Below are positions 1 to 64,000 of a stretch of 64,000 nt of DNA, piece after piece. Location: positions 19,970 through 83,969 of the forward strand of contig JBMDXA010000091.1 of the NCBI GenBank assembly GCA_048594725.1, written 5' to 3'. How positions within the stretch are numbered: position 1 is the stretch's first letter; every line of letters starts with the position of its first letter. The notes below the pieces were generated by a model. The model worked only from the letters and a program-made list of their open reading frames with translations, was not told the origin of the DNA and made no database searches. The position numbers were made by a program, and so were the translations under genes. Source of the stretch: Candidatus Kapaibacteriota bacterium (lineage in GTDB: Bacteria; Bacteroidota; Ignavibacteria; OLB7).

Positions 1-2927
1 GTGCCGCTGGAGTTATATTTCGCCAGCGCCATGTCGCGCCCTCCGGCGCTCGTCGCATACACCGTCCCGTACTGCACGGTGCCGGTGATGGTTCCCGCCA
101 CATAGACGTTCCCCGATCCATCGGTTCTCACGCCCCGCCCGTCGTCGCCATCGCTGCCGCCGTACGACGCGCTCCACTGCCCCGCCCCGCTGCTGTTGTA
201 CTTGCCGACGAATCCATCCTCCCCGCCGGCGCTTGCCAGCGCGGTGGTGGCGATCGTCGCGCTTCCCTTGAACTTTCCGGCCACATAGACGTTGCCGCTT
301 CCATCCACGGCTATGGCATTGGCCTCGTCGGCCTCGCTTCCTCCTCCCTTCTGTGCCCACTGCACCGCGCCGCTGGCGGCCGCATACTTGGCCGCGAAGA
401 TATCGGTGCTTCCGCTGGAGCTGAGAGAGGTGGAGCCGAAGGTGGCGGTATTGCTGAACAGACCGGCCACCACGGCGTTGCCGCTGGCATCCGCATCCAC
501 GCCGCGCGCCTGATCGCGTCCGGTGCCCCCTCCCTTCTGCGCCCACAGGAGCGTGCCGTCGGCATCGTAGCGTGCCACGAACAGATCCTGATCTCCCGCG
601 CTGGTCAGCGACGTGGAGCCGAAGGAGACCGTGGAGAAGAACCCGCCGGCCACCAGTACATTGTTGTTGGCATCGACGGCGACCGCGAGAGCCGAGTCGT
701 TGCCGGAGCCGGCGATCTGGCGTGCCCAGAGGAGCGAACCTCCGGGGGAGAATTTCGCCAGGAACGCATCGGTGGCGCCGGTCGCAGTAAGGGTGGTGCT
801 GCCGAACCGGATGGAGTCGTTGAATGTCCCTGCCACCAGCAGATTGCCTCGTGTATCGAGCGCGAGCGCGCGAGCCGCGTCTTCGCGGGGACCGCCGGCG
901 GCGCGTGCCCACTGCCAGCCCAGCGGGAGCGTGACGATGGAGAACGCCGCATCGCTGATGTCGGCGGTGGCGGAGTTCTCGCGGTCGCTGATGCGGATGC
1001 GCCCGCCGGAGGTGGCGATTGCCGGCACCGTCCAGTTGAGCGTTCCGCTTGCCGGGGTCACGTTCGTGGCTACGGTGCTCCAGGAGGCGCCGTCATCGGC
1101 GGAGAAGTCGATGCGGAGGCTGGAGATGGAACCGGAGAAGCTCCAGGTGATGGGGGTGACCGCTCCGGCCCTGAATGCGGTTGCGGTGTTCGGTCCCAGC
1201 AGGGTGAGCGTTCCGGAGGTGGATGCCACTACCTCGAACGGCCGTACCTGGGAATTGTTCGCCGGGAAGGCATCCGAGGCAAGCGTTATCGAGACGGTAG
1301 CGGAGTAGCGCGCGATCGAATCGATCGAGGTCTGCAGGAAGTTGACCGTGGTATACGCCCCTGCGGCCAGCGATGCGATGGTCTGGGAGTTCGTATACAC
1401 CTGGTTGCCGGAGCTGTCCCTGATAGTACAGGTTACCGACAGGGCCGACTGGGAACTGGTCCCGATATTCTTGAAGGTTGCCGATGGAGTGAACGCCGAC
1501 GATGTTGCCAGCCGCCCGCCCGGGGTGGGCACGTTGATCGTCGAGACCGCCACATCGTTGGCGGCGGAATTTTCCAGGAGGCTGATGCAGGATGCCATCT
1601 CCGCCTTGCTGCGAACCAGATCCGCAACGCGCGGGTGCATATACAGCTGGGTGCCGAACTGCGTCAGGTGGCAGTAGCTCATGATCGTTCCCACGCGCGG
1701 CCGCGTGGAGGAGAAGCAGGTCCCCTCGGCGGTGTAGCAGGAATCGATCGCCGGCTCCCACAGGCAGCTATGGGTGTGCGGGGAGCCGAAGTTGTGTCCC
1801 GTCTCGTGTGCGGTCACATCGGTATCCCACACGTAGGCCGTGGAGGGATAGGTGACGTTGTTGTTCATGCCGAGGACCGCGTAGCCGGTCGAGGAGGAAC
1901 AGAGCACGTTCACATAGGCGATGCCGCCGCCGATGGAGCTGGTGGACATCAGCTGCGCCACGGTGCGGCTGACGCCGTTCATATTGGCGTTCCAGTAGTT
2001 CCGGAACTGGCTCAGAAGAATGCTGCTGGTGGAGCCGGGGTAGGGATCGCCGCCGGTCCAGACACGGAGGTAGGGAACCTGAAGTGCCACATTGACGTCG
2101 CGCTGGTAGATCGCCGAAGCGGCCCCCATCACGGTCAGGGCGTAGTGCATCGCACGGGAGAGATTGCGGTTGTGCGCGGCATAGAAGGCGGAATCCCCTT
2201 CAAGAGCGATCTGCGCCACCAGCATATCGTTCCCCTGGACCCTGCGGGAACTCTTGCTGGAGCGTTTCGCTTCCTTGAAGACCTGATCCACCGCCGGCTG
2301 ATACTCCGGCAGATCCTCGGCGCCGCATCCCCAGTGTCCGGCGCCCCCGAGCATGCCGTTGCGCATAAGCGCATCGAACTCGTCATAGATCGCCATCGTC
2401 GCGCTCTGCCCGTCTTGAATCGACAGAGGAGCGATGGTATAGCGGCGGATGCCTTCGTTGCCGGAGGGGATCTCGATATAGCCGGTGCAGTAATCGCGGA
2501 AGAGCGCCAGGTAGACGAAGGAGCCGGGGATCTCCTTGACCGAGCCCGTGTAGAACAGGGCGCGCGGCAGATCCACGACGAGGTCTCCCTTGGCGGTTCC
2601 CGCAACAACGCGTGCGCCGGGGCTGAGGACGTCGAATCGTTTAAGGGCGAGGGTCCCCTGCTGCCGATTGTTCAATTGAACACGATCGACAAGAATCGTG
2701 GGGTGATTCGCGAGCGAAACCTGGTCGAATACGGCCGGGTTGATCGAAAAGAACGTTGCCGATGCCGGGATGGGCTTGTTGAACGATGGACGCCGTTCAG
2801 TGCGAAAAAGTTCGCCGAATGAAGCATCCCGGCTGATCGTTGCGATGTCCCTGGTAGTCTGCGAGCGCAGCACCCCTTGAGGTAAGGCAAGGGCAATTAG
2901 GGACAGTACGAGCAGTACATGTCTCAT
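1..2927 (-). CDS. Secreted metzincin-type zinc metalloprotease with SBBP-like beta-propeller repeats (N-terminal ~975 aa; C-terminus lies beyond the window start); paralog of 3482..7858
   Basis: Hand translation of the minus strand from ATG at 2927..2925 gives MRHVLLVLSLIALALPQGVLRSQ (signal peptide) and then a continuous frame to position 1. It contains HETGHNFGSPHTH (HExxHxxGxxH) plus a Met-turn (IMSYC), followed by repeated ...SAGGxDxF[LV]AKY... beta-propeller-like motifs. It aligns along its length with the 3482..7858 protein. It is absent from the ORF track because no stop codon falls inside the window. Track ORFs 13..912(-), 613..1308(+) and 1635..2822(+) are wrong-frame or antisense to it. 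Confidence 0.75.
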   Translation of the reverse strand, partial: MRHVLLVLSLIALALPQGVLRSQTTRDIATISRDASFGELFRTERRPSFNKPIPASATFFSINPAVFDQVSLANHPTILVDRVQLNNRQQGTLALKRFDVLSPGARVVAGTAKGDLVVDLPRALFYTGSVKEIPGSFVYLALFRDYCTGYIEIPSGNEGIRRYTIAPLSIQDGQSATMAIYDEFDALMRNGMLGGAGHWGCGAEDLPEYQPAVDQVFKEAKRSSKSSRRVQGNDMLVAQIALEGDSAFYAAHNRNLSRAMHYALTVMGAASAIYQRDVNVALQVPYLRVWTGGDPYPGSTSSILLSQFRNYWNANMNGVSRTVAQLMSTSSIGGGIAYVNVLCSSSTGYAVLGMNNNVTYPSTAYVWDTDVTAHETGHNFGSPHTHSCLWEPAIDSCYTAEGTCFSSTRPRVGTIMSYCHLTQFGTQLYMHPRVADLVRSKAEMASCISLLENSAANDVAVSTINVPTPGGRLATSSAFTPSATFKNIGTSSQSALSVTCTIRDSSGNQVYTNSQTIASLAAGAYTTVNFLQTSIDSIARYSATVSITLASDAFPANNSQVRPFEVVASTSGTLTLLGPNTATAFRAGAVTPITWSFSGSISSLRIDFSADDGASWSTVATNVTPASGTLNWTVPAIATSGGRIRISDRENSATADISDAAFSIVTLPLGWQWARAAGGPREDAARALALDTRGNLLVAGTFNDSIRFGSTTLTATGATDAFLAKFSPGGSLLWARQIAGSGNDSALAVAVDANNNVLVAGGFFSTVSFGSTSLTSAGDQDLFVARYDADGTLLWAQKGGGTGRDQARGVDADASGNAVVAGLFSNTATFGSTSLSSSGSTDIFAAKYAAASGAVQWAQKGGGSEADEANAIAVDGSGNVYVAGKFKGSATIATTALASAGGEDGFVGKYNSSGAGQWSASYGGSDGDDGRGVRTDGSGNVYVAGTITGTVQYGTVYATSAGGRDMALAKYNSSG

Positions 2928-3481
2928 AAATTGGGCTGGGATTTTCGGCTGCATTGCACAGCCAAGTGGTATGGGTTGGACCGTTTACTCAGGTGCTGAA
3001 ACAGGCGCCTGAATCGTTTCTCAAAAGACCGGACGAAACGGAAGTTTGAAGCTCGAGGAAACGAACCCCGGACGGGTGGAACTGCATATGCAAGCCTCTG
3101 GACAAGGTGCCGTATGCGTGCTTCAAGGATAAGGAAGCGATGTTCCCGCGGCAGCCGGCTTCTGGAAAACCGGCTGCTGTTCGGGGCAGGGCAAATATAT
3201 GCTCATGGTTATTGCGACGCATGAGTTTTTTTGCGTGCGATCCAGAAAATAACGTCGTGATTAAATGCGACCGGACGAGGGTGTTGTAAACAACTTTCAG
3301 GCCATACCGGGCTGAAGTATTTATGGCAATAGGTGAGATCATCGGCCTGAATATCCTCCGTTTCTTATGGTTCGCACATGCAGGGAGGCCTGGGGTGGGG
3401 GCCATGCAATGGCAGAGGTGATAGGGATGGCAGGCAGGGTATCCGGCCATCCCTATTTCTATCATGTTCCGGCCACGATGC

Positions 3482-6400
3482 TTATTGCTTCACGACCTTC
3501 TGATTCCACACGGTTTTTCCCGCATGAATTTCCAGCAGGTAAATGCCGGACGGCAAGCTGGTGATATCCATTTCTCTCCGATATGTGCCGCGCGCATGAA
3601 TCTCGCCGGCACGCAATACTTCGCGTCCCGCCATATCGCGTACGATAAGCCGTAGCTCGCCCGGTTCCGGCAGCTCCAGTTCCACCATGAAAGTGCCCAT
3701 GGTTGGGTTCGGCTGGAGTACGGGGACCGATTCGGCGATGCGGGATGATCCGGTGACACCGGAAGCTATTCGGACGGGAAGTGGATCGGATAAAACAGAG
3801 CAGCCAGTGCCGCTGAACACCATAACGGTATAAGCGCCATCAAGGTTAGCAGTGAAGCTGCGCTCGGTTGCTCCGGCTATCTCCTCTCCGTTGCGGAACC
3901 ACTGGTAGGATTCCCCTTCCACCGAGGAGCTGAGAATCAGGGTGGCCGGCTGGCGGATCACCTCCGGCCTTGCCGGTGCGGCATAGACCTGGGCGGTGTT
4001 GGAGGGGAACGATTCACGCTGGTTGACCAGCGCACGCACGTGGTAGAAATAGTCGGTGCAGAGGGTTACCGAGCCGTCGGTGTATTCCAGCACCTCCTTC
4101 TCGACCGTGGCGATACGGGTCACCTCTTCGCCGTTCATCCCCCGGTACAGCGCATAGCCGGTGATCTCCTGGCTTGAGGAGGGCTCCCAGATAAGATGTG
4201 CTGCCCCGTGCAGTGCCGATCCGCGCAGATTGACCGCTGGCGCCACCGTGGCCGAGGAGGAGCTTATCACCGCAAAGGTGCCGCTCTGCGCCTCGCCGTA
4301 GATCGATGGATTATCCGCATCGGTAACACGGATCAGACCCTGCACGCAGGGGGTATCCGGCGTCCAGTTATACACCCCGTTGTTGGGGGCGGTGCCGGCC
4401 AGGGTGGTCCAGCTGGTGCCGTTGTCGCCCGAATATTCTATCCGGACGTTGTTGGCTGTGGTGCCGGTCCAGGTGATGTTCCTGGGCGTTCCGGCCATCA
4501 GCAGCTCCCCTTCCGACGGGGTTACCGTCTTGAACATGCCGATACGTGCCACCATGCCGTCGTTCATGCCTGCGCCGCTCAGCCTGTCCTCCCCGTAGAT
4601 GCTCGGCTGGTCCGAGGGGGGAGCAAAGCCGTAGCGTCCCACCACAAAGCCGTTCTCGCCGCTGGCGGCAATGGCAATGCCTCCCGCCTCCTCGTCTCGT
4701 GCTCCGCCCCCGCGCCGGGCCCACTGCACCAGCCCGTCGGTGCCATACTTGGCGAAGAAGATATCGCTGCCGCCACTGCTGCTCAGCTCCAGCTGGGCGA
4801 TGGTGAACTGGTTGCGGAACGTTCCGGCCACATAGCAGTTGCCGAACGCGTCGATGGCGAGCTCGGTGGCCGCATCATCGCCGCTGCCGCCGGCGGTGCG
4901 TGCCCACTGCACGGTGCCCACCGCATTGTAGCGGGCGATGAACATATCGCGCCCGCCGCTGCTGCTGGCGAAGAAGTTGCCGAAGTTCACGGTGCCAGCG
5001 AGCGATCCGCTCATCGTGGCGTTCCCGGTCCTGTCCGCCACCACCGCCGAGGCCTCATCGTTCTCGGGACCCCCTGCAACCGCGCCCCACGCCGTGGTGC
5101 CGTTCGCGTTGAACTTCGCCAGGAACGCATCGCTTCCGCCTGCGCTCGTGATGGTTCCCGATCCCACGCTCATCGAGCTACGGAACCGGCCCGCCACATA
5201 GCTGCCGCCGTAGCTATCTGTCGCGATGCCGTTGCCGGCATCATCCTCGGCGCCTCCAAGACGGGCACTCCACGCGAGGGCTCCTGCCGGGGCGTAGCGG
5301 ACCACGAAGATGTCGGTGCCCCCGGCGGAGACCAGGCTGCTGGTGCCGAACGAGGCGTTTCCGGTGAACATGCCGGTGGCAAGCACATTGCCGTTGGTAT
5401 CCACGGCCACGCCATAGGCCATATCGGCGGAGCCGCCGCCGCCACGCTGCCCCCAGAGCGGGTTCCCGTTCGGATCATACTTCGCGATAAAGGCATCGGT
5501 GCCGCCGGCGCTGGTAAGCGCTGTGGAGCCGATGGTAATGCTGCTGGAGAATCCGCCGGCCAGATGAACGTTCCCCACGCCATCCAGTGCTATTGCCGTT
5601 GCGCTGTCGGGGCCGATGCCGCCGATCTGGCGCGCCCACTGGAGCGTTCCGCCGGCGTTGTACTTCGCCAGATAGACATCGGTGCTTCCCCGGCTGGACA
5701 TCCGCGTGGCGCCAAGGCGTATCGAATCGGAGAAGGTGCCGGTGATATAGACGTTATCGTCGCGGTCGATCGCCACTCCGCGCGCCTCATCCTCCATCCT
5801 TCCCCCTATCGATCGTGCCCACTGCCACTCCAGCGGCAGCGTAACGACGGTAAAGGCCTGATCGCTCTGATCGGCCACCGAGGCGTTATCGCGATCGCTG
5901 ATCCTGATCCGCCCGCGCGTGGTTGCCACCGCCGGTACCGTCCAGGTATAGATCTTCCCTCCGGTGTTCGCCGTCAGCTCGGTCTTCACCGTCTGCCAGG
6001 TCATCCCGTCGTCGGCGGAGAAATCGATCCGCAGAGCGGTGATGGTGCCGGTGTAGTTCCAGGCGATCGTCGCGGTGCTGCCGGAACGGAGCACCGTGAA
6101 ATCGTTCGGGGCAAGGAGTGTGATGGACGCGGCCGAGCTTGCCACGGTCTCGAACGGCCGGGCCAGCGTGTTGTTCTGCGGATTCGCATCGGTGAGGGGC
6201 GTTATCGTAACCGTGGCGTTGCAGCGGGCCACGGCCTGGATGGAGGTGGATGCGAAGGTCACCGTAACCGATTCGCCAGGCTGCAGAACCGGAATCGTCC
6301 GGGTATTGTCGTAGAGCTTGGCGCCGGCGCTGTCGCGGATCACGAAGGTGACCGGGACCAGAAGCTGTACCACGGTGCCGGTGTTCCTGAAGCTTGCCGT

Positions 6401-7858
6401 GGGGGTGAACTGCGTGTTGGTAACCACCTTGCCGCCGGGGACCGGAACGGTGATGCCGATGGCCGCAACATCGTGGGTCACCGGGTTCTCCAGCGGCACC
6501 ACGCAGGGAAACGCCTCCGCCTTGCTTCTGATGAGCGCGGCCACGCGGGGGTGGAAATACAGCTGGGTGCCGAACTGCGTAAGATGGCAGTAGCTCATGA
6601 TGCTTCCCACGCGGGGCTTGGTGGAGCTGAAGCAATTGCCGCTCTCGGCCGCGTAGCAGGAGTCGATCGCCGGTGCCCAGGCGCAGCTATGGGTATGTGC
6701 CGAGCCGAAGTTGTGCCCCAGTTCGTGCGAGACCACATCGACATCCCATGCATAGGATGTGCTCGGAAAGACTATGTTATTACCCAGGCCGATGGCCGCA
6801 TAGCCCGATGCCGGGGCGCACAGCGTGTTGACATAGGCGATGCCGCCGCCGATCGACTTGGTGGAGAAGAGATGGGCTACCGCTCTGTTGACCGTGCCCA
6901 TGTTGTTCGCCCAGTAGGTGCGCATCTGCCCGAGAAGCGTGCTGCTGGTGGTGCCGGGATAGGGATCGGAGCCGGTCCAGACGCGCAGGTACGACACCTG
7001 GAGGGCGACGTTGAGATCGCGCTGGTAGATGGCCGATACCGCCCCGGTCACCGTCAGTGCGTACGTGACCGAGCGTGCAAGGCTGCGTCCGTGCGCCGCG
7101 TAATACTCCGCATCGCAATCGATCGCCATCTGCGCCACCAGCGGTTTGTTGCCCTGGAGGCTTTTCTCCGCCTCTGTCAGACGGCCGTATTCCTTGAACG
7201 AGCGCATAATCCCCTGCTCGTACTCCGGCAGCTCCTCGGCGCCGCACTCCCAGTGCCAGGGGCTCTGCCCGGTCTTCCTCTCGGCCGCCTGGAGCGCCTC
7301 GCGCTCGTTGTATGCCACCATCACCGACGGCGTCCCCTCGTTGATGCTCAGGGGCGCGAACGTGATGCGGCGGGAGGTGCCGTCATCGGAGACGGGGCGA
7401 TCGATATAGCCGGAGCAGTAGTCGCGGAAGACTGCCAGGTAGACGAAGGAGCCCGGAAGTTCGGCCACGGTACCGCTCAGGAAGATGCTCTGGGGGAGTT
7501 CGGCCGGACGATCGCCCGTCTGCGTGCCGGCTACTACTGCGCCGCCCGGGGCCAGTACATTGAAGCGGCGGAGCTGGAACGTCCCGGTGGTGCCGCCGGG
7601 GAGCCGCACCCCTTCCAGGGTGACGGAGGTACCCGGCAGCTCTGCAAGGCGCTCGAACGCGGCGGGATCGATTCGGAAGAATGCTGATGACGGAGGGATT
7701 TCATCCCCTCTCTGTGCGGGCGCTCCCGGATGTGCGGTGAACAGTCCGTTGAAAGACGTTGCACCATCGGACGACCGTGGATCGTTCTGCTGCGCATGGG
7801 CGGAATGCAACAGCATGAATGCACTCAGTACTATACCAAGTAGCCAGGTATATCTCAT
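3482..7858 (-). CDS. T9SS-sorted secreted multidomain metzincin zinc metalloprotease (signal peptide, propeptide-like region, HExxHxxGxxH catalytic domain, Ig/Fn3-like modules, ~8 SBBP-type beta-propeller repeats, C-terminal T9SS sorting domain)
   Basis: 1458-aa ORF starting MRYTWLLGIVLSAFMLLHSAHAQ (signal peptide). It carries HELGHNFGSAHTH and a Met-turn (SIMSYC). Repeats of the form GGxxxDxAxGIAxDxxGNxYVAG / SAGGSDAFLAKFNANG recur about 8 times. The C-terminus (...NPTMGTFMVELELPEPGELRLIVRDMAGREVL...GIYLLEIHAGKTVWNQKVVKQ) is a type-A T9SS sorting domain. Confidence 0.9.
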   Translation of the reverse strand: MRYTWLLGIVLSAFMLLHSAHAQQNDPRSSDGATSFNGLFTAHPGAPAQRGDEIPPSSAFFRIDPAAFERLAELPGTSVTLEGVRLPGGTTGTFQLRRFNVLAPGGAVVAGTQTGDRPAELPQSIFLSGTVAELPGSFVYLAVFRDYCSGYIDRPVSDDGTSRRITFAPLSINEGTPSVMVAYNEREALQAAERKTGQSPWHWECGAEELPEYEQGIMRSFKEYGRLTEAEKSLQGNKPLVAQMAIDCDAEYYAAHGRSLARSVTYALTVTGAVSAIYQRDLNVALQVSYLRVWTGSDPYPGTTSSTLLGQMRTYWANNMGTVNRAVAHLFSTKSIGGGIAYVNTLCAPASGYAAIGLGNNIVFPSTSYAWDVDVVSHELGHNFGSAHTHSCAWAPAIDSCYAAESGNCFSSTKPRVGSIMSYCHLTQFGTQLYFHPRVAALIRSKAEAFPCVVPLENPVTHDVAAIGITVPVPGGKVVTNTQFTPTASFRNTGTVVQLLVPVTFVIRDSAGAKLYDNTRTIPVLQPGESVTVTFASTSIQAVARCNATVTITPLTDANPQNNTLARPFETVASSAASITLLAPNDFTVLRSGSTATIAWNYTGTITALRIDFSADDGMTWQTVKTELTANTGGKIYTWTVPAVATTRGRIRISDRDNASVADQSDQAFTVVTLPLEWQWARSIGGRMEDEARGVAIDRDDNVYITGTFSDSIRLGATRMSSRGSTDVYLAKYNAGGTLQWARQIGGIGPDSATAIALDGVGNVHLAGGFSSSITIGSTALTSAGGTDAFIAKYDPNGNPLWGQRGGGGSADMAYGVAVDTNGNVLATGMFTGNASFGTSSLVSAGGTDIFVVRYAPAGALAWSARLGGAEDDAGNGIATDSYGGSYVAGRFRSSMSVGSGTITSAGGSDAFLAKFNANGTTAWGAVAGGPENDEASAVVADRTGNATMSGSLAGTVNFGNFFASSSGGRDMFIARYNAVGTVQWARTAGGSGDDAATELAIDAFGNCYVAGTFRNQFTIAQLELSSSGGSDIFFAKYGTDGLVQWARRGGGARDEEAGGIAIAASGENGFVVGRYGFAPPSDQPSIYGEDRLSGAGMNDGMVARIGMFKTVTPSEGELLMAGTPRNITWTGTTANNVRIEYSGDNGTSWTTLAGTAPNNGVYNWTPDTPCVQGLIRVTDADNPSIYGEAQSGTFAVISSSSATVAPAVNLRGSALHGAAHLIWEPSSSQEITGYALYRGMNGEEVTRIATVEKEVLEYTDGSVTLCTDYFYHVRALVNQRESFPSNTAQVYAAPARPEVIRQPATLILSSSVEGESYQWFRNGEEIAGATERSFTANLDGAYTVMVFSGTGCSVLSDPLPVRIASGVTGSSRIAESVPVLQPNPTMGTFMVELELPEPGELRLIVRDMAGREVLRAGEIHARGTYRREMDITSLPSGIYLLEIHAGKTVWNQKVVKQ

Positions 7859-8553
7859 AGTCTACGCGATGTTATAGTCGCTTTCTGCGACTTGTGGGAG
7901 TGTGCGGCCGGCGAGCGTTAGGGCAGGGAAATGCCCATGCGCCCAAGTAGATGGGCGTTGGCGGAGAACCCGAGCTGGATACTGACAGTGAGGTTTCTCC
8001 GGATCAGTGAACGCTCAGAGCGCCTGGACCTGTGGTAGTCGTATAGCGGCGTCAGCTCCGGGGATGAAGCTAGGGGGGAAAGCACTGATCAAACGGCCTG
8101 TTGCAAGCCTCGTTGTAAGGAGTGTCCTAAATAACGACACACCCGGAGCAACCTGCAAGCAGAATTTTATCGTTTGATTGAGCATCCCGAAAAAACATCT
8201 GAAAGGAAGGTTCGCCCCGAAAATGTTCTGGGCGAAAGAAAGAAAAACAACGGCGCCGGAGACGATGCCGGCGGCGTCCTTATTGTACGGTGCCGGAGGG
8301 TGATGGCGCGGGGGCGGTAGAGCCTGGTATTGAATTTTCGCTGATTTCGCCGTTTTTCAATCGGGCATGCTCTGCGGTGGCGCACCCTGGCCGGAAGGGG
8401 CGCGGCGCCCGGTGCGGGAGTTGCGGGGCGATGAATTCCTCTGAAATTGCAGTAATGAGCTGTTGTGCTCCGTGCGGTGGCGGGGTAAAAAAATCCTTAC
8501 ACTCCGGCGCTGCCGTCATCCCTGCGGGGAATTTTATCAATCCGAATTATCGC

Positions 8554-9456
8554 ATGGGAAATATTCTGCTCCTGGGGGTCTGTTTTCTGCTCGGAATTAT
8601 CCTCCGCCGTAGCGGCCGGTTCCCGGCCGATGCTCCCCGGACGCTCAATGCGTTCATCATCAATATCTCCCTGCCGGCACTGGTGCTGCTCCATATCCAC
8701 GATCTACGGTTCGATAGCGGGCTGCTCCTGGTTCCGCTGATGCCCTGGATAGTGTTCGGCGCCGGCGCCCTTTTTTTTCTCGGAATCGGCCGCTTGCTCC
8801 GGTTGCCGCCTGCCAGCATCGGATGCCTGATGCTGGTGGGAGGGCTCGGCAATACCTCGTTCGTGGGACTGCCGATGATCGAGGCATTCTACGGGCACGA
8901 CGCCATCGGGATCGGCATCCTCGCCGACCAGCCGGGGAGCTTTCTGATACTGGCTACGGCCGGGCTCGCTCTGGCGGCGCACTATTCCTCCGGGGGCAAC
9001 GGCGGGGACCATATGGTCCGCCGCGTTCTCCGGTTTCCGCCGTTTCTGGCGATGCTCCTCGCCGCCGCCCTGATTCCGTTCCCCTATCCGGAGCCGGCCC
9101 GTTTCCTGCTCGGGCGGGTGGGCGATACGCTGGCCCCTCTGGCCCTGGTATCGGTGGGGATGCAGCTGAAGGTCTCGCATCTGAAAGGTTCCGCCCGGAA
9201 ACTCGCGCCGGGGCTCCTGTTCAAGATGGTGCTGGCTCCCGCGCTGATCCTTCTGCTGTACGGTACCATTCTCGGCCAGCATGGCCTTGCAATGCAGGTG
9301 ACGGTGTTCGAGGCCGCCATGCCCCCGATGATTACCGGCGGCATCGTTGCGATGGAGCACGATCTGGACCCCCCGCTGGCGGCTCTCATGATCGGCATCG
9401 GCATACCTCTGGCGTTTCTTCTGCTGCCGCTCTGGTGGGCCGTGATGAGAGGGTAG
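8554..9456 (+). CDS. AEC-family (auxin efflux carrier / malate permease-like) membrane transporter
   Basis: Internal ATG (MGNILLLGVCFLLGIILRRSG...) of track ORF 8290..9456. The protein is about 300 aa and hydrophobic, with the typical AEC layout (two 5-TM halves with conserved Pro/Gly-rich loops). The upstream part of the track ORF is Arg/Cys-rich junk. Confidence 0.75.
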   Translation: MGNILLLGVCFLLGIILRRSGRFPADAPRTLNAFIINISLPALVLLHIHDLRFDSGLLLVPLMPWIVFGAGALFFLGIGRLLRLPPASIGCLMLVGGLGNTSFVGLPMIEAFYGHDAIGIGILADQPGSFLILATAGLALAAHYSSGGNGGDHMVRRVLRFPPFLAMLLAAALIPFPYPEPARFLLGRVGDTLAPLALVSVGMQLKVSHLKGSARKLAPGLLFKMVLAPALILLLYGTILGQHGLAMQVTVFEAAMPPMITGGIVAMEHDLDPPLAALMIGIGIPLAFLLLPLWWAVMRG

Positions 9457-9711
9457 CCGGTGATGTCCGGAGCGGAGCGACAGGCAGGACGGGGAGTGGC
9501 CGGCGGCAGGTCCGGCGGCTGTGGGGAGCTCGTGGCGGGGAGCGGGACACGGAACCATCCGATCACCATACCGCATTCTCCCGGACTTCTCGGCCCCCCG
9601 ATTTCCCGGCTTGCGGTGAAACCGATCGTTGCTCGTATCTTGCAGGCTATATTCAAAAACGCTGCTGAACCAACGCGCGCTTTTCCTATACACTCTTACA
9701 GCACACATTCC

Positions 9712-10470
9712 ATGAAAGCATTTCTTATGCTGGCACTCGGTCTGGTCCTGGTCTCATGCCAGGAACAGGCGGGGGGCAGCGGCTCCACCACCCTGAAGTC
9801 CAACGATGACAGTGTCAGTTACAGCATCGGCCTCAGCATCGGCAAGAGCAGTCTGCAGGATTCGCTCAACCTCAACCCCGATCTGCTCGCCGCCGGTATC
9901 CGCGATGCGGTTGCCAGCAAGCCGATGCTCACCGATTCGCAGACCCAGAACGTGATGAACGGGTTCAACCAGCGAATGATGGAAAAGCAGCAGGCCAAGA
10001 TGATGCAGATGCAGGATAGCATGCGCAAGGCCGGCGAAGGAAACAAGTCGGCCGGCGAGAAGTTCCTGGCCGAGAACAAGGCAAAGCCGGGCGTGGTAAC
10101 CCTCCCGAGCGGCCTCCAGTACCAGGTCATCACCGAGGGCACCGGCCCCATGCCGAAGTCCACCGACGAGGTGAAGGTGCACTATCGCGGCACCACCATC
10201 GACGGAACCGTCTTCGACAGCTCCATCGATCGCGGCGAGCCGGTGACGTTCGGCGTAACCGGCGTCATCCCCGGCTGGAGCGAGGCGCTTCAGCTGATGA
10301 AGGTGGGCTCCAAGTGGAAGCTCTTCATCCCGGCCGAGCTCGCATACGGCGCCAATCCTCCCGACCAGAAGATCGGCCCGAACTCGGTGCTGCTGTTCGA
10401 TGTGGAGTTGCTGGAGATCGTGAAGAAGGGGGCCAACAACCTTTCCACGCCGAACCCCGGCAGCAAGTAA
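9712..10470 (+). CDS. FKBP-type peptidyl-prolyl cis-trans isomerase (FkpA/Mip-like), lipoprotein
   Basis: MKAFLMLALGLVLVSC (lipoprotein signal + Cys), an N-terminal dimerisation helix region, and a C-terminal FKBP domain (...VHYRGTTIDGTVFDSS...GVIPGWSEALQLMKVGSKWKLFIPAELAYG...). Confidence 0.85.
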   Translation: MKAFLMLALGLVLVSCQEQAGGSGSTTLKSNDDSVSYSIGLSIGKSSLQDSLNLNPDLLAAGIRDAVASKPMLTDSQTQNVMNGFNQRMMEKQQAKMMQMQDSMRKAGEGNKSAGEKFLAENKAKPGVVTLPSGLQYQVITEGTGPMPKSTDEVKVHYRGTTIDGTVFDSSIDRGEPVTFGVTGVIPGWSEALQLMKVGSKWKLFIPAELAYGANPPDQKIGPNSVLLFDVELLEIVKKGANNLSTPNPGSK

Positions 10471-10503
10471 GGTCCGGCAGTAGCAAGCGACATGCGGCAC
10501 TTC

Positions 10504-10527
10504 CCGGCCCGGGTATCTCCGGGCCGG
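10504..10527 (+). terminator. GC-rich hairpin (CCGGCCCGG-gtatct-CCGGGCCGG) downstream of the first FKBP gene; possible terminator without a U-tract
   Basis: Perfect 9-bp inverted repeat about 34 nt after the stop at 10470. No T-run follows it. Confidence 0.25.
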
Positions 10528-10814
10528 CCGTGCCCCCCTCCGGTACCCGGCGCCGCCCTCCTGCCCGGCAGAAGGATGCCGCCAGTGTCATTTTTCCCTG
10601 GTATCCCTAAACGTTCTGCCACGTTCCAGGTCCAATCCCCCGTCATCGCCGGTTGATTATGCGGCGGCGCATGCCGCTGGAACCCACACTATCATCTCCG
10701 GCTATCTCGTCGTTGAGGTATTAAATTTCGCCGCTGCCGATTTCCCGAGGTGGTTCGCGAGAGAACAACGCGTACTGACAACACAGATCATACATCCAAT
10801 CACGGAGAATATTC

Positions 10815-11504
10815 TTGATGAAAACGCTGATTATTTCGGCGCTCTGCCTCGGTTTTGTGACGGTGGCCGCGAGCGCGCAGCAGGCCAAGCTCACAAATCG
10901 CATCGATAGCGCCAGCTACAGCATCGGCTGGGATATCGGCAACAGCCTGAAGGCCCAGGGAGTCTCGCTCACCCCGTCGCTGCTGGCCCAGGGGATCTCG
11001 GATGCGCTCGGCGCACAGAAGTCGGCGCTGACCGATGAGCAGATGCAGGGGATCATCATGGAGCTTCGCCAGGAGATGGCGGCGAAGGCGCAGGAGAAGA
11101 TGCAGCAGATGGCGCTGGAGAACCAGAACGCCGGTGCCGCATTCCTGGCCGATAACAAGAAGAAGAAGGGGGTTACCACCCTGCCGAGCGGTTTGCAGTA
11201 CGAGGTTATCAAGCAGGGCTCCGGCGCCATGCCCAAGGCCACCGATAACGTCACCGTGCATTATACCGGCAAGCTGATCGATGGCACCGTCTTCGATAGC
11301 TCCGTGCAGCGCGGCGAGCCGGCCGAGTTCAAGGTCAATGGCGTCATCCGTGGCTGGACCGAGGCACTTCAGCTGATGAAGGCCGGTTCGCAGTGGAGAC
11401 TCTTCATCCCCGCCGAGCTTGCCTATGGCACGCAGGGCGCCGGCCAGACCATCGGGCCGAACTCGGTGCTGGTGTTCGATGTCGAGCTTCTGAAGGTGAA
11501 CTGA
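10815..11504 (+). CDS. FKBP-type peptidyl-prolyl cis-trans isomerase (FkpA-like), secreted; tandem paralog of 9712..10470
   Basis: MMKTLIISALCLGFVTVAASAQQ signal peptide. The FKBP domain (VHYTGKLIDGTVFDSS...GVIRGWTEALQLMKAGSQWRLFIPAELAYG) aligns colinearly with the upstream paralog. Confidence 0.85.
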   Translation: MMKTLIISALCLGFVTVAASAQQAKLTNRIDSASYSIGWDIGNSLKAQGVSLTPSLLAQGISDALGAQKSALTDEQMQGIIMELRQEMAAKAQEKMQQMALENQNAGAAFLADNKKKKGVTTLPSGLQYEVIKQGSGAMPKATDNVTVHYTGKLIDGTVFDSSVQRGEPAEFKVNGVIRGWTEALQLMKAGSQWRLFIPAELAYGTQGAGQTIGPNSVLVFDVELLKVN

Positions 11505-11564
11505 TGCCGGGGGATGGCCTTTGGGTCATCCCGCTGCCGCCGCAACTGCCGCAGCAGAGTTTCA

Positions 11565-11597
11565 GGGGTGGGCCGGTGCCCGCCCCTTCCTGTTTTC
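11565..11597 (+). terminator. Rho-independent terminator after the second FKBP gene
   Basis: GGGGUGGGC-cggug-CCCGCCCCU stem (9 bp, one G-U pair) followed by UCCUGUUUUCC. It starts 61 nt after the stop at 11504. Confidence 0.5.
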
Positions 11598-11639
11598 CAT
11601 ACCCCCGCTACCATTTCTCCACCGTTGTTCTTCCAGTCC

Positions 11640-12053
11640 ATGAGCCACGATTCACTCTACGAGAGCTTCCTGCATACCACCTATATCGTCCACTCCCCCG
11701 CCGGGCCTATCCGGCTTCGTATCGGAACGCGCGAGCCGGCGATAGACCGGTTGCTGGAGCACTACGGTGCCCGCGAATGGGCGTTTATCACCGCCTGGAA
11801 TCCCGATGCCCGCCCGCTCTCCCGCAAGGAGAATCTGGCGCGGAACCAAGAGCTTCGTGCCATGCTCCTTGCAGGAGGTTTCGATCCGGTTCCGGCCGAG
11901 GGGGCCGGCGACGATGGGAGCTGGGAGCCGGAGGAGAGCTTCTGGGTGGCCGGCCTGGCCGCCGACGAGGCGCTGGAGCTTGCACGCCGTTTCCGGCAGG
12001 CCGCCATCGTGACCGGCCTGCGCTCGGGTGCGCCCCGGCTCCGCTGGTGCTAG
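11640..12053 (+). CDS. DUF3293-family protein
   Basis: Internal ATG of track ORF 11514..12053 (MSHDSLYESFLHTTYIVHSPAGPIRLRIG...EWAFITAWNP...). The FITAWNP motif and a size of about 137 aa fit DUF3293. The family assignment is from memory. Confidence 0.55.
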   Translation: MSHDSLYESFLHTTYIVHSPAGPIRLRIGTREPAIDRLLEHYGAREWAFITAWNPDARPLSRKENLARNQELRAMLLAGGFDPVPAEGAGDDGSWEPEESFWVAGLAADEALELARRFRQAAIVTGLRSGAPRLRWC

Positions 12054-12271
12054 GGGCGCTCTCCCCCGCTGATACAGCCACAGCCCGCACGGTGCCTGGC
12101 ATAGAGGGGGGGATGCTGATTTCAACGCACTCGAAAAAAGGCTATACTTGCACGCGCCCGCCGGAGCATCCGCCGGGCGCGTGCCATGTACGATTCCTGG
12201 CGCTCTTCCGCGCCCCATTCCGTTCGATGCCTTCTGAACCCCGAACCGACGTTGCAACAAGCCGAGCCCCG

Positions 12272-15200
12272 ATGTTTCCGATGAGACGTACGACTTTTCT
12301 CTCCCTCTCCGTTGTTCTTCTGATCCATGCCGGCGCCGATCTCTCGGCACAGCGGCGCCAGGATGAGCGCACGCTCCTCTGGGAGATCTCCGGCAATGGT
12401 CTGGCAGCACCATCCTACCTCTACGGCACCATGCATGTGTACGATAAACGTGCGTTCGATTTCAGCGACTCGGTGCTCCTGAAATTGCAGGGCTGCACGG
12501 CGTTCGCCTCGGAGGTGCTGATGGATCGTTCGCTTCGCGATGTGATCCTCTACTACCGGCATCAGGATTCCATCGCCGAGGCCGAGGCCCGGATGGATGA
12601 GGAGATAAGCACGGAGGTCTCCCAGCCGGATATGGAGTTCGTGGGGCCGTTTCCCCCCTCCTCTCCCGCCGATACCATCGGGATCTCGGTGGCGGCGCCG
12701 GATGAGGAGCCCTACGGAGGGCCGGTGCGGATCGTGGAATCCACCGGCTCCGGAGAGCGGCCCCGGCGTTCCGGAAGAATCTCCTCGGATCTGTTCAACG
12801 AGCAGGGTGAGCGGAAGCCGGGGGATCAGCCGGTGGTGCTGGATGCCTATCTCTCCCGTCTGGCGAAAAAGGAGGGGAAGCAGATGCTGGCCCTGGAAGA
12901 GGTCGGGGAACAGCTCGAAGCCCTGAGCTACCACGACCCGATAGCGCTCTGGAAATTCTATTTCAGCCGCCCGAAATATCTGCGCAAAATGACCGAGAAG
13001 CAGCTGCGCGAGATGATGCTGCGCCACTACCGGAACGGCGATGTGGAGAAACTCCACACGATGATGCTGGAATCGTTTCCGCCGGTGATGTACGAAAAAT
13101 TCATAGTGAACCGTAATCGGGCTATGGCCGGGCGCGCCGAAACGTATATGCGTGCGCAACCCACGTTTATCGCCGTGGGGGCCGGGCATCTCGGCGGGGA
13201 GAAGGGGCTTATACGGCTGTTCAGAGAGCGGGGATTTACCGTGCGCCCGGTGCGCGCCACCCGTACGGGCCTTGCCAGAAGCTACAGGGAGCCGCAGCGG
13301 CGCCTGGAGTGGTTTCGCTTCTCCTCCGAAACAGGCGCCTACGCGGCCGATCTGCCGTCGGAGCCGATCGACATAAATGATTTTTCCGGTTTTTCCTCCT
13401 CTGTCGAATCGGTAAAGCGCAGCCGGTTGTATCTCTGGGTCGATGTCCTTACCGGCATCACCTACAGGATCGGATATTACGATTATCCATTCGAGCCGGA
13501 GCTGCTCACCGAAACAGGCAATCAGCTTGGCTCCGCCCTGAACGAATTGGCCTATGAGTCAGGCAAACCGAAGGGGAATCCGAAAGAGGTTCGGGCCGAT
13601 GGCCTGCGCGGTGTGCAGGCTGATGCCATGCTCGCCGATAGCACTATACGGCGCTCCAGATTCTACCTGCGCGGCAGCCGGATCTATGCGTTGAGCGCCC
13701 AGACCGTGCCGGAGCTTATGGATTCGGAGGACGCCGAACGATTTTTCTCGTCGTTCCGGATAGAGCCGATCCGCCCGGTCGAATTCCGGCCGTTCGTCTC
13801 GCCCGATGGGGGCTTCCGTGTGCTGCTGCCGCAGGAGCCGGATACCCAGCTCGATACGTCGCGCGTTGCGTTCGATGCCTATCAGCTCGGAGTTATCGGC
13901 CGCGACTCCAATTCCGGCGAGAGATACGAGGTGCAGTGCATACAATATTCGGAAGTGGATTCGTTCGCCGATACGGCATTCCTGTTCGATCCCCTGCTGG
14001 AATTTCTCCGGTATAATGCCAGCGATTCCATACTCCGGAACGATTCCATGCAGTGGCTCGGTTTTCCGGCAAGGGATATCGAGGTGATAAATACCCGGAC
14101 CGGATATACCCGGCGCGGGAGAGCGCTGCTTCAGGGACGCCGGCTGTATTATCTGCACACGGGCGCATCGCGCGAACGGATAGGATCGGAGAATACCGAG
14201 GAATTTTTCCGGTCATTTACGCTGCTGGCCGATTCCGCCAGCGGGGATCTTTTCAGCGATAAAAGCGGAATTATCCTTTCGGAACTGGAATCGGAAAATG
14301 AGGAGCGCCGCTCCCGCGCGACGTATGCCTTGAGCCGGCTGGATCTGGCGCCCGAGCATATTCCGGCCTTGCATGCGCTGCTGCGTAAATCGTCTCTGAA
14401 CGATTGGGAAGCATACCCGGTGCGCGGTGCGATCATATCGAAGCTGGCGGATATGCGGGATACTTCCATGGTCGAAATAATCCGCGATATATATCCGGAA
14501 TTTCAGGATAATCCGAATCTGCAATCCGAGGCATTTTCGGCTCTGGCCGAGATCCGTACCACCGGGGCGCTCGATCTGCTTGCGGAGCTTATCGTGGCCG
14601 ATTCCTCCGCGCTCAATTCCGGGCAGCTCGATTTCGGAACGTTGTATCCTCTGCACTATGATCTCCCTGCCAGCAGGCAGCTGTATCCGAAGATATTCGC
14701 CGCGCTGAACCGGGAGAAGTATCGGATGGAGCTGTATGAGCTGACCGCTGCGATGTTCCGCGAGGGCCTTCTTTCCTCCGCCGATATCCTCCCGTATGCC
14801 TCTGCCATTCAGGGGCAGTTGCTCGATCTGGTACAGGCCCCACCCGACTCGGAGGACTCGTACGAGCATGCCCAGCTTCTGCATGGCGTTATTGAGTGCG
14901 CGGGATTTCTCCCGGTTTCGGCGGAGCTTCAGAGCACGCTCAGCACGCTTCAGAATGATGAGAACATCTATATCGCCTGCGCGGCCACCATCGCGGCCGT
15001 GCGCCAGGGGGCGGAGCTCCCGAATGGTGTTCTGGCGCGCCTGACCGCCAGCCCGGAGATATCGATGATGCTCTACCGGGGGCTGGAACGGAGCGGCCGC
15101 GAGGCACTGTTCCCCGCGCCATTGCGCGCGCAGAGGAAATTCGCCGAGAATGTTTTCATCGAATGGTTCATGGAGGATAATGATGCTCCTCCCGATTCGG

Positions 15201-15460
15201 TCCGCTATCTGGCCGAGCGGGAGGTAAGCGTGGAGGGGGGGAAGGAGCGCGCATTTCTCTTTGCCTTCAGGGGATATCCGGGAGCTGCATGGAGCGTGGG
15301 GATAAGCGGGTCGCAGCCGCTGGACCGATCGCGGCTGAACTCCACTCCGGCGATGGTGGGCTCCGAGTACGCGGCTCTGGATGCCGATACCATCGACGGG
15401 CACTTCGACCTGTTGCTGCGCCAGTACGACACCCCGGTGCGGGAGGAGGCGATGCCGTAG
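12272..15460 (+). CDS. TraB/GumN-family domain protein fused to a long HEAT/ARM-like helical-repeat C-terminal region (about 1060 aa), secreted
   Basis: The real start is M(FPM)RRTTFLSLSVVLLIHAGADLSAQ (signal peptide) inside track ORF 11393..15460. An alternative ATG lies at 12281. TraB/GumN hallmarks are LLWEISGNG...YLYGTMHV and a later HLGG motif (AVGAGHLGGEKGL). The C-terminal ~600 aa are helical repeats (HEAT-like: ...LHALLRKSSLNDWEAYPVRGAIISKLADMRD...). Confidence 0.7.
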   Translation: MFPMRRTTFLSLSVVLLIHAGADLSAQRRQDERTLLWEISGNGLAAPSYLYGTMHVYDKRAFDFSDSVLLKLQGCTAFASEVLMDRSLRDVILYYRHQDSIAEAEARMDEEISTEVSQPDMEFVGPFPPSSPADTIGISVAAPDEEPYGGPVRIVESTGSGERPRRSGRISSDLFNEQGERKPGDQPVVLDAYLSRLAKKEGKQMLALEEVGEQLEALSYHDPIALWKFYFSRPKYLRKMTEKQLREMMLRHYRNGDVEKLHTMMLESFPPVMYEKFIVNRNRAMAGRAETYMRAQPTFIAVGAGHLGGEKGLIRLFRERGFTVRPVRATRTGLARSYREPQRRLEWFRFSSETGAYAADLPSEPIDINDFSGFSSSVESVKRSRLYLWVDVLTGITYRIGYYDYPFEPELLTETGNQLGSALNELAYESGKPKGNPKEVRADGLRGVQADAMLADSTIRRSRFYLRGSRIYALSAQTVPELMDSEDAERFFSSFRIEPIRPVEFRPFVSPDGGFRVLLPQEPDTQLDTSRVAFDAYQLGVIGRDSNSGERYEVQCIQYSEVDSFADTAFLFDPLLEFLRYNASDSILRNDSMQWLGFPARDIEVINTRTGYTRRGRALLQGRRLYYLHTGASRERIGSENTEEFFRSFTLLADSASGDLFSDKSGIILSELESENEERRSRATYALSRLDLAPEHIPALHALLRKSSLNDWEAYPVRGAIISKLADMRDTSMVEIIRDIYPEFQDNPNLQSEAFSALAEIRTTGALDLLAELIVADSSALNSGQLDFGTLYPLHYDLPASRQLYPKIFAALNREKYRMELYELTAAMFREGLLSSADILPYASAIQGQLLDLVQAPPDSEDSYEHAQLLHGVIECAGFLPVSAELQSTLSTLQNDENIYIACAATIAAVRQGAELPNGVLARLTASPEISMMLYRGLERSGREALFPAPLRAQRKFAENVFIEWFMEDNDAPPDSVRYLAEREVSVEGGKERAFLFAFRGYPGAAWSVGISGSQPLDRSRLNSTPAMVGSEYAALDADTIDGHFDLLLRQYDTPVREEAMP

Positions 15461-16290
15461 GGGGGGCGATGCGGTAATGCGGTAGTGGTGAGCCCGGCCG
15501 GGTGCTGCTGGCAACGGTGTTGCTCCATCGGCCGGCCCATATCACGGTAGTAGCGTATGCGCGGCATAGTCCGGACCCCTCCCATCAGCCCCCCGGATTG
15601 CATGTGGTCCCGCTCGGCGATGCGAATGACGATGTGGGGGCATGCGTATCCGCATGTGTACCTTCCGGGGTGGCGGCCCGGCTGTAGCGATGGCGGATGG
15701 GGAGAAGGATTGCCCCTCTACATCCGGAGCCTCAGGATCTACGGAGGTAATTTTCTTTGGGATACCAGCGATTTACTATTCCCTTCGCCCCCTTTTTGTT
15801 TTAAATTATTCCCAGCTCCAACCTCGCCCTAGGAGCAAAGGGTCACTGCGAATCATCTCCATACAGCGTATTCACTGTAATCCTTACTCCCCCCCGGAGC
15901 TTTTGCGACGTGTCGGCGAATTGCAGCAACCGTCTTGCCGGGTAGAGCCATCGCCTCGAGCAGATTTACGACAGCAGGATAACCATCCGGGCGGAAGCCG
16001 CCTGATGCTGAGATAGCGCCATCACGTATGCGCAGTTTTGTATGATGCCCTCCTGGGAGGGGAGAAAGCCCCTACAGGAGTCTCCATCGGCATGATACTC
16101 CATTGATGGGAGTGCCGGGAGACTGCTGGCATCATCGCCCCACGATCTTTTGAAAACCATCACACAATGCGGAGATCACCATGAGTAAACGAATCGAATC
16201 CTTCCGTTCATTCCCCGCTCCTGATCTATTCCCCAGGAATATATCGGTGCCGGTAAAAGCGTATCACCAGCGCAGAGGAGAGAGCGGGCT

Positions 16291-17190
16291 ATGAAAAACG
16301 GACGATGGCCGGAATATGTACCACCGCAGAATCCTGGAAAATCGAGCAGATATCTGCGTTGGAGCAAGGAAGAGGATACCACTCTGAAGCTGCATTACTC
16401 CAAGCGCGGGTCCCGTTATACCGCCGAGCTTCTCGGGCGGTCGGTTACCAGCGTGCAGCACCGCGCGCTGAAACTGGGCATTCCCGGCAATGGCGTGCGG
16501 GTCTGGACGGAGATGGAGGTGCGATACCTTCGCAGCCGCTACCCGAAAATGTCGGTGGCGCAGATCTGCCGTACCCTCCACCGGAGCGAGCAGAGCGTGC
16601 GGGGGCAGATCAACCGTCTGGGGCTTGGCTCTCCTGCACCTACACCATGGACCGATGGGGAGATAGCCTATCTGCGAGCCCACTATGGACGGGTGAAGGT
16701 GGCTGAGCTGGCCGACGAACTGGGGCGCTCCCCGGATGCGGTGGAGATCAAGGCGGGGAAGCTGGGACTGAGCCGGAAGAATGTGAAGCTCACCGAGGAG
16801 GATAAAGTCTACGTCCTCGAAAATCTGGGACGCATCCCCTATACGAAAATGGCGGCTAAGCTCGGGGTGGATGTCAAGAAACTGATGCGCCTGGCGGCCA
16901 AACATGGGTTTCATGCCCGTGGTACCTGCCGTCCCTGGACCGATACCGAGGATGAATTCCTCCGGCGCCATTATGGCGATATGGCCCGCAAGAGCATCGC
17001 CGAGCAGCTTGGCCGCACTATCGGCGCGGTGGGGGTGCGTGCCGGGATGCTGGGGCTGACCAAGGGGCGCGGTGCCGAACCGGCTCCCCTGCCGGCTCCG
17101 CCGGTTCCGGCCAGGAAGCCGGCAACCGGGCGTATCAGAAAGATGCAGCCGGCCCAGGTCTATGCCTTGCGAAGCGCCGACGGGCACTGA
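16291..17190 (+). CDS. Protein composed of five tandem ~45-aa Myb/SANT-like helix-turn-helix repeats (W-[ST]-x2-E-[DE]-x2-L-x3-Y ... A-x2-LGR[ST]-x3-V-x2-R-x3-LGL); putative multivalent DNA-binding protein
   Basis: The five repeats are RWSKEEDTTLKLHY...AELLGRSVTSVQHRALKLGI, VWTEMEVRYLRSRY...CRTLHRSEQSVRGQINRLGL, PWTDGEIAYLRAHY...ADELGRSPDAVEIKAGKLGL, KLTEEDKVYVLENL...AAKLGVDVKKLMRLAAKHGF and PWTDTEDEFLRRHY...AEQLGRTIGAVGVRAGMLGL. A Pro/Ala/Arg-rich basic tail follows. The antisense track ORF 16264..17187(-) is Arg/His/Pro-rich junk. Confidence 0.75.
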   Translation: MKNGRWPEYVPPQNPGKSSRYLRWSKEEDTTLKLHYSKRGSRYTAELLGRSVTSVQHRALKLGIPGNGVRVWTEMEVRYLRSRYPKMSVAQICRTLHRSEQSVRGQINRLGLGSPAPTPWTDGEIAYLRAHYGRVKVAELADELGRSPDAVEIKAGKLGLSRKNVKLTEEDKVYVLENLGRIPYTKMAAKLGVDVKKLMRLAAKHGFHARGTCRPWTDTEDEFLRRHYGDMARKSIAEQLGRTIGAVGVRAGMLGLTKGRGAEPAPLPAPPVPARKPATGRIRKMQPAQVYALRSADGH

Positions 17191-17519
17191 TGAGATGACC
17201 GCTCGCTCCCTGCCGGGGAGCTTCCGGCCGCTGCCAGACCGTATCTGTCACGCAAAGCCGCTAAGGCGCAGAGAGAGCATCCTGCCGGTAGCTCCTCGTT
17301 GCGATCCTGGCGGCTTTGCGTGCTTCCGTTCTGTTCCACATCTCCTTTCACCTTCCCTCCTCTTCCCCCCGCCTTCGGCAGAGCCGGCCTTCTGGTATCC
17401 ATTGTGTTATGGGTTGGTAATATGGTCTGTCGGTTTCCCCGGCAGTAGCTTGCCGGGGTGAACAGTTCCACGGGTCCCTTTTTTCCTTCCTGGATCGATC
17501 AGGAGAGCCGAGGTAGAGT

Positions 17520-18434
17520 ATGAGTTACCGATTTGTTGCCGGTGAACCGGTCGCCATAGGGGTGAAGCGGATCGCCGCTGAACAGCTCGATCGCGCGATC
17601 GAAGCTCTCTCCCCCCCGTTTCAGGACCACGGCGTTGCCGTGCACGATGCGCGCAAGAGCATGAAAAAGCTCCGTGCCATCCTCCGCCTTGTGGGGGATG
17701 AGATCGGCAGGGAGGAGTTTGCCGATCATAACCGCGCCTTCCGCGATGCCGCCCGCCGCCTCTCCGAAATCCGGGATGCCGCCGTTCTGCCGGAAACGCT
17801 CCGGAAACTGCGCGAGGAGAAGGGGAAGGGAAAACTGGATGCCGCGTTCGACAGGGCCATGAGCCTGCTGGAGCCCTCCGCGCTGGAGAGCGGCGATCAG
17901 GACCGGAAGCGGCAGCAGACCGAAGGGGCGATGAAGGAAGTTGCCGGCAACCTGCTCCGGATACGCCTGCGAGTGGAGGACTGGTCGATAGAGCGCAACG
18001 ATTTTCGTGCTCTTCGTGGCGGTATCCGCAAGGTCTATAAACGGGGACGAAAGGGATTTGCCGAGGCCCTGGACGAACCTACCGCCGCGAACCTGCATGA
18101 GTGGCGGAAACAGGTGAAGTATCTCTGGTACCAGGTGCGGCTGCTCAGGGGGATCTGGCCCCCCCTGCTGAAATCGCTGGCCGAGGAGCTGCGAGAGCTT
18201 GCCGAGGAGCTGGGAGAGGATCATGATCTGGCGATGCTTCGCGATGCCCTTGCCGGCCTGATGGCCGATGATACCGCAGAGCTGGAGATGATGGTGAAGG
18301 TCATAGAAAAGCGGCGCGCGAAACTTCAGGAGCGGGCGATGATGCACGGTTCCCGGATCTTCGCGGAACGCCCGAAGGCATTTGCCGGGCGGCTGGAAGG
18401 GTACTGGAGTGCGTGGCGCAATGGTAGGAAATGA
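17520..18434 (+). CDS. CHAD-domain protein (conserved histidine alpha-helical domain)
   Basis: ...AVHDARKSMKKLRAILRLVGDE... and a later ...HEWRKQVKYLWYQVRLL... are typical paired CHAD motifs. The protein is all-helical and 304 aa. Confidence 0.8.
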   Translation: MSYRFVAGEPVAIGVKRIAAEQLDRAIEALSPPFQDHGVAVHDARKSMKKLRAILRLVGDEIGREEFADHNRAFRDAARRLSEIRDAAVLPETLRKLREEKGKGKLDAAFDRAMSLLEPSALESGDQDRKRQQTEGAMKEVAGNLLRIRLRVEDWSIERNDFRALRGGIRKVYKRGRKGFAEALDEPTAANLHEWRKQVKYLWYQVRLLRGIWPPLLKSLAEELRELAEELGEDHDLAMLRDALAGLMADDTAELEMMVKVIEKRRAKLQERAMMHGSRIFAERPKAFAGRLEGYWSAWRNGRK

Positions 18435-18508
18435 AACGGCGGGAGGAGATATCGCTCCATCCCGCCGTATGCCCTGGCAATGCTAGCTCAACTGATGTGA
18501 AGTCCGCT

Positions 18509-19141
18509 CTAGTACTTCACCGAGCAGCCGTACGGCTGGGTGCTGTTGACGGTGACCGGCTTTCCCGCCATCGCCTCGTCGAGAGCCGCTGCAACGTAGT
18601 TCTTTGCTTTTGCCACGTCATCCACCTCGGTGGAGCGGATGTCATCGATAGCGCCGTTGTACACCAGCGTCCCCTCGGGGTTGATAACGAACATATGCGG
18701 GGTGGTGCGGGCGCTATAGGCCTTGCCCACCGTGCCATCGGCATCGAACAGAACCGCCGTGGGGGCCGCGCCCATCTCCTTTACGGTCTGGTTTGCCTCA
18801 TCACCGGTGGAGTATCCCTGCTTTCCGGGGGCCGATGAGATGATCGAAAGCCACACCACACCTTTGTCGGTATACTGCTTCTGAAGGTTCTGCATGTTCT
18901 TGCTGTCGTAGTGCTTCTTCACGAACGGGCAGCCATGGTTCAGCCACTCCAGCACCACGAACTTTCCGCGCAGATCGGAGAGCTTGTGCTCCTTGCCGTA
19001 GCTGTCCATCAGGGTGAAATCGGGGGCGGGTTTGTTGACCTCGGACATGCCGGATGCATCGGCCGGACGGTAGGTGGCGGCGCTCCAGCCGATCGCGGCG
19101 ATCAGGGCCATCCAGACGACATAATGGAACGGGCGTTTCAT
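18509..19141 (-). CDS. Secreted thioredoxin-fold (redoxin/AhpC-TSA-like) protein
   Basis: Signal peptide MKRPFHYVVWMALIAAIGWSAA, then ...FVVLEWLNHGCPFVKKHY... with a thioredoxin-like fold (single Cys in a CPxV context). 210 aa. Confidence 0.8.
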   Translation of the reverse strand: MKRPFHYVVWMALIAAIGWSAATYRPADASGMSEVNKPAPDFTLMDSYGKEHKLSDLRGKFVVLEWLNHGCPFVKKHYDSKNMQNLQKQYTDKGVVWLSIISSAPGKQGYSTGDEANQTVKEMGAAPTAVLFDADGTVGKAYSARTTPHMFVINPEGTLVYNGAIDDIRSTEVDDVAKAKNYVAAALDEAMAGKPVTVNSTQPYGCSVKY

Positions 19142-19319
19142 TGGTTCCTCGTAGTTGGGGTTGAATGAATCGATAGCAATGAGATGGGAAGATCCGGAGA
19201 GGGGCCGTAATCTCCCTGAGATTTTTTATGGATATCCGGGCCGGGGAGGGGGTGGAGTCTCCTCCGCCCGCCGTTCCGCCGGTATCTGCCAGGGGTGGAC
19301 TAGCAGGCAGCCGGGAGCA

Positions 19320-20213
19320 TCACTCGGCATTTTCCACCGGCAGATCGATCTCCATCGCCTGTATTCCCTTCTCCCTGTCCCACGCCGAAGGTGTATACAG
19401 CACCCCCTGAAGGCGTTCCACGGGAGCGGATGCATAGGGAGAACGGGCAAGACGAATGATAAGGCTGCCATCGGCCTGCGCCGTTTCCTGCGCTGCCGAA
19501 TGGTCGATCATCCCCTCCTCGCCCGGGAAAAACGCCGCCGATGAGGGGATGGAGAGGGATGGGTCGGACGGGACAAGCCGCAGGATGAACCCCTCTCCGC
19601 TGCGCAATGCGCTGGCGCTCCACCCCTGCAACGGGACCGGAACCCGGCCGCGCGCGATTGTGATAGGGGTGCCCCACTCGCTCTCCCGGCCGGCGGGGGT
19701 GGAGACAGCCGGAAGCCGGAGTGCCAGATCGGCCTTTCCCGGAATGCACACCTCATTGCAGACGAGCCATGAGGCAGAGGCCGCAATCGTGTACGTCTCC
19801 GCCGGTTTCAGCTCCGCCGGGGGGATGATCTCCACCGGGAGGAGAAGCGTGCCGCCATAGCCGTAGCTGACCTCCGGAGCCTCTCCGAGCCGTTCCGGGA
19901 CGGGCCATTCCACCTCTCCCGCACTCCACCCCTCCGGCAGCCGCCACTCGATGGATGTGGGCATCCCGGCATCGCCGGGGTTGCGCCAGTAGGTATGCCA
20001 GCCATCCTCCATCACCAGCCGGAGCGCCACATGAAACGGCTTGCCGGGCTGAACCGAGACGGTCTCGCAGACGAGTTCGGCATCGACATGGGGTGTGGAG
20101 ACCGGTTGCGCCGGCAGCCGGGAGGCGGCCAGAAGCAGCGCCAGACCTGGGAGGAGGCGATGCCATCCTCCTGTGCGAGGGGAGGCGTGGTTGAGGTTCG
20201 GATATCGCGACAT
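19320..20213 (-). CDS. Secreted DsbD N-terminal-domain-like (thiol:disulfide interchange) protein
   Basis: Internal ATG (MSRYPNLNH...GWHRLLPGLALLLAASRLPAQP signal) of track ORF 19320..20450. A conserved Cys pair (CNEVCIP) sits in an Ig-like beta region, as in nDsbD/DsbC-family domains. The family call is tentative. Confidence 0.6.
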   Translation of the reverse strand: MSRYPNLNHASPRTGGWHRLLPGLALLLAASRLPAQPVSTPHVDAELVCETVSVQPGKPFHVALRLVMEDGWHTYWRNPGDAGMPTSIEWRLPEGWSAGEVEWPVPERLGEAPEVSYGYGGTLLLPVEIIPPAELKPAETYTIAASASWLVCNEVCIPGKADLALRLPAVSTPAGRESEWGTPITIARGRVPVPLQGWSASALRSGEGFILRLVPSDPSLSIPSSAAFFPGEEGMIDHSAAQETAQADGSLIIRLARSPYASAPVERLQGVLYTPSAWDREKGIQAMEIDLPVENAE

Positions 20214-20660
20214 ATGTTCTCGTTTGTGCCGGTACCGCCGGTTTGGTTCCCGGCCGGGGCGAAAAACCACTCTGTTCCCGTCGATGTCCCTACCGGTAGC
20301 GACGGCTCGCATCTCCCTGCTGACTGCCATCACGGAGCGGCTTTTACCGGAGGAACTTCTCTTGCACCGGACGCAGGGAACGCTCCGGTCTATCGTTGTG
20401 CCCCCTCCTCCCTCTCCGCAATCATACGTTCGCGGCCCGGTAATCATCAATGTTCGGACGCGGAGTTGGAGAAAATAAGTGTCGTAACGCGTATATTATC
20501 TGTTGCAACGGGAATCGTTGCCAGTCGAATGGCGTTGCCTCCGGGATGACGATTCGATTTCCATTCGAAGTGTCTTTGTAGCCGGACTCTACGTATGTTT
20601 AGTATCGAGTCCTTAATCCTGTCAACCTCACACTACTCCCATTCAGCAGGAGAACTGTCC

Positions 20661-21299
20661 ATGAAGAATATGATTGCAAGAGGAGCCGCCATCGGCATGT
20701 TCGCTCTGGCACTGGCATCCTGCGGCGGCGTCGGCGACGCCCCGGAAGCCAAGACCGATTCGGCCGTCACGGTGAAGGAGGCCACTCCTGGGGCCGGCGC
20801 CACGTTCGCGATCGACACCTCGCGCAGCAAGATCGGCTGGAAGGCCGCAAAGGTTTCTCTGGCGCACGACGGCGGGTTCCGGAACTTCAACGGTACCATC
20901 ACCGTGGCCGGAAACCAGGTCAGCAATGTGAAGATCAACATCGATGCAACCAGCATCTGGTCGGATAACGACAATCTGACCGGCCACCTGAAGGGGGACG
21001 ACTTCTTTGCGGTGGACAAGAACCCGGCAGCTACCTTCGAGGCCAGCCAGTTCACGCCGGTGGATACCATACCGGGTGTCACCCATATGGTCACCGGCAA
21101 CCTGACCATGCACGGGCAGACCAACAGCGTCACCTTCCCGGCCACGATTCAGGTTGGAGCGGACATGGTTACCGCCAAGGCCGATTTCATCATCAAGCGG
21201 AAGAGCTGGGGAATCGTCTACACCGGCAAGCCGGATGATCTTATCTCCGAAGACGTCCGCATCATCTTCGACGTGACGGCGGTCAAGCCGGCAGTGTAA
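20661..21299 (+). CDS. YceI-family lipoprotein (polyisoprenoid-binding periplasmic protein)
   Basis: MKNMIARGAAIGMFALALASCGG lipobox, then YceI-like ...KIGWKAAKVSLAHDGGFRNFNGTI...TGHLKGDDFF...TGNLTMHGQTNSVTFPATIQ... Confidence 0.85.
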   Translation: MKNMIARGAAIGMFALALASCGGVGDAPEAKTDSAVTVKEATPGAGATFAIDTSRSKIGWKAAKVSLAHDGGFRNFNGTITVAGNQVSNVKINIDATSIWSDNDNLTGHLKGDDFFAVDKNPAATFEASQFTPVDTIPGVTHMVTGNLTMHGQTNSVTFPATIQVGADMVTAKADFIIKRKSWGIVYTGKPDDLISEDVRIIFDVTAVKPAV

Positions 21300-21471
21300 T
21301 CGGGGAATATACGGACCGATCGGTTTTTCGACAGAGGGGAGGCAACTCCCCTTTTTTATTGGGCGGATAGTGGCGCCATCGCTCTCTTGCGAAACGAACA
21401 TCGCCCCGGCTCCTGTACAGGAACGCGGGGCGATTTCCATTTCGGGTCTGCCGGCTACCGGCGGGAGGTTC

Positions 21472-24400
21472 CTACGCATCCTCCCCATAGGCCACCGCGC
21501 GCGGGCTCGGCGGAAACGGGGCGGGAGTTGTGGCCTCGGCCGGGGCCAGTTCCTTGGAGAGATAGGAGTAGATCGCCGGGATCACGTAGAGGGTCAGTCC
21601 TCCGGAGAAGACCAGCCCGCCGATCACCGCGATACCCATCGAGACGCGGCTCTCGGCGCCGGCTCCAAGCGCAAGGGCGATCGGGAGGGTGCCGAGGATG
21701 GTGGCAAGGCTGGTCATCAGGATCGGGCGGAAACGGGATGCCGAGGCATCGATGATCGCATCGCGCACGTTCAATCCCTCGTTCTTCCGCTGGTTGGCGA
21801 ACTCCACGATCAGAATGCCGTTCTTGGTCACCAGGCCGATCAGCATGATGATGCCGATCTGGCTGAAGATGTTCAGCGTCTGGCTGAAGTACCAGAGCGA
21901 CAGCAGCGTTCCGGCCAGTGCCAGCGGCACCGTCAGCAGGATGATGAACGGATCGCGGAAGCTCTCGAACTGCGCCGCCAGGATCAGGTAGATCAGCGTC
22001 AGCGCGAAGATGAAGGCGAAGATCAGGCTGGAGGAGCTTTCGGCGTAATCGCGCGAGGGTCCGGCCAGATCGGTGGAGAAGGATGCATCGAGCGTCTTGG
22101 AGGCGATACGTTCCATTTCCGCTATTCCCTCTCCCAGCGTGCGCCCCTCCGCCAGGTTGGCCGAGACCGTGGCCGAGACGTAGCGGTTGTAGCGGAAGAG
22201 CTGCGGCGGGCTGCTCTGCTCGCTGATCTCCACAAGGTTGTCCAGCTGGATAAGCTCGCCGCCGCTTGCGCGGGCGGAGATCGCAAGCAGATCGAACGGA
22301 TCATTCCGATCCTCGCGGATCAACTGCCCGATCACCTGATACTGCTTCCCATTTTTCATGAAGTACCCCAGGCGCTGCTCGCTGAAGGCGAGCTGAAGGG
22401 TCTGGGCGATATCGATCACGGAGATGCCCAGGCTGCGCGCCTTTTCCCGCTCGATGTTGATCTGCACCTCGGGCTTGTTGAACTTCAGGTTCAGATCCAC
22501 GAACTGGAACATGGAACTGTTCTGCGCCTCGTCCATGAAGCCCGGCAGCACCTTCTTCAGATCGTCCAGCGTGGCCGCCTGAATCACGAACTGCACCGGC
22601 ATACCGGCGCGGCGGTCGCCGATGGTGGGCTCCTGCGAGCCGAAGGCGCGCGCGCCGGTGAGCTTCCGCACCAGGCCGTTCACCGACTCGTAGATCTGCT
22701 GCTGCGAGCGTTCCCGCTCCGTCTTCTGCTTCAGGATCAGGGTGATATTGCCGGTATTGGCCGATCCGGAACCGGGGGCGGTCATCGCGATCACCGCTTC
22801 CTTTTCCGGAATGGAATCGTTGATGAGCTGCGCCAGCTCGGTCATGTAGGTCTGCATGAACTCGAAGGTGGCCCCCTCCTGCGCGGTTGCCGAGATGCGG
22901 AGGCGCCCGCGATCCTCCAGCGGAGCAAGCTCCGAGGGGATGGTGGAGCCGATCAGGTAGATCAGCCCTGCGGAGGCCACCATGATGACCGGCGCCAGCC
23001 AGCGCGCTTTCATGAAGGTGGTCAGGCTGTTGCGGTACCCCTCGGTAAAGCGATGGAAGAAGGGTTCGGTCTTCTCGTAGAACCAGCTATGCCCCTCCCT
23101 GCGAAGCATCCGGGTGGAGAGCATCGGCGTAAGGGTAAGCGCCACGAACGCCGAGATAAGCACCGAGCCGGCGATCACCACGCCGAACTCGCGGAAGAGC
23201 CGTCCGGTGAAGCCTTCCAGGAAGATCACCGGCAGGAACACCGCCGCCAGGGCAACGGTGGTGGAGACCACGGCGAAGACGATCTCCTTGGAACCGGCCA
23301 GGCCGGCCTCCATCGGCGTCATCCCCTCCTCGATCTTCGTATAGATGTTTTCCAGCACCACGATGGCATCGTCCACCACCAGGCCGATCGCCAGCACGAT
23401 ACCGAGCAGCGTCAGCACGTTGATGGAGAAGTCGGCGACGTACATGATGAAGAAGGTGCCGATCAGCGATACGGGGATCGCCAGGATCGGGATCAGCGTG
23501 GAGCGCCAGTCGCGCAGGAAGAGGAAGATGATAAGCACCACCAGGCCGAACGCGATGATGATGGTCTCCACCACCTCGTGGATCGAGGCGCGGATATACT
23601 CGGTGGTATCGAACCCGAGCCCCACCTTGATATCCTCCGGCAGATCCTTCTTGATCTCCTCCAGGCGCTTGTAGACCTCGTCGGCGATGGCGACGTTGTT
23701 GGCGCCGGGCTGCGGCAGGATGGCGATGCCCACCATCGGCACACCGTCGCGGCGGAGCGCGCTGCGGGTGTTCTCCGGTTCCAGCTTCGCGTAGCCCACA
23801 TCCTCCAGGCGCACGATCCGCCCATCCACCGTCTTGATGATCATCTTGTTGAAGTCATCCGGCGTCTCCAGACGTCCCAGCGTGCGCACGGTCAGCTCCG
23901 TGGAGTTTCCCTCCACCTTGCCGGAGGGGAGCTCCACATTCTCCTTCTGGAGGGCATTCCGGATATCGGAGGGGGTGAGCGTATAGGCCGCCAGCTTGGC
24001 CGGGTCCAGCCACAGACGCATCGAATACTTCTTCTCTCCCCAGATATTCACGGCGCTGACGCCGGGGATGTTCTGGATGCGCTCCTTCAGCATGTTGGTG
24101 GCGATCTCGTTCACCTCCAGCGGATCGCGCTTGGCGCTCTCCACGGTGAAGAAGAGGATCGGGTTGGCATCGGCGTCGGCCTTGGAGACCACGGGCGGTT
24201 CGGCATCGGCCGGAAGGTTGCGGAGGGCGCGGGAGACGCGGTCGCGCACGTCGTTGGCGGCAGTCTCCAGATCCACATCCAGCTCGAACTCCACGGTGAT
24301 GTTGCTCCGCTGCTCGCGGCTGGTGGAGGTCATCGTGCGCACGCCGGCGATGCCGTTGATGGATTCCTCCAGCGGCTCGGTGATCTGCGATTCGATGACG

Positions 24401-24570
24401 TCGGCATTGGCGCCGGCATAGGTTGTCGCCACCGTGACGATGGGGGGATCAACCGCCGGGTACTCGCGGATGCCGAGCGAATAAAAGCCGATAGCGCCGA
24501 AGATGATGATGACAATCGACATGACGATCGCCAGCACGGGGCGCTGGATGCTCAGGGATGATAAGCTCAT
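21472..24570 (-). CDS. Efflux RND transporter permease subunit (AcrB/HAE1 family)
   Basis: 1032 aa starting MSLSSLSIQRPVLAIVMSIVIIIFGAIGFYSLGIREYPAVDPPIVTVATTYAGANADVIESQITEPLE..., the canonical AcrB N-terminus with 12 TM and two large periplasmic loops. Confidence 0.95.
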   Translation of the reverse strand: MSLSSLSIQRPVLAIVMSIVIIIFGAIGFYSLGIREYPAVDPPIVTVATTYAGANADVIESQITEPLEESINGIAGVRTMTSTSREQRSNITVEFELDVDLETAANDVRDRVSRALRNLPADAEPPVVSKADADANPILFFTVESAKRDPLEVNEIATNMLKERIQNIPGVSAVNIWGEKKYSMRLWLDPAKLAAYTLTPSDIRNALQKENVELPSGKVEGNSTELTVRTLGRLETPDDFNKMIIKTVDGRIVRLEDVGYAKLEPENTRSALRRDGVPMVGIAILPQPGANNVAIADEVYKRLEEIKKDLPEDIKVGLGFDTTEYIRASIHEVVETIIIAFGLVVLIIFLFLRDWRSTLIPILAIPVSLIGTFFIMYVADFSINVLTLLGIVLAIGLVVDDAIVVLENIYTKIEEGMTPMEAGLAGSKEIVFAVVSTTVALAAVFLPVIFLEGFTGRLFREFGVVIAGSVLISAFVALTLTPMLSTRMLRREGHSWFYEKTEPFFHRFTEGYRNSLTTFMKARWLAPVIMVASAGLIYLIGSTIPSELAPLEDRGRLRISATAQEGATFEFMQTYMTELAQLINDSIPEKEAVIAMTAPGSGSANTGNITLILKQKTERERSQQQIYESVNGLVRKLTGARAFGSQEPTIGDRRAGMPVQFVIQAATLDDLKKVLPGFMDEAQNSSMFQFVDLNLKFNKPEVQINIEREKARSLGISVIDIAQTLQLAFSEQRLGYFMKNGKQYQVIGQLIREDRNDPFDLLAISARASGGELIQLDNLVEISEQSSPPQLFRYNRYVSATVSANLAEGRTLGEGIAEMERIASKTLDASFSTDLAGPSRDYAESSSSLIFAFIFALTLIYLILAAQFESFRDPFIILLTVPLALAGTLLSLWYFSQTLNIFSQIGIIMLIGLVTKNGILIVEFANQRKNEGLNVRDAIIDASASRFRPILMTSLATILGTLPIALALGAGAESRVSMGIAVIGGLVFSGGLTLYVIPAIYSYLSKELAPAEATTPAPFPPSPRAVAYGEDA

Positions 24571-24585
24571 AAGGTCAGGCGATCG

Positions 24586-25668
24586 TTAAAGTTCTTGGAG
24601 TTCGGTGATCTTCAGGGTGCTGCCGGGGCGCACCTGGAGGATGCCGGAGGTTATCACCGTGTCGCCGGGGGTCAGCCCGTCGGTGATCTGGATGCTGCTG
24701 GCGGTGCGGGAACCTATCACCACTTTTCTGGACTCGGCCTTTCCCTCCTTGGAGACGAAGACGCTCGCCCCCTCAAGTTCCGGAATCAGTGCCTGGGTGG
24801 GGACCATCAGGGCGTCGTCGGCGCTCTTGAGCACCAGGCCGATCTGGGCGAACGCTCCGGGGAAGATGGTGCCGCCGGAGTTCTGGCAGAGGGCGCGCAC
24901 CTGGAGTGTGCGGGTGGTCTGGTCGATACGAGGCTCCACCGCATAGACATTACCGGTGTAGTCCTTGTCCGATCCCTGGATCTTGAAGGTGATCTTGTTG
25001 CCGGGGCGGACCAGGCTGTAATACTTCTCCGGCACCGAGAAATCGATCTTCACCGGGTTGATGCTATGCAGGCTGGCGATCTTGGTGGTGGGGGATACAT
25101 AGCTCCCCTCGCTCACATAGCGGAGCCCGATGGTGCCGGCGAACGGGGCACGGATCTCCGTCTTGGCGATCTGCGCCTTGATGAGGTTGATCTCCGAGAC
25201 GGCGGTGTTCAGCTCGTTCAGGGCCACATCGTACTCGGCCTCGCTGATGGCGGCGCGCTCGCGCAGGGCGCGCTGGCGGGTTTCCTTTGCTGCGGCGAGC
25301 TCCTTGCGGTAGACCGCCCGTTCCAGCTGTGCGCGGAGATCGGCGTCGTTGATCTTTATCAGCAGCGCCCCCTTGCTCACGTTGGCCCCTTCCCGGAACA
25401 GGATGCGGGTGATCTTTCCCGGCACCTCGCTCTGAAGGTCCACCTGCTCGTTCGGTGCCACCGTTCCGGTCACCAGAATACGGTCGTCCAGGGTCGATTG
25501 CTGGAGCACATAGGCTTTCACGTTCACCGGGCCGCCACCGCCCCCCCTTCCCCTGGAGGGAGCCGGGGCCGAGCTGGCGGAGGAGGAGAGAAGCTTCGGA
25601 AGGGCCAGCCCGGCAAGAACCGCCAGGGCCACCAGTCCGATCGTGATACGTTTCGCTCGTATAGTCAT
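24586..25668 (-). CDS. Efflux RND transporter periplasmic adaptor subunit (membrane fusion protein, HlyD family)
   Basis: Internal ATG MTIRAKRITIGLVALAVLAGLALP (TM anchor) of track ORF 24586..26097. It has coiled-coil, lipoyl/beta-barrel and MP domains (...VTGTVAPNEQVDLQSEVPGKITRILFREGANVSKGALLIKIND...). It lies 15 nt upstream of the RND permease. Confidence 0.9.
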   Translation of the reverse strand: MTIRAKRITIGLVALAVLAGLALPKLLSSSASSAPAPSRGRGGGGGPVNVKAYVLQQSTLDDRILVTGTVAPNEQVDLQSEVPGKITRILFREGANVSKGALLIKINDADLRAQLERAVYRKELAAAKETRQRALRERAAISEAEYDVALNELNTAVSEINLIKAQIAKTEIRAPFAGTIGLRYVSEGSYVSPTTKIASLHSINPVKIDFSVPEKYYSLVRPGNKITFKIQGSDKDYTGNVYAVEPRIDQTTRTLQVRALCQNSGGTIFPGAFAQIGLVLKSADDALMVPTQALIPELEGASVFVSKEGKAESRKVVIGSRTASSIQITDGLTPGDTVITSGILQVRPGSTLKITELQEL

Positions 25669-26135
25669 ACGCTCACTCTGAGTATGGGGTAGATATGCCT
25701 GAAAATCGATGGAGGGATATCCGGGAACAGGCCGGGGTGATATCCGCTCGGATTGTATCACAGACGCATGTCCGTGTTGATAATTATCGTAGAAAGATCG
25801 TGAACCGGGGATAAAGATCCCCGTTCCCCCTTGGTACCAACTAGTAGCGGCCATATCGGGCGCGGAGGGATGCCGGCCGCGGCGGATGGAAATGCGGGTT
25901 GCGGAACCGGAGATGGTAGCTGATCCATCCCATCGTACCCTGGAATGCCGGTACTGGAATCCGGGGTGATCCGCGGTACGTTCAGGGAGGTCGGGAAGCC
26001 GTATCAGCATTAGTGCCGCCAAAGCCAGTTCGGTTCCATGGCATACCCGTGCCCGCCATACGGCGAATGCCCCGTACCAGGGTGTGGTACGGGGCATTCT
26101 GTGCGGAGCCCGTTCGGGACGGTATGTATGAGCCC

Positions 26136-27737
26136 CTAGCGGGTCACTGCAAAACGGATGGTGCCGGTGCGGCCCCCCTCCTCCACCAGCGCGAAGTAGA
26201 GCCCGGCGGGAAGGGTGGCGGCATCCACGTTCTCTTCATAGGTTCCGGCGCCCCGGTTCCCCAGATCGCGTCTCATCACGGTCTCCCCCAGGGTGTTGGT
26301 GATCCGGAGCGTGGCGTTGCCGCGTCCGGCCAGGGTCATCCGGATCGTGGTATGGTCCCCGGCCGGGTTCGGGGCCGCCGACATGCTCATGCCGGTCTCC
26401 GCCGCCGGTGCTTCCGGCGCCGATGCCGGGACCGAAGCAAAGCTGCCGTTGATGTAGTAATCATCCAGCAGCCTGGTGATAATGTTCTCGAACTGGGACA
26501 TGGCTGCCGCACCATCCGGAACTCTCGTCGCATGGCGGCCGCCGCCCTTGCCGGTGGTTTTGGTAGTGGAGGGAATCGAATCCAGCACCACATACGCCAC
26601 TGTGAAGTAGGCGGTATCGCCGGGGTGCATGGAGAAGGTGGTGCTTCCCAGCAGTGTCCGTTTGTCGCCGATAGCGTTGGAACCATCGGCCTTGGTGCCG
26701 GTGGTCATGAATTCATAGCGTTGTCCGGAGATGGAGGGATCGGTTTCGATGATCCAGTCCGGGAACGCTCCCACCCTCCCCTCGGTCCGGTAGCTCATCC
26801 GATTGTTCATATCGACAAATCCGTTGGCATCGGTCATCGGAGCCTCGATGATCGTCATGCCGAGTGCGCCGAACTGGCTCATGGCAAGATCGTCCCAGAC
26901 GTACGCGGCGCGAAGTTCAGGCCGTTCGGCGTAATACCGGGTGCGGTCATTGTCGGGCATGCCTATCTCGGGATCGCTGACCTGTGCGGCCACGCAATCA
27001 TGGAGCGTATCGGAGGAGGTATTGACGATCTGGTATTGGATGAGCACCACCGGGGCATAGAGGCCATCGGCCCAGCCAAGGGTGTTCTGCTGGATTTCGA
27101 GTCCCAGCGGAAATCCCAGGCGGGTGCTGTCGCGTCGTTCGTAGACATCAAGATCTCTATCGTCGAAGCGGGAAACGATCTGTTCATCGGCGCCGGGGAT
27201 GAACGCGGGGGCGGAATGGAGCCCCTGGGTGTTCCGTTGATGCACGTCCGGTTCAAAGAGCCCCGGCTGCATCGGCGTTGCGCTTGTGCCGCTTGCCAGC
27301 CAGAGAGGCCAGGCGGGCTCGGTGCCGGGCATATGTTCGCCGGTGGAACGGTTGAACTCCTCGGAATTGTACATGGAGGGCCGGGTGCCGAGCGAATCGG
27401 CGTAATACTCGCTGGGAACAGCCCAGCTTGCCCCGGAATTCGGATTGCAGGTGATGAAGGTCAGGGGGCGGAGCGAGCCATCCACCATCTTCCGGGCACC
27501 GAACCAGAGCCCCGCGCCGAAGATATAGGCCTTGCCGCTACCGCGGGGATAGGTGAATCCGCTATTCCCCCTTGCAACATCCAATCCGAACATGCCGTAG
27601 TTGCTGCTGAAGAATTCCACCTTCCCGACCTTGTTCTCCTGGTTCAGGAATTTCCGCCAGACCGGCTGTGCCGTTGTCGTCGCCGTCGCCGCGATCAATG
27701 CCAGTCCCGTGCATGCTGCTGCTAGTTGTGTACGCAT
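26136..27737 (-). CDS. Secreted hypothetical protein with a T9SS C-terminal sorting domain
   Basis: Signal peptide MRTQLAAACTGLALIAATATTTAQP. The C-terminal ~80 aa (...APNPAGDHTTIRMTLAGRGNATLRITNTLGETVMRRDL...GLYFALVEEGGRTGTIRFAVTR) has the T9SS CTD pattern. The central region carries no recognisable catalytic motif. Confidence 0.75.
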   Translation of the reverse strand: MRTQLAAACTGLALIAATATTTAQPVWRKFLNQENKVGKVEFFSSNYGMFGLDVARGNSGFTYPRGSGKAYIFGAGLWFGARKMVDGSLRPLTFITCNPNSGASWAVPSEYYADSLGTRPSMYNSEEFNRSTGEHMPGTEPAWPLWLASGTSATPMQPGLFEPDVHQRNTQGLHSAPAFIPGADEQIVSRFDDRDLDVYERRDSTRLGFPLGLEIQQNTLGWADGLYAPVVLIQYQIVNTSSDTLHDCVAAQVSDPEIGMPDNDRTRYYAERPELRAAYVWDDLAMSQFGALGMTIIEAPMTDANGFVDMNNRMSYRTEGRVGAFPDWIIETDPSISGQRYEFMTTGTKADGSNAIGDKRTLLGSTTFSMHPGDTAYFTVAYVVLDSIPSTTKTTGKGGGRHATRVPDGAAAMSQFENIITRLLDDYYINGSFASVPASAPEAPAAETGMSMSAAPNPAGDHTTIRMTLAGRGNATLRITNTLGETVMRRDLGNRGAGTYEENVDAATLPAGLYFALVEEGGRTGTIRFAVTR

Positions 27738-27881
27738 GATTGAGTTTTCCCGTGTATCGTGATCTTCTGTTGTTGCTGTATTCGAAGGCCTTCTGAGGTA
27801 CCGGTCTCGTACAAGGAACGATCTGCTGTTCGCTTGTTCTCACCGGGCGCGGCATTTTTTCAGTTATTTAACAGGCTGTTT

Positions 27882-28529
27882 TTACGGATTTTTTAATTGC
27901 AGGCGAAACGCCCCGCGATCCACGTTTACGACCGTGTCGGTGGAGGGACTATACCCCTTGAATTCGAACGTCCCCACCATCACTTTTCGCTCCTCGTCGA
28001 TTTTTACCACGCGTACCGAGCCGGCCGAACGCTCCGTTCCGGTGCTGTAGGATTCCGGATATCCGGCATTGATCCGCCTGTCGTAGGAGGCGCCATATTT
28101 CGGCGGTATGGTGGAGTCGAACTGTTTGGGCGCGGAATATTGCGCGTTGAAGACGTAGGTGCCGGTATCCCGTACCGCATCCATGCGAAGGGAGATCACT
28201 TCGTAGTCGCGCGTATTCAGGCCGGCACGGGTTGCCTGGATCGTCAGATAATATCCCTGCGCTGTGCGGCGGTTATGAAAGATGGGGCGGAGAACCTCCG
28301 TGGTGAAAGCCGTTTCGCTTCCGTTCACGATGGCAAAAATCGAATCTCCCGGAGCCTCGATAAATCCGGGAGATGAGACGATCGAATCGATATTGATGAC
28401 TATCTCCCTGCGGGGAGTATCGATGCCGAGCGGATCGCCGCAGGAGCAGAGGGGAAGAATAGTGGCGGCCAGCGCCACTGCTCCGAGCATCGTCCTGCGC
28501 AGCCGGGATGCAATGCTGATGTTCTTCAT
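27882..28529 (-). CDS. Hypothetical lipoprotein
   Basis: MKNISIASRLRRTMLGAVALAATILPLCSCGDP lipobox. 215 aa, beta-rich, no identifiable motif. It is co-directional and tightly spaced (16 nt) behind the anti-sigma gene. Confidence 0.6.
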   Translation of the reverse strand: MKNISIASRLRRTMLGAVALAATILPLCSCGDPLGIDTPRREIVINIDSIVSSPGFIEAPGDSIFAIVNGSETAFTTEVLRPIFHNRRTAQGYYLTIQATRAGLNTRDYEVISLRMDAVRDTGTYVFNAQYSAPKQFDSTIPPKYGASYDRRINAGYPESYSTGTERSAGSVRVVKIDEERKVMVGTFEFKGYSPSTDTVVNVDRGAFRLQLKNP

Positions 28530-28544
28530 GAATATTCCTCGCGA

Positions 28545-29993
28545 TTAAAATCCGATCGCAAATCCGAGGTGCGCGTTCAGGTTGGTGCTCGTATAGATCT
28601 GGCCGCTCTGCTCGGTCCAGAGGAACCAGGAGGAGAGTCCTCCCTGTAATGCCAGCATATCCACCGGCCGGTATTCCAGGTTCAGCCCGAAGGTGCCGAG
28701 AGGGCCCAGCAGATCGGAGCCGGTGAGCGCCGCCCCGGCGCCGAACTCCAGGCCGCCGGAGAGCGCATGGGTGCGGAACAGATCCGAGCCGAGCAGAACG
28801 CGCCCGTAGCGGACCGTGGGGGACTGTTCGATCTGGAGATCGACGGCGCGCCCCGGCTGGCCGCTGTGGTAGACCTGCGAGAACTGCGTCTCGCCGATGC
28901 TGGCCCCAAGCTCCATGGAGGAGAAGGGGGAATCCTCGCCGCTGAACCGGTAGCTGACGAACAGGTCGCGATCGAACAGGATGCTGCGGCTGCCGTTGAG
29001 GCCATAGACTCGGGGGAGGGAAAGCCGGAAGTGATCGCGCATCCCGGCCTGCCAGGGGCCCACTCCCCCATCCTCGGCACCATACTGGCTCAGAAGCGAG
29101 GCGCCGCTGGAAACCGCCTGGGCGTTTCTATCGGGCCGGGGGGCCGCTGCCGGGGCCTGCGGACGGCTCATGGCAAGGGTCTGCGGCGCAACCGGCGTGA
29201 TCTCCGGTGCCGAGGGCTTTTCCGGCTCTGCCGGGAGGGATGACTGTCCGCGCAGGAGAGGCTCGTTCACGGCAGCCGGCGTGCTGGCCGGAGAGATGAT
29301 TCTCTGCCGGCGCGGGGCCGCCGTTGTGCCGTTGCGGGTTCCGGCCTGCTCTCTCGAGCGAAGCTCGGCGATCTGCGCCAGCGCCTCCCGATGCTCCCGG
29401 GCAAGCGATGCCAGTTGCGCGCGTGCTGCTGCCAGCGAGTCCCCCATGCCGGCAACGATCATCGTCTCCGATGCCCTGGCGTCCGGCTTCTGTTCCGTTG
29501 TGATGGTTCCTTGTGTGGTATCGTGCCAGAGCAGATAACCGGTTCCCACGCCGAGCGCCACCAGCATGATCCCGAACAGGATATTGCGGAGCCAGAGCGC
29601 GGAGAACCCTGCGGCGGCAGCGGGGAACACCACCGGTGGTATCCCTGCGGGAGCGGCGCCCGCCGGGGAGGGGGGGGGGCCTCCGAATTCGCTGTCGATA
29701 GCGCTCAGCCCCGCCAGGATGCCGGCATCGGCGGCGGGTGGCGGGGTGATGCTGCCGGTCATGGCGGAGAACGCACGCGACATTCTGATCTGTTGCAGGA
29801 GCATGCCGCGCCGTTCCGGGGAAACGGCCAGCACGTGCATCAGCTCGGCCACCCTGGTTTCGTCCTGGAGGTCGCCGTTCAGTAGTGCGGTTATCTCTTC
29901 GTTGATGCTCATTGGGTTATCGGGATTTCGGTTCACCGGATCTTCTCTGTCAGGCTTTACGGCCGGGTATGCATGGGGGGGAGGGGTTCGCAA
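28545..29993 (-). CDS. Putative anti-sigma factor: N-terminal cytoplasmic anti-sigma helix region, single TM, Pro/Ala-rich linker, C-terminal beta-rich domain ending in Phe
   Basis: The track ORF starts at TTG 29993, 1 nt after the sigma gene stop; an internal ATG lies at 29912 (MSINEEITALLNGDLQDETRVAELMHVLAVSPERRGMLLQQIRMSRAF...). TM segment LFGIMLVALGVGTGYLLW. The C-terminal ~180 aa show alternating hydrophobic beta-strand patterns and end ...LGFAIGF. Gene order and coupling with the ECF sigma support the role. Confidence 0.6.
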   Translation of the reverse strand: MRTPPPHAYPAVKPDREDPVNRNPDNPMSINEEITALLNGDLQDETRVAELMHVLAVSPERRGMLLQQIRMSRAFSAMTGSITPPPAADAGILAGLSAIDSEFGGPPPSPAGAAPAGIPPVVFPAAAAGFSALWLRNILFGIMLVALGVGTGYLLWHDTTQGTITTEQKPDARASETMIVAGMGDSLAAARAQLASLAREHREALAQIAELRSREQAGTRNGTTAAPRRQRIISPASTPAAVNEPLLRGQSSLPAEPEKPSAPEITPVAPQTLAMSRPQAPAAAPRPDRNAQAVSSGASLLSQYGAEDGGVGPWQAGMRDHFRLSLPRVYGLNGSRSILFDRDLFVSYRFSGEDSPFSSMELGASIGETQFSQVYHSGQPGRAVDLQIEQSPTVRYGRVLLGSDLFRTHALSGGLEFGAGAALTGSDLLGPLGTFGLNLEYRPVDMLALQGGLSSWFLWTEQSGQIYTSTNLNAHLGFAIGF

Positions 29994-29994
29994 A

Positions 29995-30549
29995 TCAGAT
30001 TTTTCCGCCGAGCAGAGGCCCCAGAATTTTCTGGAGCGCCTGTTTGGCGCGGTAGATCCGGTTCTTCACCACATCGTGCGTTACGTCCAGTTGGCGTCCT
30101 ATCTCTTCATAGCTGTATCCTTCCAGTTCGAACAGGAGGAACGCTTCGCGGTATTGCGGCGCTATCGCCATCAGAGCCTGTTGCAGATGAGCGTTGGTAT
30201 CGGCGGCTGTTTCATCCGGCGAGTAGATCACATCGATCTTCTCATCCATGGAGGTAAGGCGTTTCCTCTCCCGTAATGCGCTGATGCAGCGGGTACGGGC
30301 CACCGTCACCAGATATCCCCGGACGTTGTACATCACCTGCCCCTCGCGGCATGCGCGGTAGAAACGGATGAAGACATCCTGGTAGATATCGGACGCGGCG
30401 TCTTCATCGCCGAGCATCAGCAGGCAGAAACGGTAGATACGCCCCTTGTACCGCTCGAAGAGCGTGGTAAAGGCGGCATGGTCTCCTTTGCCTGCCTGCT
30501 CGGCAAGAAGCTGATCGTCATGCGTGGTCTGGCGCACTGTAGCAATCAC
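29995..30549 (-). CDS. RNA polymerase sigma-70 factor, ECF subfamily
   Basis: 184 aa with region 2 (...HAAFTTLFERYKGRIYRFCLLMLGDEDAASDIYQDVFIRFYRA...) and region 4 HTH (...YREAFLLFELEGYSYEEIGRQLDVTHDVVKNRIYRAKQALQK...). Confidence 0.9.
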   Translation of the reverse strand: MIATVRQTTHDDQLLAEQAGKGDHAAFTTLFERYKGRIYRFCLLMLGDEDAASDIYQDVFIRFYRACREGQVMYNVRGYLVTVARTRCISALRERKRLTSMDEKIDVIYSPDETAADTNAHLQQALMAIAPQYREAFLLFELEGYSYEEIGRQLDVTHDVVKNRIYRAKQALQKILGPLLGGKI

Positions 30550-30938
30550 ACAAAGCTTTCCTCAGTATCCTGATGAGCGTGGGATTTCGAGTTGTACTAC
30601 AGGAACGGCGATGCCGGGGGAAGTTCTCACCGCTTCATGAATTTTTCCGGGCGGCTCCGCACCAGGGGGGAATATCACGCAAAGGCGCGAAGCCGCAACG
30701 AGACGCCGGGAAGAACGGGACGTGATGGCGCCGTTGGCCGCCGCGATAATCCCGAGGATTCTCTCCCCGGGGATTGCCGCTATCGGAACGGAATATAGCG
30801 CTCCGGCACCATGGCGGGCCAGACAATGAGATGCAGGAGAGGATGGCCGGGGCAGAGCGCGGGCCGGCATAAAAAAAGGGAGATCCGCGTTGTGCGGATC
30901 TCCCCTGCCGGTCCCGGTTCGTGCAACCGTGGAGCGTG

Positions 30939-33900
30939 TTATTCCTGCGTTCCCGCCGCGCCGCCGCGTCCCAGCGCCTCGAAGTAGCGGCGGATCATAT
31001 ACTCGTAATCCTTGGTATATCCCTGCTCGCGTCCCTGCAGTCCGTCGCGACCGTTCTGCGTGCGGTCGCTATTGGGGAGCCGGAGTTCCGGGGGGCTCTG
31101 GCGCACCACATCCACGCCCGGCTTCGACTCGCGTTCCTTCTCGAAATCCCGTTCCCGCTGCGAGCGGGTGGCATCCAGCAGGCGGCTGAGAATCCGTTCC
31201 TGGCGCTGCATCGTCTCGGGGCTCACCTGACCGGAGCCCATATCGGAGAGCACCTCTTCGATCTCCTTGGCGGCGCGTTCCAGATCGCCCAGCATATTCT
31301 TGCGGGTTCCTCCCGATTCGCGCAGCTCCTTGTTGAGATCTTCGATCGATTTCTTCACATCCTGCTGCTGGCGCGCGAGCCGCCGCATTTCCGGACCATC
31401 TCCCTCCGATCCATCCTCGCCGTTCGCACCATTCTTGCCGTTCTTTCCCTTCCCCTTGCCATCCTTTCCATTCTGCCCCTCTTTTCCCTCTCCTTCCTGT
31501 CCCTCACCCTCCTGGCCCTGTCCCTGCTGCTGCCCCTGCCCCTGCATGGCCTGGTTGATCATCTGCTGCTGGGCGGCGGCCTGCTGGAGACGCTGCTGCA
31601 TCGACATGCCCATCCCCATTCCCTGCCCCTGTCCCTGGCCGTTCTGCATCTGCTGGATGGCCTCGGCCATCATCTTGGCGGCGTTGTTCATGGAGCTCAT
31701 GGCCCCTCCCTCCTGCTGTCCTGCCCTGGAGCCGTTGCGCTGTTCAAGCGACTGGGTTGCCCCCTGCATCTGCTGGATGGCATCCCCCATTTCCTTTCCC
31801 ATCTCCGGGGTCACCGCAAAGCTCTTCTGTCCCAGATTCATCATCTGGTCGGCGATGTTCTCCATCTGCTCCTTCATCTGCGACTGCTGCTGGGCCAGAT
31901 CGCGGAACTGCTGGCTGTTCGGCTGGGTCTGCTCGGTCTGGTTCTTCAGATCCTCCTGGCGCTTGGAGAGATCCACCAGATCCTGCAACGCCTTCTTCAT
32001 CTTGTTGGTCACGTTCTTCTGACTGTTCTCCTGCATCTTCTTCTTGACGGCCTGCATCTTCTGCTTGAAGTTCTCGGCCGACTGTTTTGCCTCCTGCCCC
32101 TGTTGCTGCGCCTCCTGCATCTCCCCCTGGTCCATCTTCTCTCCGGCCTGCTCCATCGGTTCCTGGGGCCCGTTCTGTTCCAGGCTCTGCTGCGCCTGCT
32201 GCATCTCCTTGACGGGCATCTCCTCCTGCTCCCCCATCTGCTTTGCGAGTTCGGCGGCCTCCTTCTTCATCTCCTCGGCATCCTTTGCCAGATCCCGCTG
32301 CCGCTCGGCGAGCGCCTGCTGCATCCCCTTGTCGGCGGGCTCGGTTTCCTTCATCTGCTGGTTGAGCCGTTCCTGCTGGGTTGCCAGTTCCTCGGCGCGG
32401 CGGATCATCTCATCCACCTTCTGCTCGGTCTGCATCCGCTTCAGGATGTTCATCGTCCGCTCGATCGACTGGCGGAACTGCTCCTCGTTGAACTTGTAGT
32501 TCTTCATGGCCTCGGCCAGCTGCTCCGGGGTCATCTTCTCCATCTCCTGCTGCATCTTGCGCATCTGCTCCATCAGTTCGGGATTGCGCATCTCCTGGAA
32601 GAGTTTCTGAAGCTCCGAGTATTTCTCCAGCGTCTCCGGGGAGATGGCCTTGGCCTGCTGGAGTTTTTCGGTGACCTGCTTCAGGTTCTCGGCGACCTGC
32701 TGGAGCTTCTCCTGCATCTGCTGGTGCTGCTGCATCATCTGCTGGAGCTTCTGCTTGTCCTGCCAGCCGGCCTGCTGCTTGTTCTGCGCAAGCTGCTTCA
32801 TCAGCTCGCGGTTCAGCTCATCCATCTCCTTGCGTGCATCCTGGGCCTGCTTCAGCACCTTCTCCAGATCGGCATTGGCCTGGGTCTGCCCCTGTTCCGC
32901 CTCTCTGAGCACCTCCTCGAGCGAGGGGAAGCGGAGCTTGATAAGCCCCGTGCGGGCCATCTTCGGGCCGGACACGATATCGTTGTCGTACACCTCGAAG
33001 TAGAGTTCCACCTCATCCTCCGGTACCATGTCCATATCGGTCATGTTCCAGATATAGGGCACCTCCGCCGCCGTTCCCGTTCCGCGCGGGATGGGGATGG
33101 TGTGGGGCTTGAAGTCCTTCATCGGCGGGGCGTACTTGCTGGCCGCCAGGCGGTACATGATGCGCAGGCGGGAGAAGCCGTAATCGTCGGCGATGCGCAC
33201 CTGCGTGGGGAGGAGCATCGTCTGGTCGATATCGGCCGATCCCTGCGGCTGCACCAGCGCGATGGACGGGGGGCCATCAACCGAGACCCCCATGCTGTAC
33301 TGCACCGGGGAGATGTTGCCGATCCCCTCCGGCGATACCAGCTCGATGTAGTAGCTGCCATCGCGGGAGAGACGGAACCCGCCCGTTGCGGATGTGCCGT
33401 CGATCTTCATGGGGATGCGGACCGTATCGTAGGATGCCGGCGGGGCCGAGGCCGCCTCCAGCGAGGCCAGCCTGACGGTACGGGGGAAGAGCTGCACGAT
33501 GTTCGCCTTCGCCGGCTCGATGTTCGTAGTGATCTGAATGTTCACCGCCGACCCGCGCATGCCGCTTACATCGCCGACGTTGTCCGGGAGGCGCTCCAGT
33601 CCCCGCCCGGTGTAGGAGGGGGAGCTGAGCGTGGCGCGGAGCAGGCGGATGTCCGGGCGTTCCACCACGGTGAATGTATGCTCGGGTGTGCGTACCGGGC
33701 CGGAGGAGGCGCTGTAGACCGTGGTGGCCTTGATCGCCGGAAGGGTATGGCGGAAGTTCCCGGCCGAGTCGATACGGATCTCCACTTCCTCCGGGGCCGC
33801 CTCTCCGCTCTGAAGCGAAAGTTTCACCGTGCGCGGAGGAATGCCCGCCGCATGCACCACGATCTCGGCCGAATCCCCCCGGACCAGCCGCCGGTCACCG

Positions 33901-34574
33901 GGGGCGATCGTAAGGGTGAACGGGGCGGGCGTTACATAGAGCGTGTTGTAGTTGACAAGACGGTCCAGCGCCCCCTGATAGGTCGCGGGCATGGAGAGGA
34001 ACAGGGCGCTGACCACGAGCACGGCGGCCAGAAAGAAGAGCAGCGCCCGCTTGCGCTCGTCGCGCTCGATGATGACCGTATAATCGTACTGGCGGAGGGG
34101 CTCACCCTGCACCGCTATCGACGCCTCTACAAGCTCCAGGGAATAGCCGGGGGCAAGCCTCCCCGCGTGCACGGTACGATAGAGCTGGAGGGTATTGATA
34201 AGGCTGTCACCCACATCCGGAATCCGGGTTCCCACGCGCCGGGCGATGGTGTCGTCATCCTGCCCCCTGATGATGCCCAGATAGCGTCCGAGCGATGGGA
34301 GGATCATCCAGAGCGCCAGAGCCGCGTTCGTGGCAACGGTTCCCCGGAAGAGGACCGTGCGCCCGGCCGGTTCCAGCCCGCCGATGGCCTCGATGGAGAC
34401 CGCCAGGAGCCAGACGACGAGGGTTGCGGTGAGGGCGTTGATGATCCCGGTCTGTACCGCAATGCCATGCTCCTTGCGGCGCACATGGTGGATTTTTCCT
34501 GTCAGTTCGGAGTAGAGCGAGCCTGTATTCATCGTGGTTCCGTTATCGCCGTATGCTATGCGGGGATGCTTCAC
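30939..34574 (-). CDS. Large membrane-anchored protein (1211 aa): N-terminal 3-TM region, ~450-aa beta-rich extracytoplasmic region, ~600-aa Gln/Glu/Lys/Met-rich coiled-coil low-complexity region with Gly-Gln and Gly-Lys tracts, conserved-looking C-terminal ~110 aa
   Basis: TM segments LTATLVVWLLAVSIEAIGGL, AALALWMILPSLGRYLGII and ALLFFLAAVLVVSALFLSM. The long helical region reads ...QQMMQQHQQMQEKLQQVAENLKQV... with tracts ...NGQGQGQGMGMGMSMQQ... and ...GKDGKGKGKNGKNG.... The C-terminus is ...QRQERILSRLLDATRSQRERDFEKERESKPG...YEYMIRRYFEALG. The antisense track ORF 30921..34652(+) is Leu/His-rich junk. Confidence 0.8.
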   Translation of the reverse strand: MKHPRIAYGDNGTTMNTGSLYSELTGKIHHVRRKEHGIAVQTGIINALTATLVVWLLAVSIEAIGGLEPAGRTVLFRGTVATNAALALWMILPSLGRYLGIIRGQDDDTIARRVGTRIPDVGDSLINTLQLYRTVHAGRLAPGYSLELVEASIAVQGEPLRQYDYTVIIERDERKRALLFFLAAVLVVSALFLSMPATYQGALDRLVNYNTLYVTPAPFTLTIAPGDRRLVRGDSAEIVVHAAGIPPRTVKLSLQSGEAAPEEVEIRIDSAGNFRHTLPAIKATTVYSASSGPVRTPEHTFTVVERPDIRLLRATLSSPSYTGRGLERLPDNVGDVSGMRGSAVNIQITTNIEPAKANIVQLFPRTVRLASLEAASAPPASYDTVRIPMKIDGTSATGGFRLSRDGSYYIELVSPEGIGNISPVQYSMGVSVDGPPSIALVQPQGSADIDQTMLLPTQVRIADDYGFSRLRIMYRLAASKYAPPMKDFKPHTIPIPRGTGTAAEVPYIWNMTDMDMVPEDEVELYFEVYDNDIVSGPKMARTGLIKLRFPSLEEVLREAEQGQTQANADLEKVLKQAQDARKEMDELNRELMKQLAQNKQQAGWQDKQKLQQMMQQHQQMQEKLQQVAENLKQVTEKLQQAKAISPETLEKYSELQKLFQEMRNPELMEQMRKMQQEMEKMTPEQLAEAMKNYKFNEEQFRQSIERTMNILKRMQTEQKVDEMIRRAEELATQQERLNQQMKETEPADKGMQQALAERQRDLAKDAEEMKKEAAELAKQMGEQEEMPVKEMQQAQQSLEQNGPQEPMEQAGEKMDQGEMQEAQQQGQEAKQSAENFKQKMQAVKKKMQENSQKNVTNKMKKALQDLVDLSKRQEDLKNQTEQTQPNSQQFRDLAQQQSQMKEQMENIADQMMNLGQKSFAVTPEMGKEMGDAIQQMQGATQSLEQRNGSRAGQQEGGAMSSMNNAAKMMAEAIQQMQNGQGQGQGMGMGMSMQQRLQQAAAQQQMINQAMQGQGQQQGQGQEGEGQEGEGKEGQNGKDGKGKGKNGKNGANGEDGSEGDGPEMRRLARQQQDVKKSIEDLNKELRESGGTRKNMLGDLERAAKEIEEVLSDMGSGQVSPETMQRQERILSRLLDATRSQRERDFEKERESKPGVDVVRQSPPELRLPNSDRTQNGRDGLQGREQGYTKDYEYMIRRYFEALGRGGAAGTQE

Positions 34575-34951
34575 TGCCAGCCGGCGCCGGTATCATCCGG
34601 GATGAAGGGCGCCATCGATAAGCTACATAAAAGAGGAGGAGAAAAGGAATAAAATGCTGGGGGGATATCCTCGTCCGGTAAGGACGCCGGACCGCCGCGG
34701 ATGCCACGGGGAGTACCTCCCTGCATTTCCCTTCGTTTCGTATGTTGTCCGGCCTCCCCAGCACCTGCGGCCGGTTGTTCTCTGCCGGGCAGGCCCTTGT
34801 GCGCAGACGGAGAACTACCCGCTCATGTTGGCCCCCGAGCCTCCGGTTTTCACCTCCTGATTGCATCCCATGCCGCGTGAGCATCCCAATACTTCCGAAA
34901 CACAATCCGTGCGGGCCTCTCCCGCCGGTGTTTGAACCGATTTTCATAGTG

Positions 34952-37063
34952 ATGATTACATATCCCGATTCATTCGAAGGCGATCAGAACGATCTCTATC
35001 ATGGCGTCGAGATCGCCGATCCGTACCGGTGGCTGGAGGATGACAACTCGCCGGAGACCGCCGCGTGGGTGGCCGCCCAGAACGAGGTGACGTTCCAGTA
35101 TCTTCGCTCGATCCCCTATCGCGACCAGTATCGCAGCCGCCTTACCGAACTTTGGAATTATCCCCGCCAGGGACGCCCCAGCAAGAGCGGCGGCCGGTAT
35201 TTCTTCTTCCGGAACGACGGCCTCCAGAATCAGGGGGTGCTCTTTGTGCAGGACTCCGCCAGTGACGAAGCCCGCCTTCTGCTCGATCCCAACACCTTCT
35301 CGGCCGATGGCACCGTGGCGCTCTCCAACATGGCCCTCGCCCACGATGGCTCGCTGCTCGCCTACGGCGTTTCCCATAGCGGCTCCGACTGGCAGGAGAT
35401 CCATGTACGCGACGTCGTCACCGGGGAGGATCTGCCCGATCTGGTGCGGTGGGTCAAGTTCTCGGAGATCTCCTGGACCGCCGATAACCGCGGGTTCTTC
35501 TATTCCCGTTATCCGCAGCCGGACGAGCGCACCGCCTACAGCCAGGTGCATCTGAACCACAGCCTCTATTATCATCGCCTCGGCACCGGCCAGCAGGAGG
35601 ATATCCTGGTGCACGAGCGCCCGGATCATCCCGACTGGCGGCTGATCGGGATCGTGACGGAAGATGGGCGCTATCTGACGATCTACGCGCATCATTCCGG
35701 CCCGATGACCCAGCTCTATTATGTCGATCTGGGCGATCCGGCGGCCCCGGCGCTGGATGCCCCGGTGATGCCCCTGGTAGAGGAGTTCGAGGCGTCGTTC
35801 AATGTCATCGGCAACGATGGGGCGCTGCTCTACCTGCATACCAATCTGGATGCCCCCAAGGGGAGGATCATGGCGGTGGATCTGGAACATCCGGAGCGGG
35901 AGAACTGGCGTACGCTGGTGGGGGAGAACGACGATGTGATCCAGGATGTGGTCCTGGCACGGGATCGTTTCCTGGTGGTCTATCTCCACAATGCCTACAA
36001 CCGCCTGAGCCTGTTCGATCTCTCCGGCGGGTTTCTGAACGATATCCAGCTTCCCACGCTCGGATCGGTTGCCGGCCTGGCCGGCCGCCGCAACGACGAC
36101 GAGGTCTTCTATATCTTCACCTCGTTCCTCTATCCCACCACCGTGCTCCGGCTCGATCTGGCATCGGGGGAGAACAGTATCTACCGCAAGAGCGAGATCG
36201 ACTTCGATCAGAACGGCTACGAGACCAAGCAGGTCTGGTTCGCCAGCAAGGACGGCACCCAGGTGCCGATGTTCATCACTCACCGGCGGGGGCTGGCGCT
36301 GGATGGAACAAACCCCACGATCATGTTCGCGTATGGGGGATTCGGCACCTCGCTTACCCCTTTCTTCTCCTCCAATTATATGCTCTGGCTGGAACAGGGG
36401 GGCGTGTATGCCATCCCCAACCTGCGCGGCGGCGGGGAGTTCGGCCACGAGTGGCATCAGGCCGGAACGCTGGAGCGGAAGCAGAATGTGTTCGATGATT
36501 TCATAGCGGCGGCGGAATATCTCGTCGCCGAGGGCTATACCTCCCCCGCAAAGCTGGCTATCCAGGGGGGCTCCAATGGCGGCCTGCTGGTGGGAGCGGT
36601 GATGTGCCAGCGGCCGGAACTTTTCGCGGTTGCTCTGCCGGCCGTGGGGGTGATGGATATGCTCCGCTATCACAAGTTCACCATCGGCATGGCCTGGCGC
36701 GCCGATTACGGCATCAGCGACGATCCGGAGCAGTTCGCATGGCTGCATGCGTACTCCCCGCTCCATAACCTGTCCCCCGGCACGCGCTATCCGGCCACGC
36801 TGGTCACCACCGCCGATCATGATGACAGGGTGGTGCCGGCGCATTCCTTCAAGTTCGCCGCGCGGCTTCAGAAGTGCCAGGGGGGCGCGGCTCCCGCTCT
36901 GATCCGTATCGAGACCAAGGCCGGGCATGGCGGCGGAAAGCCGATAGCGATGATTATCGATGAGGCCGCCGATACTCTGGCGTTCGCCATGTATAATATG
37001 GAGCACGCACCGGATGGTGCGAACCGTCCGGAAGCTCCGGCCGGAGACGTGCTGGCCGCATAA
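34952..37063 (+). CDS. Prolyl oligopeptidase (S9A family prolyl endopeptidase)
   Basis: Internal ATG (MITYPDSFEGDQNDLYHGVEIADPYRWLEDDNSPETAAWVAAQNEVT...) of track ORF 34742..37063. It has the N-terminal beta-propeller and the C-terminal alpha/beta hydrolase with GGSNGGLL (GxSxGG) and a catalytic-triad context. Confidence 0.9.
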   Translation: MITYPDSFEGDQNDLYHGVEIADPYRWLEDDNSPETAAWVAAQNEVTFQYLRSIPYRDQYRSRLTELWNYPRQGRPSKSGGRYFFFRNDGLQNQGVLFVQDSASDEARLLLDPNTFSADGTVALSNMALAHDGSLLAYGVSHSGSDWQEIHVRDVVTGEDLPDLVRWVKFSEISWTADNRGFFYSRYPQPDERTAYSQVHLNHSLYYHRLGTGQQEDILVHERPDHPDWRLIGIVTEDGRYLTIYAHHSGPMTQLYYVDLGDPAAPALDAPVMPLVEEFEASFNVIGNDGALLYLHTNLDAPKGRIMAVDLEHPERENWRTLVGENDDVIQDVVLARDRFLVVYLHNAYNRLSLFDLSGGFLNDIQLPTLGSVAGLAGRRNDDEVFYIFTSFLYPTTVLRLDLASGENSIYRKSEIDFDQNGYETKQVWFASKDGTQVPMFITHRRGLALDGTNPTIMFAYGGFGTSLTPFFSSNYMLWLEQGGVYAIPNLRGGGEFGHEWHQAGTLERKQNVFDDFIAAAEYLVAEGYTSPAKLAIQGGSNGGLLVGAVMCQRPELFAVALPAVGVMDMLRYHKFTIGMAWRADYGISDDPEQFAWLHAYSPLHNLSPGTRYPATLVTTADHDDRVVPAHSFKFAARLQKCQGGAAPALIRIETKAGHGGGKPIAMIIDEAADTLAFAMYNMEHAPDGANRPEAPAGDVLAA

Positions 37064-37130
37064 GGCGCGGCCCGGTTCCGGGTAGCTCGCCATGATTCCG
37101 TATCTTGGCGGCTCGCGCACATTCCCCGTT

Positions 37131-37159
37131 GCGGGCGCCGGAGCGCAACCGGCGCCCGC
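37131..37159 (+). terminator. Perfect 11-bp GC hairpin (GCGGGCGCCGG-agcgcaa-CCGGCGCCCGC) between the prolyl oligopeptidase and gcvT genes; possible terminator/attenuator without a U-tract
   Basis: Inverted repeat read directly. It lies 68 nt after the prolyl oligopeptidase stop and 80 nt before the gcvT start. Confidence 0.25.
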
Positions 37160-37237
37160 GGCCCTCTTCCCCGCATCGTGCGAGGAGTCTCTCGCGGCAG
37201 TTTCCAATCAAATTTCAGCTTACAACCTCTCGACACA

Positions 37238-38365
37238 ATGGAAGACACTACGATAGCAGCAGCGGAGCCGGTTCAGCTTCAGCGCACCGCACTTCTGGAT
37301 GTACATATCGCGCTCGGCGCCAAGATCGTTCCGTTCGCCGGATTCGAGATGCCGGTCTATTACAAGGGAATCGTCGCGGAGCATACTGCGGTTCGCGAAC
37401 GGGTGGGCATCTTCGATGTCTCGCACATGGGAGAGGTGCTGGTGCGCGGCCCGCGCGCGCTCGATTTCGTGCAGAAGATAACCGTCAATGATGCCTCCAC
37501 CCTGGCCGACGGGCAGGCGCAGTACAGCGCCATGTGCCTGGAGAACGGTGGCATCATCGACGATCTGCTGGTGTACAAGCGTGGCGAGAACGATTTCCTG
37601 CTGGTGATCAACGCCTCCAACATCGCCAAGGATTTCGCCTGGATGCAGGAAAATGCGCTCGATGGCGTGGAGCTGGAGAACGTCTCCGATAATTATACGC
37701 TGCTGGCGGTGCAGGGGCCGCGCTCGGTGGAACTGCTCCAGAAGCTGACGGACGTGGATCTGAGCGGCATCGCCTACTATCATTTCGTGGAGGGGGAGCT
37801 GGCCGGCGAGCGGATGATTATCTCCCGCACCGGATATACCGGCGAACTCGGGTTCGAGCTCTATCTGTCCAGCGACAGGAACGCCAGCGAGAAGGTGTGG
37901 AATACGATCATGGAGACCGGCGCGGAGTTCGGCATCGAGCCCACCGGCCTTGGCGCGCGTGATACGCTTCGCCTGGAGATGGGCTACTGCCTCTACGGCA
38001 ACGATATCGACGAGACCACCAACACGATCGAAGCGGGTCTCGGCTGGATCACGAAGGTGAACAAGGGAGAGTTCAACGGGCGCGAGGCGATCGCCAGGGT
38101 GAAGGAGGAGAAGCCGAAGCGGAAGCTGGTGGCATTCGAGATGAACGAGCGGGCCATTCCGCGCGGTCATTACGCCATCGTGGTTGATGGCGCCACCGTC
38201 GGCGAGGTTACCAGCGGAACCTCCTCGCCGACGCTTGGCAAGGGAATCGGCATGGGATATGTCTCGAGCGATGTGGCACAGGCCGGCAACACCATCGGTA
38301 TCGCGGTTCGCGACAAGGTGATCCCCGCAACCATCGTGAAGCTGCCGTTCGTGAAGAGAGCATGA
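37238..38365 (+). CDS. gcvT: Glycine cleavage system aminomethyltransferase T protein
   Basis: MEDTTIAAAEPVQLQRTALLDVHIALGAKIVPFAGFEMPVYYKGIVAEHTAVRERVGIFDVSHMGEVLVRGP... is the canonical GcvT N-terminus. 375 aa. Confidence 0.9.
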   Translation: MEDTTIAAAEPVQLQRTALLDVHIALGAKIVPFAGFEMPVYYKGIVAEHTAVRERVGIFDVSHMGEVLVRGPRALDFVQKITVNDASTLADGQAQYSAMCLENGGIIDDLLVYKRGENDFLLVINASNIAKDFAWMQENALDGVELENVSDNYTLLAVQGPRSVELLQKLTDVDLSGIAYYHFVEGELAGERMIISRTGYTGELGFELYLSSDRNASEKVWNTIMETGAEFGIEPTGLGARDTLRLEMGYCLYGNDIDETTNTIEAGLGWITKVNKGEFNGREAIARVKEEKPKRKLVAFEMNERAIPRGHYAIVVDGATVGEVTSGTSSPTLGKGIGMGYVSSDVAQAGNTIGIAVRDKVIPATIVKLPFVKRA

Positions 38366-38499
38366 TAGTTGAGTAGATACTAGGTGGTAGCGGAGAATGC
38401 TCTGCATCTCTTCGCTACCAACCGGTAGCGCCCACAGGCCGCGCGCTGCCAGCTACTCACTCATCACTGTACATCGTATTTATTCGGATAACTACCAGT

Positions 38500-39462
38500 A
38501 TGGCCCTGAAGAACCGGTCGGTGGTGCGGCGGATCGCCGGAGCTACGCTGTTTGCGATAGTTCTCTGGCTGATCGTGTCGCTTACCGACCAGTTCGATAC
38601 CACGCTGGATGTGCCGCTCCTGGTGGAGCCTCCGCCGAACCTGGCCCTTGCCAGGCCCATCCCGAACTCGCTGCGCGTGCAGTGGCGTGCCAGCGGATGG
38701 AGCCTGTTGAAGATGATGGCAACCGGGCAGATGAAAAGCATACTGCGTCCTCTCCCCCGCCAGAACGGCGCCGATAGCCAGGTGGTGGTCAGCTACAGCC
38801 GCCGCGATCTGCTCGCCAGCATCAGAACCAGCACGCTCGATGCACAGCAGATGAGCGTTGCCCCCGATTCCCTTACGCTGGTGCTGGGGCCGCTCGACCA
38901 GAAGAAGGTGCCGCTGTCGCCGGAGATCACCATCGATACCCGCAAGGGCTTCCAGGTGATCGGGCGGCTTCAGATGTTCCCGGATTCGGTGACGCTGGTG
39001 GGAGCACGCAGGGTGCTGGAGGATATCACCTCCTGGCCCACCGCCCCGCTGGTACTGGAGGATATCCACCGCCCGGTCTCCCGCTGGATTCCCGCAAGCG
39101 ATACGCTCCGGAACATCATCAGCATACGCCCCCGTACCGCCGAGCTCTATGCCGATGTCCAGGAGATCGCCGAGCGCCGCTTCCCCGATGTCCCGATCGT
39201 CAACCGTGGTACCGTGCGCGATACCAGCCTTCGCCTGGTGCTTCAGCCGCAACGGGTGGAGGTGCTGGTGCGTGGCGGCGCGCGCGATCTCAGCCGCCTG
39301 GACCCCTCCACGGTCCGCGCCTATGTGGAGATTCTGGAGGGTACCGATACGCTCGGTGTGGCCTATCCCCGGTTGCTCCTCCCCGCCGGTTACGATATCA
39401 GCGTGGTGACCATCAAGCCGGATCGCGTGAAGTATGTGTTCCGCCGGGTGATCCCGCAGTGA
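38500..39462 (+). CDS. YbbR-like domain protein (CdaR-type)
   Basis: N-terminal TM (IAGATLFAIVLWLIVSL) followed by repeated YbbR-like beta modules (...SLTLVLGPLDQKKVPLSPEI..., ...VTLVGARRVLEDITSW...). 320 aa. Confidence 0.7.
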   Translation: MALKNRSVVRRIAGATLFAIVLWLIVSLTDQFDTTLDVPLLVEPPPNLALARPIPNSLRVQWRASGWSLLKMMATGQMKSILRPLPRQNGADSQVVVSYSRRDLLASIRTSTLDAQQMSVAPDSLTLVLGPLDQKKVPLSPEITIDTRKGFQVIGRLQMFPDSVTLVGARRVLEDITSWPTAPLVLEDIHRPVSRWIPASDTLRNIISIRPRTAELYADVQEIAERRFPDVPIVNRGTVRDTSLRLVLQPQRVEVLVRGGARDLSRLDPSTVRAYVEILEGTDTLGVAYPRLLLPAGYDISVVTIKPDRVKYVFRRVIPQ

Positions 39463-39554
39463 TGCTCCGCTCCCTCCCGTCCCTTTCCGGTACGGGCTGC
39501 CGCCATGCCGGCTTTTTCGCCCCCTCGTTCATTCCCTCAGATCTGCTCTAAGCG

Positions 39555-40172
39555 ATGCCCCGACATATCATCCATCATCCCCGTTATCTGGGGGAGAATC
39601 TGAAGCGTCTGCGGCGTACCCGCGACTGGACCGTGGAGCGCCTGGCCGGCGAGGTGGGGGTTTCCAAGGGCTATCTCTCCATGATCGAAACCGGCAAGCG
39701 TACCCCCCACTGGACCCTCGTGATGAGGGTGGTGCATGCGCTCGGGGGAACGCTCTGCGCCTTTTTCACCGATGCCGAATCGATAGCGTTTCCGGAGGAT
39801 GGCATCCGCTCCCGCCGCCAGGATGTGATCGTGATCGAAGGGGAGATACCGAACGAACGGGGGCATATCACCTGGCCGCCGCAGGAGCAGTACACTCATA
39901 TCCTCACCCCCTATCATGAGGGAATGAAAAGCCAGACGGTGGAGATATTTCTGCCGCCGCACAGCGAGTGGACCCCGGAGCCGGTCGCGTTCGGCGGCGA
40001 GGTGGTCTGCTGGGGAGCCGAGGGACGCGTGCTGCTGGAACTGGGCTCCGCCGAGTATGTGCTGCACGAACGGGAATGTTTGAATTATTCCGCCGCGATT
40101 CCCCACACACTCCGTAATTATACCGATCATCCCTCGCGCGCGCTGCTGGTGATTACGCCGGTGAGTTTTTAA
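39555..40172 (+). CDS. XRE-family transcriptional regulator with C-terminal cupin domain
   Basis: HTH_3 (LGENLKRLRRTRDWTVERLAGEVGVSKGYLSMIETGKRTPHWTLVMRVVHALG) plus a cupin beta-barrel C-terminal half. Confidence 0.85.
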   Translation: MPRHIIHHPRYLGENLKRLRRTRDWTVERLAGEVGVSKGYLSMIETGKRTPHWTLVMRVVHALGGTLCAFFTDAESIAFPEDGIRSRRQDVIVIEGEIPNERGHITWPPQEQYTHILTPYHEGMKSQTVEIFLPPHSEWTPEPVAFGGEVVCWGAEGRVLLELGSAEYVLHERECLNYSAAIPHTLRNYTDHPSRALLVITPVSF

Positions 40173-40176
40173 GAGC

Positions 40177-40214
40177 GGGAAAAGAATAAAAAAAGGGCAC
40201 GGGAAATCATGCCC
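40177..40214 (-). terminator. Rho-independent terminator downstream of the ThiF/rhodanese gene (minus strand)
   Basis: On the minus strand the sequence reads GGGCAUGAUUUCCCGUGCCC followed by UUUUUUUAUUCUUUUCCC. It begins about 45 nt after the stop at 40260. Confidence 0.55.
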
Positions 40215-40259
40215 TCTGCGATGCTGTGTCGCCGATATCCTTCCGGAAATACCGGGATA

Positions 40260-41423
40260 TCAGTATTTCGGCATGCTCGTATCTATTTTCTCCGCCCAGG
40301 CGTTGATGCCGCCGGAGAGATTTTCCAGGTTCGTATAACCGGCCGAGCGGAGATATTCGATAGCCTTTGCCGAGCGCCCGCCCATCTTGCAGTGCACGAT
40401 CACACGGCCATCACGGGGGATTTCTCCGGCGCGCGCTTCGATCTCTCCCAGCGGGATCAGCGTGCCGCCCAGATTGGCGATGGCATATTCGTGCGGCTCG
40501 CGCACATCGATGAGAGTGAACTCCTCGCCGCTCTGGCGAAGCGCGGCCAGTTGCTCGACGGTGATATCGGAAGTGTTCATGGTACCGTTGGTTTCGTGTT
40601 GCTGGATACGATCGTGCGCCGGAACGCCGCAGAACGCCTCGTAGTCGATCGGGTCGGTGATCGTGTGATATTCGCCGCAGACCGGGCAGTCCGGATCTTT
40701 CCGGAGCTTGAGCGTACGAAAATGCATCGAGAGAGCATCGTAGAGCAACAGCCGTCCGATCAGCGGTTCGCCGATGCCTGCCAGAAGCTTGATGGTCTCG
40801 GTGGCCTGGAGCGTGCCGATAACGCCCGGAAGAACCCCCAGCACCCCCCCCTCCGCGCAGCTCGGGACCAGTCCCGGCGGCGGCGGCTCCCTGTAGAGGC
40901 AGCGGTAGCAGGGACCATGTTTGGCCCAGAAGACCGAGAGCTGCCCTTCGAACCGGAAGATGGAGCCGTACACGTTGGGAATGCCCAGAAATACCGAGAC
41001 GTCGTTGCTGAGATAACGGGTCGGGAAGTTGTCGGTGCCGTCAACCAGCACGTCGTATCCCCCTGCGATCCGGAGCGCATTATGGCTCGTGAAGGGCTCG
41101 TCGTAGGTGGTCACCTCCACATTCGGGTTCAGATCGGCCAGGCGCTCCCGCGCCGAATCGGTCTTGCGCCGCCCGAGCGACGAGGTGCCGTGCAGCACCT
41201 GGCGCTGGAGATTGGATTGGTCCACCACATCGGCATCCACAAGCCCGATATGCCCCACCCCCGCTGCGGCCAGATAGAGCGCGAGCGGCGAGCCCAGCCC
41301 CCCGGCGCCTATCAGCAGCGCACGCGAATCCTTCAGCTTCCGCTGCCCCTCCATGCCGATCTCCGGCAGGATGAGATGCCTGCTGTAGCGCCGGATCTCC
41401 TCGTTCGATAACGTGCTGCTCAT
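40260..41423 (-). CDS. ThiF/MoeB-family adenylyltransferase fused to a C-terminal rhodanese domain (MoeZ-type sulfur-carrier-protein adenylyl/sulfurtransferase)
   Basis: MSSTLSNEEIRRYSRHLILPEIGMEGQRKLKDSRALLIGAGGLGSPLALYLAAAGVGHIGLVDADVVDQSNLQRQ..., two CxxC zinc motifs (CYRCLY, CPVCG), and a C-terminal rhodanese domain with active-site Cys (...VIVHCKMGGRSAKA...). Confidence 0.9.
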   Translation of the reverse strand: MSSTLSNEEIRRYSRHLILPEIGMEGQRKLKDSRALLIGAGGLGSPLALYLAAAGVGHIGLVDADVVDQSNLQRQVLHGTSSLGRRKTDSARERLADLNPNVEVTTYDEPFTSHNALRIAGGYDVLVDGTDNFPTRYLSNDVSVFLGIPNVYGSIFRFEGQLSVFWAKHGPCYRCLYREPPPPGLVPSCAEGGVLGVLPGVIGTLQATETIKLLAGIGEPLIGRLLLYDALSMHFRTLKLRKDPDCPVCGEYHTITDPIDYEAFCGVPAHDRIQQHETNGTMNTSDITVEQLAALRQSGEEFTLIDVREPHEYAIANLGGTLIPLGEIEARAGEIPRDGRVIVHCKMGGRSAKAIEYLRSAGYTNLENLSGGINAWAEKIDTSMPKY

Positions 41424-41521
41424 GCTGCTGCTCCTCCGGCTGCTGCCGGGATGATGCTGACGGATATTCCTGTACCGGAAAGATAGCTGTTATTCCGCTG
41501 TCCGTCCGGCGATATGCCGGA

Positions 41522-41562
41522 ACATGAAAAAGCCCGGCCCGGCTGCTGCCGGACAGGGCTTT
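41522..41562 (-). terminator. Rho-independent terminator after hom (minus strand)
   Basis: The minus strand reads AAAGCCCUGUCCGGCAGCAGCCGGGCCGGGCUUUUUCAU, a GC stem followed by a U5 run. It lies about 155 nt downstream of the hom stop. Confidence 0.55.
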
Positions 41563-41717
41563 CGGACGATGGCATCGGGTTCGGCCCCGTCGGAGAATCT
41601 TTTCTACGGTGCGTTGTCGCGGATTTCGGCTCCACGGCCCCTGCTGCTACCACCTCGCACGGAGTAAAACTCCGCGCGAGCAGTGCAGGGAATCTCAGAA
41701 AATATATCCGTAGGTAC

Positions 41718-42824
41718 TTAAACCGCTCCCGCCGAAGGTTCCCCCGCATAGACCGGAACAACCGCCGGCCTGCTGGGATGCTCGCGATGGCGAAGCGGCT
41801 GCGCATACTCTGCGGAGCTTTTCGGAGAAACGTAGGAACCGTTTCCGGTGGCGCGCCGGTAGCGGCGCTGCGCCAGGATGTCGAGCAGGTCGCTGACGAT
41901 TGCATTGGCCGTGGGGATGGAGCCCGCCCCCTTTCCCACGAAGCGCTGGGTGCCGATCCCGGCGCATTCCACCTCCACGATATTCACCTCGTCGCGCACG
42001 GCGGCCAGGGGATCGTCGGCCGGCAGCTCCCTGGGGGCCACCGAGAGGCGGAGCACGCCGTCGGTCCCCACAGCCTCTGCCACCAGTTTGATGGTTCGCC
42101 CGGCGGCGCGTGCTGCGGCCACATCCTCGGCGGTCACGTTCTCGATGCCGGTGGTATCGATCAGGTCGGGCGAGACATGGGTTCCGAATGCATGGAACGC
42201 CAGGATGGAAAGTTTCTGGGCGGCATCGGCGCCGGAGATATCGGCGGTGGGGTCGGCTTCCAGAAATCCCTGCTCCCCGGCTATCCGGAGCGCCTCCTCC
42301 CTGGAGAGGCCTTCGGCCAGGCGGGAGAGGATGAAATTGGTGGAGCCGTTGACCACGCCCCGCAGCCTGCCGATCTTCTCGGTAAGGAGGGTTTCGTCGA
42401 TCACCTTCAGGATAGGCACCGAGCCGCAGACCGAGGCGCCGTAGAAGAGCCGGCCGCCGTGCAGGTTCTCCAGGCGCCGGAGCAGTTGCAGGTGCTGCGA
42501 GATCACCAGCTTGTTGGCCGTCACCACCTGTTTGCCGTTGACCAGTGCCCGCGAAATGATGCCGAGCGCATGATGCTCGCCGCCGATCACCTCCACAACG
42601 ATATCGATGGTGGGATCATCCAGGATCTCATCGCCGTTCGATGTGATGATCTCGCGAGGGATATCAACCGGGCGTTCCTTCTCCGGATGGAGCACGCACA
42701 CCTTGGCGATTCGCAGCCTGGTGCCGGTTTCGGCGGCGATCCGCTCCCCCTGTTCCTCAAGAATGCTGTACAAGCCGCTTCCCACCGTTCCACAGCCGAA
42801 GAGTCCGATATTCAACGTTTTCAT
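41718..42824 (-). CDS. hom: Homoserine dehydrogenase (short form, apparently lacking a C-terminal ACT domain)
   Basis: Internal ATG MKTLNIGLFGCGTVGSG (NAD-binding GxGxxG) of track ORF 41718..43400, with a Hom catalytic region (...YGASVCGSVPI...). 368 aa. Its ATG overlaps the metX stop (ATGA). Confidence 0.85.
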   Translation of the reverse strand: MKTLNIGLFGCGTVGSGLYSILEEQGERIAAETGTRLRIAKVCVLHPEKERPVDIPREIITSNGDEILDDPTIDIVVEVIGGEHHALGIISRALVNGKQVVTANKLVISQHLQLLRRLENLHGGRLFYGASVCGSVPILKVIDETLLTEKIGRLRGVVNGSTNFILSRLAEGLSREEALRIAGEQGFLEADPTADISGADAAQKLSILAFHAFGTHVSPDLIDTTGIENVTAEDVAAARAAGRTIKLVAEAVGTDGVLRLSVAPRELPADDPLAAVRDEVNIVEVECAGIGTQRFVGKGAGSIPTANAIVSDLLDILAQRRYRRATGNGSYVSPKSSAEYAQPLRHREHPSRPAVVPVYAGEPSAGAV

Positions 42825-43948
42825 AAAAGCTGATAATCCTCTGATTGAGTTGCAGGAGTACACGAGTGAAGCGCCGGCTCGTACGGGGCGAGAAATTCGC
42901 CGACGATCCGGTTTACCTGGTCGTATTCGATCAGAAATGCATCGTGGCCGCACGGGGAATCGATCTCCCGGTAGATGCCGTTCGGGAGCAGGCGGGCAAG
43001 TTCCCGCTGCTCGTGTGCCGGATAGAGCACATCGGTTGTGATGCCCAGGCAGAGCGCCGGCTGCCGTACCGTGGCGAGCGTTTCCTCCAGCGAGCCCCGG
43101 CCGCGCCGTATGTCGTGCAGGTCCATGGCGCGCGTCAGCGTCTCGTAGGTGGCCGTATCGAACCGCTCGATGAAGCGCTCCCCCTGATGCTCCAGGTAGC
43201 TCTGCACCGGAAAGGAACGGTCGATGGAGTCCGGCAGCTCGCCGAACGGCTCGCGCGCGAAGCGCCCGGCGAACTCGATGCTGCTCCGGTAGGTCATCGT
43301 GGCGATCTTCCGCGCCAGCCGGAGCCCGGCCTCCTCGTTGCCGGTGGCGCGCCCCAGAGCTATCGCCTCGCGCGCCACGCTGCTGAAGGCAGTACGCCAC
43401 GGGGAATGCATGGCGCTGGTCGCCATCGGGATGATGAGCTCCACATCATCCGGGAAGAGGAGCGCCCATTCCAGCACCTGCATCCCTCCCATCGATCCAC
43501 CGACCACCGCGTGAACCCGTTCTATCCCGAGCTTCCAGAGAAGGAGCCGCTGGACGCGAACCATATCGCGCACCGTGACCGCCGGGAACGAGCGCCCATA
43601 GACCGTTCCGGAGGCGGCATCCAGGGAGTTGGGGCCGGAGGTGCCGTAGCGCCCGCCAAGCACATTGGAGCAGACCACGAAATACCGGTTCGTGTCGATA
43701 GCCTTGCCGGGACCGATCAGCCCATCCCACCATCCCCGCGTTCCGTTCTCCCTGGTGCCGGCGGCATGGGCGCTGCCGGTAAGCGCATGGCAGACCAGGA
43801 TGACGTTGCTGCGATCCTCGTTGGGGGTTCCGTAGGTCTCATAGGCCACGGCAAGCGGCGCTATCGCCGCGCCGCATTCCAGATGGAACGGGGAGTCGAC
43901 CGAGGTAAGGCGAATGGTTGCCGCGGTGCGGTTCAGAGCATCAGACAT
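42821..43948 (-). CDS. metX: Homoserine O-acetyltransferase
   Basis: Internal ATG (MSDALNRTAATIRL...) of track ORF 42821..44005. It has the alpha/beta-hydrolase MetX signature (...HALTGSAHAAG...VVGGSMGGMQVLEW...). Confidence 0.9.
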   Translation of the reverse strand: MSDALNRTAATIRLTSVDSPFHLECGAAIAPLAVAYETYGTPNEDRSNVILVCHALTGSAHAAGTRENGTRGWWDGLIGPGKAIDTNRYFVVCSNVLGGRYGTSGPNSLDAASGTVYGRSFPAVTVRDMVRVQRLLLWKLGIERVHAVVGGSMGGMQVLEWALLFPDDVELIIPMATSAMHSPWRTAFSSVAREAIALGRATGNEEAGLRLARKIATMTYRSSIEFAGRFAREPFGELPDSIDRSFPVQSYLEHQGERFIERFDTATYETLTRAMDLHDIRRGRGSLEETLATVRQPALCLGITTDVLYPAHEQRELARLLPNGIYREIDSPCGHDAFLIEYDQVNRIVGEFLAPYEPALHSCTPATQSEDYQLL

Positions 43949-45164
43949 GGCTCGGCTCCAGCTGCCCGATTGCCGGCTCATTGGTCCCAAGGGAATCGAT
44001 CGCAACGGCGTTGGCGGTGCGTTCCGCCGCTGCCAGGGCCTGCGCCAGATCGTTGATGAGATCCTCCTGATCCTCCACCCCGACCGAGAGGCGTATCACC
44101 GCATCGGTGATCCCGGCGGCCGCGCGCTGCTCCGGGAGCATGGCCGCATGGCTCATGGTGGCCGGCTGCTCTATCAGCGATTCCACGCCGCCGAGCGATT
44201 CGGCAAGGGCGAAGATCTGCGTGGAGAGAAGGAGCGTGCGGACGGCATCCTGGCCGCCACGCAGCGCAAAGGAGACCACGCCGCCGAACCCGCTCTGCTG
44301 CCGTCTGGCAAGCTCGTGTCCCTGGTGCGATTCCAGTCCGGGATAGAAGACCTTCTCCACCAGCGGGTGATCCTCAAGGAATCGGGCAACCGCCAGTGCA
44401 TTGGCCTCGTGCTGCTTCACCCGGAGCGAAAGGGTCTTGATGCCGCGCAGCACCAGCCAGCAGTCGAACGGCTGTGCGGTGGTGCCGTGCGCGTTTGCCA
44501 GATAGGCGAGCTTCTGATGAAGTTCCGTGGTGCGGGCGATGATGGCTCCTCCCACCACGTCGGAATGGCCGTTGATATACTTGGTGGTGGAGTGCACCAC
44601 GATATCGGCGCCGAAGGAGATGGGCTGCTGGAAGGCCGGGGAAAGGAAGGTGTTGTCCACGATCAGGGTGAGCCCGGAGGAGCGGCTGAAGCGGCCGATC
44701 GCCTCCAGATCAACGATCCGCAGGAGCGGGTTGGAAGGGGTTTCCACCCAGAGCGCGCGGGTGTTCGGCCGCACGGCGTCGGCCAGGGCAATCGGGTTGG
44801 TGAGATCGACGAAGGATACCTGGAGCTTTCCCTGATCGCGCAGGGAGCGGAGCAGCCGCTCGGTGCCGCCGTAACAGTCGTGCGAGCAGATGATATGATC
44901 CCCGGCATTGAACGACGAGAGCACGGTGGAGATGGCGGCCATGCCGGTATTGACGGCCACGGCACCGGCCCCCCCTTCCAGATCGGCAAGGAGATCCTCC
45001 AGTGCCTTGCGCGTGGGGTTGCCGCTGCGGGTATAATCGAACCCGCGGGTAACGCCTACGTCATCGAATCCGAAAATCGCGGACTGGTAGATCGGTGGTA
45101 CGATGCTGCGGTAACATCCGTCGGTCTGCTGGCCGGCAAGCACAATCCGTGTGTTGATCTTCAT
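43941..45164 (-). CDS. Cys/Met-metabolism PLP-dependent enzyme (cystathionine gamma-synthase / O-acetylhomoserine sulfhydrylase family)
   Basis: Internal ATG (MKINTRIVLAGQQTDGCYRSIVPPIYQSAIFGFDD...) of track ORF 43941..45479. Motifs: YTRSGNPTR and a PLP-lysine context (...HSTTKYINGHSDVVGGAI...). 408 aa. Confidence 0.85.
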   Translation of the reverse strand: MKINTRIVLAGQQTDGCYRSIVPPIYQSAIFGFDDVGVTRGFDYTRSGNPTRKALEDLLADLEGGAGAVAVNTGMAAISTVLSSFNAGDHIICSHDCYGGTERLLRSLRDQGKLQVSFVDLTNPIALADAVRPNTRALWVETPSNPLLRIVDLEAIGRFSRSSGLTLIVDNTFLSPAFQQPISFGADIVVHSTTKYINGHSDVVGGAIIARTTELHQKLAYLANAHGTTAQPFDCWLVLRGIKTLSLRVKQHEANALAVARFLEDHPLVEKVFYPGLESHQGHELARRQQSGFGGVVSFALRGGQDAVRTLLLSTQIFALAESLGGVESLIEQPATMSHAAMLPEQRAAAGITDAVIRLSVGVEDQEDLINDLAQALAAAERTANAVAIDSLGTNEPAIGQLEPSHV

Positions 45165-45259
45165 CGCTCTCTGCTCCTGTTGTATAATGCGAGATAAGTA
45201 TTTTATCGTACATCTCACCAGGAACGGGGAACGAAGATCACGCGATGCGCCGGACGCAT

Positions 45260-45298
45260 AACGAAAATGCCCCCTCATCGCGGGAGCATTGAGGGGGC
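45260..45298 (-). terminator. Intrinsic terminator forming the expression platform of the SAM-I riboswitch (minus strand)
   Basis: The minus strand reads GCCCCCUCAAUGCUCCCGCGAUGAGGGGGC followed by AUUUUCGUU, about 100 nt upstream of the metB-family start codon. Confidence 0.6.
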
Positions 45299-45439
45299 AA
45301 CAGTATGGCTGCGGGAGGGCAGCCATGTATGCATGAAATGCATATCGCCACCTCATCTTCCCTGGAAAAACAAAAAACCCTCCGGGAGTAGTGGAGGGCA
45401 GCAGGGCACGGCCATACGGCGTGCTGTTCATGCGTGTCC

Positions 45440-45559
45440 CCCATCTTCCCTGGCTCTCTGTCCAGGCAGGATTTAGCACCTGGGCGTCTCGTGAGCTGCG
45501 CTCGCGAAACCGGTTGCTACGACGTCATCGGGCCTGATCCCTCGGTCGTTCTTGATGAG
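45440..45559 (-). promoter_or_regulatory. SAM-I (S-box) riboswitch aptamer in the 5' leader of the metB-family/metX/hom operon
   Basis: The minus-strand RNA reads ...CUCAUCAAGAAcgaccGAGGGAucaGGCCCgAUGAcgucguaGCAACCgguuucgcgagcgcagcucacgagacgcccaGGUGCUAAAUCCugccuggacagagagccagggaAGAUGGGGG.... It contains the S-box signature elements GAGGGA, GGCCCGAUGA, GCAACC and GGUGCUAAAUCC, plus a P1 closing helix (CUCAUC/GAUGGG). Confidence 0.8.
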
Positions 45560-45786
45560 TTGACATGAACATACAACGGTAGCGCGGCCGGATGCAAGAA
45601 GTTTTTTGTATACCCGGAACCTGCGCCGGCCGGTACCAGGGGGGTATTCCGCTGGGAACTGCGGGGGACCACTACGCGGGGAATGCCTTGGTCCGCCGGC
45701 GGCACCGCATTAACTTCACCACCCATTCCCTCCTCCTAATCTCCGATTGCTTCTCATGTTGTTTCCTGGAATGGAAGGATTCCGCC

Positions 45787-47208
45787 ATGATATCCATGTC
45801 ACGTTTTTTTTCTGTTGCACTGCCGGCCGCGATACTGTCGGTTCAATTGCTGTACGCTGCTCCGGCTTATGCGCAGAGCGGGCGTTCCCGGGAACTGGTC
45901 GCGCACGGGAAGGAGGAACACCGTACCTACCTTGCCATGGTCTACGGAGACGAGGGCAGCTATGACAGTGCTGAGGCGCTTTCCCATCTGAATAATGCCC
46001 GCGAATATCTGGAGGAGGCGGTTGCGATCGATCCGGAATATCAGGAGGCGCATTATTTCCTGGCGCATGTGTACGACCGCATCTGGAGCGGGCCTTTTCC
46101 GGGAGAGCAGGTGCCGTATATCACTCTTGAGCGCACCCGGATCATCTCGAATCATCTGGAAAAAATGCTCGCCATTTCTCCGCGCTACGATGGCGAAGTT
46201 CTGATCCAGGGCCCGCGCGCGAAGCTGACCGCGGTATGGGGATCGCTCGCGGCTGCCTATGCCGTGCGCGGCCTTCCCGATTCGGCACGATGGGCGTTGC
46301 AGGAGGGGAAACGTGCCGGGGCTTTTCAGCGGTGGAATGTGGAGATGTGCAGGAATATCCTGAGAACCTGTGATCGCAATGCCATTCTTCTGGTGAACGG
46401 TGATGGCGATACGTTCCCGATGTATTATCTCCAGGGAGTGGAACGATACCGCAACGATGTCACGGTGCTCCATCTGGGCCTGCTGAACACTCCCTGGTAT
46501 GCCAGGTGGATGAAAAGCACGAAAGGGTTTGGCGCTCCTCTGCGGGAACTGGGATATTCCGAACGTGAGATCGATTCGCTCGCTCATGAACCGATGGAAT
46601 ATTCGAGGGAATACCGGATTCCGTTGCCGAAAAAGGCGATGCAGACCTTCAGGATCACCGATCCGGAAAAGCGGGGAGTGAAGGACGGAGAGGTGAAACT
46701 AATGGTTCAGGGGATGGATGGAGCGTTCCGGATTCAGGATAAGATAGTGCTGGATATACTGGTCAGGAATGAATGGCGGCGCCCGGTCTATTTCAGCACT
46801 ACGGTCGATTGGAGCGAGATCGCCGCGATGGGGCTGAGCAATCATATCAAAACAGCCGGTGGCGCCATGCAGGTGTACCCGGCTCCGTTCCTGGATGATG
46901 AAGCGCGTATCGATGTTCAGCGCCTGGAACAGCTGATGTTTGCCGATGGGAAACAGGGGTTCTCATGGGCCGGGTGGGACGAGCTGCCGCAGTATGATAG
47001 GGATGGGCAGCAAAATGCCTCCATCTATTTTCTGGTAGCAAGCATGCTCATCGAACACTATGTGCGCACGGAAGCCGGACCCAAACCCGTTGAGAAGGTC
47101 ATGGGACGGCTGGAGAGCATTTTCGCGCGCGAGCGATTCCCCGATATCTATAGGTTTTCCGATACGATGATGGAGCCGGAATCCGATGGAACCGCCGGGG
47201 ATGAATAA
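45787..47208 (+). CDS. Hypothetical secreted protein (about 473 aa)
   Basis: Internal ATG (MISMSRFFSVALPAAILSVQLLYAAPAYAQ signal peptide) of track ORF 45592..47208. It has TPR-like N-terminal helices. The C-terminal region (NAILLVNGDGDTFPMYYLQGVERYRNDVTVLHLGLL...DKIVLDILVRNEWRRPVYFSTTV) recalls, from memory, the soluble C-terminal domain of DUF2723-type proteins. Confidence 0.6.
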   Translation: MISMSRFFSVALPAAILSVQLLYAAPAYAQSGRSRELVAHGKEEHRTYLAMVYGDEGSYDSAEALSHLNNAREYLEEAVAIDPEYQEAHYFLAHVYDRIWSGPFPGEQVPYITLERTRIISNHLEKMLAISPRYDGEVLIQGPRAKLTAVWGSLAAAYAVRGLPDSARWALQEGKRAGAFQRWNVEMCRNILRTCDRNAILLVNGDGDTFPMYYLQGVERYRNDVTVLHLGLLNTPWYARWMKSTKGFGAPLRELGYSEREIDSLAHEPMEYSREYRIPLPKKAMQTFRITDPEKRGVKDGEVKLMVQGMDGAFRIQDKIVLDILVRNEWRRPVYFSTTVDWSEIAAMGLSNHIKTAGGAMQVYPAPFLDDEARIDVQRLEQLMFADGKQGFSWAGWDELPQYDRDGQQNASIYFLVASMLIEHYVRTEAGPKPVEKVMGRLESIFARERFPDIYRFSDTMMEPESDGTAGDE

Positions 47209-47270
47209 TTACCGGCGACCATCTAGTTGAATAGCCACACAAGTGGTACTTGCTGGAAAAATGCCACATG

Positions 47271-47301
47271 AAGGCGCAAAAAAAAGATGAATCTCTTTGC
47301 G
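47271..47301. terminator. Hairpin (GGCGCAAA...UUUGCGCC) with an internal A/T-run between convergent genes; possible bidirectional terminator
   Basis: The plus strand reads ggcgcaaaaaaaagatgaatctctttgcgcc. On the minus strand the stem is followed by UUCAUGUGGCAUUUUUCC. Confidence 0.3.
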
Positions 47302-47334
47302 CCTTGGTGGCTTCCTGTGATGCATGCCGGGGAA

Positions 47335-47724
47335 TTATCGCGGAAAATGCTCAACATAATTCTCCCCTTTTCTGCCGTGATACACCGCATGTCCTCCATC
47401 GATGAAAATGGTGTAGCTGGCGGCGCCATACGCCATGATTCTCCGGAGAAATTCGGGGTAATCTATTCTTCCCTGCTGGCTCTCCCGTATGGTCGCCTCC
47501 ACCATGCCGGCATCGAATCTTTCCGCAACGGCGGGGGTGTTCTCCACCGGCAGCCGTTCGATAAGGCTACTGCTGTCATTTCCGTAGAATACTTTTTCCA
47601 TGCGAATCAGATCGGCGTGATAACGCTCGATCCCGATAGCGCTCAGGCGACGGAGGGTTTCCGGGAAGGAGACCGTCCCCTGCAGAGCGCCGGTGGTGCA
47701 GGCGTGGATAACGTTGGTGTCCAT
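47335..47724 (-). CDS. DUF1398-family small protein
   Basis: Internal ATG (MDTNVIHACTTGALQGTVSFPETLRRLSAIGIERYHADLIRME...QQGRIDYPEFLRRIMAYGAASYTIFIDGGHAVYHGRKGENYVEHFP) of track ORF 47335..47844. The pattern matches my recollection of YbcV/DUF1398 proteins (...HQQGKTDY...Y.GNE..VEHIP). Confidence 0.6.
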   Translation of the reverse strand: MDTNVIHACTTGALQGTVSFPETLRRLSAIGIERYHADLIRMEKVFYGNDSSSLIERLPVENTPAVAERFDAGMVEATIRESQQGRIDYPEFLRRIMAYGAASYTIFIDGGHAVYHGRKGENYVEHFPR

Positions 47725-47737
47725 GATGTGGTACTGT

Positions 47738-48202
47738 TCAGTTGATGGGTTTCTGGTGGAGCGTATGCTTGCGGACGATCCCCTGAAGAATCTCCAGCAG
47801 GCGCCCGGCATCGGACGGGCTGAGGTGACCGAAAAAATGTTCATCGTTCCGGTCGGCAGCGGCTGCCAGCGCCGGGAGCAGGCGCGTTCCTTCGGCGGTG
47901 AGGGTGATGCTCACCCCCCGTTTATCCTCGTTGTTGCGGAGTCGGGCCGCCAGACCACGCTCGTGCAGGCGATCCACCAGACGCGAGACCGCCCCTTTAT
48001 TCATCCCCATGCGGGCAGCCAGTTCTCCCAGCGAACAGCCGGGGGCGTCGTGCAGGCTCCGCATCGTCACCCATTCGGCCACGGTGACGCCATGCCCGGC
48101 GAGGCGTTTCTGAAATGCGTCCGAAACATGGTTGGAGACGAACCGGAGCCAGTATCCGAGATGATCGTCCAGACCGCTGATGCCGTTGTCGGAAGTGCTC
48201 AT
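47738..48202 (-). CDS. MarR-family transcriptional regulator
   Basis: Winged-helix MarR core (...LGYWLRFVSNHVSDAFQKRLAGHGVTVAEWVTMRSLHDAPGCSLGELAARMGMNKGAVSRLVDRLHERGLAAR...). ATG at 48202; the track ORF extends to a TTG at 48226. Confidence 0.85.
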   Translation of the reverse strand: MSTSDNGISGLDDHLGYWLRFVSNHVSDAFQKRLAGHGVTVAEWVTMRSLHDAPGCSLGELAARMGMNKGAVSRLVDRLHERGLAARLRNNEDKRGVSITLTAEGTRLLPALAAAADRNDEHFFGHLSPSDAGRLLEILQGIVRKHTLHQKPIN

Positions 48203-48211
48203 AACGCAATG

Positions 48212-48229
48212 TAGTTGCCAAGGCAACTA
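48212..48229. promoter_or_regulatory. Perfect inverted repeat TAGTTGCC-AA-GGCAACTA about 10 nt upstream of the MarR ATG; candidate MarR operator
   Basis: 8-bp perfect palindrome arms with a 2-bp spacer, read directly. The size and position are typical of MarR autoregulatory sites. Coordinates may be off by 1 nt. Confidence 0.45.
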
Positions 48230-48552
48230 AATCCAAATAACAGCTACCCTCCACTTCTTTCCACTTATCCACAGCGGCGGGCAGGAACGGTGGAAAAGTG
48301 GATTAATCGGTGGTGCTGTTTCTGCGCTGCGGAATATCCACTCTTTTTTTCGGCGCCCTTCCATTCCTGTCATGATTTGCGGGGGATGGTGGTCTGGATC
48401 ATAGGAGAGGTACGATGTGGTCCGGAACGAGACCGGCCGCGAGCAATCTCCTGGGGGCATTTTTTCGTATTCCTCTATTGAGGATAGAGCCGGTAAACGA
48501 AAGGGCGCACAGGGCGCCCCACGAACCGCATCGGTTTTCGGCCGGCTTCCGG

Positions 48553-49086
48553 TCAGCCGTTTTTCGGCTCCCATACCTCGGTCAGGACGCAATCCCAGGG
48601 AAATTTGATCTCATCTGCGGGATCGTAGGGATGGCTCTGAAAATTGACGACGATCGATTCCGGCTGCGAGAGCGCCTTCCAGCCATGCATCACGCCGGGG
48701 GGGATCAGCAGGAACGACGGGCGTTGCGTGCCGGTGAGAAAGCTGTTCACCTGGCCGTAGGTAGGGGAATCCTCGCGGATATCGACGCAGACGATCTGCA
48801 TCTTCCCTCGGGTGACGGTGAACTGGTCGGTATGGATCTCGTGCAGATGCCAGCATTTTATCACGCCGTAGTCGGTTGCCGACTGATAGGCATGCTGCGG
48901 CACGACGAGCCCTTCGGCCTCCACCCAGGGGAGGCTCCAGAGCTCGATCACATCTCCCCGGCCATCGACGATGGTATGGAGATCCTTGCGCTTCACTCCT
49001 GCTATGGTCGGTCCGTGAAAGGTGGAACAATGGCGGAAGGGAACGTTCCGGAGTTCTTCGAGGGTTAGTTCTTTCAGGCTTTTCAT
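48553..49086 (-). CDS. RmlC-like cupin (dTDP-4-dehydrorhamnose 3,5-epimerase family)
   Basis: ...TRGKMQIVCVDIREDSPTYGQVNSFLTGTQRPSFLLIPPGVMHGWKALS... matches the RmlC core (RG.HxH / ...vDlR..SpTfG...ip.G.aHGf). Confidence 0.7.
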   Translation of the reverse strand: MKSLKELTLEELRNVPFRHCSTFHGPTIAGVKRKDLHTIVDGRGDVIELWSLPWVEAEGLVVPQHAYQSATDYGVIKCWHLHEIHTDQFTVTRGKMQIVCVDIREDSPTYGQVNSFLTGTQRPSFLLIPPGVMHGWKALSQPESIVVNFQSHPYDPADEIKFPWDCVLTEVWEPKNG

Positions 49087-49422
49087 CGGGTGCAAAAATA
49101 GTGCGCGCCGGGTTGATACGGAGTGTAAAAGAGTGATAAGTCGGGAACATCCCGCCGCGGCGTGTCTCTAGTACTATCGGTGCATTCCCATTGCACCCCT
49201 CCGGTTGCGGCGATTCCTGCGGTGCGTCTGGCTGATACGGGGCGGATTTCGCCGGGCACGGCGGCCTGCCGGTAGCGGGTTGCGGGCAGGGGAAAGCAAT
49301 TGTTTCAGGGCGTAGCAGAGGGATGAATAATAGGGCTGATTCCCGAAAAAATGCTAACTTTACCTCCTTACCCGTGTCAGCTACTCAAGCAACCATAGAA
49401 GTATTACCGTCAGGAGGTTTTC

Positions 49423-50589
49423 ATGCAGGAGGAATCGACCGCCGTTGCCTACGACACCGCCCTGAGCGATGAACAGCTTGCGGTGCGGAATCTGGCGAGG
49501 GATTTCGCCGAGAGCGAGATCCGTCCGGTCGTCATGGAATTCGACGAGTCGCAGGAGTTTCCCGCCGAGATCTTCAGGAAGATGGCGGAGCTCGGATTCC
49601 TCGGCATCACCGTCCCGACCGAATATGACGGTGCAGGGCTCGGTTTTGTTGAATATGCCCTGATCGTGGAGGAGATCGCCCGTATCGATCCTTCCATGGC
49701 GCTTGGTGTGGCGGCCCATAACGGCCTGGGCACCGGGCATATCTTCAAGTTCGGTTCCGAGGAGCTGAAGCGGAAATATGTGCCCCGTCTGGCCCGTGGG
49801 GAGACGATGGGTGCGTGGGGCCTTACCGAACCGGGATCGGGATCGGACGCCGGCGGCATGCAGACGGTTGCCCGCCGCGACGGCGACGGCTGGATTCTGA
49901 ACGGGTCGAAGAATTTCATCACGCATGGCACCGTGGGCGAGATCGCGGTGATTATGGCGGTGACCGATCGCGAGGCCGGGGCCAGAGGGATCTCGGCGTT
50001 CGTGGTGGATAAGTCGATGCCCGGCTTCTATGCCTCGAAGAAGGAGAACAAGCTCGGAATGCGCTGCTCGGATACCTCCAGCCTGGTTCTGGAGGATGTG
50101 CGCGTGCCGGCAGAGAACCTGATCGGCAACGAGGGGGAAGGTTTCAAGCAGGCGCTTCAGATCCTGGATGGCGGCCGCATCTCGATTGCGGCGCTTTCGG
50201 TGGGTCTGGCGCAGGGGGCACTGGATGCCTCGCTGAAGTATTCGAACGAACGTAATCAGTTCGGCAGGAAGATTGCGGCTTTCCAGGGTATACAATTCAA
50301 GCTGGCGATGATGGCTACCGAAGTGGAAGCCTCCCGCCTGCTTACCTACAAGGCCGCATATCTGCGCGACCAGAAGCGGGATTTCGCCCTCGAGGCATCG
50401 AAGGCGAAGTATTTCGCGAGCGAAGTGGCGGTGCGGTGCGCCACCGAGGCGGTGCAGATTCATGGCGGGTACGGCTATATCAAGGAGTACCCGGTGGAGA
50501 AGCTCTATCGCGATGCGAAGCTCCTGACCATAGGAGAGGGCACCTCGGAGATTCAGAAGATCGTGATCTCCAGAGCGGTTCTGCGATAA
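49423..50589 (+). CDS. Acyl-CoA dehydrogenase (short/branched-chain type)
   Basis: 388 aa with the three ACAD domains and a catalytic region (...EVAVRCATEAVQIHGGYGYIKEYPVEKLYRDAKLLTIGEGTSEIQ...). The SD-like caGGAGGttttcATG precedes the start. Confidence 0.95.
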   Translation: MQEESTAVAYDTALSDEQLAVRNLARDFAESEIRPVVMEFDESQEFPAEIFRKMAELGFLGITVPTEYDGAGLGFVEYALIVEEIARIDPSMALGVAAHNGLGTGHIFKFGSEELKRKYVPRLARGETMGAWGLTEPGSGSDAGGMQTVARRDGDGWILNGSKNFITHGTVGEIAVIMAVTDREAGARGISAFVVDKSMPGFYASKKENKLGMRCSDTSSLVLEDVRVPAENLIGNEGEGFKQALQILDGGRISIAALSVGLAQGALDASLKYSNERNQFGRKIAAFQGIQFKLAMMATEVEASRLLTYKAAYLRDQKRDFALEASKAKYFASEVAVRCATEAVQIHGGYGYIKEYPVEKLYRDAKLLTIGEGTSEIQKIVISRAVLR

Positions 50590-50805
50590 GGGCGATGCAG
50601 GTGACGCCATAGGGAACCCGATAGTAGATCGGCAGCTTCCCATATCCGTTGCATGTGTCTTGACGGCAAGTTCAAATCGCTAATTTTTGCTGAAAATCAG
50701 CGATTCGGTCCTGCCTGGTTGCCGTTGTTAGCCGGTATACCTTGTTACACTGAGCATGCAACTTGCTCTCTGGCTGTGTGTTTATCTATGCGTAATTCGG
50801 AACAC

Positions 50806-51387
50806 ATGAAGACTGTTGTGAGGGATAAAAAGGATATGGAACTAGGTCTGCAGATAGAGAACTTGTTTCGGCGTGATAGAAGCAAGCTGGTCGGCTTCAT
50901 CCGCGAGCGGGTACGCTCGAGGGAGGAGGCCGAAGATATACTTCAGGATGTGTTCGCCAATGTGCTGGCGGCCGCATCGGAGGTGACGGAACCGATTGAA
51001 AACCTTGGTGCATGGGTCTTCACAGCGATCAGAAACCGGATTATTGATTCGTATCGCAAGAAGCGTCCGCAGACCTTCACCGATACCATATATAGCGATG
51101 ATGAAGGGGATGTCGCCCAGTTCGAGAATTTCCTCAGCGACATCAGCCTGAGCCCGGAGCGCAGCCTGGTAAGCCGCACTATTCGTGAGGCTATCATGGA
51201 GGCACTCGATGAACTCCCGAAGGAGCAGAAGTACGCGTTCGTGAAGAACGAATTCGAAGGGGTGAGTTTCCGTGAGATGGCCGAAGAGACCGGAGAGAAC
51301 ATCAATACGCTGCTTGCCCGCAAGCGCTACGCGGTGTTGTATCTGCGCAAGCGTCTGAAGGAGCTCTACGATAACTTGCACGAATAA
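50806..51387 (+). CDS. RNA polymerase sigma-70 family factor (ECF-like)
   Basis: Internal ATG (MKTVVRDKKDMELGLQIENLFRRDRSKLVGFIRERVRSREEAEDILQDVFANVL... region 2) of track ORF 50653..51387, with a region-4 HTH (...EQKYAFVKNEFEGVSFREMAEETGENINTLLARKRYAVLYLRKRL...). An alternative ATG lies at 50836. Confidence 0.75.
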   Translation: MKTVVRDKKDMELGLQIENLFRRDRSKLVGFIRERVRSREEAEDILQDVFANVLAAASEVTEPIENLGAWVFTAIRNRIIDSYRKKRPQTFTDTIYSDDEGDVAQFENFLSDISLSPERSLVSRTIREAIMEALDELPKEQKYAFVKNEFEGVSFREMAEETGENINTLLARKRYAVLYLRKRLKELYDNLHE

Positions 51388-51469
51388 AGAAAACCGTCCG
51401 TCCTAGTCGGGAAGCAGACCCGATTCGCCGGGGAGCGCTGCGCTCCACCCTACCGCGTGATACAGAGAG

Positions 51470-51922
51470 ATGGACAGGAACAGCGACGTACTCAACAATA
51501 AGATCAAGTTAATCGCGATCGGCGTAGGCGCCCTGGTGCTTGCGCTGATTGCGTTTTCCGGCCTGGGCTGGTGCGCTATCGTTGCCTGCGGGCACCGGAT
51601 GGCGAGCATATCGGTGGGATACTGGGAGCTGCTGGGAGGTACCAGCGCGGCCGTGCTTGCGGTGCTCTTCATCCGCCCGTTGCGTAACCGGTTCCTGCCA
51701 CGCCAGCTTCGTTCGGGAAATGCCCTGCTGCAGCCCGCAGAACAACCGTCCGTCCTGGTGGAAACGCCTCTGCCGGAGACCGATGCCGAGGAGACGGGCG
51801 ATGGCAACTGGCGCCAGCTCTACAGCCAGCTCTCCAGTGATGAGCGGGAGATATTCAAGTCGATCATGAAGAAATACTGCGCGGATGCTCCCGAGGAGCG
51901 CACGGCCGCCGAGCCGGAATAG
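51470..51922 (+). CDS. Hypothetical membrane protein (possible partner of the upstream sigma factor)
   Basis: Two predicted TM helices (LIAIGVGALVLALIAFSGLGWCAIVA; LLGGTSAAVLAVLFI) and an acidic C-terminal tail. It is co-directional 83 nt after the sigma gene. Confidence 0.5.
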   Translation: MDRNSDVLNNKIKLIAIGVGALVLALIAFSGLGWCAIVACGHRMASISVGYWELLGGTSAAVLAVLFIRPLRNRFLPRQLRSGNALLQPAEQPSVLVETPLPETDAEETGDGNWRQLYSQLSSDEREIFKSIMKKYCADAPEERTAAEPE

Positions 51923-51977
51923 ATCCGCCGGAGAATCGAAAGAGCGAAAAAGACAGTTACCGCTAGCTAAGCAGCAC

Positions 51978-52042
51978 GCAACGCCGCCAGGGCGCAGCAG
52001 GAGAGATGAAGGATGTCTCCTGTGCGTTTCTGGCGGCGTTGC
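51978..52042. terminator. Long near-perfect hairpin (13-bp outer stem GCAACGCCGCCAG/CUGGCGGCGUUGC plus inner CAGGAGA/UCUCCUG) between convergent genes
   Basis: Read directly as gcaacgccgccagggcgcagcaggagagatgaaggatgtctcctgtgcgtttctggcggcgttgc. No adjacent U-tract. It sits between the 3' ends of 51470..51922(+) and 52256..52624(-). Confidence 0.45.
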
Positions 52043-52255
52043 GTTATCCCCCGGCGATGAATCACTAGAGCAGATTTCAGTTGAGTTTGCCCTATCACCT
52101 GGCAGAAGACTGGGCCGCTCCTACGGAGCTTCCACAGAAAAGAGATCCTGTATCTACAAACGGGCAACACCTATACGTGTTGGCTACGGGGGCCACAAGC
52201 GATACACTCAAGTGAAATCCGCTCTAATCACTGCGGGCCGTGGTGCTCCTGGCTC

Positions 52256-52624
52256 TCACTCCAGCCCGCGCGCTTCCAGATCGTCCTCATCGAACCCGAT
52301 CATATGCCCGAGTTCATGAACGAGGGTGATGCGGATCTGCCCGGCCAGTTCCTCGGGCTCGGGAAAGTCCTCTATCAGCGGACCCCGGAACAGGTAGATT
52401 CTATCCGGCAGGAGAACCGGATTCTCCGAGGGGGCACGCAATCCCACGGGCGTGCCATCGTAATAGCCGTAGGGGGTCTCCTCCACCGGAATTCCTCCCA
52501 TGCGCTCCCGCATCTCCCGGTCGGCCCAGTCATCGATAATGATGGCGCACTCGGCGAGCACCTCCTGCAATTCCTCTGGAAGCTCGTCGATGACATCCTG
52601 CACGATCGATTCAAATTCGGCCAT
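52256..52624 (-). CDS. Minimal zinc metallopeptidase-family protein (Zincin_1/DUF-type, HExxH)
   Basis: 122 aa starting MAEFESIVQDVIDELPEELQEVLAECAIIIDDWADREMRERMG... with ...ITLVHELGHMIGFDEDDLEARGLE. Confidence 0.75.
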   Translation of the reverse strand: MAEFESIVQDVIDELPEELQEVLAECAIIIDDWADREMRERMGGIPVEETPYGYYDGTPVGLRAPSENPVLLPDRIYLFRGPLIEDFPEPEELAGQIRITLVHELGHMIGFDEDDLEARGLE

Positions 52625-52625
52625 G

Positions 52626-52800
52626 GAATTTTCGATTTTCGATTTTGGATTTTCGATTGGGGGAAGGGGGAGGAATTTTCGATTTTCGATTTTGGATTTT
52701 CGATTGAGGGAAGGGGGAGGGATTTTCGATTTTGGATTTTGGATTTTCGATTGGGGGAACGGGGGAGGAATTTTCGATTTTCGATTAAGGGATCGGTGAG
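52626..52800 (+). repeat. About 3.5 tandem copies of an AT-rich ~47-bp unit (GGAATTTTCGATTTTCGATTTTGGATTTTCGATTGGGGGAAGGGGGAGG), starting 2 nt from the start codon of the minus-strand metallopeptidase gene
   Basis: Read directly. The unit boundaries are about 52626-52672, 52673-52720, 52720-52767 and a partial copy to about 52800. Its AT-rich core alternates with G-runs, which is conspicuous in a GC-rich genome. Confidence 0.85.
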
Positions 52801-52839
52801 GCGTGTGGGGGGAGAGTGCCGGCCTCGGACTCCCAACTC

Positions 52840-52910
52840 CTCAGTTTCCGACTCCCGACTTTTCAACTTCCGACTTTTCAACTCTCGATTCTTCAACTTC
52901 CGGCTCCCTC
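52840..52910 (+). repeat. 4-5 tandem ~15-bp repeats (CGACTTTTCAACTTC-like), adjacent to and loosely resembling the 52626..52800 repeat family
   Basis: The sequence is gactcccaactcctcagtttccgactcccgacttttcaacttccgacttttcaactctcgattcttcaacttccggctccctcaattcc. Confidence 0.6.
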
Positions 52911-53017
52911 AATTCCTGCCCTGCTATCCTCTCCCCTTCTCATTCGCGTGGATTTCATCTCCACTTCTACGAATCGATGGATGCTCCCCTACTCCCGTCC
53001 GCCAAGATTTGCGACCA

Positions 53018-53479
53018 TTAGCGGTTACCGGCGAACTCAGGCCCGAACATCGTTGCCAGCGACTGGCGGGTATCGGCATCGGTGCCGCGATAGACCAGGA
53101 TCACCTTTTCGGTGCTGTACAGATGCACCGGCGATTCCCAGGCGATGGTCTCGTTGCCCACCCTGGTGCCATCCGGGCTGATGGTTGCCTTCACCTCGTT
53201 CAGCTCCTCCGCCGAATCATATTCGTACACCTCCAGCGATACGCCGTTATTCACATCGAGCAGATAGCCATCCGTATCCATCGCCGGGCGCTCGGCGCGG
53301 CGCGGCACACGCACCTGAAGACCGCTCGCCTTCATGATATTGATGATATTGAATGTCGGGCTCTGCACCTCGATCTGCGGGGTGAGATCCCCTCCGTTCT
53401 CCTGCGGGGCCTTGTCGTCGTCGCAGGCGGCAAGAAACCCCAGAAGAATGACCGGAAGGAGAAGGCTGGTACTGCGCAT
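53018..53479 (-). CDS. Hypothetical lipoprotein
   Basis: MRSTSLLLPVILLGFLAACDDD lipobox; 153 aa. Confidence 0.6.
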   Translation of the reverse strand: MRSTSLLLPVILLGFLAACDDDKAPQENGGDLTPQIEVQSPTFNIINIMKASGLQVRVPRRAERPAMDTDGYLLDVNNGVSLEVYEYDSAEELNEVKATISPDGTRVGNETIAWESPVHLYSTEKVILVYRGTDADTRQSLATMFGPEFAGNR

Positions 53480-53541
53480 GGATCGTTCTGAAATTGGATG
53501 AAGTAAGAGTGTTACGGCAAGGTTATCGGCGTTGATGCCGG

Positions 53542-54900
53542 TCAGGCTATCCAGATGGTTTTGATATTGACGAACTCGCGGATGCCGAATTCGGCCAGTT
53601 CCCGTCCCACCCCGCTGGCCTTGACGCCGCCGAACGGGAGCCGGGGATCGGATTTCACCATGCCGTTGATGAAGACCGATCCGGCCTCTATCTCGTTTGC
53701 GAACCGTTCCTGTTCCTCCTTCTCGGCTGTCCAGGCCGAGGAGCCGAGGCCGAACCGGGTATCGTTCGCCATACGGATGGCCTCATCCATATCGCGCACC
53801 CGGATCACGGCCGCCACCGGACCGAACGTCTCCTCCTGATACGCAGGCATGCCGGGGCGCACATTACCCAGCACCGTCGGCTCGTAGAAATAGCCATCCC
53901 CCTCCATCTTCCTGCCGCCGGCGAGCACCGTGGCCCCCTTCTCCACCGATTCGGTCACCTGGCGGTGGAGATCATCCACGAACTCCGGCCGCGCCAGCGG
54001 GCCGATATCGGTGCCGGGTTCCAGCGGGTCTCCCACACGGAGCCTGGCGATACCCTCCACGAAGAGCCGCTCGAACTCATCGGCTATCTCCTCCTGCACT
54101 ATAAAGCGTTTGGCGGCGATGCAGCTCTGGCCGTTGTTGATGGTGCGGGCGGTGACGGCGGTCTGGGCAGCCTTCTTGAGATCGGCGCTTTTCATCACGA
54201 TGAACGGATCGCTCCCGCCAAGCTCCAGCACCACCTTCTTGATATTCCCCCCGGCCGATTCCCCCACCTTCCGTCCCGCCTCCTCGCTGCCGGTAAGGGT
54301 AACGGCGGCCACGCGATCGTCGCCGATGATTGCCGATACCTTCGCCGATCCTATCAGGAGGGTCTGGAAGCAGCCCGGAGGAAATCCGGCCGCGGTGAAG
54401 ACCTCCTCGATTGCCACCGCCGACCCGGGGACATTGGAGGCATGTTTCAGCAGGCAGACATTCCCGGCCATAAGCGCCGGCGCCGCAAAGCGGAAGCACT
54501 GCCAGAAGGGGAAGTTCCAGGGCATGATGGCGAGCACCGGTCCCACCGGCTGAAACCGCACATAACTCTTCGATGCATCGGTTTTCGAGGGGGTATCGGC
54601 GAGGAACTGCGCGGCATTATCGGCGTAATAGTCGCAGGCCCAGGCGCATTTCTCCACCTCCGATTCGGCGGCGGCAATCGGTTTCCCCATCTCCTCGGTC
54701 ATCAGCCGCGCGTAGGTGGCGGAGCGTTCGCGCAGGATGGCGGCAGCCTTGCGCATCAGCGTGGCACGCTCGGCGAACGAGGTGGTGCGGTACTCGGCGA
54801 AGCGTTCGGCGGCCAGCGCCAGCTTCCGTTCGATCTCCGCATCATCATGATCGGGATATTCTGCGATCAGCAGATTATTTGCAGGATTGATAGCGCGCAT
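53542..54900 (-). CDS. NAD(P)-dependent aldehyde dehydrogenase (succinate-semialdehyde dehydrogenase-like)
   Basis: Internal ATG (MRAINPANNLLIAEYP...) of track ORF 53542..55185. It has the ALDH catalytic Cys and Glu contexts (...LELGGSDPFIV...; ...NNGQSCIAAKRFIV...; ...EETFGPVAAV...). 453 aa. Confidence 0.9.
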   Translation of the reverse strand: MRAINPANNLLIAEYPDHDDAEIERKLALAAERFAEYRTTSFAERATLMRKAAAILRERSATYARLMTEEMGKPIAAAESEVEKCAWACDYYADNAAQFLADTPSKTDASKSYVRFQPVGPVLAIMPWNFPFWQCFRFAAPALMAGNVCLLKHASNVPGSAVAIEEVFTAAGFPPGCFQTLLIGSAKVSAIIGDDRVAAVTLTGSEEAGRKVGESAGGNIKKVVLELGGSDPFIVMKSADLKKAAQTAVTARTINNGQSCIAAKRFIVQEEIADEFERLFVEGIARLRVGDPLEPGTDIGPLARPEFVDDLHRQVTESVEKGATVLAGGRKMEGDGYFYEPTVLGNVRPGMPAYQEETFGPVAAVIRVRDMDEAIRMANDTRFGLGSSAWTAEKEEQERFANEIEAGSVFINGMVKSDPRLPFGGVKASGVGRELAEFGIREFVNIKTIWIA

Positions 54901-55099
54901 CCGTATCTCCAGATAGATCGGTATGGGATTCCGGCGCATGGAGGGATGATCCCGCAGTGCGGCCGATGGAACCCGTGTGCCCCGGCCACGGGATTTCCCC
55001 TGGCCGGAAAGCATATACGCAAACCGGGAGCCGATTATAACGGCTCCCGGCATATCCTGCAAACCTGGAATATTCTTCCGCTCCTCTCCCGTCGCGAAC

Positions 55100-55603
55100 C
55101 TAGCGCGGCCGGAAGATCCCCTCGGTCTTGCGCCGTGCCTCGTCGATCTGGTCGCGTACCCGCGCGGCCTGATCCAGTTTCTCATTCGCCTTGTTCATGG
55201 TCCGCTCCGCCTGATCGATAGGATCGCCGCCGGACTGCGAGCGCTGGGCCGAGCTGCGGGAGGTGCCGCTTTTCGACGACGTGCTCTTGGCTGCCAGGCT
55301 GGTGGCCGTTGCGGGCTGCTTCTGCAGGAGCCCCGCATAGCGCGGATCGGCGCGGAACACACCGATCACCTCGGCGGCGAGAGCGGAATCGGCTATCGCA
55401 AGGGAGAGTGCATCGTCGAACGTCCCTTTTTCGAACGAGCGGCGGATAACATCGGCTGTCATCGTCTTGTCCCCGGCTATCTCGCCCACATGATCGGCGG
55501 GGGGCGGCACCGGAACGGTCCGGGGATCGGTCTCGACGCGGCTATCGCAGGCGGCGAGCGTCAGCAGTGCGGCGGCCAGCGCCGGAATTACCCTTCTGTT
55601 CAT
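55100..55603 (-). CDS. Hypothetical lipoprotein
   Basis: MNRRVIPALAAALLTLAACDS lipobox. The C-terminus is low-complexity Ser/Gln-rich and helical. Confidence 0.5.
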   Translation of the reverse strand: MNRRVIPALAAALLTLAACDSRVETDPRTVPVPPPADHVGEIAGDKTMTADVIRRSFEKGTFDDALSLAIADSALAAEVIGVFRADPRYAGLLQKQPATATSLAAKSTSSKSGTSRSSAQRSQSGGDPIDQAERTMNKANEKLDQAARVRDQIDEARRKTEGIFRPR

Positions 55604-55745
55604 GGGATCACCTCGTTGTTCGCATTCATTGACGGAAGAACTTCATCGCGCATACGAGCCTGGACGATGAGCCCGCTGCTACAGGGGCTCGATACAAATC
55701 CAGGGCCGGAAGTTCTTGGAGCAACGAGTCCGCAGGAGGATTAAT

Positions 55746-55840
55746 GGATTTTCGATTTGCGATTTTAGATTTTCGATTGGTGATTCGGAAAGGGGGAGGG
55801 ATTTTCGATTAGCGATGGGAGAAGATTTTTGATTGACGAG
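55746..55840 (+). repeat. Second locus of the AT-rich TTTTCGATTTTGGATTTTCGATT repeat family (forward orientation)
   Basis: The sequence is ggattttcgatttgcgattttagattttcgattggtgattcggaaagggggagggattttcgattagcgatgggagaagatttttgattg. It lies about 145 nt upstream of the start of the lipoprotein gene at 55603. Confidence 0.8.
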
Positions 55841-56112
55841 GGGGAATGATGATGTAGGCGGGGGTGCATAGGCGATTGCGGTGTCGCGGGGCTATACGCC
55901 GCTATCTGCTCTGCATCACGGCGCATGGAGCGCAACGCCGCGCGAACGGCACGCAACCGGGGGAAATGAAATTCCGCAGAACGTATTCAGTAGACAGGTA
56001 GTAGTGAAAAGCCGGAGTGAGCAGTGAATAGCTGATGGTGAATGGCGCAGCAGCTGGCACCGGAGACAACCGCACAGCGGCTTCCGCCCCCTGAACCCTC
56101 ACGTCCTCTCTT

Positions 56113-56149
56113 CCAATCGAAAATCCAAAATCCAAAATCGAAAATTCCC
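56113..56149 (-). repeat. Third copy of the same repeat family in inverted orientation; it forms an inverted pair with 55746..55840, flanking about 270 bp
   Basis: The plus strand reads caatcgaaaatccaaaatccaaaatcgaaaattccc, the reverse complement of GGGAATTTTCGATTTTGGATTTTGGATTTTCGATTG. Confidence 0.8.
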
Positions 56150-56318
56150 AGACCGAGCGAGGGCCCAGCAGCCCCGTAGACAGATCCTGCCCTGCGGGAG
56201 TGTTGAGCCCTCTCGATATCATCGCATCATTGTACGCTGTGCCGGTGGCACGGGATCAGGGAGTGAGGGCGGGAAGCCCGGGCATCCAGAGAATAAGGCA
56301 TCGCCGGCGGATACCGTT

Positions 56319-56816
56319 TTAGTTCCCGTTTTCCTGGGTCGCGGCCGCCATGGAGACATCTTCCTGCCAGATCTCGTGGTTCGGGTTGAAGCAGTCGAAG
56401 CAGGAGACATGAAGATCCGCACCGATAGCCGCCAGCTTGGTGAGCGTTTCGCTCTTGAAGCAGACGTTCATCAGGCCGAGGAAGGAGGTAAGCGTATAGT
56501 TGAAGTAGATCTTCTCCACACCGTTCTCCCGCAGGGCATCCACATGGGGAGCGATGGCGTCGGCAAGGCAGTTCAGCTGGTGATCGCGGCACTCGGTGAC
56601 GTCGTCCTGCGACGAAACCTCATGGGTCCAGAAGCCCTTTTCATAGACTGCGTCGCTGCTGCCGTTACGGCGGGGATCGCCGGTACGGGCCGACTTGAGA
56701 GGCTGAAGTTCGAGAAGGGCCGTGATCCCATCGGGATTGATGTTCTGGCCGATCATATTGACTTCGACGGAGAAATCATTGGTAAGTGTGTCGCGCGTTG
56801 CTCGCATAAGCATCAC
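56319..56816 (-). CDS. DUF4279-family protein
   Basis: ...DFSVEVNMIGQNINPDGITALLELQPLKSARTGDPRRNG...KLAAIGADLHVSCFDCF... matches my recollection of the DUF4279 pattern (F.I.g..ldPdeIT..Lgi.Pt...kGDp...G...lgadldfDiY). The overlapping antisense track ORF 56376..57023(+) is less protein-like. Confidence 0.55.
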   Translation of the reverse strand: MMLMRATRDTLTNDFSVEVNMIGQNINPDGITALLELQPLKSARTGDPRRNGSSDAVYEKGFWTHEVSSQDDVTECRDHQLNCLADAIAPHVDALRENGVEKIYFNYTLTSFLGLMNVCFKSETLTKLAAIGADLHVSCFDCFNPNHEIWQEDVSMAAATQENGN

Positions 56817-57019
56817 CAGGTTATATATGGAGAGGAGACTATGGCTACGATCCAGACAGATTCATGGAGTCCGTTATCATCACGCGGAATAGAGGACGCG
56901 CGAGATCGGAACGAAATTGGAACTCGCAGGGAAAATGTCTCCCGGAAGTTCTATCACAGGGGCCGTAAGTCCTGTGGCGGAAGGCCGGCGTCACCGCCGG
57001 ATGGCAGCAAGTATACGGG

Positions 57020-57745
57020 ATGAGAGACAATTATATCACGATGAATATCAATTATAGTACCGTCGTCGATCTTACACACACGCTGCGCCCGGGGCTTCCC
57101 TGCTGGCCCGGCGATCCGCTGGTGGAGCTGAACGCCGTGGCAACCGTTCCGGGAGAGGGCTATCATCTGCAACGGATCACCCTGGGGGAGCATAGCGGCA
57201 CCCATATCGGCGTAGCCTCCCATTTCCATCCTGGGGACACCACTGCCGAGCGGCTCGATCCCCGCCAGCTCATCCTGCCTGCTGTCGTGGTCGATATCTC
57301 CTCCTCTGCCGCGGCCGATAACGACTATGCGCTCGGTGTGGCCGATCTGCGCCTCTGGGAGGGGCGCCATGGCACGTTCCCGGCGGGAGGGGCCGTTCTG
57401 CTGCATACCGGGTGGGACCGCCACTGGAACGATCCGGCGGCCTATTTCGGCGGGGGGCTCACAGGGGGGGCCATGCACACGCCCGGATTCGGTCTGGAGG
57501 CCGCTCGTTTTCTGGCCGAGGAGCGGGGCATAACGGGATTGGGGATCGATACGCACGGTATCGACCCAGGTTCCGATACGGCCTTTTCGGTGAACGATTT
57601 CTGGCTTCGCGGGGAGCGGTTCCATCTGGAGAACCTCGCCAATCTGGGGAGGCTGCCGCCGGCTGGGATCACGCTCTTCATCGGGGCGCTGAGCATTGCC
57701 GGAGGGAGCGGTGCCCCCGCGCGGGTGCTGGCGCTGGCGGAATGA
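57020..57745 (+). CDS. Cyclase-family protein (kynurenine formamidase-like metal-dependent hydrolase)
   Basis: ...VVDLTHTLRPGLPCWPGDP...HSGTHIGVASHFHPG... (HxGTHxDxPxH-type cyclase motif). 241 aa; an alternative ATG lies at 57041. Confidence 0.8.
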   Translation: MRDNYITMNINYSTVVDLTHTLRPGLPCWPGDPLVELNAVATVPGEGYHLQRITLGEHSGTHIGVASHFHPGDTTAERLDPRQLILPAVVVDISSSAAADNDYALGVADLRLWEGRHGTFPAGGAVLLHTGWDRHWNDPAAYFGGGLTGGAMHTPGFGLEAARFLAEERGITGLGIDTHGIDPGSDTAFSVNDFWLRGERFHLENLANLGRLPPAGITLFIGALSIAGGSGAPARVLALAE

Positions 57746-57953
57746 CGGTACAACGGGGCGAGGGGGGGGGATGCTTCGCGATGGAGCGCGGCCAATTTCG
57801 CAGCTTGCCGGCTGCGGTGCAACGGGAATCTTGCGGTGCCGTGGCGCACGCCGGTGGGGAGTGTGGCGTAGGGCCGTTCCCTGAAACGACAAAGGCGGCA
57901 TATCGGTAGGGATATGCCGCCTTCGGATCAAACGGGCCGGTAGGCCGCCGTGC

Positions 57954-58412
57954 TTACTGGTTGTCGCCGTCCTTGTTGACGACGAACACCTTCATCGTGG
58001 CGGTCACGTTGGTGTGCAGCTTGATGGGCACATCGTACATGCCGAGGTGCCTGATCGGATCTTCCAGCAGGATGCTGCGGCGATCCAGCTCATGTCCCTG
58101 GCGCGAGAGCTCCTCGGCGATCATCTGCGAGGTGACCGAACCGAAGAGGCGGTCTTCCTCGCCGACGCGCATCGGAATGGTGATCGAGACCGACTCGAGG
58201 CGCTCGGCGACGCTGCGGGCTTCCGCCTCAAGGCGGTCCTGCTGCGCCTGATAGCGCTTCTTCTCGGTTTCGATGGCGCGCGTGGCACCCGGCGTAGCGC
58301 GATAGGCGATCTGGCGCGGAATCAGGAAGTTGCGTGCGTAGCCATCCTTGACTTCCACAACCTCGCCGATATTCCCCAGATTTTCGTAGTTCTGGCGAAG
58401 GATTACTTTCAT
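57954..58412 (-). CDS. rplI: 50S ribosomal protein L9
   Basis: MKVILRQNYENLGNIGEVVEVKDGYARNFLIPRQIAYRATPG... is the canonical L9. Confidence 0.95.
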   Translation of the reverse strand: MKVILRQNYENLGNIGEVVEVKDGYARNFLIPRQIAYRATPGATRAIETEKKRYQAQQDRLEAEARSVAERLESVSITIPMRVGEEDRLFGSVTSQMIAEELSRQGHELDRRSILLEDPIRHLGMYDVPIKLHTNVTATMKVFVVNKDGDNQ

Positions 58413-58539
58413 TTGGAGTTTCTCTATGCTGATATCGTTGTACTAGAATTCTGCTGTTGCTCATAGAGCGCCGGGGGCACTACTCCGTCATGCGGATCGG
58501 CCCTGGGGCCGCCGCGCCAACAGGCGGCGGAGCCCTTTC

Positions 58540-59076
58540 TCAGCGCGCTACATCGGAGCGTTGAAACGAGGCCTTCTCCTCGGAGAAGAACGTATCGAAC
58601 GAATCTTCAGAGCCATTCCGATTGGCCGAACCGATTGCGGTAAAGGAGGAGTCGTCATCGCACTCGAAGATCGAGAACTCGTCATCACGATCCTCCACCA
58701 CACTGGCGTCATCGTTGACATCGGAAACACGACGCTTGTTCAGGAACTGGATACGGCGCGCTTTGATCTCGACGGTGGAGCGGGTCTGCCCATCATCGGT
58801 CTGCCACGTACGGCTCTGGAGTTCACCTTCCACAAGCACGGCACTTCCCTTACGGAGTTTGTCCACACAGCTCTCGGCCAGGCGATTCCAGGCCACCACA
58901 CCAACATAACAGACATCCTCCTGCCACTGGTTATCTCCATCGCGGAACTTGCGGTTCGAGGCGATCGAGAAGTTCGCCACCGGCGTACCGTTGCGGGTCT
59001 GCCGGATGACGGGGTCCTTGGTAAGATTCCCCGCGATAAGCACGGAGTTCAACTCAGGCATTTTCAATTCGGCCAT
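58540..59076 (-). CDS. ssb: Single-stranded DNA-binding protein (SSB-family OB fold) with an atypical acidic C-terminal tail
   Basis: OB fold (...LNSVLIAGNLTKDPVIRQTRNGTPVANFSIASNRKFRDGDNQWQEDVCYVGVVAWNRLAE...LVEGELQSRTWQTDDGQTRSTVEIKARRIQFL). The tail is acidic (DDEFSIFECDDD...) but ends ...FQRSDVAR rather than the canonical DDDIPF. Confidence 0.8.
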   Translation of the reverse strand: MAELKMPELNSVLIAGNLTKDPVIRQTRNGTPVANFSIASNRKFRDGDNQWQEDVCYVGVVAWNRLAESCVDKLRKGSAVLVEGELQSRTWQTDDGQTRSTVEIKARRIQFLNKRRVSDVNDDASVVEDRDDEFSIFECDDDSSFTAIGSANRNGSEDSFDTFFSEEKASFQRSDVAR

Positions 59077-59175
59077 ACGTATTCTCCTGACACTGAAGGT
59101 CGTTCTTTCTTCATCGTTTCAACTGCAAGGGGACGGCGTGCCCCATGCTGCGGAGCACGCCGGAAAATAAGAATC

Positions 59176-59586
59176 TTATTCTTTTTCTTTGGTTTCGGCG
59201 TTTGCTTCGCCCTCTTCTCCGGAACCCTTGGCTGCATTCTCATCGGCCTCGGCTTCGGCCAGCATCTTCTGCCGTACTTCCTCGCGGCCCGTCAGATCCT
59301 TGTCATCGAGCTGGAGCGTCAGATGGCGGATGACATGCTCCTCCAGCTGGTAGAAACGGTCCAGCAGCGGGAGCATTTCGGCACCGGCATCAACCTGGAA
59401 CTGGACATAATATCCGTTGTTCTTCTTGTTGATGGCATAGGCAAGGCGGCGCCGGCCCCAGTGATCGGCCTTCTTGATGGTGCCGCCGTTGCGCGTGATA
59501 AATTCGGTCGTGCGGGTCACGACCTGGTTGATGCTGTCCTCTTCGAGAGCGCCATTGATAATGATGGTCGTCTCGTAGTGTCGCAT
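59176..59586 (-). CDS. rpsF: 30S ribosomal protein S6
   Basis: Internal ATG MRHYETTIIINGALEED... (S6 N-terminus; compare E. coli MRHYEIVFMV) of track ORF 59176..59709. An acidic C-terminal tail is present. An alternative start MNSMRHYE lies at 59595, with GGAGA 10 nt upstream. Confidence 0.9.
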   Translation of the reverse strand: MRHYETTIIINGALEEDSINQVVTRTTEFITRNGGTIKKADHWGRRRLAYAINKKNNGYYVQFQVDAGAEMLPLLDRFYQLEEHVIRHLTLQLDDKDLTGREEVRQKMLAEAEADENAAKGSGEEGEANAETKEKE

Positions 59587-59822
59587 GCTGTTCATCAGGT
59601 GATAGTCTCCTATGGTTAACGTCAATGAGATTCTTACGCTAGCCCGCCATCGCTGTGGCGAGCAGGAGTCACGTCGATCATGATCGAGGGGAGCGCAGGC
59701 CGGTTTCAACCCGCTCCCCGCTCAATGCCATCGGCTCTTTTCTTCGCTCGTGGACTCGTATATATGGAATTTTTCGGTGCTCTCCGATGATTTACTTCGG
59801 CACGAGCCTTCAATCAGCGGAA

Positions 59823-60461
59823 CTACGGCTCTTTCTGCTGCCGGTGAGTCGGCCCCGGAGGTGGTTCCTCCCGGCGACGTTCGTTCGCGGGCTCCTGTGC
59901 CAGGCGGCTGGCTTCTTTCATGGCCGCCTCGGTATCCCCGGCGATCCAGGCCAGAACGGTATCGCGCGCATCGGCCACCATCTTCTCGACGGTCTTCTCC
60001 TGCTCCTTCGGAAACCGTCCCAGCACATACTCCACCATCTCTCCCGGCCCGAAATCGCGCCCCACACCGCAGCGAAGGCGGGGAAATTCGATGGAATCGA
60101 GATGGTAGATCAGCGATTCGGTACCATTATGCCCTCCTGAGGAGCCGGCTGGCTTCACCTGGATGCGGCCTACCGGAAACTGTATCTCATCGACGATCGC
60201 CAGCATGCCGGCCGGTCCCACGCCGTAGCGTTCCAGCACCTGCCGTGCGGCGATGCCGCTGTTGTTCATGTAGGTGGTGGGCTTCACCAGCACCGCCGCA
60301 TGACCACTCCACTCCAGGCGCGCCTCGTAATAGTCCCCCTTGCCCGGACGGAACTCCGCAGCCAGCCGCGATGCCACCGCATCGGCCACGATCCATCCGA
60401 TATTATGGCGGGTCTCGGCGTAGCGATCGCCGGGATTGCCGAGGGCGAGTACAACCTTCAT
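59823..60461 (-). CDS. pth: Peptidyl-tRNA hydrolase
   Basis: MKVVLALGNPGDRYAETRHNIGWIVAD... is the canonical Pth N-terminus. It carries a Pro/Glu-rich C-terminal extension. Confidence 0.9.
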   Translation of the reverse strand: MKVVLALGNPGDRYAETRHNIGWIVADAVASRLAAEFRPGKGDYYEARLEWSGHAAVLVKPTTYMNNSGIAARQVLERYGVGPAGMLAIVDEIQFPVGRIQVKPAGSSGGHNGTESLIYHLDSIEFPRLRCGVGRDFGPGEMVEYVLGRFPKEQEKTVEKMVADARDTVLAWIAGDTEAAMKEASRLAQEPANERRREEPPPGPTHRQQKEP

Positions 60462-60529
60462 AGGATAACAACGGTATCAAGAGCAAGGAGCCGTGACGCA
60501 CGGGGCGGCACGGCTCCTTCTCATGGAAA

Positions 60530-61141
60530 TTACGCTTCGGACTTCCCCTTGCCGATCACTTCCGGCTCGGTGGCGGCGGCGTCATCATCGCTGCCGGTAC
60601 GCGGCGCGCTGATCGTGAACACGCTCTGCTCGCCCGGGGTGATGATGGTAAGGTTCGGAACGTTCAGATCGCTGACGTGGAACGAGTGGTTGATATCCAT
60701 GTCGGTGATATCGATCTCGATATGCTCCGGCAGGTCGCCCGGCAGGCTTTCCACCTCGATCTTGTGCAGCGACATATCCAGCACGCCGCCGTTGCGCTGG
60801 CCGATGGACTGGCCGACGAGGGTGACCGGGATTTCGACGCGGATCTTCTCGTTTGCGGAGACTCCCTGGAGATCGAAATGGGTAGGACGGTCGGTGATGG
60901 GATCGAAGACGATATCCTTCAGCACGCAGCTTTTCTCGGTGCCGTCATCGAGACGGAGCCGGACGAGGTGCGACTCGGTAGTATAGATCAGCGGGCGGAG
61001 TGCGAGTTCATGCACTGCCACTGCGATCGGCTCTTCGCCATGGAAATAATAGATGCCGGGGACGACACTCTGGCGGCGCATTTCGCGCGCCGTGCTACGG
61101 CCGGGCGTACGCCGCTGGGCCTCAAGAAGAATTTCGCTCAT
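60530..61141 (-). CDS. rplY: 50S ribosomal protein L25 / general stress protein Ctc
   Basis: ...LEAQRRTPGRSTAREMRRQSVVPGIYY... L25 N-domain plus a Ctc-type C-terminal beta domain. 203 aa. Confidence 0.9.
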   Translation of the reverse strand: MSEILLEAQRRTPGRSTAREMRRQSVVPGIYYFHGEEPIAVAVHELALRPLIYTTESHLVRLRLDDGTEKSCVLKDIVFDPITDRPTHFDLQGVSANEKIRVEIPVTLVGQSIGQRNGGVLDMSLHKIEVESLPGDLPEHIEIDITDMDINHSFHVSDLNVPNLTIITPGEQSVFTISAPRTGSDDDAAATEPEVIGKGKSEA

Positions 61142-61274
61142 GCTTCGGTTCCTTTATGAACAAGTACGTGATTAACAAGCGAGGTATGTGTAAGAACGCA
61201 GCGCCATACGGGAGCCCCGGCGGATGCCGCAACTGCCATATCGCGCGGGGCACCATGGATGGTCCCGGTGCCGG

Positions 61275-62207
61275 CTAGTCGGTATCGAAGAGTTTCGAGA
61301 TCGACTGATTGCCATGAATGCGCATAATGGCCTCGGCAAACAGTTTCGCAACCGACTTCACCACGATCTTGGGCGACTGGCGCTTCAGGGGGAGCGTATC
61401 GGTAACGATAAGCTGCTCCAGAGGCGAGTTTTCCAGAAGCTCGTACGCCTGCCCGCTCAGTACCGGGTGTGTACAGGCGCCGTACACTTTCTCAGCTCCA
61501 TTGTCTTTCAGCGCCTTCACCGCATTGGTGAAGGTGCCGCCGGTATCGATGAGATCATCGATCACCAGAATACTGCGTCCCTGTGCTTCGCCCACGATGT
61601 TCATGATTTCGGCCACATTCGGGCGGGGACGGCGTTTGTCGATGAAGATCAGCCCGGCGCCGAGGCGCTTGGCGTAGGCGCGGGCCAGCTTCAGCCCTCC
61701 TACATCCGGCGAGGCGATCGTCAGGTTCGGAAGATCGAGCTTCCGGAAATGTCGTGTCAGGACCGGCGAAGAGTAGAGGTGATCGAACGGGATATCGAAG
61801 AATCCCTGGATCTGCGGTGCATGCAGGTCCATCGTGATCACACGGTCGGCGCCGGCCTCCGTAATCAGATTTGCCACCAGCTTGGCCGTAATCGCCACGC
61901 GAGGCTGTTCCTTGCGATCCTGGCGGGCATACCCGAAGTAGGGGATCACCGCCGTGATACGCTTGGCCGAGGCTCTGCGGGCGGCATCGATCAGCATCAG
62001 CAGCTCGAACAGGTTCTCGGCCGGAGGAGGGGTCGACTGCACGATGAACACATCCTCGCCACGGATGTTCTCATCGTATTTAACCCAGATCTCCCCATCG
62101 GAGAAATTTCTGATGTGAACCTTAGCCAGCTCGGTACCGGCGGCTTTGGCTACCTTCGCGGCAAATTCCGGGTTCGACCGCCCGGTCACAATCTTGAACT
62201 TGGACAT
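61275..62207 (-). CDS. prs: Ribose-phosphate pyrophosphokinase
   Basis: MSKFKIVTGRSNPEFAAKVAKAAG...VFIVQSTPPPAENLFELLMLIDAARRASAKRITAVIPYFGYARQDRK...DLHAPQIQGFFDIPFDHL... Confidence 0.95.
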   Translation of the reverse strand: MSKFKIVTGRSNPEFAAKVAKAAGTELAKVHIRNFSDGEIWVKYDENIRGEDVFIVQSTPPPAENLFELLMLIDAARRASAKRITAVIPYFGYARQDRKEQPRVAITAKLVANLITEAGADRVITMDLHAPQIQGFFDIPFDHLYSSPVLTRHFRKLDLPNLTIASPDVGGLKLARAYAKRLGAGLIFIDKRRPRPNVAEIMNIVGEAQGRSILVIDDLIDTGGTFTNAVKALKDNGAEKVYGACTHPVLSGQAYELLENSPLEQLIVTDTLPLKRQSPKIVVKSVAKLFAEAIMRIHGNQSISKLFDTD

Positions 62208-62399
62208 TGCTTTCGGCTGTGTTGCCTTGCGTTCGCTCGGGAGAGAGAGAGAATCCGAGAGTTGGCCCGGGATATCGGTTCCGGGGCGCCGGGCATGATT
62301 GCGGTACGGGAGTTCCGGCCGGATCTTCTCCGTACCCCTCCCCCACCGTTCAGCCGATGCCTCCTGCCTCTGCGCGCGGGCCCATCATTCTTCAGATCA

Positions 62400-62438
62400 T
62401 AAATCGAATGCCGCTCGCTCTTATCGGGCTAGCGGCAT
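62400..62438 (-). terminator. Hairpin (AUGCCGCU...AGCGGCAU) just 3' of tRNA-Gln on the minus strand; possible terminator
   Basis: The plus strand reads atgccgctcgctcttatcgggctagcggcat. On the minus strand it is followed by UCGAUUUAUGAUCUG. Confidence 0.35.
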
Positions 62439-62446
62439 TCTGCCGG

Positions 62447-62518
62447 TTGAGGCGGTAGGATTCGAACCTACGGTACGCGGCTCCAAAGGCCGCTGCCTTA
62501 CCGCTTGGCTACGCCTCA
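62447..62518 (-). tRNA. tRNA-Gln (anticodon TTG)
   Basis: The minus-strand sequence TGAGGCG-TA-GCC-AAGCGGTAAG-GCA-GCGGC-CTTTGGA-GCCGC-GTACC-GTAGG-TTCGAAT-CCTAC-CGCCTCA-A folds as a cloverleaf. It has a 7-bp acceptor stem, a GTTCGAATC T-loop and the anticodon loop C-T-TTG-G-A. It is colinear with E. coli tRNA-Gln(UUG) and is followed by CC. Confidence 0.85.
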
Positions 62519-62559
62519 GTCACAGATGGTTATGGGCGTCGGCGCGTGCAAAGGAATAA

Positions 62560-62589
62560 CAAATATAACTCGGGGGGATGGACCCGCAA
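62560..62589 (-). promoter_or_regulatory. Bacteroidetes-type sigma-A promoter for tRNA-Gln: -33 TTG, 19-nt spacer, -7 TATATTTG
   Basis: The minus strand reads cacttTTGcgggtccatccccccgagtTATATTTGttattcc..., matching the TTG-N19-TAnnTTTG consensus. The motif ends about 40 nt upstream of the mature tRNA 5' end. Confidence 0.45.
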
Positions 62590-62836
62590 AAGTGAATAGA
62601 TGTAGGGTCGTGGCTCAGGTTGCCGAATTGTGACTCCGGAGGGAGCCCCGGACGGGGCCGGGAGACGCCGGGCGGGGGGACGGGACCCAGGCTGAATCCC
62701 TGCCGGATGGAGAAAAAAAAGAGGACGGGATGCCCGGCGCCGCGCGTGCGGTTGCTGCGCCGTGGATCCCGTCCTCAACAACCGAGGCATAGCGGATTCC
62801 AGAAACGATAGACGTCCCTTGCCCAATTAGGGACGT

Positions 62837-63058
62837 CTACTCCCTCGGTATGAGACGTGACGTGAGACGAGTCGTGAGAACAAAAAAGAGTGCCGCGATA
62901 AGGATCGAAACCAGAAGAGAGGTAGCTATCGGAGCGTGGATCGTGGTATCGTTCCACCGGGTAGTGATATCTCCCGGCAGCGAACCCTGTGCGGTGCGGA
63001 CCGCAATCATCAGCAGAACGAAGATGCTCCCCAGCAGAGCCGATGCTTTCTTCATCAT
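62837..63058 (-). CDS. Possible small two-TM membrane protein (73 aa)
   Basis: Internal ATG (MMKKASALLGSIFVLLMIAVRTAQG...TSLLVSILIAALFFVLTTRL...) of track ORF 62837..63298, preceded by a strong SD (AAGGAGGAGatcATG). Coding status is uncertain. Confidence 0.35.
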   Translation of the reverse strand: MMKKASALLGSIFVLLMIAVRTAQGSLPGDITTRWNDTTIHAPIATSLLVSILIAALFFVLTTRLTSRLIPRE

Positions 63059-63342
63059 GATCTCCTCCTTCACATCTTGGTGGCCCCGGACCAATGCGGG
63101 CCATATAGTATTGGAGTATTCGATAGGTTCCGTATCAGCTACGGAGGCTTGCAGAGAGGATAACGGAACACGAGGGAGAATGGTTAGCGGGGTGCGGAGT
63201 TGTGAGAACATTTCGCAACATTTGCCCCGGGCACCTCGTAACAGGATGCCTTGCAATCGAAACGCCCGGGAGCATCTGCCCCTACCGGAGCAGAGCATCC
63301 CCCCCGCAGCAGCGGGGCCTCCCGGATCATCAACACGCAGCT

Positions 63343-64000
63343 ATGATCATCGCAGAACATCTCCATAAACGCTTCGCGAGCGTCCATGCGGTCAACGACG
63401 TCTCGCTGGAGATCAGAGATGGAGAGATCTTCGGGATGCTGGGACCGAACGGTGCCGGCAAATCCACTACCATCCGGATGTTCAACAACATCATCCGCCC
63501 GGACAGCGGGAGCATCACCTACGACGGCGATCCGTTCAACGACCGGGTGCGCAACGCCATCGGCTATCTGCCGGAGGAGCGCGGCCTCTACCAGAAGGCG
63601 CAGATCCTGGAAACGATCGTCTATTTCGCCCGGCTGAAGGGGATGGATGAACGCTCGGCGAAAAAAAGGGGAACCGAATGGCTCCGCCGGTTCGATCTGG
63701 CCGGCAGCGAGCGCCGGAAGGTGGAGGAGCTTTCCAAGGGAAACCAGCAGAAGGTGCAGATCATCAACGCGCTGATCCACGAGCCCCGCTATGTGATCTT
63801 TGACGAGCCCGCCTCCGGGCTTGATCCGGTGAACCAGGAGCTGCTCCGCGAGATCGTCGACGAGCTCCGCTCGGAGAGGCGTTCGATCCTCTACTCCACC
63901 CACCAGATGGAGCGGGCCGAACGGCTCTGCAACAGAATCGCCCTGGTGAACAAGGGGCAGGTGGTGCTGGCCGGGGCGGTGGAGGAGGTGCGCGCGCGCC
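63343..64000 (+). CDS. ABC transporter ATP-binding protein (N-terminal ~219 aa; continues beyond the window end)
   Basis: MIIAEHLHKRFASVHAVNDVSLEIRDGEIFGMLGPNGAGKSTTIRM... (Walker A GPNGAGKST), ...LSKGNQQKVQIINALIHEPRYVIFDEPASGLD... (ABC signature LSGG-like plus Walker B). It is absent from the track because there is no in-window stop. Confidence 0.9.
   Translation, partial: MIIAEHLHKRFASVHAVNDVSLEIRDGEIFGMLGPNGAGKSTTIRMFNNIIRPDSGSITYDGDPFNDRVRNAIGYLPEERGLYQKAQILETIVYFARLKGMDERSAKKRGTEWLRRFDLAGSERRKVEELSKGNQQKVQIINALIHEPRYVIFDEPASGLDPVNQELLREIVDELRSERRSILYSTHQMERAERLCNRIALVNKGQVVLAGAVEEVRAR

Follow-up and report, generated by a model that had tools for sequence, protein, structure and literature searches.

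GcrA of Caulobacter crescentus (PDB 5yiu/5yiv/5yiw/5z7i and 7ye1; PF07750) has one DNA-binding domain, a linker of ~64 residues, and a C-terminal sigma-70-interacting domain, and it prefers methylated GANTC. One GcrA DNA-binding domain covers ~7 bp, in the major groove and as a monomer, and the protein acts together with sigma-70 (PMC5887438). Eukaryotic multi-Myb arrays (c-Myb R1-R3, the SNAPC4 repeats in SNAPc, and Reb1) are made of tandem ~50-aa three-helix repeats starting with W-[ST]-x-E-E-D. Eukaryotic SANT domains also have the Myb fold, yet they bind proteins. Among phages, the D5 protein of T5 (T5.118, 255 aa) is an early protein encoded in the replication gene cluster, flanked by the genes for the ligase and the DnaB-like helicase, and it binds double-stranded DNA cooperatively. 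According to the T5 record, D5 binds DNA, is required both for replication and for late transcription, and takes part in shut-off. A preprint predicts HTH-mediated DNA engagement by D5, which triggers a retron (PMC13405049). On bacterial tandem GcrA-like or Myb-like repeat proteins, we found nothing specific in the literature.

The gene described here (16291..17190 including the stop codon, + strand) encodes a 299-aa protein with five tandem HTH repeats. The ORF is real and its translation matches the one quoted in an earlier reading made from the letters of the DNA (the sequence-only reading); no second copy of the gene was found within the 64-kb window, i.e., the whole stretch of DNA that was analysed. 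We lean slightly towards considering the gene product a stand-alone, sequence-specific DNA-binding regulator, and we infer both the binding and the regulatory role from the architecture of the repeats, their predicted fold, the homology of the protein, and the patterns of conservation documented below.

Repeat architecture and predicted fold

The protein consists of four clear repeats of ~48 aa plus a degenerate one (R4), followed by a disordered basic tail. The five units of the repeat HMM span aa 23-70, 71-118, 119-166, 166-213, and 215-262, with E-values that are circular because the HMM was trained in part on these very repeats. The independent test was pairwise local alignment of the repeats, compared with 500 shuffles. 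R1, R2, R3, and R5 are mutually related (z = 6-22), with 0/500 shuffles reaching the observed score, whereas R4, which has neither the Trp nor the LGR, gave z values between −0.2 and 3.7, only the R3-R4 pair being marginal. The five copies of one module described by the sequence-only reading are confirmed, with R4 being degenerate. The motif it gave for the module fits R5 in full and R3 nearly, and describes the remaining repeats as a consensus only. The short linkers it mentioned are in place (IPGNGVRV, GSPAPTP, SRKNVK, and HARGTCRP), and so is the Pro/Ala/Arg tail.

All the features of the protein lie on the + strand. The N-terminal 22 aa (16291..16356) include a [HR]WP[EQ] motif, whose column is conserved in the family, and are predicted to be disordered (pLDDT ~50); the orthologues share the N-terminal start MKxGRWPEY. 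The shuffle test, the repeat HMM, and the predicted structure all support Repeat 1 (aa 23-70, 16357..16500, helix 3 SVTSVQHRALKLG), Repeat 2 (aa 71-118, 16501..16644, helix 3 SEQSVRGQINRLG), Repeat 3 (aa 119-166, 16645..16788), whose helix 3 SPDAVEIKAGKLGL is the family signature, and Repeat 5 (aa 215-262, 16933..17076), which is the closest fit to the consensus. On the basis of the family alignment, S54, V55, Q56, R58, and A59 of Repeat 1 (predicted helices 26-39, 41-48, and 52-62) are invariant or at least 90% conserved; in Repeat 2, R98 and S102 are invariant, while V103 and R104 are at least 90% conserved. V151, K154, and A155 are invariant in Repeat 3, and R242, T243, R250, and G255 in Repeat 5. 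In Repeat 4 (aa 167-213, 16789..16929), Leu replaces Trp, LGR is missing, and HGF replaces LGL. The predicted structure still shows three helices here, and the repeat is positionally conserved among the homologues; lacking the scaffold residues, it may not bind DNA.

The C-terminal Pro/Ala/Arg-rich tail (17077..17187) has a net charge of +4, is predicted to be disordered (pLDDT <50 for aa 260-297), and is not conserved; in the family alignment, the paralogues with six repeats have the sixth one at the position of this tail. The whole protein has a pI of 10.3 and a net charge of +27. The gene is under purifying selection, with 77-84% of first and second codon positions invariant vs 17% of third positions.

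The AlphaFold model contains 15 helices arranged in five three-helix bundles, with pLDDT mostly 85-97 in the repeats, and the pTM of 0.39 suggests a flexible chain. Each unit of the model is a ~50-aa bundle with the HTH formed by helices 2 and 3, a trait of Myb/SANT domains. Among solved structures, a single repeat is best matched over its full length by the GcrA DNA-binding domain (profile positions 2-46 to GcrA 3-49, 28.9 bits, E = 6e-6 against PDB sequences). c-Myb R2/R3 is a weaker match (chain E ~1e-6, 15-17 bits per repeat), limited to profile positions 2-36. In the PDB, Foldseek ranks DNA binders with several Myb units or paired HTHs best (SNAPc, Reb1-Ter, and the Mos1/Tc3 transposases), with SNAPc-PSE (7xur) and Reb1-Ter (5eyb) on top. 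The Foldseek E-values are weak (1.5e-3 and above) and TM is ~0.2, because the chain has no fixed shape. Predicted fold, GcrA and c-Myb profile matches, and Foldseek thus bear out the Myb/GcrA-like three-helix HTH modules proposed from the sequence.

The Pfam Myb models stay below their cut-offs for the window protein (PF13921 Myb_DNA-bind_6, 20.1 vs 22.9 bits; PF00249 Myb_DNA-binding, 16.1 vs 24.4 bits), and longer relatives pass them on summed scores. Unlike eukaryotic Myb, with its core of three Trp, the window repeats keep the first Trp only: among 998 repeats, the first is present in 94% and the second is Tyr (67%), while the third is absent and helix 3 ends in L-G-L. The Pfam matches above cut-off are generic HTH models, the top one being Sigma70_r4_2, a region-4-type HTH found over three repeats (43.5 bits summed). 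No sigma factor region 2 was found alongside it in Pfam, and the NCBIfam sigma models gave 12-18 bits vs cut-offs of 126-184. PF07750 is recorded for close homologues and is not among the window protein's own Pfam matches. The sequence-only reading would have been undermined by a match to a known repeat that does not bind DNA; all the matches from Pfam, NCBIfam, and the PDB were of the HTH type, ruling out peptidoglycan-binding repeats, sporulation repeats, and other repeats unrelated to DNA.

The top Pfam match and the SANT precedent of protein binders with a Myb fold are consistent with repeats that bind protein (SANT-like, or an anti-sigma-type contact with RNA polymerase) or RNA, and not double-stranded DNA. 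The partnership of GcrA with sigma-70 (PMC5887438) points the same way, as does the phmmer match to designed helical-repeat proteins, which indicates that the sequence pattern is generic. Nevertheless, we judge such binding highly improbable. Indeed, the sigma-binding element of GcrA is its C-terminal domain, absent here, the protein is strongly basic, and some of its relatives are fused to enzymes that act on DNA (SF2 helicases and LAGLIDADG nucleases). Furthermore, the repeats are conserved where GcrA contacts the DNA backbone and variable where it contacts bases, as detailed below. DNA binding is the best-supported activity, judging from homology and from the predicted fold.

Putative recognition helices and proposed type of target site

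Among the 998 repeats, the helix-3 positions with the highest entropy are 30, 31, 34, 35, 38, and 39. In the register of the profile-GcrA alignment, these six variable positions are those of the GcrA base-contact residues, R33, N34, I37, G38, H41, and R42 (PMC5887438), whereas the equivalents of the GcrA backbone contacts W3, W15, T32, and K39 are conserved in the repeats. R33, N34, H41, and R42 of GcrA are kept in 0/5 window repeats. Each window repeat is closer to the same-numbered repeat of distant homologues (identity 0.37-0.62) than to its neighbouring repeats (0.15-0.41 off the diagonal), and in the family alignment the helix-3 residues are invariant repeat by repeat. Recognition helices that differ between repeats and are conserved within each suggest one long asymmetric composite site. 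Taken together, the repeat-position orthology and the variable base-contact positions favour a regulator of such a site over a reader of direct-repeat arrays. The variability at the helix-3 positions could also reflect relaxed constraint instead of diversified specificity.

The sequence-only reading had proposed that the protein reads a long direct-repeat DNA array and had suggested checking for a co-occurrence with AT-rich repeats. The first idea is not supported: the five recognition helices, mutually different and each conserved across orthologues, argue against the reading of identical array units. As regards the second, the window contains heptamer (GATTTTC/G)n arrays at 52625-52821, 55745-55799, and 56113-56156, and AT-rich heptamer arrays are widespread, with at least 120 metagenome contigs containing them, over a GC range of 30-71%. 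No HTH-repeat gene was found on the heptamer-array contigs (641 kb), and none of the homologue loci carries a heptamer array, so the link was discarded.

A model of the action of a stand-alone, sequence-specific regulator can be drawn from these data. Five GcrA-DBD-like (Myb-like) three-helix HTH modules, separated by linkers of 10-13 residues, would place helix 3 of each module in the major groove, like the single GcrA domain. The scaffold residues Trp2, Tyr14, Arg28-Thr29, and Arg36 would maintain the fold and contact the DNA backbone, and the six variable helix-3 positions would read the bases. The array of modules would recognise one long asymmetric composite site, with an estimated length of roughly 20-35 bp. 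Having no effector domain, the protein would exert its effect by occupying the site, through repression or DNA shaping, or via contact with RNA polymerase.

Upstream region, locus, and family

The TraB/GumN-HEAT ORF upstream of the gene ends at 15460, leaving a gap of 830 bp with a lower GC content (0.52-0.55 vs 0.60-0.67 in the flanks), as the sequence-only reading had noted. It had also called the length of this gap atypical: on the basis of a crude gene call, the gap is among the three longest of the window, but it is not unique. The 37-codon uORF (16181..16294, + strand) is present as described, with a stop overlapping the main start codon (ATGA). Orthologues share both features, the long upstream region and the uORF; the uORF has the same start position and ATGA end in 5/5 orthologous loci, and its frame is open further upstream in 2/5. 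The uORF peptide sequence is not conserved, its substitutions have no codon periodicity, and it has no Pfam match. Just 5' of the uORF start codon lie the AAACCATCAC and GGAGA elements (16151..16180, + strand), with 39% of columns invariant vs 11-15% in the neighbouring leader segments.

A 33-nt block, CTATTCCCTTC-N6-TTTTTGTTTTAAATTA (15776..15808, + strand), is a candidate promoter and/or operator. Its specified bases are identical in 5/5 orthologous loci, and 85% of its columns are invariant, vs 17% at the third codon positions of the gene. A 16-mer of the block is unique in the window, and the block was not found in more distant orthologues or paralogues. The non-coding segment 3' of it (15809..15925, + strand) is also conserved, with 45% of columns invariant and no 3-nt periodicity, and may be a structured 5' leader; RNAalifold gives a hairpin with almost no covariation (−0.16 kcal/mol), and the fold of the whole leader has z = −2.0. 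The leader has no Rfam match even at E ≤ 1, excluding a known RNA family. Similarly, stops in all frames on both strands of the three closest orthologous loci (that of the window, L001, and L004) exclude a small protein gene in the conserved upstream region, and the five-locus alignment has no 3-nt substitution periodicity there.

The expression of the regulator is probably controlled via this long conserved leader, with its translationally coupled uORF, and the invariant 33-nt block could be its promoter, or an auto-operator through which the gene would be autoregulated. More broadly, the repeats might be modular and in principle decodable DNA-reading units, each reading one short subsite that would be specified by its six hypervariable helix-3 positions, while the scaffold stays constant. 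In this superfamily, prokaryotes would then have their equivalent of zinc-finger/TALE arrays, and the window protein would bind a ~30-bp site, such as its own 33-nt block, and autoregulate; as a whole, we regard this extension as a long shot.

The gene order FKBP-DUF3293-TraB/GumN-[gene]-Redoxin-DsbD_N-YceI is kept across genomes, at 75-83% protein identity. This stable chromosomal synteny, with no adjoining mobile-element genes, rules out a prophage or mobile island, and no conserved neighbouring gene of the orthologous loci points to a regulon. The CHAD protein gene reported downstream is confirmed at 17520-18434 (Pfam 1.7e-32). The proposed link with this neighbour fails, since the CHAD gene is absent from loci L001 and L030, and in L004 it is displaced by an intervening MFS transporter gene.

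Exhaustive search identified 5,723 cluster representatives at E ≤ 1e-3, 1,262 of them at E ≤ 1e-10, and a word-index search found 38 homologues. The best 183 of the 5,723 relatives have 2-13 repeats, most often six, and ~150 of these 183 consist of repeats only. Phage T5 D5 and many other phage proteins are built likewise. A chain of five repeats with nothing else, which the sequence-only reading considered unusual, is therefore a common architecture, the gene being a chromosomal relative of a large family that includes T5 D5. Close family members are chromosomal, keep their synteny, and come almost exclusively from Kapaibacterium/Chlorobiota-type MAGs. The pattern VE[LI]KA[GA][KR][LI]GL, from helix 3 of Repeat 3, recovers 20 loci, of which 19 belong to FCB-group MAGs. 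Two paralogues occur together in each of four MAGs. Sources that name a member use 'hypothetical protein', with the exception of one JGI label, "DNA-binding CsgD family transcriptional regulator". By homology, the window protein is a chromosomal member of the tandem-HTH superfamily, in a subfamily that appears specific to the Kapaibacterium/Chlorobiota-type lineage.

Some relatives are fused to SF2 helicases (ResIII + Helicase_C) or LAGLIDADG nucleases (LAGLIDADG_3), and the helicase-fused ones weakly match PbeA and restriction-enzyme models in PADLOC. Endonucleases are also found among the phage matches: PHROG 1891 (HNH endonuclease) matched at 5e-12, and phage endonucleases head the BFVD fold search. 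Moreover, a Clostridium botulinum relative is located in a prophage replication module, and T5 D5 triggers a retron (PMC13405049). The fusions, the PADLOC and phage structural matches, the prophage relative, and the retron would fit a window protein that is a targeting module co-opted or left over from a mobile element or defence system (e.g., the DNA-binding arm of a homing endonuclease or helicase), now working as a decoy, immunity factor, or sensor. Such an origin seems very doubtful to us: the protein matches no PADLOC defence-system model at E ≤ 0.01, the synteny described above is kept without flanking mobile-element genes, both paralogues are retained in the four MAGs, and the full-length ORF is under purifying selection. 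Phage homing endonucleases and helicases carry the same repeat 5-13 times beside LAGLIDADG_3 or ResIII/Helicase_C; unlike these arms, the window protein has no catalytic domain and no sign of having lost one. A truncated enzyme fusion is ruled out by orthologues of equal length with the same ends and by the prevalence of repeat-only relatives.

Comparison with known systems

For this window, the analysis is mostly a downgrade of the initial expectations, the architecture being not rare and the links with CHAD and with AT-rich arrays having failed. Conversely, it brings out an unannotated regulator family in a poorly known, uncultured branch of Bacteroidota/Chlorobiota. Tandem GcrA/Myb-like HTH arrays form a large 'dark' superfamily of bacteria and phages, with >5,000 sequence clusters, whose arrays either stand alone or are joined to helicases and homing nucleases; T5 D5 is its only studied member that we found. 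The coincidence between variable positions and GcrA base contacts gives a concrete, testable hypothesis on site selection by these arrays, of relevance to phage regulators, homing-endonuclease targeting, and possibly the engineering of DNA binders.

T5 D5 and the window protein are both small, composed of consecutive HTH units only, and strongly matched by PHROG 323, 'transcriptional regulator, D5-like' (E = 2.5e-50 and 172.8 bits for the window protein, E = 1.2e-71 for D5). The family profile is collinear with four HTH units of D5 (residues 36-237; hhalign 88.8%, E = 2.5e-6), and the D5 chain also gives weak matches to the repeat HMM along its length. The D5 units are irregular, with the PWT start kept in one only and the LGL end mostly lost, whereas the window protein is chromosomal, lineage-conserved, and has four canonical repeats. 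The tblastn search with the window protein does not list T5, so BLAST cannot link the two. The window gene also differs from D5 in its setting, having a conserved chromosomal synteny and housekeeping-type neighbours instead of a phage early-gene context. It cannot be taken for granted that the window protein shares the D5 role in replication, late transcription, and early shut-off.

As a general, cooperative DNA binder, D5 fits a coating role better than site-specific regulation. The window protein could likewise be a nucleoid-associated or architectural protein, coating or bending double-stranded DNA with little sequence preference. The shared PHROG 323 match and collinear alignment, the functions given in the T5 record, the strongly basic composition with a basic disordered tail, and the lack of both an effector domain and a conserved operon partner are coherent with this possibility, which we nonetheless consider unlikely. 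Indeed, the putative base-contact residues are repeat-specific and conserved across orthologues down to ~45% identity, which is unexpected for non-specific binding. In addition, the long constrained leader and the uORF suggest a tight expression control, not constitutive abundance, and the D5 similarity itself is remote.

An archaeal CRISPR repeat-binding protein (PDB 2lvs, as titled in its entry), small and basic, is the nearest precedent for the array-reader idea (repeat profile E = 2.3e-5; Foldseek weak, E 0.48). The likeness is weak, involves one unit only, and no repeat array is tied to the window gene. GcrA shares the WT...L...[WY]...IA..LG..T..AV..K...LGL pattern with the repeats, and its alignment is confined to the DNA-binding domain: the window protein has five domains of this type and no domain interacting with sigma-70 domain 2, the second aligned stretch gives −1.2 bits, and the chain ends in a 37-aa disordered tail. 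The window protein is not a GcrA orthologue. Finally, the eukaryotic multi-Myb arrays have the same tandem three-helix repeats and W-[ST]-x-E-E-D start seen here, and set an example of how several repeats can read a single extended, asymmetric site together.

The repeat gene and the fold of its units

The open reading frame at 16291-17190 (+) was confirmed, and its translation is the 299-aa sequence as previously described; no second copy of the gene was found in the window. In an ungapped register, the protein is composed of five units of 47-49 aa each (R1-R5), placed at aa 23-70, 71-118, 119-166, 166-213, and 215-262 by a repeat HMM, whose E-values are not independent evidence because these same repeats were included in building it. 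In local alignments, R1, R2, R3, and R5 are mutually related (z = 6 to 22, 0/500 shuffles reaching the score), while R4 is degenerate: Trp is replaced by Leu, LGR is absent, LGL becomes HGF, and z ranges from −0.2 to 3.7 (500 shuffles). Thus, the five copies counted by the sequence-only reading are four clearly related units and a degenerate one. An antisense ORF at 16264-17187 has no support; such shadow ORFs are usual opposite GC-rich genes. N-terminal to R1 (16291-16356), the family alignment contains a conserved [HR]-W-P-[EQ] motif, and most homologues have (V/I)-I-(K/R)-Q-(F/Y) ahead of it; this segment, predicted to be disordered, could be an interaction peptide.

The AlphaFold2 model, obtained from a 28-sequence alignment, has 15 helices forming five three-helix bundles, with pLDDT mostly 85-97 in the repeats and a C-terminal tail (aa 260-297) predicted as disordered; the pTM of 0.39 indicates that the inter-repeat geometry is not fixed. 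In Pfam, the only models whose summed scores passed the threshold were generic HTH ones, namely Sigma70_r4_2, with 43.5 bits from three stretches, and HTH_23; both Pfam Myb models scored under their cut-offs, and NCBIfam gave no meaningful match. A profile from 56 repeats was searched against PDB sequences. The best single-domain full-length match was the DNA-binding domain of the Caulobacter regulator GcrA (profile 2-46 to GcrA 3-49, 28.9 bits, E = 6e-6), which is, by sequence, the nearest relative of the repeat. The profile also matched c-Myb R2/R3 (positions 2-36 only, 15-17 bits per repeat), the archaeal CRISPR-repeat-binding protein 2lvs, and archaeal Lrp/AsnC regulators; ranked above all of these were two designed helical-repeat proteins, which match helices 2-3 only. 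The top Foldseek matches in the PDB were DNA binders with several Myb repeats or paired HTHs (SNAPc on its PSE, Reb1-Ter, the Mos1/Tc3 transposases, and the DUX4 double homeodomain); their E-values are weak (≥1.5e-3), which the flexibility of the chain would lead one to expect. The three-helix bundles, the c-Myb profile match, and the multi-Myb structural matches bear out the proposed Myb/SANT-like HTH class at the fold level.

Distribution of the family and genomic neighbourhood

A word-index search retrieved 38 homologues, the close ones having five or six repeats. All the named ones are "hypothetical protein" except P0010, which carries the JGI label "DNA-binding CsgD family transcriptional regulator". 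The R3 helix signature, scanned over one genome per species, identified 20 loci: one lies in a Clostridium botulinum prophage replication module and 19 in MAGs whose labels read Kapaibacterium, Chlorobiota, Ignavibacteria, or Bacteroidota, or are probably automatic. Four MAGs contain two paralogues each (loci L010/L013, L011/L019, L022/L025, and L024/L026), so the duplication is old. One of these MAGs, GCA_964455525.1, encodes a five-repeat orthologue (P0002) and a six-repeat protein (P0013), and the one pair checked (L010/L013) consists of five versus six repeats. The closest named orthologue (83% identity) is in the L010/L013 MAG, labelled "uncultured Alphaproteobacteria"; this label is probably wrong, since the orthologous locus L004, from another source, has a Por_Secre_tail gene and all other relatives belong to the FCB group.

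Searched exhaustively with HMMER, 1.84 billion cluster representatives yielded 5,723 proteins at E ≤ 1e-3, 1,262 at E ≤ 1e-10, and 110 at E ≤ 1e-30. Repeats were counted in the 183 closest relatives, i.e., the best listed of these 5,723 matches together with the word-index homologues: they range from 2 to 13 per protein, most commonly six. In ~150/183 all non-repeat segments are ≤110 aa; the others have, in addition to the repeats, N-terminal SF2 helicase modules (ResIII + Helicase_C) or LAGLIDADG_3 domains. The bare five-repeat chain, which had been considered unusual, is therefore not so, and the ~150 repeat-only proteins also show that homologues are not always fused to an enzymatic domain.

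The gene order around the window orthologues is conserved, with optional genes in parentheses: Mem_trans - FKBP x2-3 - DUF3293 - (TraB/GumN) - [gene] - (MFS) - (CHAD) - Redoxin - DsbD_N - YceI; around more distant orthologues the neighbours differ. As had been noted, the next gene in the window encodes a CHAD protein. This adjacency is incidental, since two orthologous loci lack CHAD and a third has an MFS gene between CHAD and the repeat gene. The repeat gene is monocistronic, chromosomal, and without a conserved partner.

Elsewhere in the window, two 300-nt segments (10042-10341 and 11121-11420), 1,079 nt apart and 74% identical, may be the tandem FKBP-type genes of the orthologous loci. Repeats spaced by 183 nt (61 codons) occur at 77-1128 and at 4668-6044, the latter inside a very large minus-strand ORF (3482-7858), and ~1 kb is duplicated between 1458-2528 and 6374-7456 (70-80% identical, 4.9 kb apart); together they point to a surface protein rich in repeats and to a partial paralogue. 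The sole Rfam matches in the window at the gathering threshold are a SAM riboswitch (45438-45561, minus strand, 71.2 bits) and a tRNA gene (62447-62518, minus strand).

The upstream region

The long upstream region that had been pointed out is real: 830 bp of lower GC (0.52-0.55) separate the gene from the TraB/GumN-HEAT gene ending at 15460. On a crude gene call, this gap is among the three longest in the window, hence not unique. A long gap (554-1,063 nt) precedes the gene in all seven loci with gene calls (the window, L001, L004, L007, L030, L032, and L033), including a six-repeat paralogue. Gap sequences cannot be aligned between subfamilies, nor can the distal 270 nt among five close orthologues. 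Among these five, the block CTATTCCCTTC-N6-TTTTTGTTTTAAATTA (15776-15808) has 85% invariant columns, the following ~117 nt (15809-15925) 45% without codon periodicity, and AAACCATCAC ... GGAGA (16151-16180), before the ATG of the upstream ORF (uORF), 39%. The remaining leader, including the uORF body, has 11-15%; in the repeat gene itself, codon positions 1 and 2 have 77-84% and the near-neutral position 3 has 17%.

The 37-codon uORF (16181-16294, +), described as overlapping the start codon as ATGA, is indeed present, and its start, its length (37-38 codons), and its overlap are kept in 5/5 loci, with a peptide that is not conserved. Because a Lys/Arg second codon partly explains the ATGA, the evidence that the leader is translated and coupled is moderate. 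At the L007 paralogue, too, an upstream ORF (44 codons) overlaps as ATGA.

The leader gave no Rfam match, negligible covariation in RNAalifold, and no convincing plus-strand promoter in a simple sigma-70 scan. The block at 15776-15808 occurs once in the window and is missing from the more distant orthologues; it is a plausible candidate promoter, auto-operator, or both. More generally, the constrained blocks at 15776-15925 and 16151-16180, which lack a coding signal, may act as an operator or form a structured leader.

Proposed DNA recognition and relation to phage T5 D5

Each repeat of the window protein is closest to the repeat of the same number in ten homologues (overall identity 43-55%), with identities of 0.62, 0.53, 0.61, 0.37, and 0.48 for R1-R5 and off-diagonal values of 0.15-0.41. 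This indicates that the array is old and fixed, each module having its own conserved helix 3 (conserved residues: Q56/R58 in R1, S102/R104 in R2, V151/E152/K154 in R3, and R250 in R5). Over 998 repeats from the 183 proteins, W2, T3, E6, L10, Y14, A23, L26, R28, T29, V33, R36, A37, L40, G41, and L42 form a conserved scaffold, and the most variable helix-3 positions are 30, 31, 34, 35, 38, and 39 (3.5-3.9 bits). In the HMM alignment, these six correspond to R33, N34, I37, G38, H41, and R42 of GcrA, which touch bases in the GcrA-DNA crystal structure, while the GcrA backbone contacts W3, W15, T32, and K39 correspond to the conserved W2, Y14, T29, and R36 (PMC5887438). The six positions may form a recognition code that could be read throughout a superfamily of >5,000 clusters. 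This GcrA-type contact pattern, the strongly basic character of the protein (pI 10.3, net charge +27), and the DNA enzymes found as fusion partners of relatives support the proposed DNA binding; against them, a ligand other than DNA seems very improbable.

The window contains arrays of 4-5 tandem heptamers (GATTTTC/GATTTTG) at 52625-52821 (47-nt unit x 3.4), 55745-55799, and, inverted, 56113-56156; one array reaches to within 1 nt of the ATG of a minus-strand gene (52256-52624), with the inverted copy 3.4 kb off. The numbers match temptingly, with five modules for ~4.5 heptamers and 7 bp spanned by a single GcrA domain as a monomer (PMC5887438). However, at least 120 metagenome contigs, of 30-71% GC, contain the same array, often in inverted pairs, so it is widespread well beyond the close-family lineage; a six-frame search of these contigs (641 kb) found no HTH-repeat protein, and the homologue loci contain no such array. 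Moreover, identical DNA units would need similar recognition helices, and those of R1-R5 differ. The heptamer link is left without support, short of disproof, and the idea of a protein reading a direct-repeat array is not supported either, given helices that are distinct per module and conserved in homologues.

We conclude that the protein is a putative DNA binder with a distinct subsite per module, so that a single long, asymmetric composite site is more likely than a homogeneous direct-repeat array. Each module would read its own subsite, the five together forming a single site; in the AlphaFold2 model, 10-13 residues lie between helix 3 of each unit and helix 1 of the following one, which suggests that this site could span roughly 20-35 bp. 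With moderate confidence, we regard the protein as a sequence-specific multi-HTH regulator of this kind.

Relatives also occur in phages. In phage genomes, tblastn found 92 records at E ≤ 1e-3, with partial matches spanning 2-4 repeats, annotated as D5-like, GcrA-family, Lrp/AsnC, or transcriptional regulator and often adjoined by replication genes. Among predicted viral structures, Foldseek gave 51 matches at E ≤ 1e-3, including phage endonucleases, a Vibrio phage "D5 protein", and GcrA-like, LAGLIDADG, and HNH proteins. The phage T5 record assigns InterPro SANT/Myb and helicase domains to the 928-aa "replication origin binding" protein T5.108 (4546-7332 of T5), an annotation that echoes the helicase-plus-repeat fusions of metagenomic relatives; in T5.108 the repeat HMM found zero repeats and Pfam gave Herpes_ori_bp only.

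The repeat protein matches phrog_323, "transcriptional regulator, D5-like" (PHROGs, E = 2.5e-50), the family of the 255-aa T5 protein D5 (E = 1.2e-71). According to the T5 record, D5 binds DNA, is needed for replication and late transcription, and takes part in shut-off. Biochemistry from 1979 reportedly characterised gpD5 as a cooperative double-stranded-DNA-binding protein. A general DNA-coating role of the D5 type, to be weighed against the module-specific helices, is on balance unlikely for the repeat protein. According to a 2026 preprint, D5 is the trigger of a type IX retron, and an AlphaFold3 model predicts that it engages the msdDNA via an HTH (PMC13405049). Domestication as a mobile-element or defence targeting module we judge improbable.

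The repeat protein shares its architecture with D5: four consecutive D5 HTH units are collinear with the family profile (hhalign probability 88.8%, E = 2.5e-6, 175 columns), a single repeat reaching 79.9%. Tandem GcrA/Myb-like HTH arrays of the T5 D5-like family are known, albeit barely studied, and the repeat gene is a new, unannotated chromosomal example of them.

Follow-up and report, generated by a model that had tools for sequence, protein, structure and literature searches.

The locus was analyzed within a 64-kb window, i.e., the whole stretch of DNA under study, and comprises seven genes encoded on the minus strand (Table 1). All seven ORFs named in the earlier note are present at or near the coordinates given there, and the domain assignments (ECF sigma factor, RND permease, adaptor, T9SS C-terminal domain, and lipoprotein) stand in profile searches. 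The gene count of eight is reduced to seven, since the sole additional ORF (30562-30870), which overlies the region of the sigma promoter and the terminator, was not recognized by an independent gene-prediction program. The genes are indeed co-directional, but they do not form a single operon, as a terminator follows the DUF4175 gene and a hairpin follows the T9SS cargo gene. Three unrelated units make up the region. Three hypothetical-protein annotations were corrected by the analysis.

Table 1. Features of the locus, with positions in the 64-kb window or residues of the 455-aa anti-sigma candidate.
Feature	Position	Strand	Size or remark
RND permease	21472..24570	minus	1032 aa
RND periplasmic adaptor	24586..25668	minus	360 aa
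Hairpin 3' of cargo gene	26065..26099	minus	15-bp stem
T9SS type-A cargo	26136..27737	minus	533 aa
P2 ECF-type promoter	27817..27842	minus	TGAGAACAAGCGAACAGCAGATCGTT
DUF6252-type lipoprotein	27882..28529	minus	215 aa
Dma-like anti-sigma candidate	28545..29912	minus	455 aa
Predicted barrel domain of anti-sigma candidate	28548..29066	minus	AF2, Foldseek, profile search
N-terminal helical domain	residues 1-76		
TM helix	residues ~103-129		
Long helix	residues 146-193		
Disordered linker	residues 194-282		Ala/Pro/Ser-rich
C-terminal 8-stranded beta-barrel (predicted)	residues ~283-455		
ECF sigma factor	29995..30549	minus	184 aa
P1 ECF-type promoter	30603..30629	minus	TGAGAACTT, 13 nt, CGTTC
DUF4175 intrinsic terminator	30876..30906	minus	stem + T-run
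DUF4175 membrane protein	30939..34532	minus	1197 aa; separate transcription unit

The comparison set included 13 independent loci from Kapaibacteria/Chlorobiota-type MAGs; all sequences compared are from MAGs. The conserved core consists of the ECF sigma factor, the 455-aa anti-sigma-like protein, the DUF6252 lipoprotein, and T9SS-secreted proteins (one or two). The order of these four core genes is the same in each of the 13 distinct loci, down to 32% identity of the anti-sigma candidate. The earlier proposal of an envelope-signaling module centered on the sigma and anti-sigma factors is supported. Orthologs of the sigma factor occur in every related locus (48-84% identity). The protein matches Pfam Sigma70_r2 and Sigma70_r4_2; its NCBIfam matches are to generic ECF models (sigma70-ECF, 90 bits), and Bacteroidetes-type subfamilies score below their cut-offs. 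The lipoprotein gene, which begins 16 nt past the stop codon of the anti-sigma candidate, as noted earlier, is present in all loci. Its product matches Pfam DUF6252 (37 bits), and the lipobox, the C(G/V)DPL motif, and DUF6252 matches were found in the window protein and in all orthologs extracted (9/9).

The T9SS C-terminal domain ascribed to the next gene was recovered by the models Por_Secre_tail (PF18962, 27.8 bits, cut-off 27) and TIGR04183 (30.7 bits, cut-off 23), and nearly all homologs carry this domain. The cargo protein is composed of a signal peptide, a beta-supersandwich domain of ~360 aa, a helix, and a C-terminal sorting domain (AF2 model, pLDDT 84). Foldseek matches are low-TM similarities to supersandwich modules of GH116, GH94, and YidC P1, i.e., generic folds only, and the fold of the sorting domain matches that of the mirolase CTD. 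Conservation of the cargo gene extends to every locus, with a duplication in four of them.

The search for ECF-dependent promoters suggested earlier was successful upstream of 30549 and 27737, i.e., of the sigma and cargo genes, but no motif was found 5' of the DUF4175 gene; the 467-nt gap 5' of the adaptor gene also lacks one. P1 precedes the sigma start by ~55-80 nt, and its position is kept in 13/13 other loci, with TGAGAACTT-N13-16-YGTY found 5' of the sigma gene in every locus. Within the 64-kb window, P1 is the sole match to GAGAACTT (at most one mismatch) having a -10-like pentamer at the P1-type offset, and the four other GAGAACTT matches, in which the pentamer lies farther downstream, are all within coding sequence. 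P2 is located ~80-105 nt upstream of the cargo start, and a P2-type motif precedes a cargo gene in 10 loci; it is weaker than P1 and is lacking in some loci with short gaps between the lipoprotein and cargo genes. A scan for TGAGAAY-N13-18-YGTY on both strands of 281 kb yielded 28 matches, of which 12 precede sigma genes, 10 precede cargo genes, and 6 lie elsewhere. One locus (L015) has an additional site upstream of a gene for another T9SS-CTD protein. The probable 3' end of the module transcript is a perfect 15-bp stem-loop 37 nt past the cargo stop codon (-37.9 kcal/mol, z = -5.3), and in most loci a similar hairpin is located past the last cargo gene.

The anti-sigma candidate, previously assigned a TTG start 1 nt past the sigma stop codon, in fact begins at ATG 29912 (455 aa), as in 22/22 homologs, and the gap after the sigma gene is therefore 82 nt. 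The gene is located directly 3' of the sigma gene in 13/13 loci, sharing the ECF promoter upstream. The alignment of homologs shows conservation of both terminal domains and a variable part between them. Hydropathy analysis revealed one hydrophobic segment (~103-129), which is helical in the AF2 model (overall pTM 0.38, from a shallow alignment of 23 sequences). The linker between residues 194 and 282 has pLDDT below 50 and differs among homologs in both length and sequence.

The C-terminus of this protein was described earlier as beta-rich and ending in ...GFAIGF, which is borne out by translation, alignment, and AF2, and the suggestion of an outer-membrane-type beta domain is likewise sustained by a predicted barrel. 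The domain is modeled as eight long strands (pLDDT 80-90), each of 11-21 residues with alternating hydrophobic and polar faces, and its best 20 Foldseek matches are all transmembrane beta-barrels. The matches include OmpA, NspA, Ail, OmpX, OprF-N, the Thermus major OMP, and OpcA, as well as a Legionella T4SS porin, OmpG, and a designed barrel, with E-values between 3e-6 and 1e-4 for OmpA, NspA, Ail, and OmpX and with moderate TM-scores (0.4-0.67 on target). The domain ends in a BAM-type signal (...HLGFAIGF), the terminal Phe or other aromatic residue of which is nearly invariant in homologs. Pfam OMP families, including OMP_b-brl_2, gave no match at E-values up to 10. A profile search of 1.84 billion proteins retrieved only 43 representatives, nearly all of which carry the barrel as the C-terminus of 410-500-aa proteins, and this family is confined to Kapaibacteria-like MAGs. 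The C-terminus is thus predicted, on the basis of modeling, to be an eight-stranded outer-membrane beta-barrel.

Alternatively, the protein could be a conventional single-pass anti-sigma factor with a soluble periplasmic sensor (lipocalin-like or a sandwich) as its C-terminal beta domain, binding the lipoprotein or another partner, and a soluble partner-binding beta-sandwich was indeed the fallback of the earlier note. Such a protein would follow the usual anti-sigma design, its C-terminus lacks a sequence match to OMP families, and AF2 can over-predict barrels from alignments as shallow as the one used here. Nonetheless, we consider a soluble sensor unlikely, as it is disfavored by the Foldseek matches and the amphipathic strands: the top 50 structural matches are all membrane beta-barrel proteins, with no soluble barrels among them, and each strand has a single hydrophobic face. 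Furthermore, an aromatic residue is conserved at the C-terminus, as is typical of BAM substrates, and the 90-residue disordered tether and the 48-residue helix would be superfluous if the sensor were membrane-proximal.

Within the protein, conservation is highest in the N-terminal 75 residues (68% mean column identity), which form four helices ahead of the TM helix in the AF2 model. Sequence similarity of this domain to Pfam anti-sigma domains or solved anti-sigma factors was not detected; it is its position, topology, and fold that suggest an anti-sigma role. The same dissimilarity speaks for another explanation, in which the 455-aa protein would be an envelope tether or structural protein sharing an operon with the sigma factor, the latter being regulated otherwise, or, in a variant, would be constitutively cleaved, the barrel acting as an ordinary small OMP; Dma1 of Bacteroides thetaiotaomicron itself occurs largely as C-terminal fragments in vesicles (PMC10927553). 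We regard both versions as quite improbable, given the invariant position directly 3' of an autoregulated ECF sigma gene, the strong conservation of the N-terminal residues as a predicted cytoplasmic four-helix unit, and the lack of any other conserved candidate regulator in the locus.

The large membrane protein encoded upstream starts at M15 of the earlier 1211-aa translation. The Q/E/K/M-rich tail reported for it was confirmed (Q 19.6%, E 12.4%, K 10%, and M 8.9% in residues 560-1090), as were the MGMGMSM and (GK)n tracts. The protein matches DUF4175 (PF13779, 60 bits, cut-off 27.3), and its homologs are annotated as such; it thus belongs to a named, though uncharacterized, Pfam family and loses its novelty. 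The N-terminal TM helices and the long Gln-rich C-terminal region are shared with the DUF4175 (PF13779)/TIGR02302 family, whereas the tail in this clade is also Met/Lys/Glu-rich and the gene is solitary here; its neighbors in distant genomes are genes for DUF4159, a MoxR AAA_3 ATPase, and DUF58-VWA. The DUF4175 gene forms its own transcription unit outside the module, and its terminator is a 13-bp stem with 8 GC pairs followed by a T-run.

Downstream of the module, the adaptor start was reassigned to ATG 25668, leaving the 467-nt gap after the cargo gene. The pump, which is also outside the module, is of the HAE1 multidrug type. The permease matches ACR_tran (985 bits) and scores far higher with the multidrug model RND_permease_2 than with CusA/CzcA (1092 vs. 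395 bits); similarly, the adaptor is matched by the generic RND_mfp model TIGR01730 (262 bits) rather than CusB (68 bits). A heavy-metal HME (CusA/CzcA) pump was therefore rejected. The pair resembles AcrAB/MdtABC-type HAE1 pumps in the combination of a permease and an adaptor, the 15-nt gap between them, and the multidrug RND models as best matches, but differs from these tripartite systems in having no gene for an outer-membrane factor within the window. The absence of a TolC-type factor noted earlier for the cluster extends to the whole 64-kb window (tblastn with the OEP of a relative). In the closest relative, an OEP (TolC-type) gene follows the permease gene and overlaps its end, and the outer-membrane factor gene of the present genome may be located elsewhere.

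It is highly unlikely that all seven genes constitute one envelope-stress or metal (Cu/Ag) regulon, with the Met-rich giant and the RND pump under the control of the sigma factor: the genes are co-directional with some short gaps, the seven-gene order is repeated in the closest relative (L001), and the Met-rich tracts are real, but this reading is largely refuted by synteny, since linkage of the DUF4175 gene and the pump to the sigma gene is absent from the remaining 12 loci, and is further contradicted by the terminator and the hairpin between the units, the lack of an ECF motif upstream of the DUF4175 and adaptor genes, and the type of the pump. The synteny check proposed in the earlier note itself thus turns against the idea, as the co-occurrence of DUF4175, S9 peptidase, GcvT, adaptor, and permease genes with the core is limited to L001. 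The Cu/Ag analogy drawn from the Met motifs is unsupported by the permease scores. The Met-rich tract of DUF4175 is clade-wide and occurs also where no pump is nearby.

We propose that the sigma factor, the anti-sigma candidate, the lipoprotein, and the T9SS cargo act as one module, a dual-membrane anti-sigma switch, and assign a probability of roughly 0.6 to this mechanism together with its genomic setting, in which the middle unit (~26065-30629, minus strand) would be a self-contained signaling operon of Kapaibacteria-type Bacteroidota and the DUF4175 gene and the multidrug RND pump its independent neighbors. In this scheme, the N-terminal helical domain of the 455-aa protein would hold the ECF sigma factor at the inner membrane in an inactive state. 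The protein would then cross the inner membrane with a single helix, continue in the periplasm as a further helix and a disordered tether of ~90 residues, and terminate as an eight-stranded beta-barrel in the outer membrane. The barrel would sense a disturbance of the outer membrane or cell surface, leading to release of the sigma factor, probably by regulated proteolysis. The freed sigma factor would transcribe its own gene together with the anti-sigma and lipoprotein genes from P1, and one or two genes for T9SS-secreted beta-supersandwich surface proteins from P2. Gene order, promoters, terminators, and the predicted fold and topology are in silico observations, from which we infer the sigma binding, the dual-membrane location, the signal, and the proteolysis. 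A more speculative and rather improbable extension is that the barrel and the DUF6252 lipoprotein monitor the sigma-induced T9SS surface protein, the anti-sigma factor being an independently evolved trans-envelope protein. If true, a single polypeptide would provide feedback on the deposition of T9SS cargo, or on the integrity of the surface layer, by a direct link from the cell surface to RNA polymerase.

[quoted passage not shown] For the Dma1/Das1 pair of B. thetaiotaomicron (BT_4721/BT_4720), it was demonstrated experimentally that the protein spans both membranes, by fractionation and dual-tag western blots, and binds the sigma factor via its N-terminus (PMC10927553). Kindred systems are Dma2, Reo/EcfO of B. 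fragilis, and M0N98_03760/61 of Phocaeicola vulgatus (PMC10927553, PMC13088901, PMC9308784). A cognate sigma factor of ECF group 21 is a further mark of the Dma systems. Kapaibacterium also belongs to the phylum Bacteroidota, and in both cases the gene follows that of an ECF sigma factor, its product combines a short N-terminal cytoplasmic domain, one inner-membrane helix, a long disordered periplasmic linker, and an eight-stranded barrel (predicted here), and a gene for an uncharacterized lipoprotein adjoins the pair (NigD2/BT_4719 in B. thetaiotaomicron). However, the lipoprotein is of the DUF6252 rather than the NigD type, and the Kapaibacterial barrel lacks the Pfam OMP_b-brl_2 signal by which Dma1 is annotated. 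No Bacteroidia Dma proteins were retrieved among the barrel-profile matches in 1.84 billion proteins, and homology with Dma is therefore unproven. The conserved predicted output here is a T9SS-secreted protein with its own predicted sigma-type promoter, and no T9SS link of Dma is reported in the literature. The 48-residue periplasmic helix, which is confidently predicted, is additional to the Dma1 layout, and the Kapaibacterial module, in contrast to Dma, is known from sequence and models. The proposed mechanism also resembles the FecA/FecR/FecI system in that an outer-membrane event would reach an autoregulated ECF sigma factor by way of an inner-membrane anti-sigma factor, but here the outer-membrane element and the anti-sigma factor would be one polypeptide, and the locus has neither a TonB-dependent transducer nor a FecR domain (Pfam).

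For annotation, the DUF4175 gene and the RND pump should stay out of the sigma regulon. The compact module has two well-defined sigma-type promoters, and its fixed partners, the lipoprotein and the T9SS cargo, are concrete candidates for the ligand or output of the sensor. The anti-sigma candidates would represent a second, sequence-unrelated family with the Dma architecture, found in a deep-branching class of Bacteroidota; a Dma-like design would then be either ancient in this phylum or have evolved more than once.

The open reading frames that an earlier note had listed on the minus strand between positions 21472 and 34574 are present, and of the eight genes it claimed, no eighth was found between the DUF4175 and sigma genes by an independent gene call. 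Three start codons were revised based on homologue lengths and this gene call, namely ATG 29912 for the anti-sigma candidate (455 aa), M15 for the DUF4175 protein (1197 aa), and ATG 25668 for the adaptor. The adaptor reading frame stays open for 143 codons 5' of its true start (25669–26097, minus strand), across the hairpin behind the cargo gene; this upstream extension, called as a gene on a truncated contig, is an annotation artefact. The nearest named relatives are Candidatus Kapabacteria/Kapaibacterium, Chlorobi, and Ignavibacteriae MAGs, and Kapaibacterium is placed by the NCBI taxonomy in the Bacteroidota, class Eximiradiia.

Genes and predicted regulatory features of the analyzed region
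Feature	Position	Strand	Evidence or description
RND permease	21472–24570	-	ACR_tran, 985 bits; NCBIfam RND_permease_2 (multidrug), 1092 bits vs. CusA/CzcA, 395 bits
Adaptor	24586–25668	-	RND_mfp, 262 bits
Cargo-gene hairpin	26099–26065	-	perfect 15-bp hairpin 3' of cargo gene; -37.9 kcal/mol, z = -5.3
T9SS cargo	26136–27737	-	T9SS sorting tail is the sole recognizable domain
Predicted promoter P2	27842–27817		lipoprotein–cargo gap; second motif copy, slightly degenerate
Lipoprotein	27882–28529	-	DUF6252; 215 aa
Anti-sigma candidate	28545–29912	-	no family match
ECF sigma factor	29995–30549	-	Sigma70_r2 and Sigma70_r4_2
Predicted promoter P1	30629–30603		upstream of sigma gene
DUF4175 terminator	30906–30876	-	13-bp stem, T-tailed, 3' of DUF4175 gene
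Large protein	30939–34532	-	PF13779 (DUF4175), 60 bits vs. cut-off of 27.3

The neighbourhoods of anti-sigma homologues (identity down to 32%) yielded 13 distinct loci, against which every window protein was searched by tblastn. The sigma, anti-sigma, lipoprotein, and cargo genes are co-linear in all loci where the contig extends far enough, and the closest relative (L001 = L009) alone adds to this core the genes for DUF4175, an S9 peptidase, GcvT, the adaptor, and the permease. The cargo gene is found as a tandem duplicate in four lineages (L003, 12228–15844; L004, 12012–15727; L008, 5425–8852; L010, 12388–15809), with an ECF-like promoter of its own preceding the second copy in L003, L008, and L010. 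Three of the MAG records bearing the module (L007, L009, and L016) are titled 'uncultured Alphaproteobacteria bacterium' yet encode T9SS sorting-domain proteins, and the proteins of L009 are up to 93% identical to those of the window; these records look taxonomically mislabelled.

The Gln/Met-rich composition of the large protein was correctly noticed (19.6% Q and 8.9% M across residues 560–1090), whereas the metal analogy drawn from this tract beside a pump fails, as clade members without a pump nearby have the same composition. The Cu/Ag hypothesis was also rejected by the model scores of the permease. Since the synteny of the pump and DUF4175 genes is limited to the closest relative, an outcome that the earlier note had itself named as refuting a single regulon, and the Met content is clade-wide, both the single-regulon and the metal ideas fall; thus, what the note had observed is partly confirmed, whereas its interpretation of the cluster is largely refuted. 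In L001, a 445-aa TolC-type OEP gene (18234–19571) overlaps the end of the permease gene; the corresponding position in the window (20595–21472) is occupied by a convergent YceI-family gene (20595–21299, plus strand) and a palindromic terminator (21333–21354). Because neither an OEP gene nor its remnant is found anywhere in the 64-kb window, either this lineage lost the outer-membrane factor gene or that of the relative gained it. In distant genomes, DUF4175 occurs alongside genes for DUF4159, MoxR AAA_3 ATPase, and DUF58/VWA proteins, e.g., directly after ftsQ-ftsA-ftsZ and a DUF4159 gene (L020, 4642–11381) or within a MoxR AAA_3/DUF58-VWA/DUF4159 cluster (L021, 943–13303), and these two neighbourhoods may lead to the function of the family. 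The literature on DUF4175 yielded only Acinetobacter baumannii AdvA, which was set aside, its match being a short N-terminal segment.

The predicted promoter P1 precedes the sigma gene in every locus and consists of TGAGAACTT, 13–16 nt, and (C/T)GT(T/C), which by its sequence has the form of a classic ECF -35/-10 pair. Across 281 kb, both strands included, the pattern TGAGAAY-N13-18-YGTY matches 28 times: 12 of the sites lie no more than 200 nt ahead of a sigma gene, 10 lie upstream of a cargo gene, and 6 lie elsewhere. P1 and P2 occupy two of the places where a search for ECF promoters had been proposed (upstream of 30549 and 27737); no motif was found at the third, upstream of 34574 (DUF4175), or upstream of the adaptor gene. 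All other window matches to the motif plus pentamer are spaced unlike P1 and fall within coding sequence, and a match at 62073, within the prs coding region, was dismissed as chance. A promoter pattern with a fixed 16-nt spacer gave zero matches, since the promoter spacer in the window measures 13–14 nt. In L015 (14047–15587), a gene shortly after the module encodes another T9SS-CTD protein (~450 aa) and is preceded by a third motif copy, which suggests a regulon enriched in T9SS cargo. Most other loci carry a hairpin behind their last cargo gene that is similar to the one in the window. Judging from the positions of promoters and terminators, the transcription unit would thus comprise the sigma, anti-sigma, lipoprotein, and cargo genes.

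All lipoprotein orthologues retain the lipobox and a C(G/V)DPL motif, and no solved relative of this protein was found. The AlphaFold2 model of the cargo is confident (pLDDT 84) and combines the sorting domain with a beta-supersandwich resembling, at low TM-score, non-catalytic modules of GH116 and GH94 enzymes and YidC P1. The Foldseek matches are to a generic supersandwich only (TM 0.2–0.3) and point to no particular function; a glycan-binding or structural role at the surface is possible. A second T9SS cargo in the window (3482–7858, minus strand) is a 1458-aa reprolysin/M12-type metalloprotease with SBBP beta-propeller repeats and a Por_Secre_tail, and its gene has no ECF motif upstream. 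Two tandem FKBP-type peptidyl-prolyl isomerase genes (9460–11504, plus strand) are followed by a gene for a 1355-aa TraB/PrgY/GumN-family protein with HEAT repeats (11393–15460, plus strand).

In an alignment of 23 homologues of the anti-sigma candidate, the N-terminal 75 residues are highly conserved, the C-terminal 170 are conserved, and the middle is variable. The AlphaFold2 model contains four N-terminal helices, a transmembrane helix (the only hydrophobic helix of the protein), and a confident 48-residue helix, then a disordered Ala/Pro/Ser-rich segment (residues 194–282) and eight long C-terminal strands (pLDDT 80–90) with alternating hydrophobic and polar faces, ending in a nearly invariant Phe. 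The best Foldseek matches of the C-terminal domain (OmpA, NspA, Ail, OmpX, and OprF-N; E-values from 3e-6 to 1e-4) are all transmembrane barrels, and there are no soluble barrels among the top 50. Pfam and NCBIfam searches with the N- and C-terminal domains and five homologues returned nothing at E-values up to 10, nor did those with ten further family members and weak matches; the N-domain profile had no anti-sigma match among PDB sequences. The barrel profile retrieves just 43 representatives from 1.84 billion proteins; in almost every case the barrel forms the C-terminus of a protein of 410–500 aa, and the fusion is therefore the invariant state of the family. A nearly invariant (R)DSL motif in otherwise variable surroundings (residues about 158–161; 29430–29440), near the N-terminal end of the confidently predicted periplasmic helix, may serve as a protease site or point of contact.

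The oddity of an anti-sigma factor with an outer-membrane-type domain is genuine and is accounted for by the recently described dual membrane-spanning (Dma) class. An anti-sigma factor of P. vulgatus was predicted to span the periplasm and to end in an outer-membrane barrel (Evans et al., 2022, PMC9308784). The Dma family, named later and seen only in Bacteroidota, includes Dma1, which binds its ECF21 sigma factor via the first 40 residues and has its barrel in the outer membrane (Pardue et al., 2024, PMC10927553). The Dma1 regulon contains NigD lipoproteins, one of them encoded beside the sigma/anti-sigma pair. The window candidate shares the phylum, the gene context, and, as predicted, the architecture of Dma proteins, and we infer that it would bind its sigma factor, reside in both membranes, and respond to a signal, with activation by proteolysis. 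Four features set it apart from Dma: the barrel does not detectably resemble OMP_b-brl_2 or, by profile search, Dma proteins of Bacteroidia; the protein has an extra predicted periplasmic helix; the lipoprotein belongs to DUF6252 and shows no similarity to NigD; and the predicted output conserved across loci is a T9SS cargo, whereas no T9SS connection is reported for Dma. The locus is a sequence-distinct variant of the Dma-type class, and both its predicted operon and its promoter pair are well defined.

Follow-up and report, generated by a model that had tools for sequence, protein, structure and literature searches.

The AT-rich repeats of the window, as the 64,000-nt stretch of DNA analysed is called here, form a young, unstable satellite, a local representative of a widespread class, the intergenic heptamer repeats. 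They are best read, with modest confidence, as a slippage-driven satellite that is tolerated in transcribed operon spacers and supplies the leader of a small metallopeptidase gene (Zincin_1). A dedicated role in binding a regulator is unproven. The observation made in the initial annotation is partly confirmed and its interpretation partly supported.

Architecture and setting of the repeats

Table 1. Repeats and flanking genes in the window
Feature	Position	Strand	Description
Locus A	52625..52786	+ (T-rich strand)	47-bp unit, 3.4 tandem copies; 93% matches, score 287 (Tandem Repeats Finder)
Second minisatellite	52851..52902	+	15-bp unit ACTCCCGACTTTTCA, 3.5 copies, 81% matches (Tandem Repeats Finder)
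Locus B	55745..55840	+	one full module, then degenerate second unit
Locus C	56113..56148	-	one module, inverted
Zincin_1 (PF06262) small metallopeptidase gene	52256..52624	-	Pfam E = 8e-21
Lipoprotein-like gene, no Pfam match	53018..53479	-	ORF list; upstream of Zincin_1, co-directional
Lipoprotein-like gene	55100..55603	-	ORF, homologues; downstream of B/C pair
DUF4279 gene	56319-56816	-	upstream neighbour of B/C spacer

The repeat has a sub-period of exactly 7 bp, instead of the 8-11 bp first proposed, and in locus A nested period-7 arrays were located by Tandem Repeats Finder at 52628-52658, 52675-52705, 52721-52752 and 52770-52786. A full copy comprises a 33-nt module, (R/G)ATTTTN x4 + GATTG, followed by a G-rich spacer. 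At locus A these are AATTTTC-GATTTTS-GATTTTG-GATTTTC-GATTG and GGGGAAGGGGGAGG, and the minus-strand mRNA reads (CCUCCCCCUUCCCCC-AAUCGAAAAUCCAAAAUCGAAAAUCGAAAAUU)n-CC-AUG. The four-heptad module and the 7-bp period are present in all five full copies; it is this strict period that assigns the element to the intergenic heptamer tandem repeats, a class already known. Over 55 nt, the later copies of locus A show 96% and 87% identity to the first, which means that amplification was recent. GATTGGG-type units adjoin the module.

Locus B consists of a clear direct copy (55745-55799; period 7 at 55747-55778 according to Tandem Repeats Finder) that degenerates to about 55840. This copy is 69% identical to the reference 55-mer; its module reads GGATTTTC GATTTGC GATTTTA GATTTTC GATTGG, and its G-rich spacer is 7 nt longer. 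On the minus strand, locus C reads GGAATTTTC GATTTTG GATTTTG GATTTTC GATTGG. Its complementarity reaches 97% with the third 47-mer of A (52719-52754; 35 of 36 nt identical to the A unit) and 91% with the 55748-55780 block of B, and the arms are 332 nt apart. B and C form a convergent pair: on either strand, the T-rich arm comes first. The fold predicted for the minus-strand spacer pairs these arms (z = -3.1 for the whole 715 nt).

The three loci, direct (A, B) and inverted (C), bear out the initial annotation, which had placed a tandem unit of about 47 bp near 52626, a further copy at about 55746-55840 and an inverted third one at 56113. The blocks are also non-coding AT-rich islands, as had been stated (GC 0.43 at 52600-52799 versus about 0.58-0.67 in the surroundings). 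They are not CRISPR, because the 'spacers' are near-identical G-tracts and cas genes are absent, nor a REP-type palindrome. By contrast, the looser relatives suspected at about 8160-8200 and 15745-15790 do not contain such a unit. With at most one mismatch, GATTTTSGATTTT has 16 matches in the 64-kb window versus 0.09 expected, and GATT occurs at least three times at 7-bp spacing in 5 places versus none in shuffled sequences; all of these lie in the three loci. A periodicity scan found no period-7 or period-14 arrays elsewhere in the window; the loci are confined to 3.5 kb and the other 60 kb are devoid of them. No Rfam family matches the repeats. The reported 15-bp repeat does exist (the periodicity scan also yielded a period-15 run at 52849-52888), but it is an unrelated minisatellite, purine-rich on the mRNA strand and without kinship to the 47-bp unit of the same spacer.

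Array A abuts the AUG of Zincin_1, the HExxH minipeptidase gene beside which it had been noted: The unit begins straight after the minus-strand start codon (CAT, 52622-52624). Zincin_1 homologues of 122-125 aa share this start position. The 393-nt spacer between the stop of the upstream lipoprotein-like gene and the Zincin_1 start contains both array A and the 15-bp repeat; the 715-nt spacer between the DUF4279 gene and the second lipoprotein-like gene contains B and C. The distance from locus B to the start of the downstream lipoprotein gene (55603) is 141 nt (initially about 145 nt). Locus C, which follows the DUF4279 stop by 170 nt and precedes the lipoprotein gene by about 510 nt, is the exception to the claim that each locus lies just 5' of a minus-strand gene. 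The neighbourhood encodes the Zincin_1 peptidase, lipoproteins, an ALDH, DUF4279, an ECF sigma factor and an acyl-CoA dehydrogenase. Since all three loci are situated between co-directional genes (ALDH - lipoprotein - Zincin_1 and DUF4279 - lipoprotein), they are most likely transcribed as polycistronic or leader RNA.

The repeats might instead act as a structural DNA element, either a G-quadruplex formed by the GGGGGAAGGGGGAGG tracts or curvature from phased T-tracts. This is extremely unlikely. T-tracts spaced at 7 bp do not keep phase with the 10.5-bp helical repeat, hence their bends do not sum to a planar curve. Each unit of locus A does carry G-runs of 5+5 nt, the related heptamers GGGAATC and GGGGAYT form G4 in vitro (PMC4692102), and in L047 GATTTTC modules are found next to GATTGGG-type heptamers. 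However, the quadruplex role once suggested is not supported: the canonical motif of four G3+ tracts with loops of 1-7 nt is absent within and across units, where the next G-tracts are about 34 nt away, and the G-tract is lacking in B, C and most members of the wider family.

Copy number in relatives and a probable Zincin_1 leader

Comparison of orthologous spacers in related genomes revealed the array in only part of them. A 92% identical relative (L118) has the orthologous element before the same gene, with about 1.4 units versus 3.4 in the window, copy numbers that derive from metagenome and short-read assemblies, in which tandem repeats can collapse. The flank is the same, and the junction AATCGAAAATTCC-ATG is identical to that of Zincin_1 in the window. 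Four GATT units are kept, two of the four heptamers are altered to GATTGAC, and a different 15-bp unit stands at the place of the minisatellite. In L119 (80% identical, syntenic), the gene order is ALDH - 158-aa protein - Zincin_1. There, neither the spacer before Zincin_1 (67 nt versus 393 nt) nor the DUF4279-lipoprotein spacer (about 350 nt versus 715 nt) contains repeats, and they are likewise missing from the syntenic DUF4279-lipoprotein spacer of L178. The shorter array in L118 and its absence from L119 characterise the array as young and unstable.

Slipped-strand mispairing or unequal recombination would create both the heptamers and the 47-bp unit of A and alter its copy number. Locus C needs an additional step: It is nearly identical to an A unit, yet the flanks are unrelated, so simple in-situ slippage cannot produce it. 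Exchange between dispersed arrays (gene conversion) or an unknown copying process would best account for this likeness. The same lack of flank homology would suit a MITE-like non-autonomous mobile element, already envisaged by the initial annotation, with the modules as terminal inverted repeats and B/C as the ends of a roughly 400-bp insertion. The complementary 33-nt arms bracketing 332 nt, the spacer that is longer than in relatives (715 nt versus about 350 nt in L119), and the AATTTT...AAAATT termini of many family members fit this idea. Nevertheless, it is very improbable: B and C lack a flanking target-site duplication, the internal 272-332 nt have no second copy in the window, no transposase is encoded nearby, locus A is arranged head-to-tail rather than as an inverted pair, and in the wider family loops and flanks vary even among four loci of one genome.

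Under the slippage reading, array A would serve as a leader. When both strands of locus A were folded and compared with shuffles, no excess structure was found (z = -0.66 and +0.71). SD-like 4-mers precede only 10 of 42 crude gene calls, and the organism appears to make little use of SD sequences. It is placed in the Kapabacteria/Chlorobi group (FCB superphylum) on the basis of L9, which is 81-83% identical to Chlorobi/Kapabacteria MAG proteins. Array A would supply a leader that is A-rich, unstructured and devoid of an SD sequence and that reaches the Zincin_1 AUG. In an organism with little SD use, such a leader could support Zincin_1 initiation. A change in copy number at A would alter the length of the leader without switching the gene, and B and C would represent a loose convergent pair of a type common in the wider family. 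Taken together, the element would be a tolerated passenger that at most modulates expression and not the operator of a specific regulator.

The GATTTTN family in other genomes

A 19-nt core of the module was found at more than 117 loci in at least 12 phyla. Among 117 loci in other genomes, 213 period-7 arrays contrast with 7-26 arrays for each of the periods 5, 6, 8 and 9. Two units are present in 42 arrays, three in 18, four in 52 and five in 3, i.e. the mode is 4 and is almost never exceeded. Viral contigs show no excess: (GATTTTC)3 occurs at 19 loci compared to 16, 10 and 10 for permuted heptamers. The commonest site is just after a stop codon, and the usual setting is between co-directional operon genes. 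Inverted partners are frequent and located downstream in 29 cases and upstream in one (T-rich arm first, 29:1), with loops of 4-187 nt (median about 30). A cyanobacterium has a tandem array with a period of 45 bp whose unit is this very 33-nt module. Homogenisation of units is seen inside single arms but does not extend to the partner arm, as independent slippage predicts. Four features are not predicted by neutral slippage: the unit number peaking at four and almost never above, the 29:1 polarity of the inverted partner, the arrays abutting stop or start codons inside conserved operons, and the reuse of the module in the cyanobacterial array.

A rival reading is an intercistronic RNA element acting in translational coupling or as a processing or stability determinant, which is conceivable but rather unlikely. 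In the coupling version, the U-rich arm (GAUUUUN)4 begins at the stop of gene 1 and the A-rich arm (NAAAAUC)4 ends at the start of gene 2. The arms would pair and hide the initiation site of gene 2 until the stem is opened at its base by a ribosome that finishes gene 1. In the processing version, the stem or the GAUUU sites would be targets of RNase III or RNase E; GAUUU fits the RNase E consensus RN|WUU. About 24 of 34 hairpin loci indeed display the layout stop - (0-20 nt) - T-rich arm - loop - A-rich arm - (0-25 nt) - start in one orientation, although gene calls beyond the ten Pfam-checked ORFs are crude. Those checked are true operon neighbours (hisC-hisB, rpoA-rplQ, nuoJ-nuoK, hemA-hemC); an element is also found downstream of phoH. 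Solo arrays directly follow a same-strand stop in 28% of cases versus 5.6% of control positions, and the G+T-rich arm comes first in 22 of 29 other heptamer hairpins (author's count). B/C share the polarity of the family and lie between co-directional genes, and a precedent exists in the H. influenzae hmw (ATCTTTC)n repeat, whose 5'-UTR hairpin is cut by RNase III (PMC12721329). However, the window copies would have to be derived forms, A being a tandem 'A-arm' leader without partner or excess structure and B/C a long-range pair 141 and 170 nt away from the flanking codons, whose 332-nt loop exceeds those of the family. Complementarity at heptad position 7 is found in 52% of units versus 36% expected by chance, and in some family hairpins no heptad pairs without a mismatch, which shows that perfect pairing is not preserved. 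Furthermore, close relatives lack the elements.

Better conserved than positions 5-7 is the GATT core, both in the family profile and between arms (0.72-0.83 versus 0.52-0.55). Together with the size fixed at four heptads, this might point to an array read heptad by heptad by a protein, the alternative nearest to the main idea of the initial annotation. As double-stranded DNA, the array might be bound cooperatively by a dimeric repressor, in the way that the ribbon-helix-helix omega protein occupies 7-bp heptads, or act as an A-tract UP-like element before the lipoprotein promoter; as single-stranded RNA, it might be recognised by a protein of the cold-shock, S1 or CsrA type. Of the two possible inverted orientations just one is seen, and omega likewise prefers certain heptad orientations. 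The L118 ortholog retains its four GATT units while variable positions change. In addition, a box shared with L177 and L178 as a conserved sequence, CCNGGATTTGTAT, follows locus B at a distance of about 45 nt; if this box is a promoter, B would be at about -55 to -150 of it. For TAACTGA heptamers, MacGregor proposed S1, Csp or CsrA (PMC4679880). All the same, a binding array is improbable. It requires a regulator conserved across at least 12 phyla. The heptad is unlike the omega consensus WATCACW, inter-arm spacing ranges from 4 to 187 nt, the three window copies occupy three different gene-relative positions, and close relatives can dispense with the elements. The neighbouring genes offer no candidate protein. 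The protein at 16291-17190 with sigma-70 region-4-like HTH repeats, once offered as a reader of the array, is encoded 36 kb away, and nothing ties it to the repeats.

Comparison with known repeat systems

Heptamers are the most abundant intergenic tandem repeats of prokaryotes and have no known function (PMC6344855). They differ in length between close species, for which slippage was proposed (PMC4692102); a third paper on this class is PMC4679880. Known examples are GGGAATC in Xanthomonas, GGGGA(C/T)T in Nostoc, the cyanobacterial STRR and those of the SPADE survey (PMC4692102, PMC6344855). In common with the window repeat, they have a 7-nt unit and an intergenic position near gene ends; with GATTTTN they share a tendency towards about four units, inverted pairs in some cases and variation in length and sequence between close relatives. 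Even the GATT core recurs in GATTCCC and GATTGGG (other strand or phase). In contrast to them, the window unit is T-rich and cannot form G4, and its four-heptad block, joined to a G-rich spacer, is repeated in turn as a higher-order array with a 47-bp period. A description of (GATTTTN)n turned up nowhere in the searchable literature.

The TAACTGA repeats of Beggiatoaceae, Cyanobacteria and Bacteroidetes are similar in that 2-6 direct heptamers immediately precede start codons, where they stand in for a Shine-Dalgarno sequence, with a patchy distribution across phyla and no pattern in adjacent gene functions (MacGregor 2015, PMC4679880). They are composed of another heptamer, only 1 of 170 is inverted, and GATTTTN is commonest just after stop codons. 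The hmw1A/hmw2A repeat is the only heptamer repeat with an experimental mechanism, and expression is inversely related to its copy number (PMC12721329). It resembles the window repeat as a copy-number-variable, pyrimidine-rich heptamer that adjoins a G-rich tract and lies in a gene's leader, but at least 11 contiguous units and pairing with a G-rich arm are needed (PMC12721329), whereas the intercistronic window blocks have four units and belong to an environmental FCB-group organism.

REP/BIME (REPIN) elements of enterobacteria, too, are short, strain-variable repeats dispersed in operon spacers and 3' ends, often as inverted pairs able to fold in mRNA. The REP unit, however, is by itself an imperfect palindrome, has a conserved head and owes its mobility to a RAYT transposase; the window module consists of heptamers in direct orientation, a RAYT was not encountered, and its core spans phyla. 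The omega repressor of inc18 plasmids binds contiguous 7-bp arrays, favouring direct and converging arrangements, and its heptads likewise have an ATC-containing core. They are found in plasmid promoters beside the omega gene, whereas the window repeats are chromosomal, reside in operon spacers and have no linked RHH gene. In summary, the repeat class is known, and the 47-bp higher-order array distinguishes the window repeat from known heptamers. Its arrays change copy number between close relatives and probably form the leader of a small protease gene.

Layout and identity of the repeat

The repeat is built from a 33-nt module that consists of four heptamers and a terminal GATTG in every full copy, e.g. 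AATTTTC GATTTTC GATTTTG GATTTTC GATTG. At locus A, the 47-bp unit comprises this module followed by GGGGAAGGGGGAGG. A starts right behind the CAT at 52622-52624, the minus-strand start codon of the gene for the 122-aa peptidase Zincin_1. The G-rich tail of B is 7 nt longer than that in A, and the tail of C is only loosely purine-rich. C and the third unit of A are identical at 35 of 36 positions, and their flanking sequences are unrelated.

Positions of the repeat loci and of two RNA features identified in the window
Feature	Position	Description	Basis
Locus A	52625-52786	47-bp unit head-to-tail, 3.4 copies	TRF, 93% matches, score 287
Second minisatellite	52851-52902	15-bp unit, 3.5 copies	TRF
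Locus B	55745-55840	one further direct copy of the unit	direct-repeat comparison
Locus C	56113-56148	inverted copy	inverted-repeat comparison
SAM riboswitch	45438-45561 (-)	upstream of minus-strand ORF 43941-45431	Rfam RF00162, 71 bits
tRNA gene	62447-62518 (-)		Rfam tRNA, 69 bits

With one mismatch allowed, the 13-mer GATTTTSGATTTT occurs 16 times in the window (0.09 expected), exclusively at A, B and C. This bears out the repeat family in both orientations described in the initial annotation, as does a GC content of 0.43 at the repeat versus ~0.6 nearby for the proposed AT-rich blocks in a GC-rich genome. Three or more GATTNNN units at 7-bp spacing were found five times, always at these loci, and never in shuffles. 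Periods 7, 14 and 15 are the sole ones detected by a period scan and are confined to the repeat loci. The earlier estimate of 8-11 bp for the internal period has to be replaced by exactly 7 bp. All three loci are located within 3.5 kb and the remaining 60 kb of the window lack any; the looser relatives suspected near 8160 and 15745 contain no such unit. Furthermore, not every copy lies just 5' of a minus-strand gene: C is situated 170 nt downstream of the DUF4279 gene and has no adjacent start codon. Between B and C, at ~55995-56045, a loose AGTGAAN-like heptamer run (GTAGTGAAAAGCCGGAGTGAGCAGTGAATAGCTGATGGTGAATGG) may be another decaying heptamer array.

The element of the window belongs to the known class of intergenic heptamer repeats. 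At least three 7-nt units are arranged head-to-tail, as seen in the period-7 rows of TRF, the period scan and the GATTNNN regex. The arrays are non-coding and located near gene ends between the Zincin_1, lipoprotein and DUF4279 genes; ORFs running across them overlap real genes and yield FDFRF-type repeats upon translation. The number of units is polymorphic among close relatives, with 3.4 here, ~1.4 at the orthologous locus L118 and none at the syntenic locus L119, where it should be considered that short-read assemblies can collapse repeats.

Other identities do not apply. As stated in the initial annotation, the arrays are neither CRISPR nor typical REP hairpins. The 14-15-nt "spacers" are near-identical G-tracts, unique spacers are lacking, and no cas genes are present among the neighbours. 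A REP/BIME (REPIN) was rejected, as the heptamers of the module run in direct orientation, the unit is not palindromic and the folding of A does not exceed that of shuffles for either strand. No RAYT (TnpA-REP) gene was seen among the repeat's neighbours in the 64-kb window. Two of the roles suggested earlier could not be upheld. For a G-quadruplex, a regex for four tracts of at least three G with loops of up to 7 nt found no canonical motif in 52600-52850; A has two or three G-runs per unit, and those of successive units are ~34 nt apart. For a MITE, B and C do provide arms resembling terminal inverted repeats (33 nt, 91% complementary, 332 nt apart), but a target-site duplication is missing (flanks ...GGATTAA/T and TCC/CAGACC without shared duplicated bases), and no second copy of the internal sequence 55841-56112 was found across the window.

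A leader hairpin of the hmw type was dismissed, too: Compared with dinucleotide shuffles, the MFE of the 421-nt A spacer is not lowered (z-scores: mRNA strand -0.66, opposite strand +0.71). The fold predicted for the 715-nt spacer shows B paired with C, as expected of any inverted repeat. The heptad operators bound by the ribbon-helix-helix protein omega have the consensus 5'-WATCACW-3'. The A-rich strand of the heptads in the window reads AATCGAA or AATCCAA, which does not match it, and no ribbon-helix-helix family match was obtained among the products of the genes adjoining the arrays. Rfam searches of the window and 18 family loci at gathering and permissive thresholds gave no match at the repeats, only a SAM riboswitch, tRNA and RNase P elsewhere. 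The element is neither a CRISPR array nor a member of a known RNA family, nor is it a canonical G-quadruplex or a recognisable MITE. With regard to the SAM riboswitch, the syntenic locus L119 carries an annotation for a Cys/Met-metabolism PLP enzyme.

Gene setting and comparison with relatives

The arrays sit in spacers of co-directional genes on the minus strand, which encode DUF4279, a lipoprotein, an aldehyde dehydrogenase, a second lipoprotein and Zincin_1. Among the wider neighbours are genes for a peptidase, lipoproteins, ALDH, DUF4279, an ECF sigma factor, an acyl-CoA dehydrogenase and ribosomal proteins. Since ribosomal protein L9 of the window shares 81-83% identity with proteins of Chlorobi/Kapabacteria MAGs, the window was placed in the Chlorobi/Kapabacteria branch of the FCB group. 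An SD-like motif was seen ahead of just 10 of 42 crude gene calls. A scan of 52000-57000 for sigma-70 promoters and intrinsic terminators yielded background-level counts and none at the arrays. A CC(N)GGATTTGTAT box is present at 55690-55707 (-), ~95 nt upstream of the lipoprotein gene, and again at positions 1-25 of L177 and ~2895-2915 of L178, two loci of relatives; it is kept in relatives down to 57% protein identity. With respect to the UP element suggested earlier, the conserved CCNGGATTTGTAT box, ~45 nt from the start of B on the downstream side, is only a candidate FCB-type -7 promoter element (TAnnTTTG-like). Elsewhere in the window, two large paralogous genes contain internal repeats with a 183-bp (61-codon) period at ~70-1150 and ~4670-5830. 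In addition, paralogous blocks with 70-79% identity were observed, 1458-2528 versus 6374-7456 (~4.9 kb apart) and 10042-10341 versus 11121-11420 (~1.1 kb apart). All of this looks like tandemly duplicated genes for repeat-domain surface or secreted proteins.

The comparison of orthologous spacers, proposed in the initial annotation as a check for presence or absence, gave a split result. At L118 (92% identity), the orthologous array is shorter; its distal flank is the same as here and its AATCGAAAATTCC-ATG junction is identical. Its module, AATTTTC GATTGAC GATTTTC GATTGAC, still contains four GATT-core heptads. L119 (~80% DNA identity, syntenic) shows the same gene order without the repeat: its spacer ahead of Zincin_1 is repeat-free and 67 nt long versus 393 nt in the window, and no repeats were found in its DUF4279-lipoprotein spacer. 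Therefore, the arrays are lineage-specific, recent and variable. They are young and change in copy number, and the individual counts have to be read with the proviso that tandem repeats can collapse in short-read assemblies. The contig of L177, a 95% relative, stops ~35 nt short of B, and that of L118 ends inside a repeat locus, which is consistent with assembly breaks at the arrays and calls for caution on short-read copy numbers. Arrays of this kind break short-read assemblies, and the contigs of two relatives stop at or beside them.

In the more distant relative L178, the DUF4279-lipoprotein spacer carries an unrelated, AT-rich insertion (2015-2800), which includes two small called genes (86 and 59 aa) and reaches past them. 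The spacer is an insertion hot spot. In L118 (positions 1-45), ACAGGAGTTGAGGAG stands in place of the unit that makes up the 15-bp minisatellite beside A. Since this unit differs, the spacer ahead of Zincin_1 contains two independently evolving tandem repeats.

The somewhat favoured explanation is that the arrays are passengers with side effects, i.e. a heptamer satellite whose copy number modulates expression at most. They might have originated by slippage or unequal exchange, and they would be transcribed, although their position in a co-directional cluster only makes transcription likely. A could then form an A-rich, unstructured, SD-free leader that still permits Zincin_1 translation in an organism of the FCB group, and its number of units would act as a modulator, if at all.

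Distribution and architecture of the wider family

To sample the wider family, one genome per species was scanned for GATTTTNGATTTTCGATTG, which yielded at least 117 loci. The matches listed come from at least 12 phyla, including Planctomycetota, Acidobacteriota, Chloroflexota, Verrucomicrobiota, Cyanobacteria and Bacteroidota. Rhodothermales/Salinibacteraceae, Desulfobacterota-type bacteria, Nitrospirae, Armatimonadota, a CPR bacterium and an archaeon are also represented among them. In the listed loci, 213 arrays have period 7, compared to 7-26 each for periods 5, 6, 8 and 9. The sample is anchored on a pattern ending with CGATTG, and the terminal GATTG is preceded by two heptamers in 42, three in 18, four in 52 and five in three of the listed loci. 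Among these matches, the number of heptamers peaks at four, followed by a sharp cut-off.

Within 300 nt, a partner in inverted orientation (15 or more of 18 positions matching) was detected downstream in 29 and upstream in one of the 98 listed loci with enough flank; therefore, the T-rich arm comes first on both strands. The loops of these hairpins measure 4-187 nt among the matches listed. In one genome, loops and flanks of four loci all differ, so that the family loci are not copies of one mobile element. Complementarity between the arms is 0.72-0.83 for the GATT core and, at the seventh position, 52% versus 36% expected, and units are homogenised inside each arm, not across arms (both among the matches listed). 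Other heptamer hairpins in the listed loci begin with the G+T-rich arm in 22 of 29 cases as counted here.

About 24 of the 34 listed hairpins follow one scheme in one orientation: a stop codon, 0-20 nt, the T-rich arm, the loop, the A-rich arm, 0-25 nt and a start codon. Flanking gene boundaries were assigned by a crude ORF rule with random-position controls, except for ten Pfam-confirmed ORFs. The latter include the pairs hisC-hisB, rpoA-rplQ, nuoJ-nuoK and hemA-hemC; another site is located downstream of phoH, and an AhpC/TSA-Redoxin ORF was found downstream of the hairpin at locus L049. Among the listed matches, 28% of the solo arrays directly follow a same-strand stop codon versus 5.6% at control positions. 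In the A-rich leader orientation they abut a start codon in 26% of cases versus 20% in controls, which is unconvincing, and this orientation was rejected as a family rule.

Because such regularities are hard to obtain by neutral slippage, two functional alternatives were kept. An intercistronic RNA element could serve in coupling or processing without ending transcription. It must not terminate transcription, and this would account for the missing polarity with a U-rich 3' arm. Alternatively, the repeat could be a binding platform read heptad by heptad. The HTH-repeat protein encoded at 16291-17190, a speculative reader in the initial annotation, gave sigma-70 region-4-like HTH matches only. 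The four-unit cap, the polarity of 29:1 and the arrays directly adjoining stop and start codons in essential operons, as seen in the matches listed, keep both in play. The copies in the window fit only loosely: A lacks a partner arm, and B and C are far from the flanking codons. The RNA element is considered unlikely and the binding platform quite improbable. It is conceivable, if doubtful, that the 33-nt module, (R/G)ATTTTN x4 + GATTG, has been selected as a cis element in its own right and is no random microsatellite, with its two arms filling the gap between the stop and start codons of neighbouring operon genes. It would then be either a device for translational coupling or RNase E/III processing, or a docking site for a protein that reads heptads.

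Wider scans added a few further cases. At locus L047 (4328-4695) of Microcoleus sp. F6_B6, a 45-bp tandem array with 5.8 copies combines the same 33-nt module with a 12-nt spacer, which is the higher-order design of the window as well. It is directly followed by GATTGGC/GATTGGG heptamer arrays, and this adjacency connects the T-rich with the G4-type heptamer family by way of the common GATT core. The cyanobacterial arrays L004, L030, L071, L094, L096 and L104 (Microcoleus, Nostoc, Oscillatoriales) are followed by a shared ~40-nt element, GATTGATTCCACGGATAAATNNNGGGGCTTG..., which may be a separate dispersed element or a small RNA; Rfam gave no match to it in L004, L094 and L096. In viral contigs, (GATTTTC)3 was found at 19 loci and three permuted heptamers at 16, 10 and 10, i.e. 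there is no excess, and no inverted partners of these viral arrays were detected. A metagenome scan with the 18-mer GGGGAGGRATTTTCGATT (L179-L237) retrieved 59 matches, mostly GGDEF-domain genes, since the pattern encodes GGEEFSI. This coding match is a trap when patterns from the GATTTTC repeat are searched. Only about 10 of the 59 are heptamer arrays with a preceding G-rich tract; another tandem array with a 47-bp unit was not among these matches.

Significance and comparison with published heptamer repeats

By itself, the repeat of the window is an ordinary case of a common class and of modest interest, a heptamer satellite of operon spacers that is young and unstable. It is more useful as a way into testable rules on the heptamer repeats of bacteria. 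These comprise the four-heptad cap in a unit that cannot form a G-quadruplex, the 29:1 polarity of inverted pairs and the stop-to-start placement between conserved operon neighbours like rpoA-rplQ and nuoJ-nuoK. Carriers that can be cultured are available among Nostoc, Microcoleus and planctomycetes. Should the module prove to be a selected element, the "prime-number periodicity" of intergenic repeats in bacteria would gain a first function.

A literature search on GATTTTC or GAAAATC repeats returned nothing relevant. For the class of intergenic heptamer repeats, there is no accepted function and "no clear clue" (PMC6344855). The one worked-out heptamer case is (ATCTTTC)n of H. influenzae hmw, which lies in the transcribed 5'-UTR, forms a hairpin together with a G-rich arm and is cut by RNase III; here, expression falls as the copy number rises (PMC12721329). 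In Beggiatoaceae, TAACTGA repeats are located immediately 5' of start codons, and S1, Csp or CsrA were suggested as readers (PMC4679880). The Xanthomonas GGGAATC and Nostoc GGGGAYT repeats are intergenic, located near ORF ends and mostly composed of four units. They are sometimes inverted and transcribed, and they vary among close species; a regulatory role was not found, and an origin by polymerase slippage was proposed (PMC4692102). If the module described here is indeed a selected element, the four-unit preference of these Xanthomonas and Nostoc heptamers would not be owed to G-quadruplexes.
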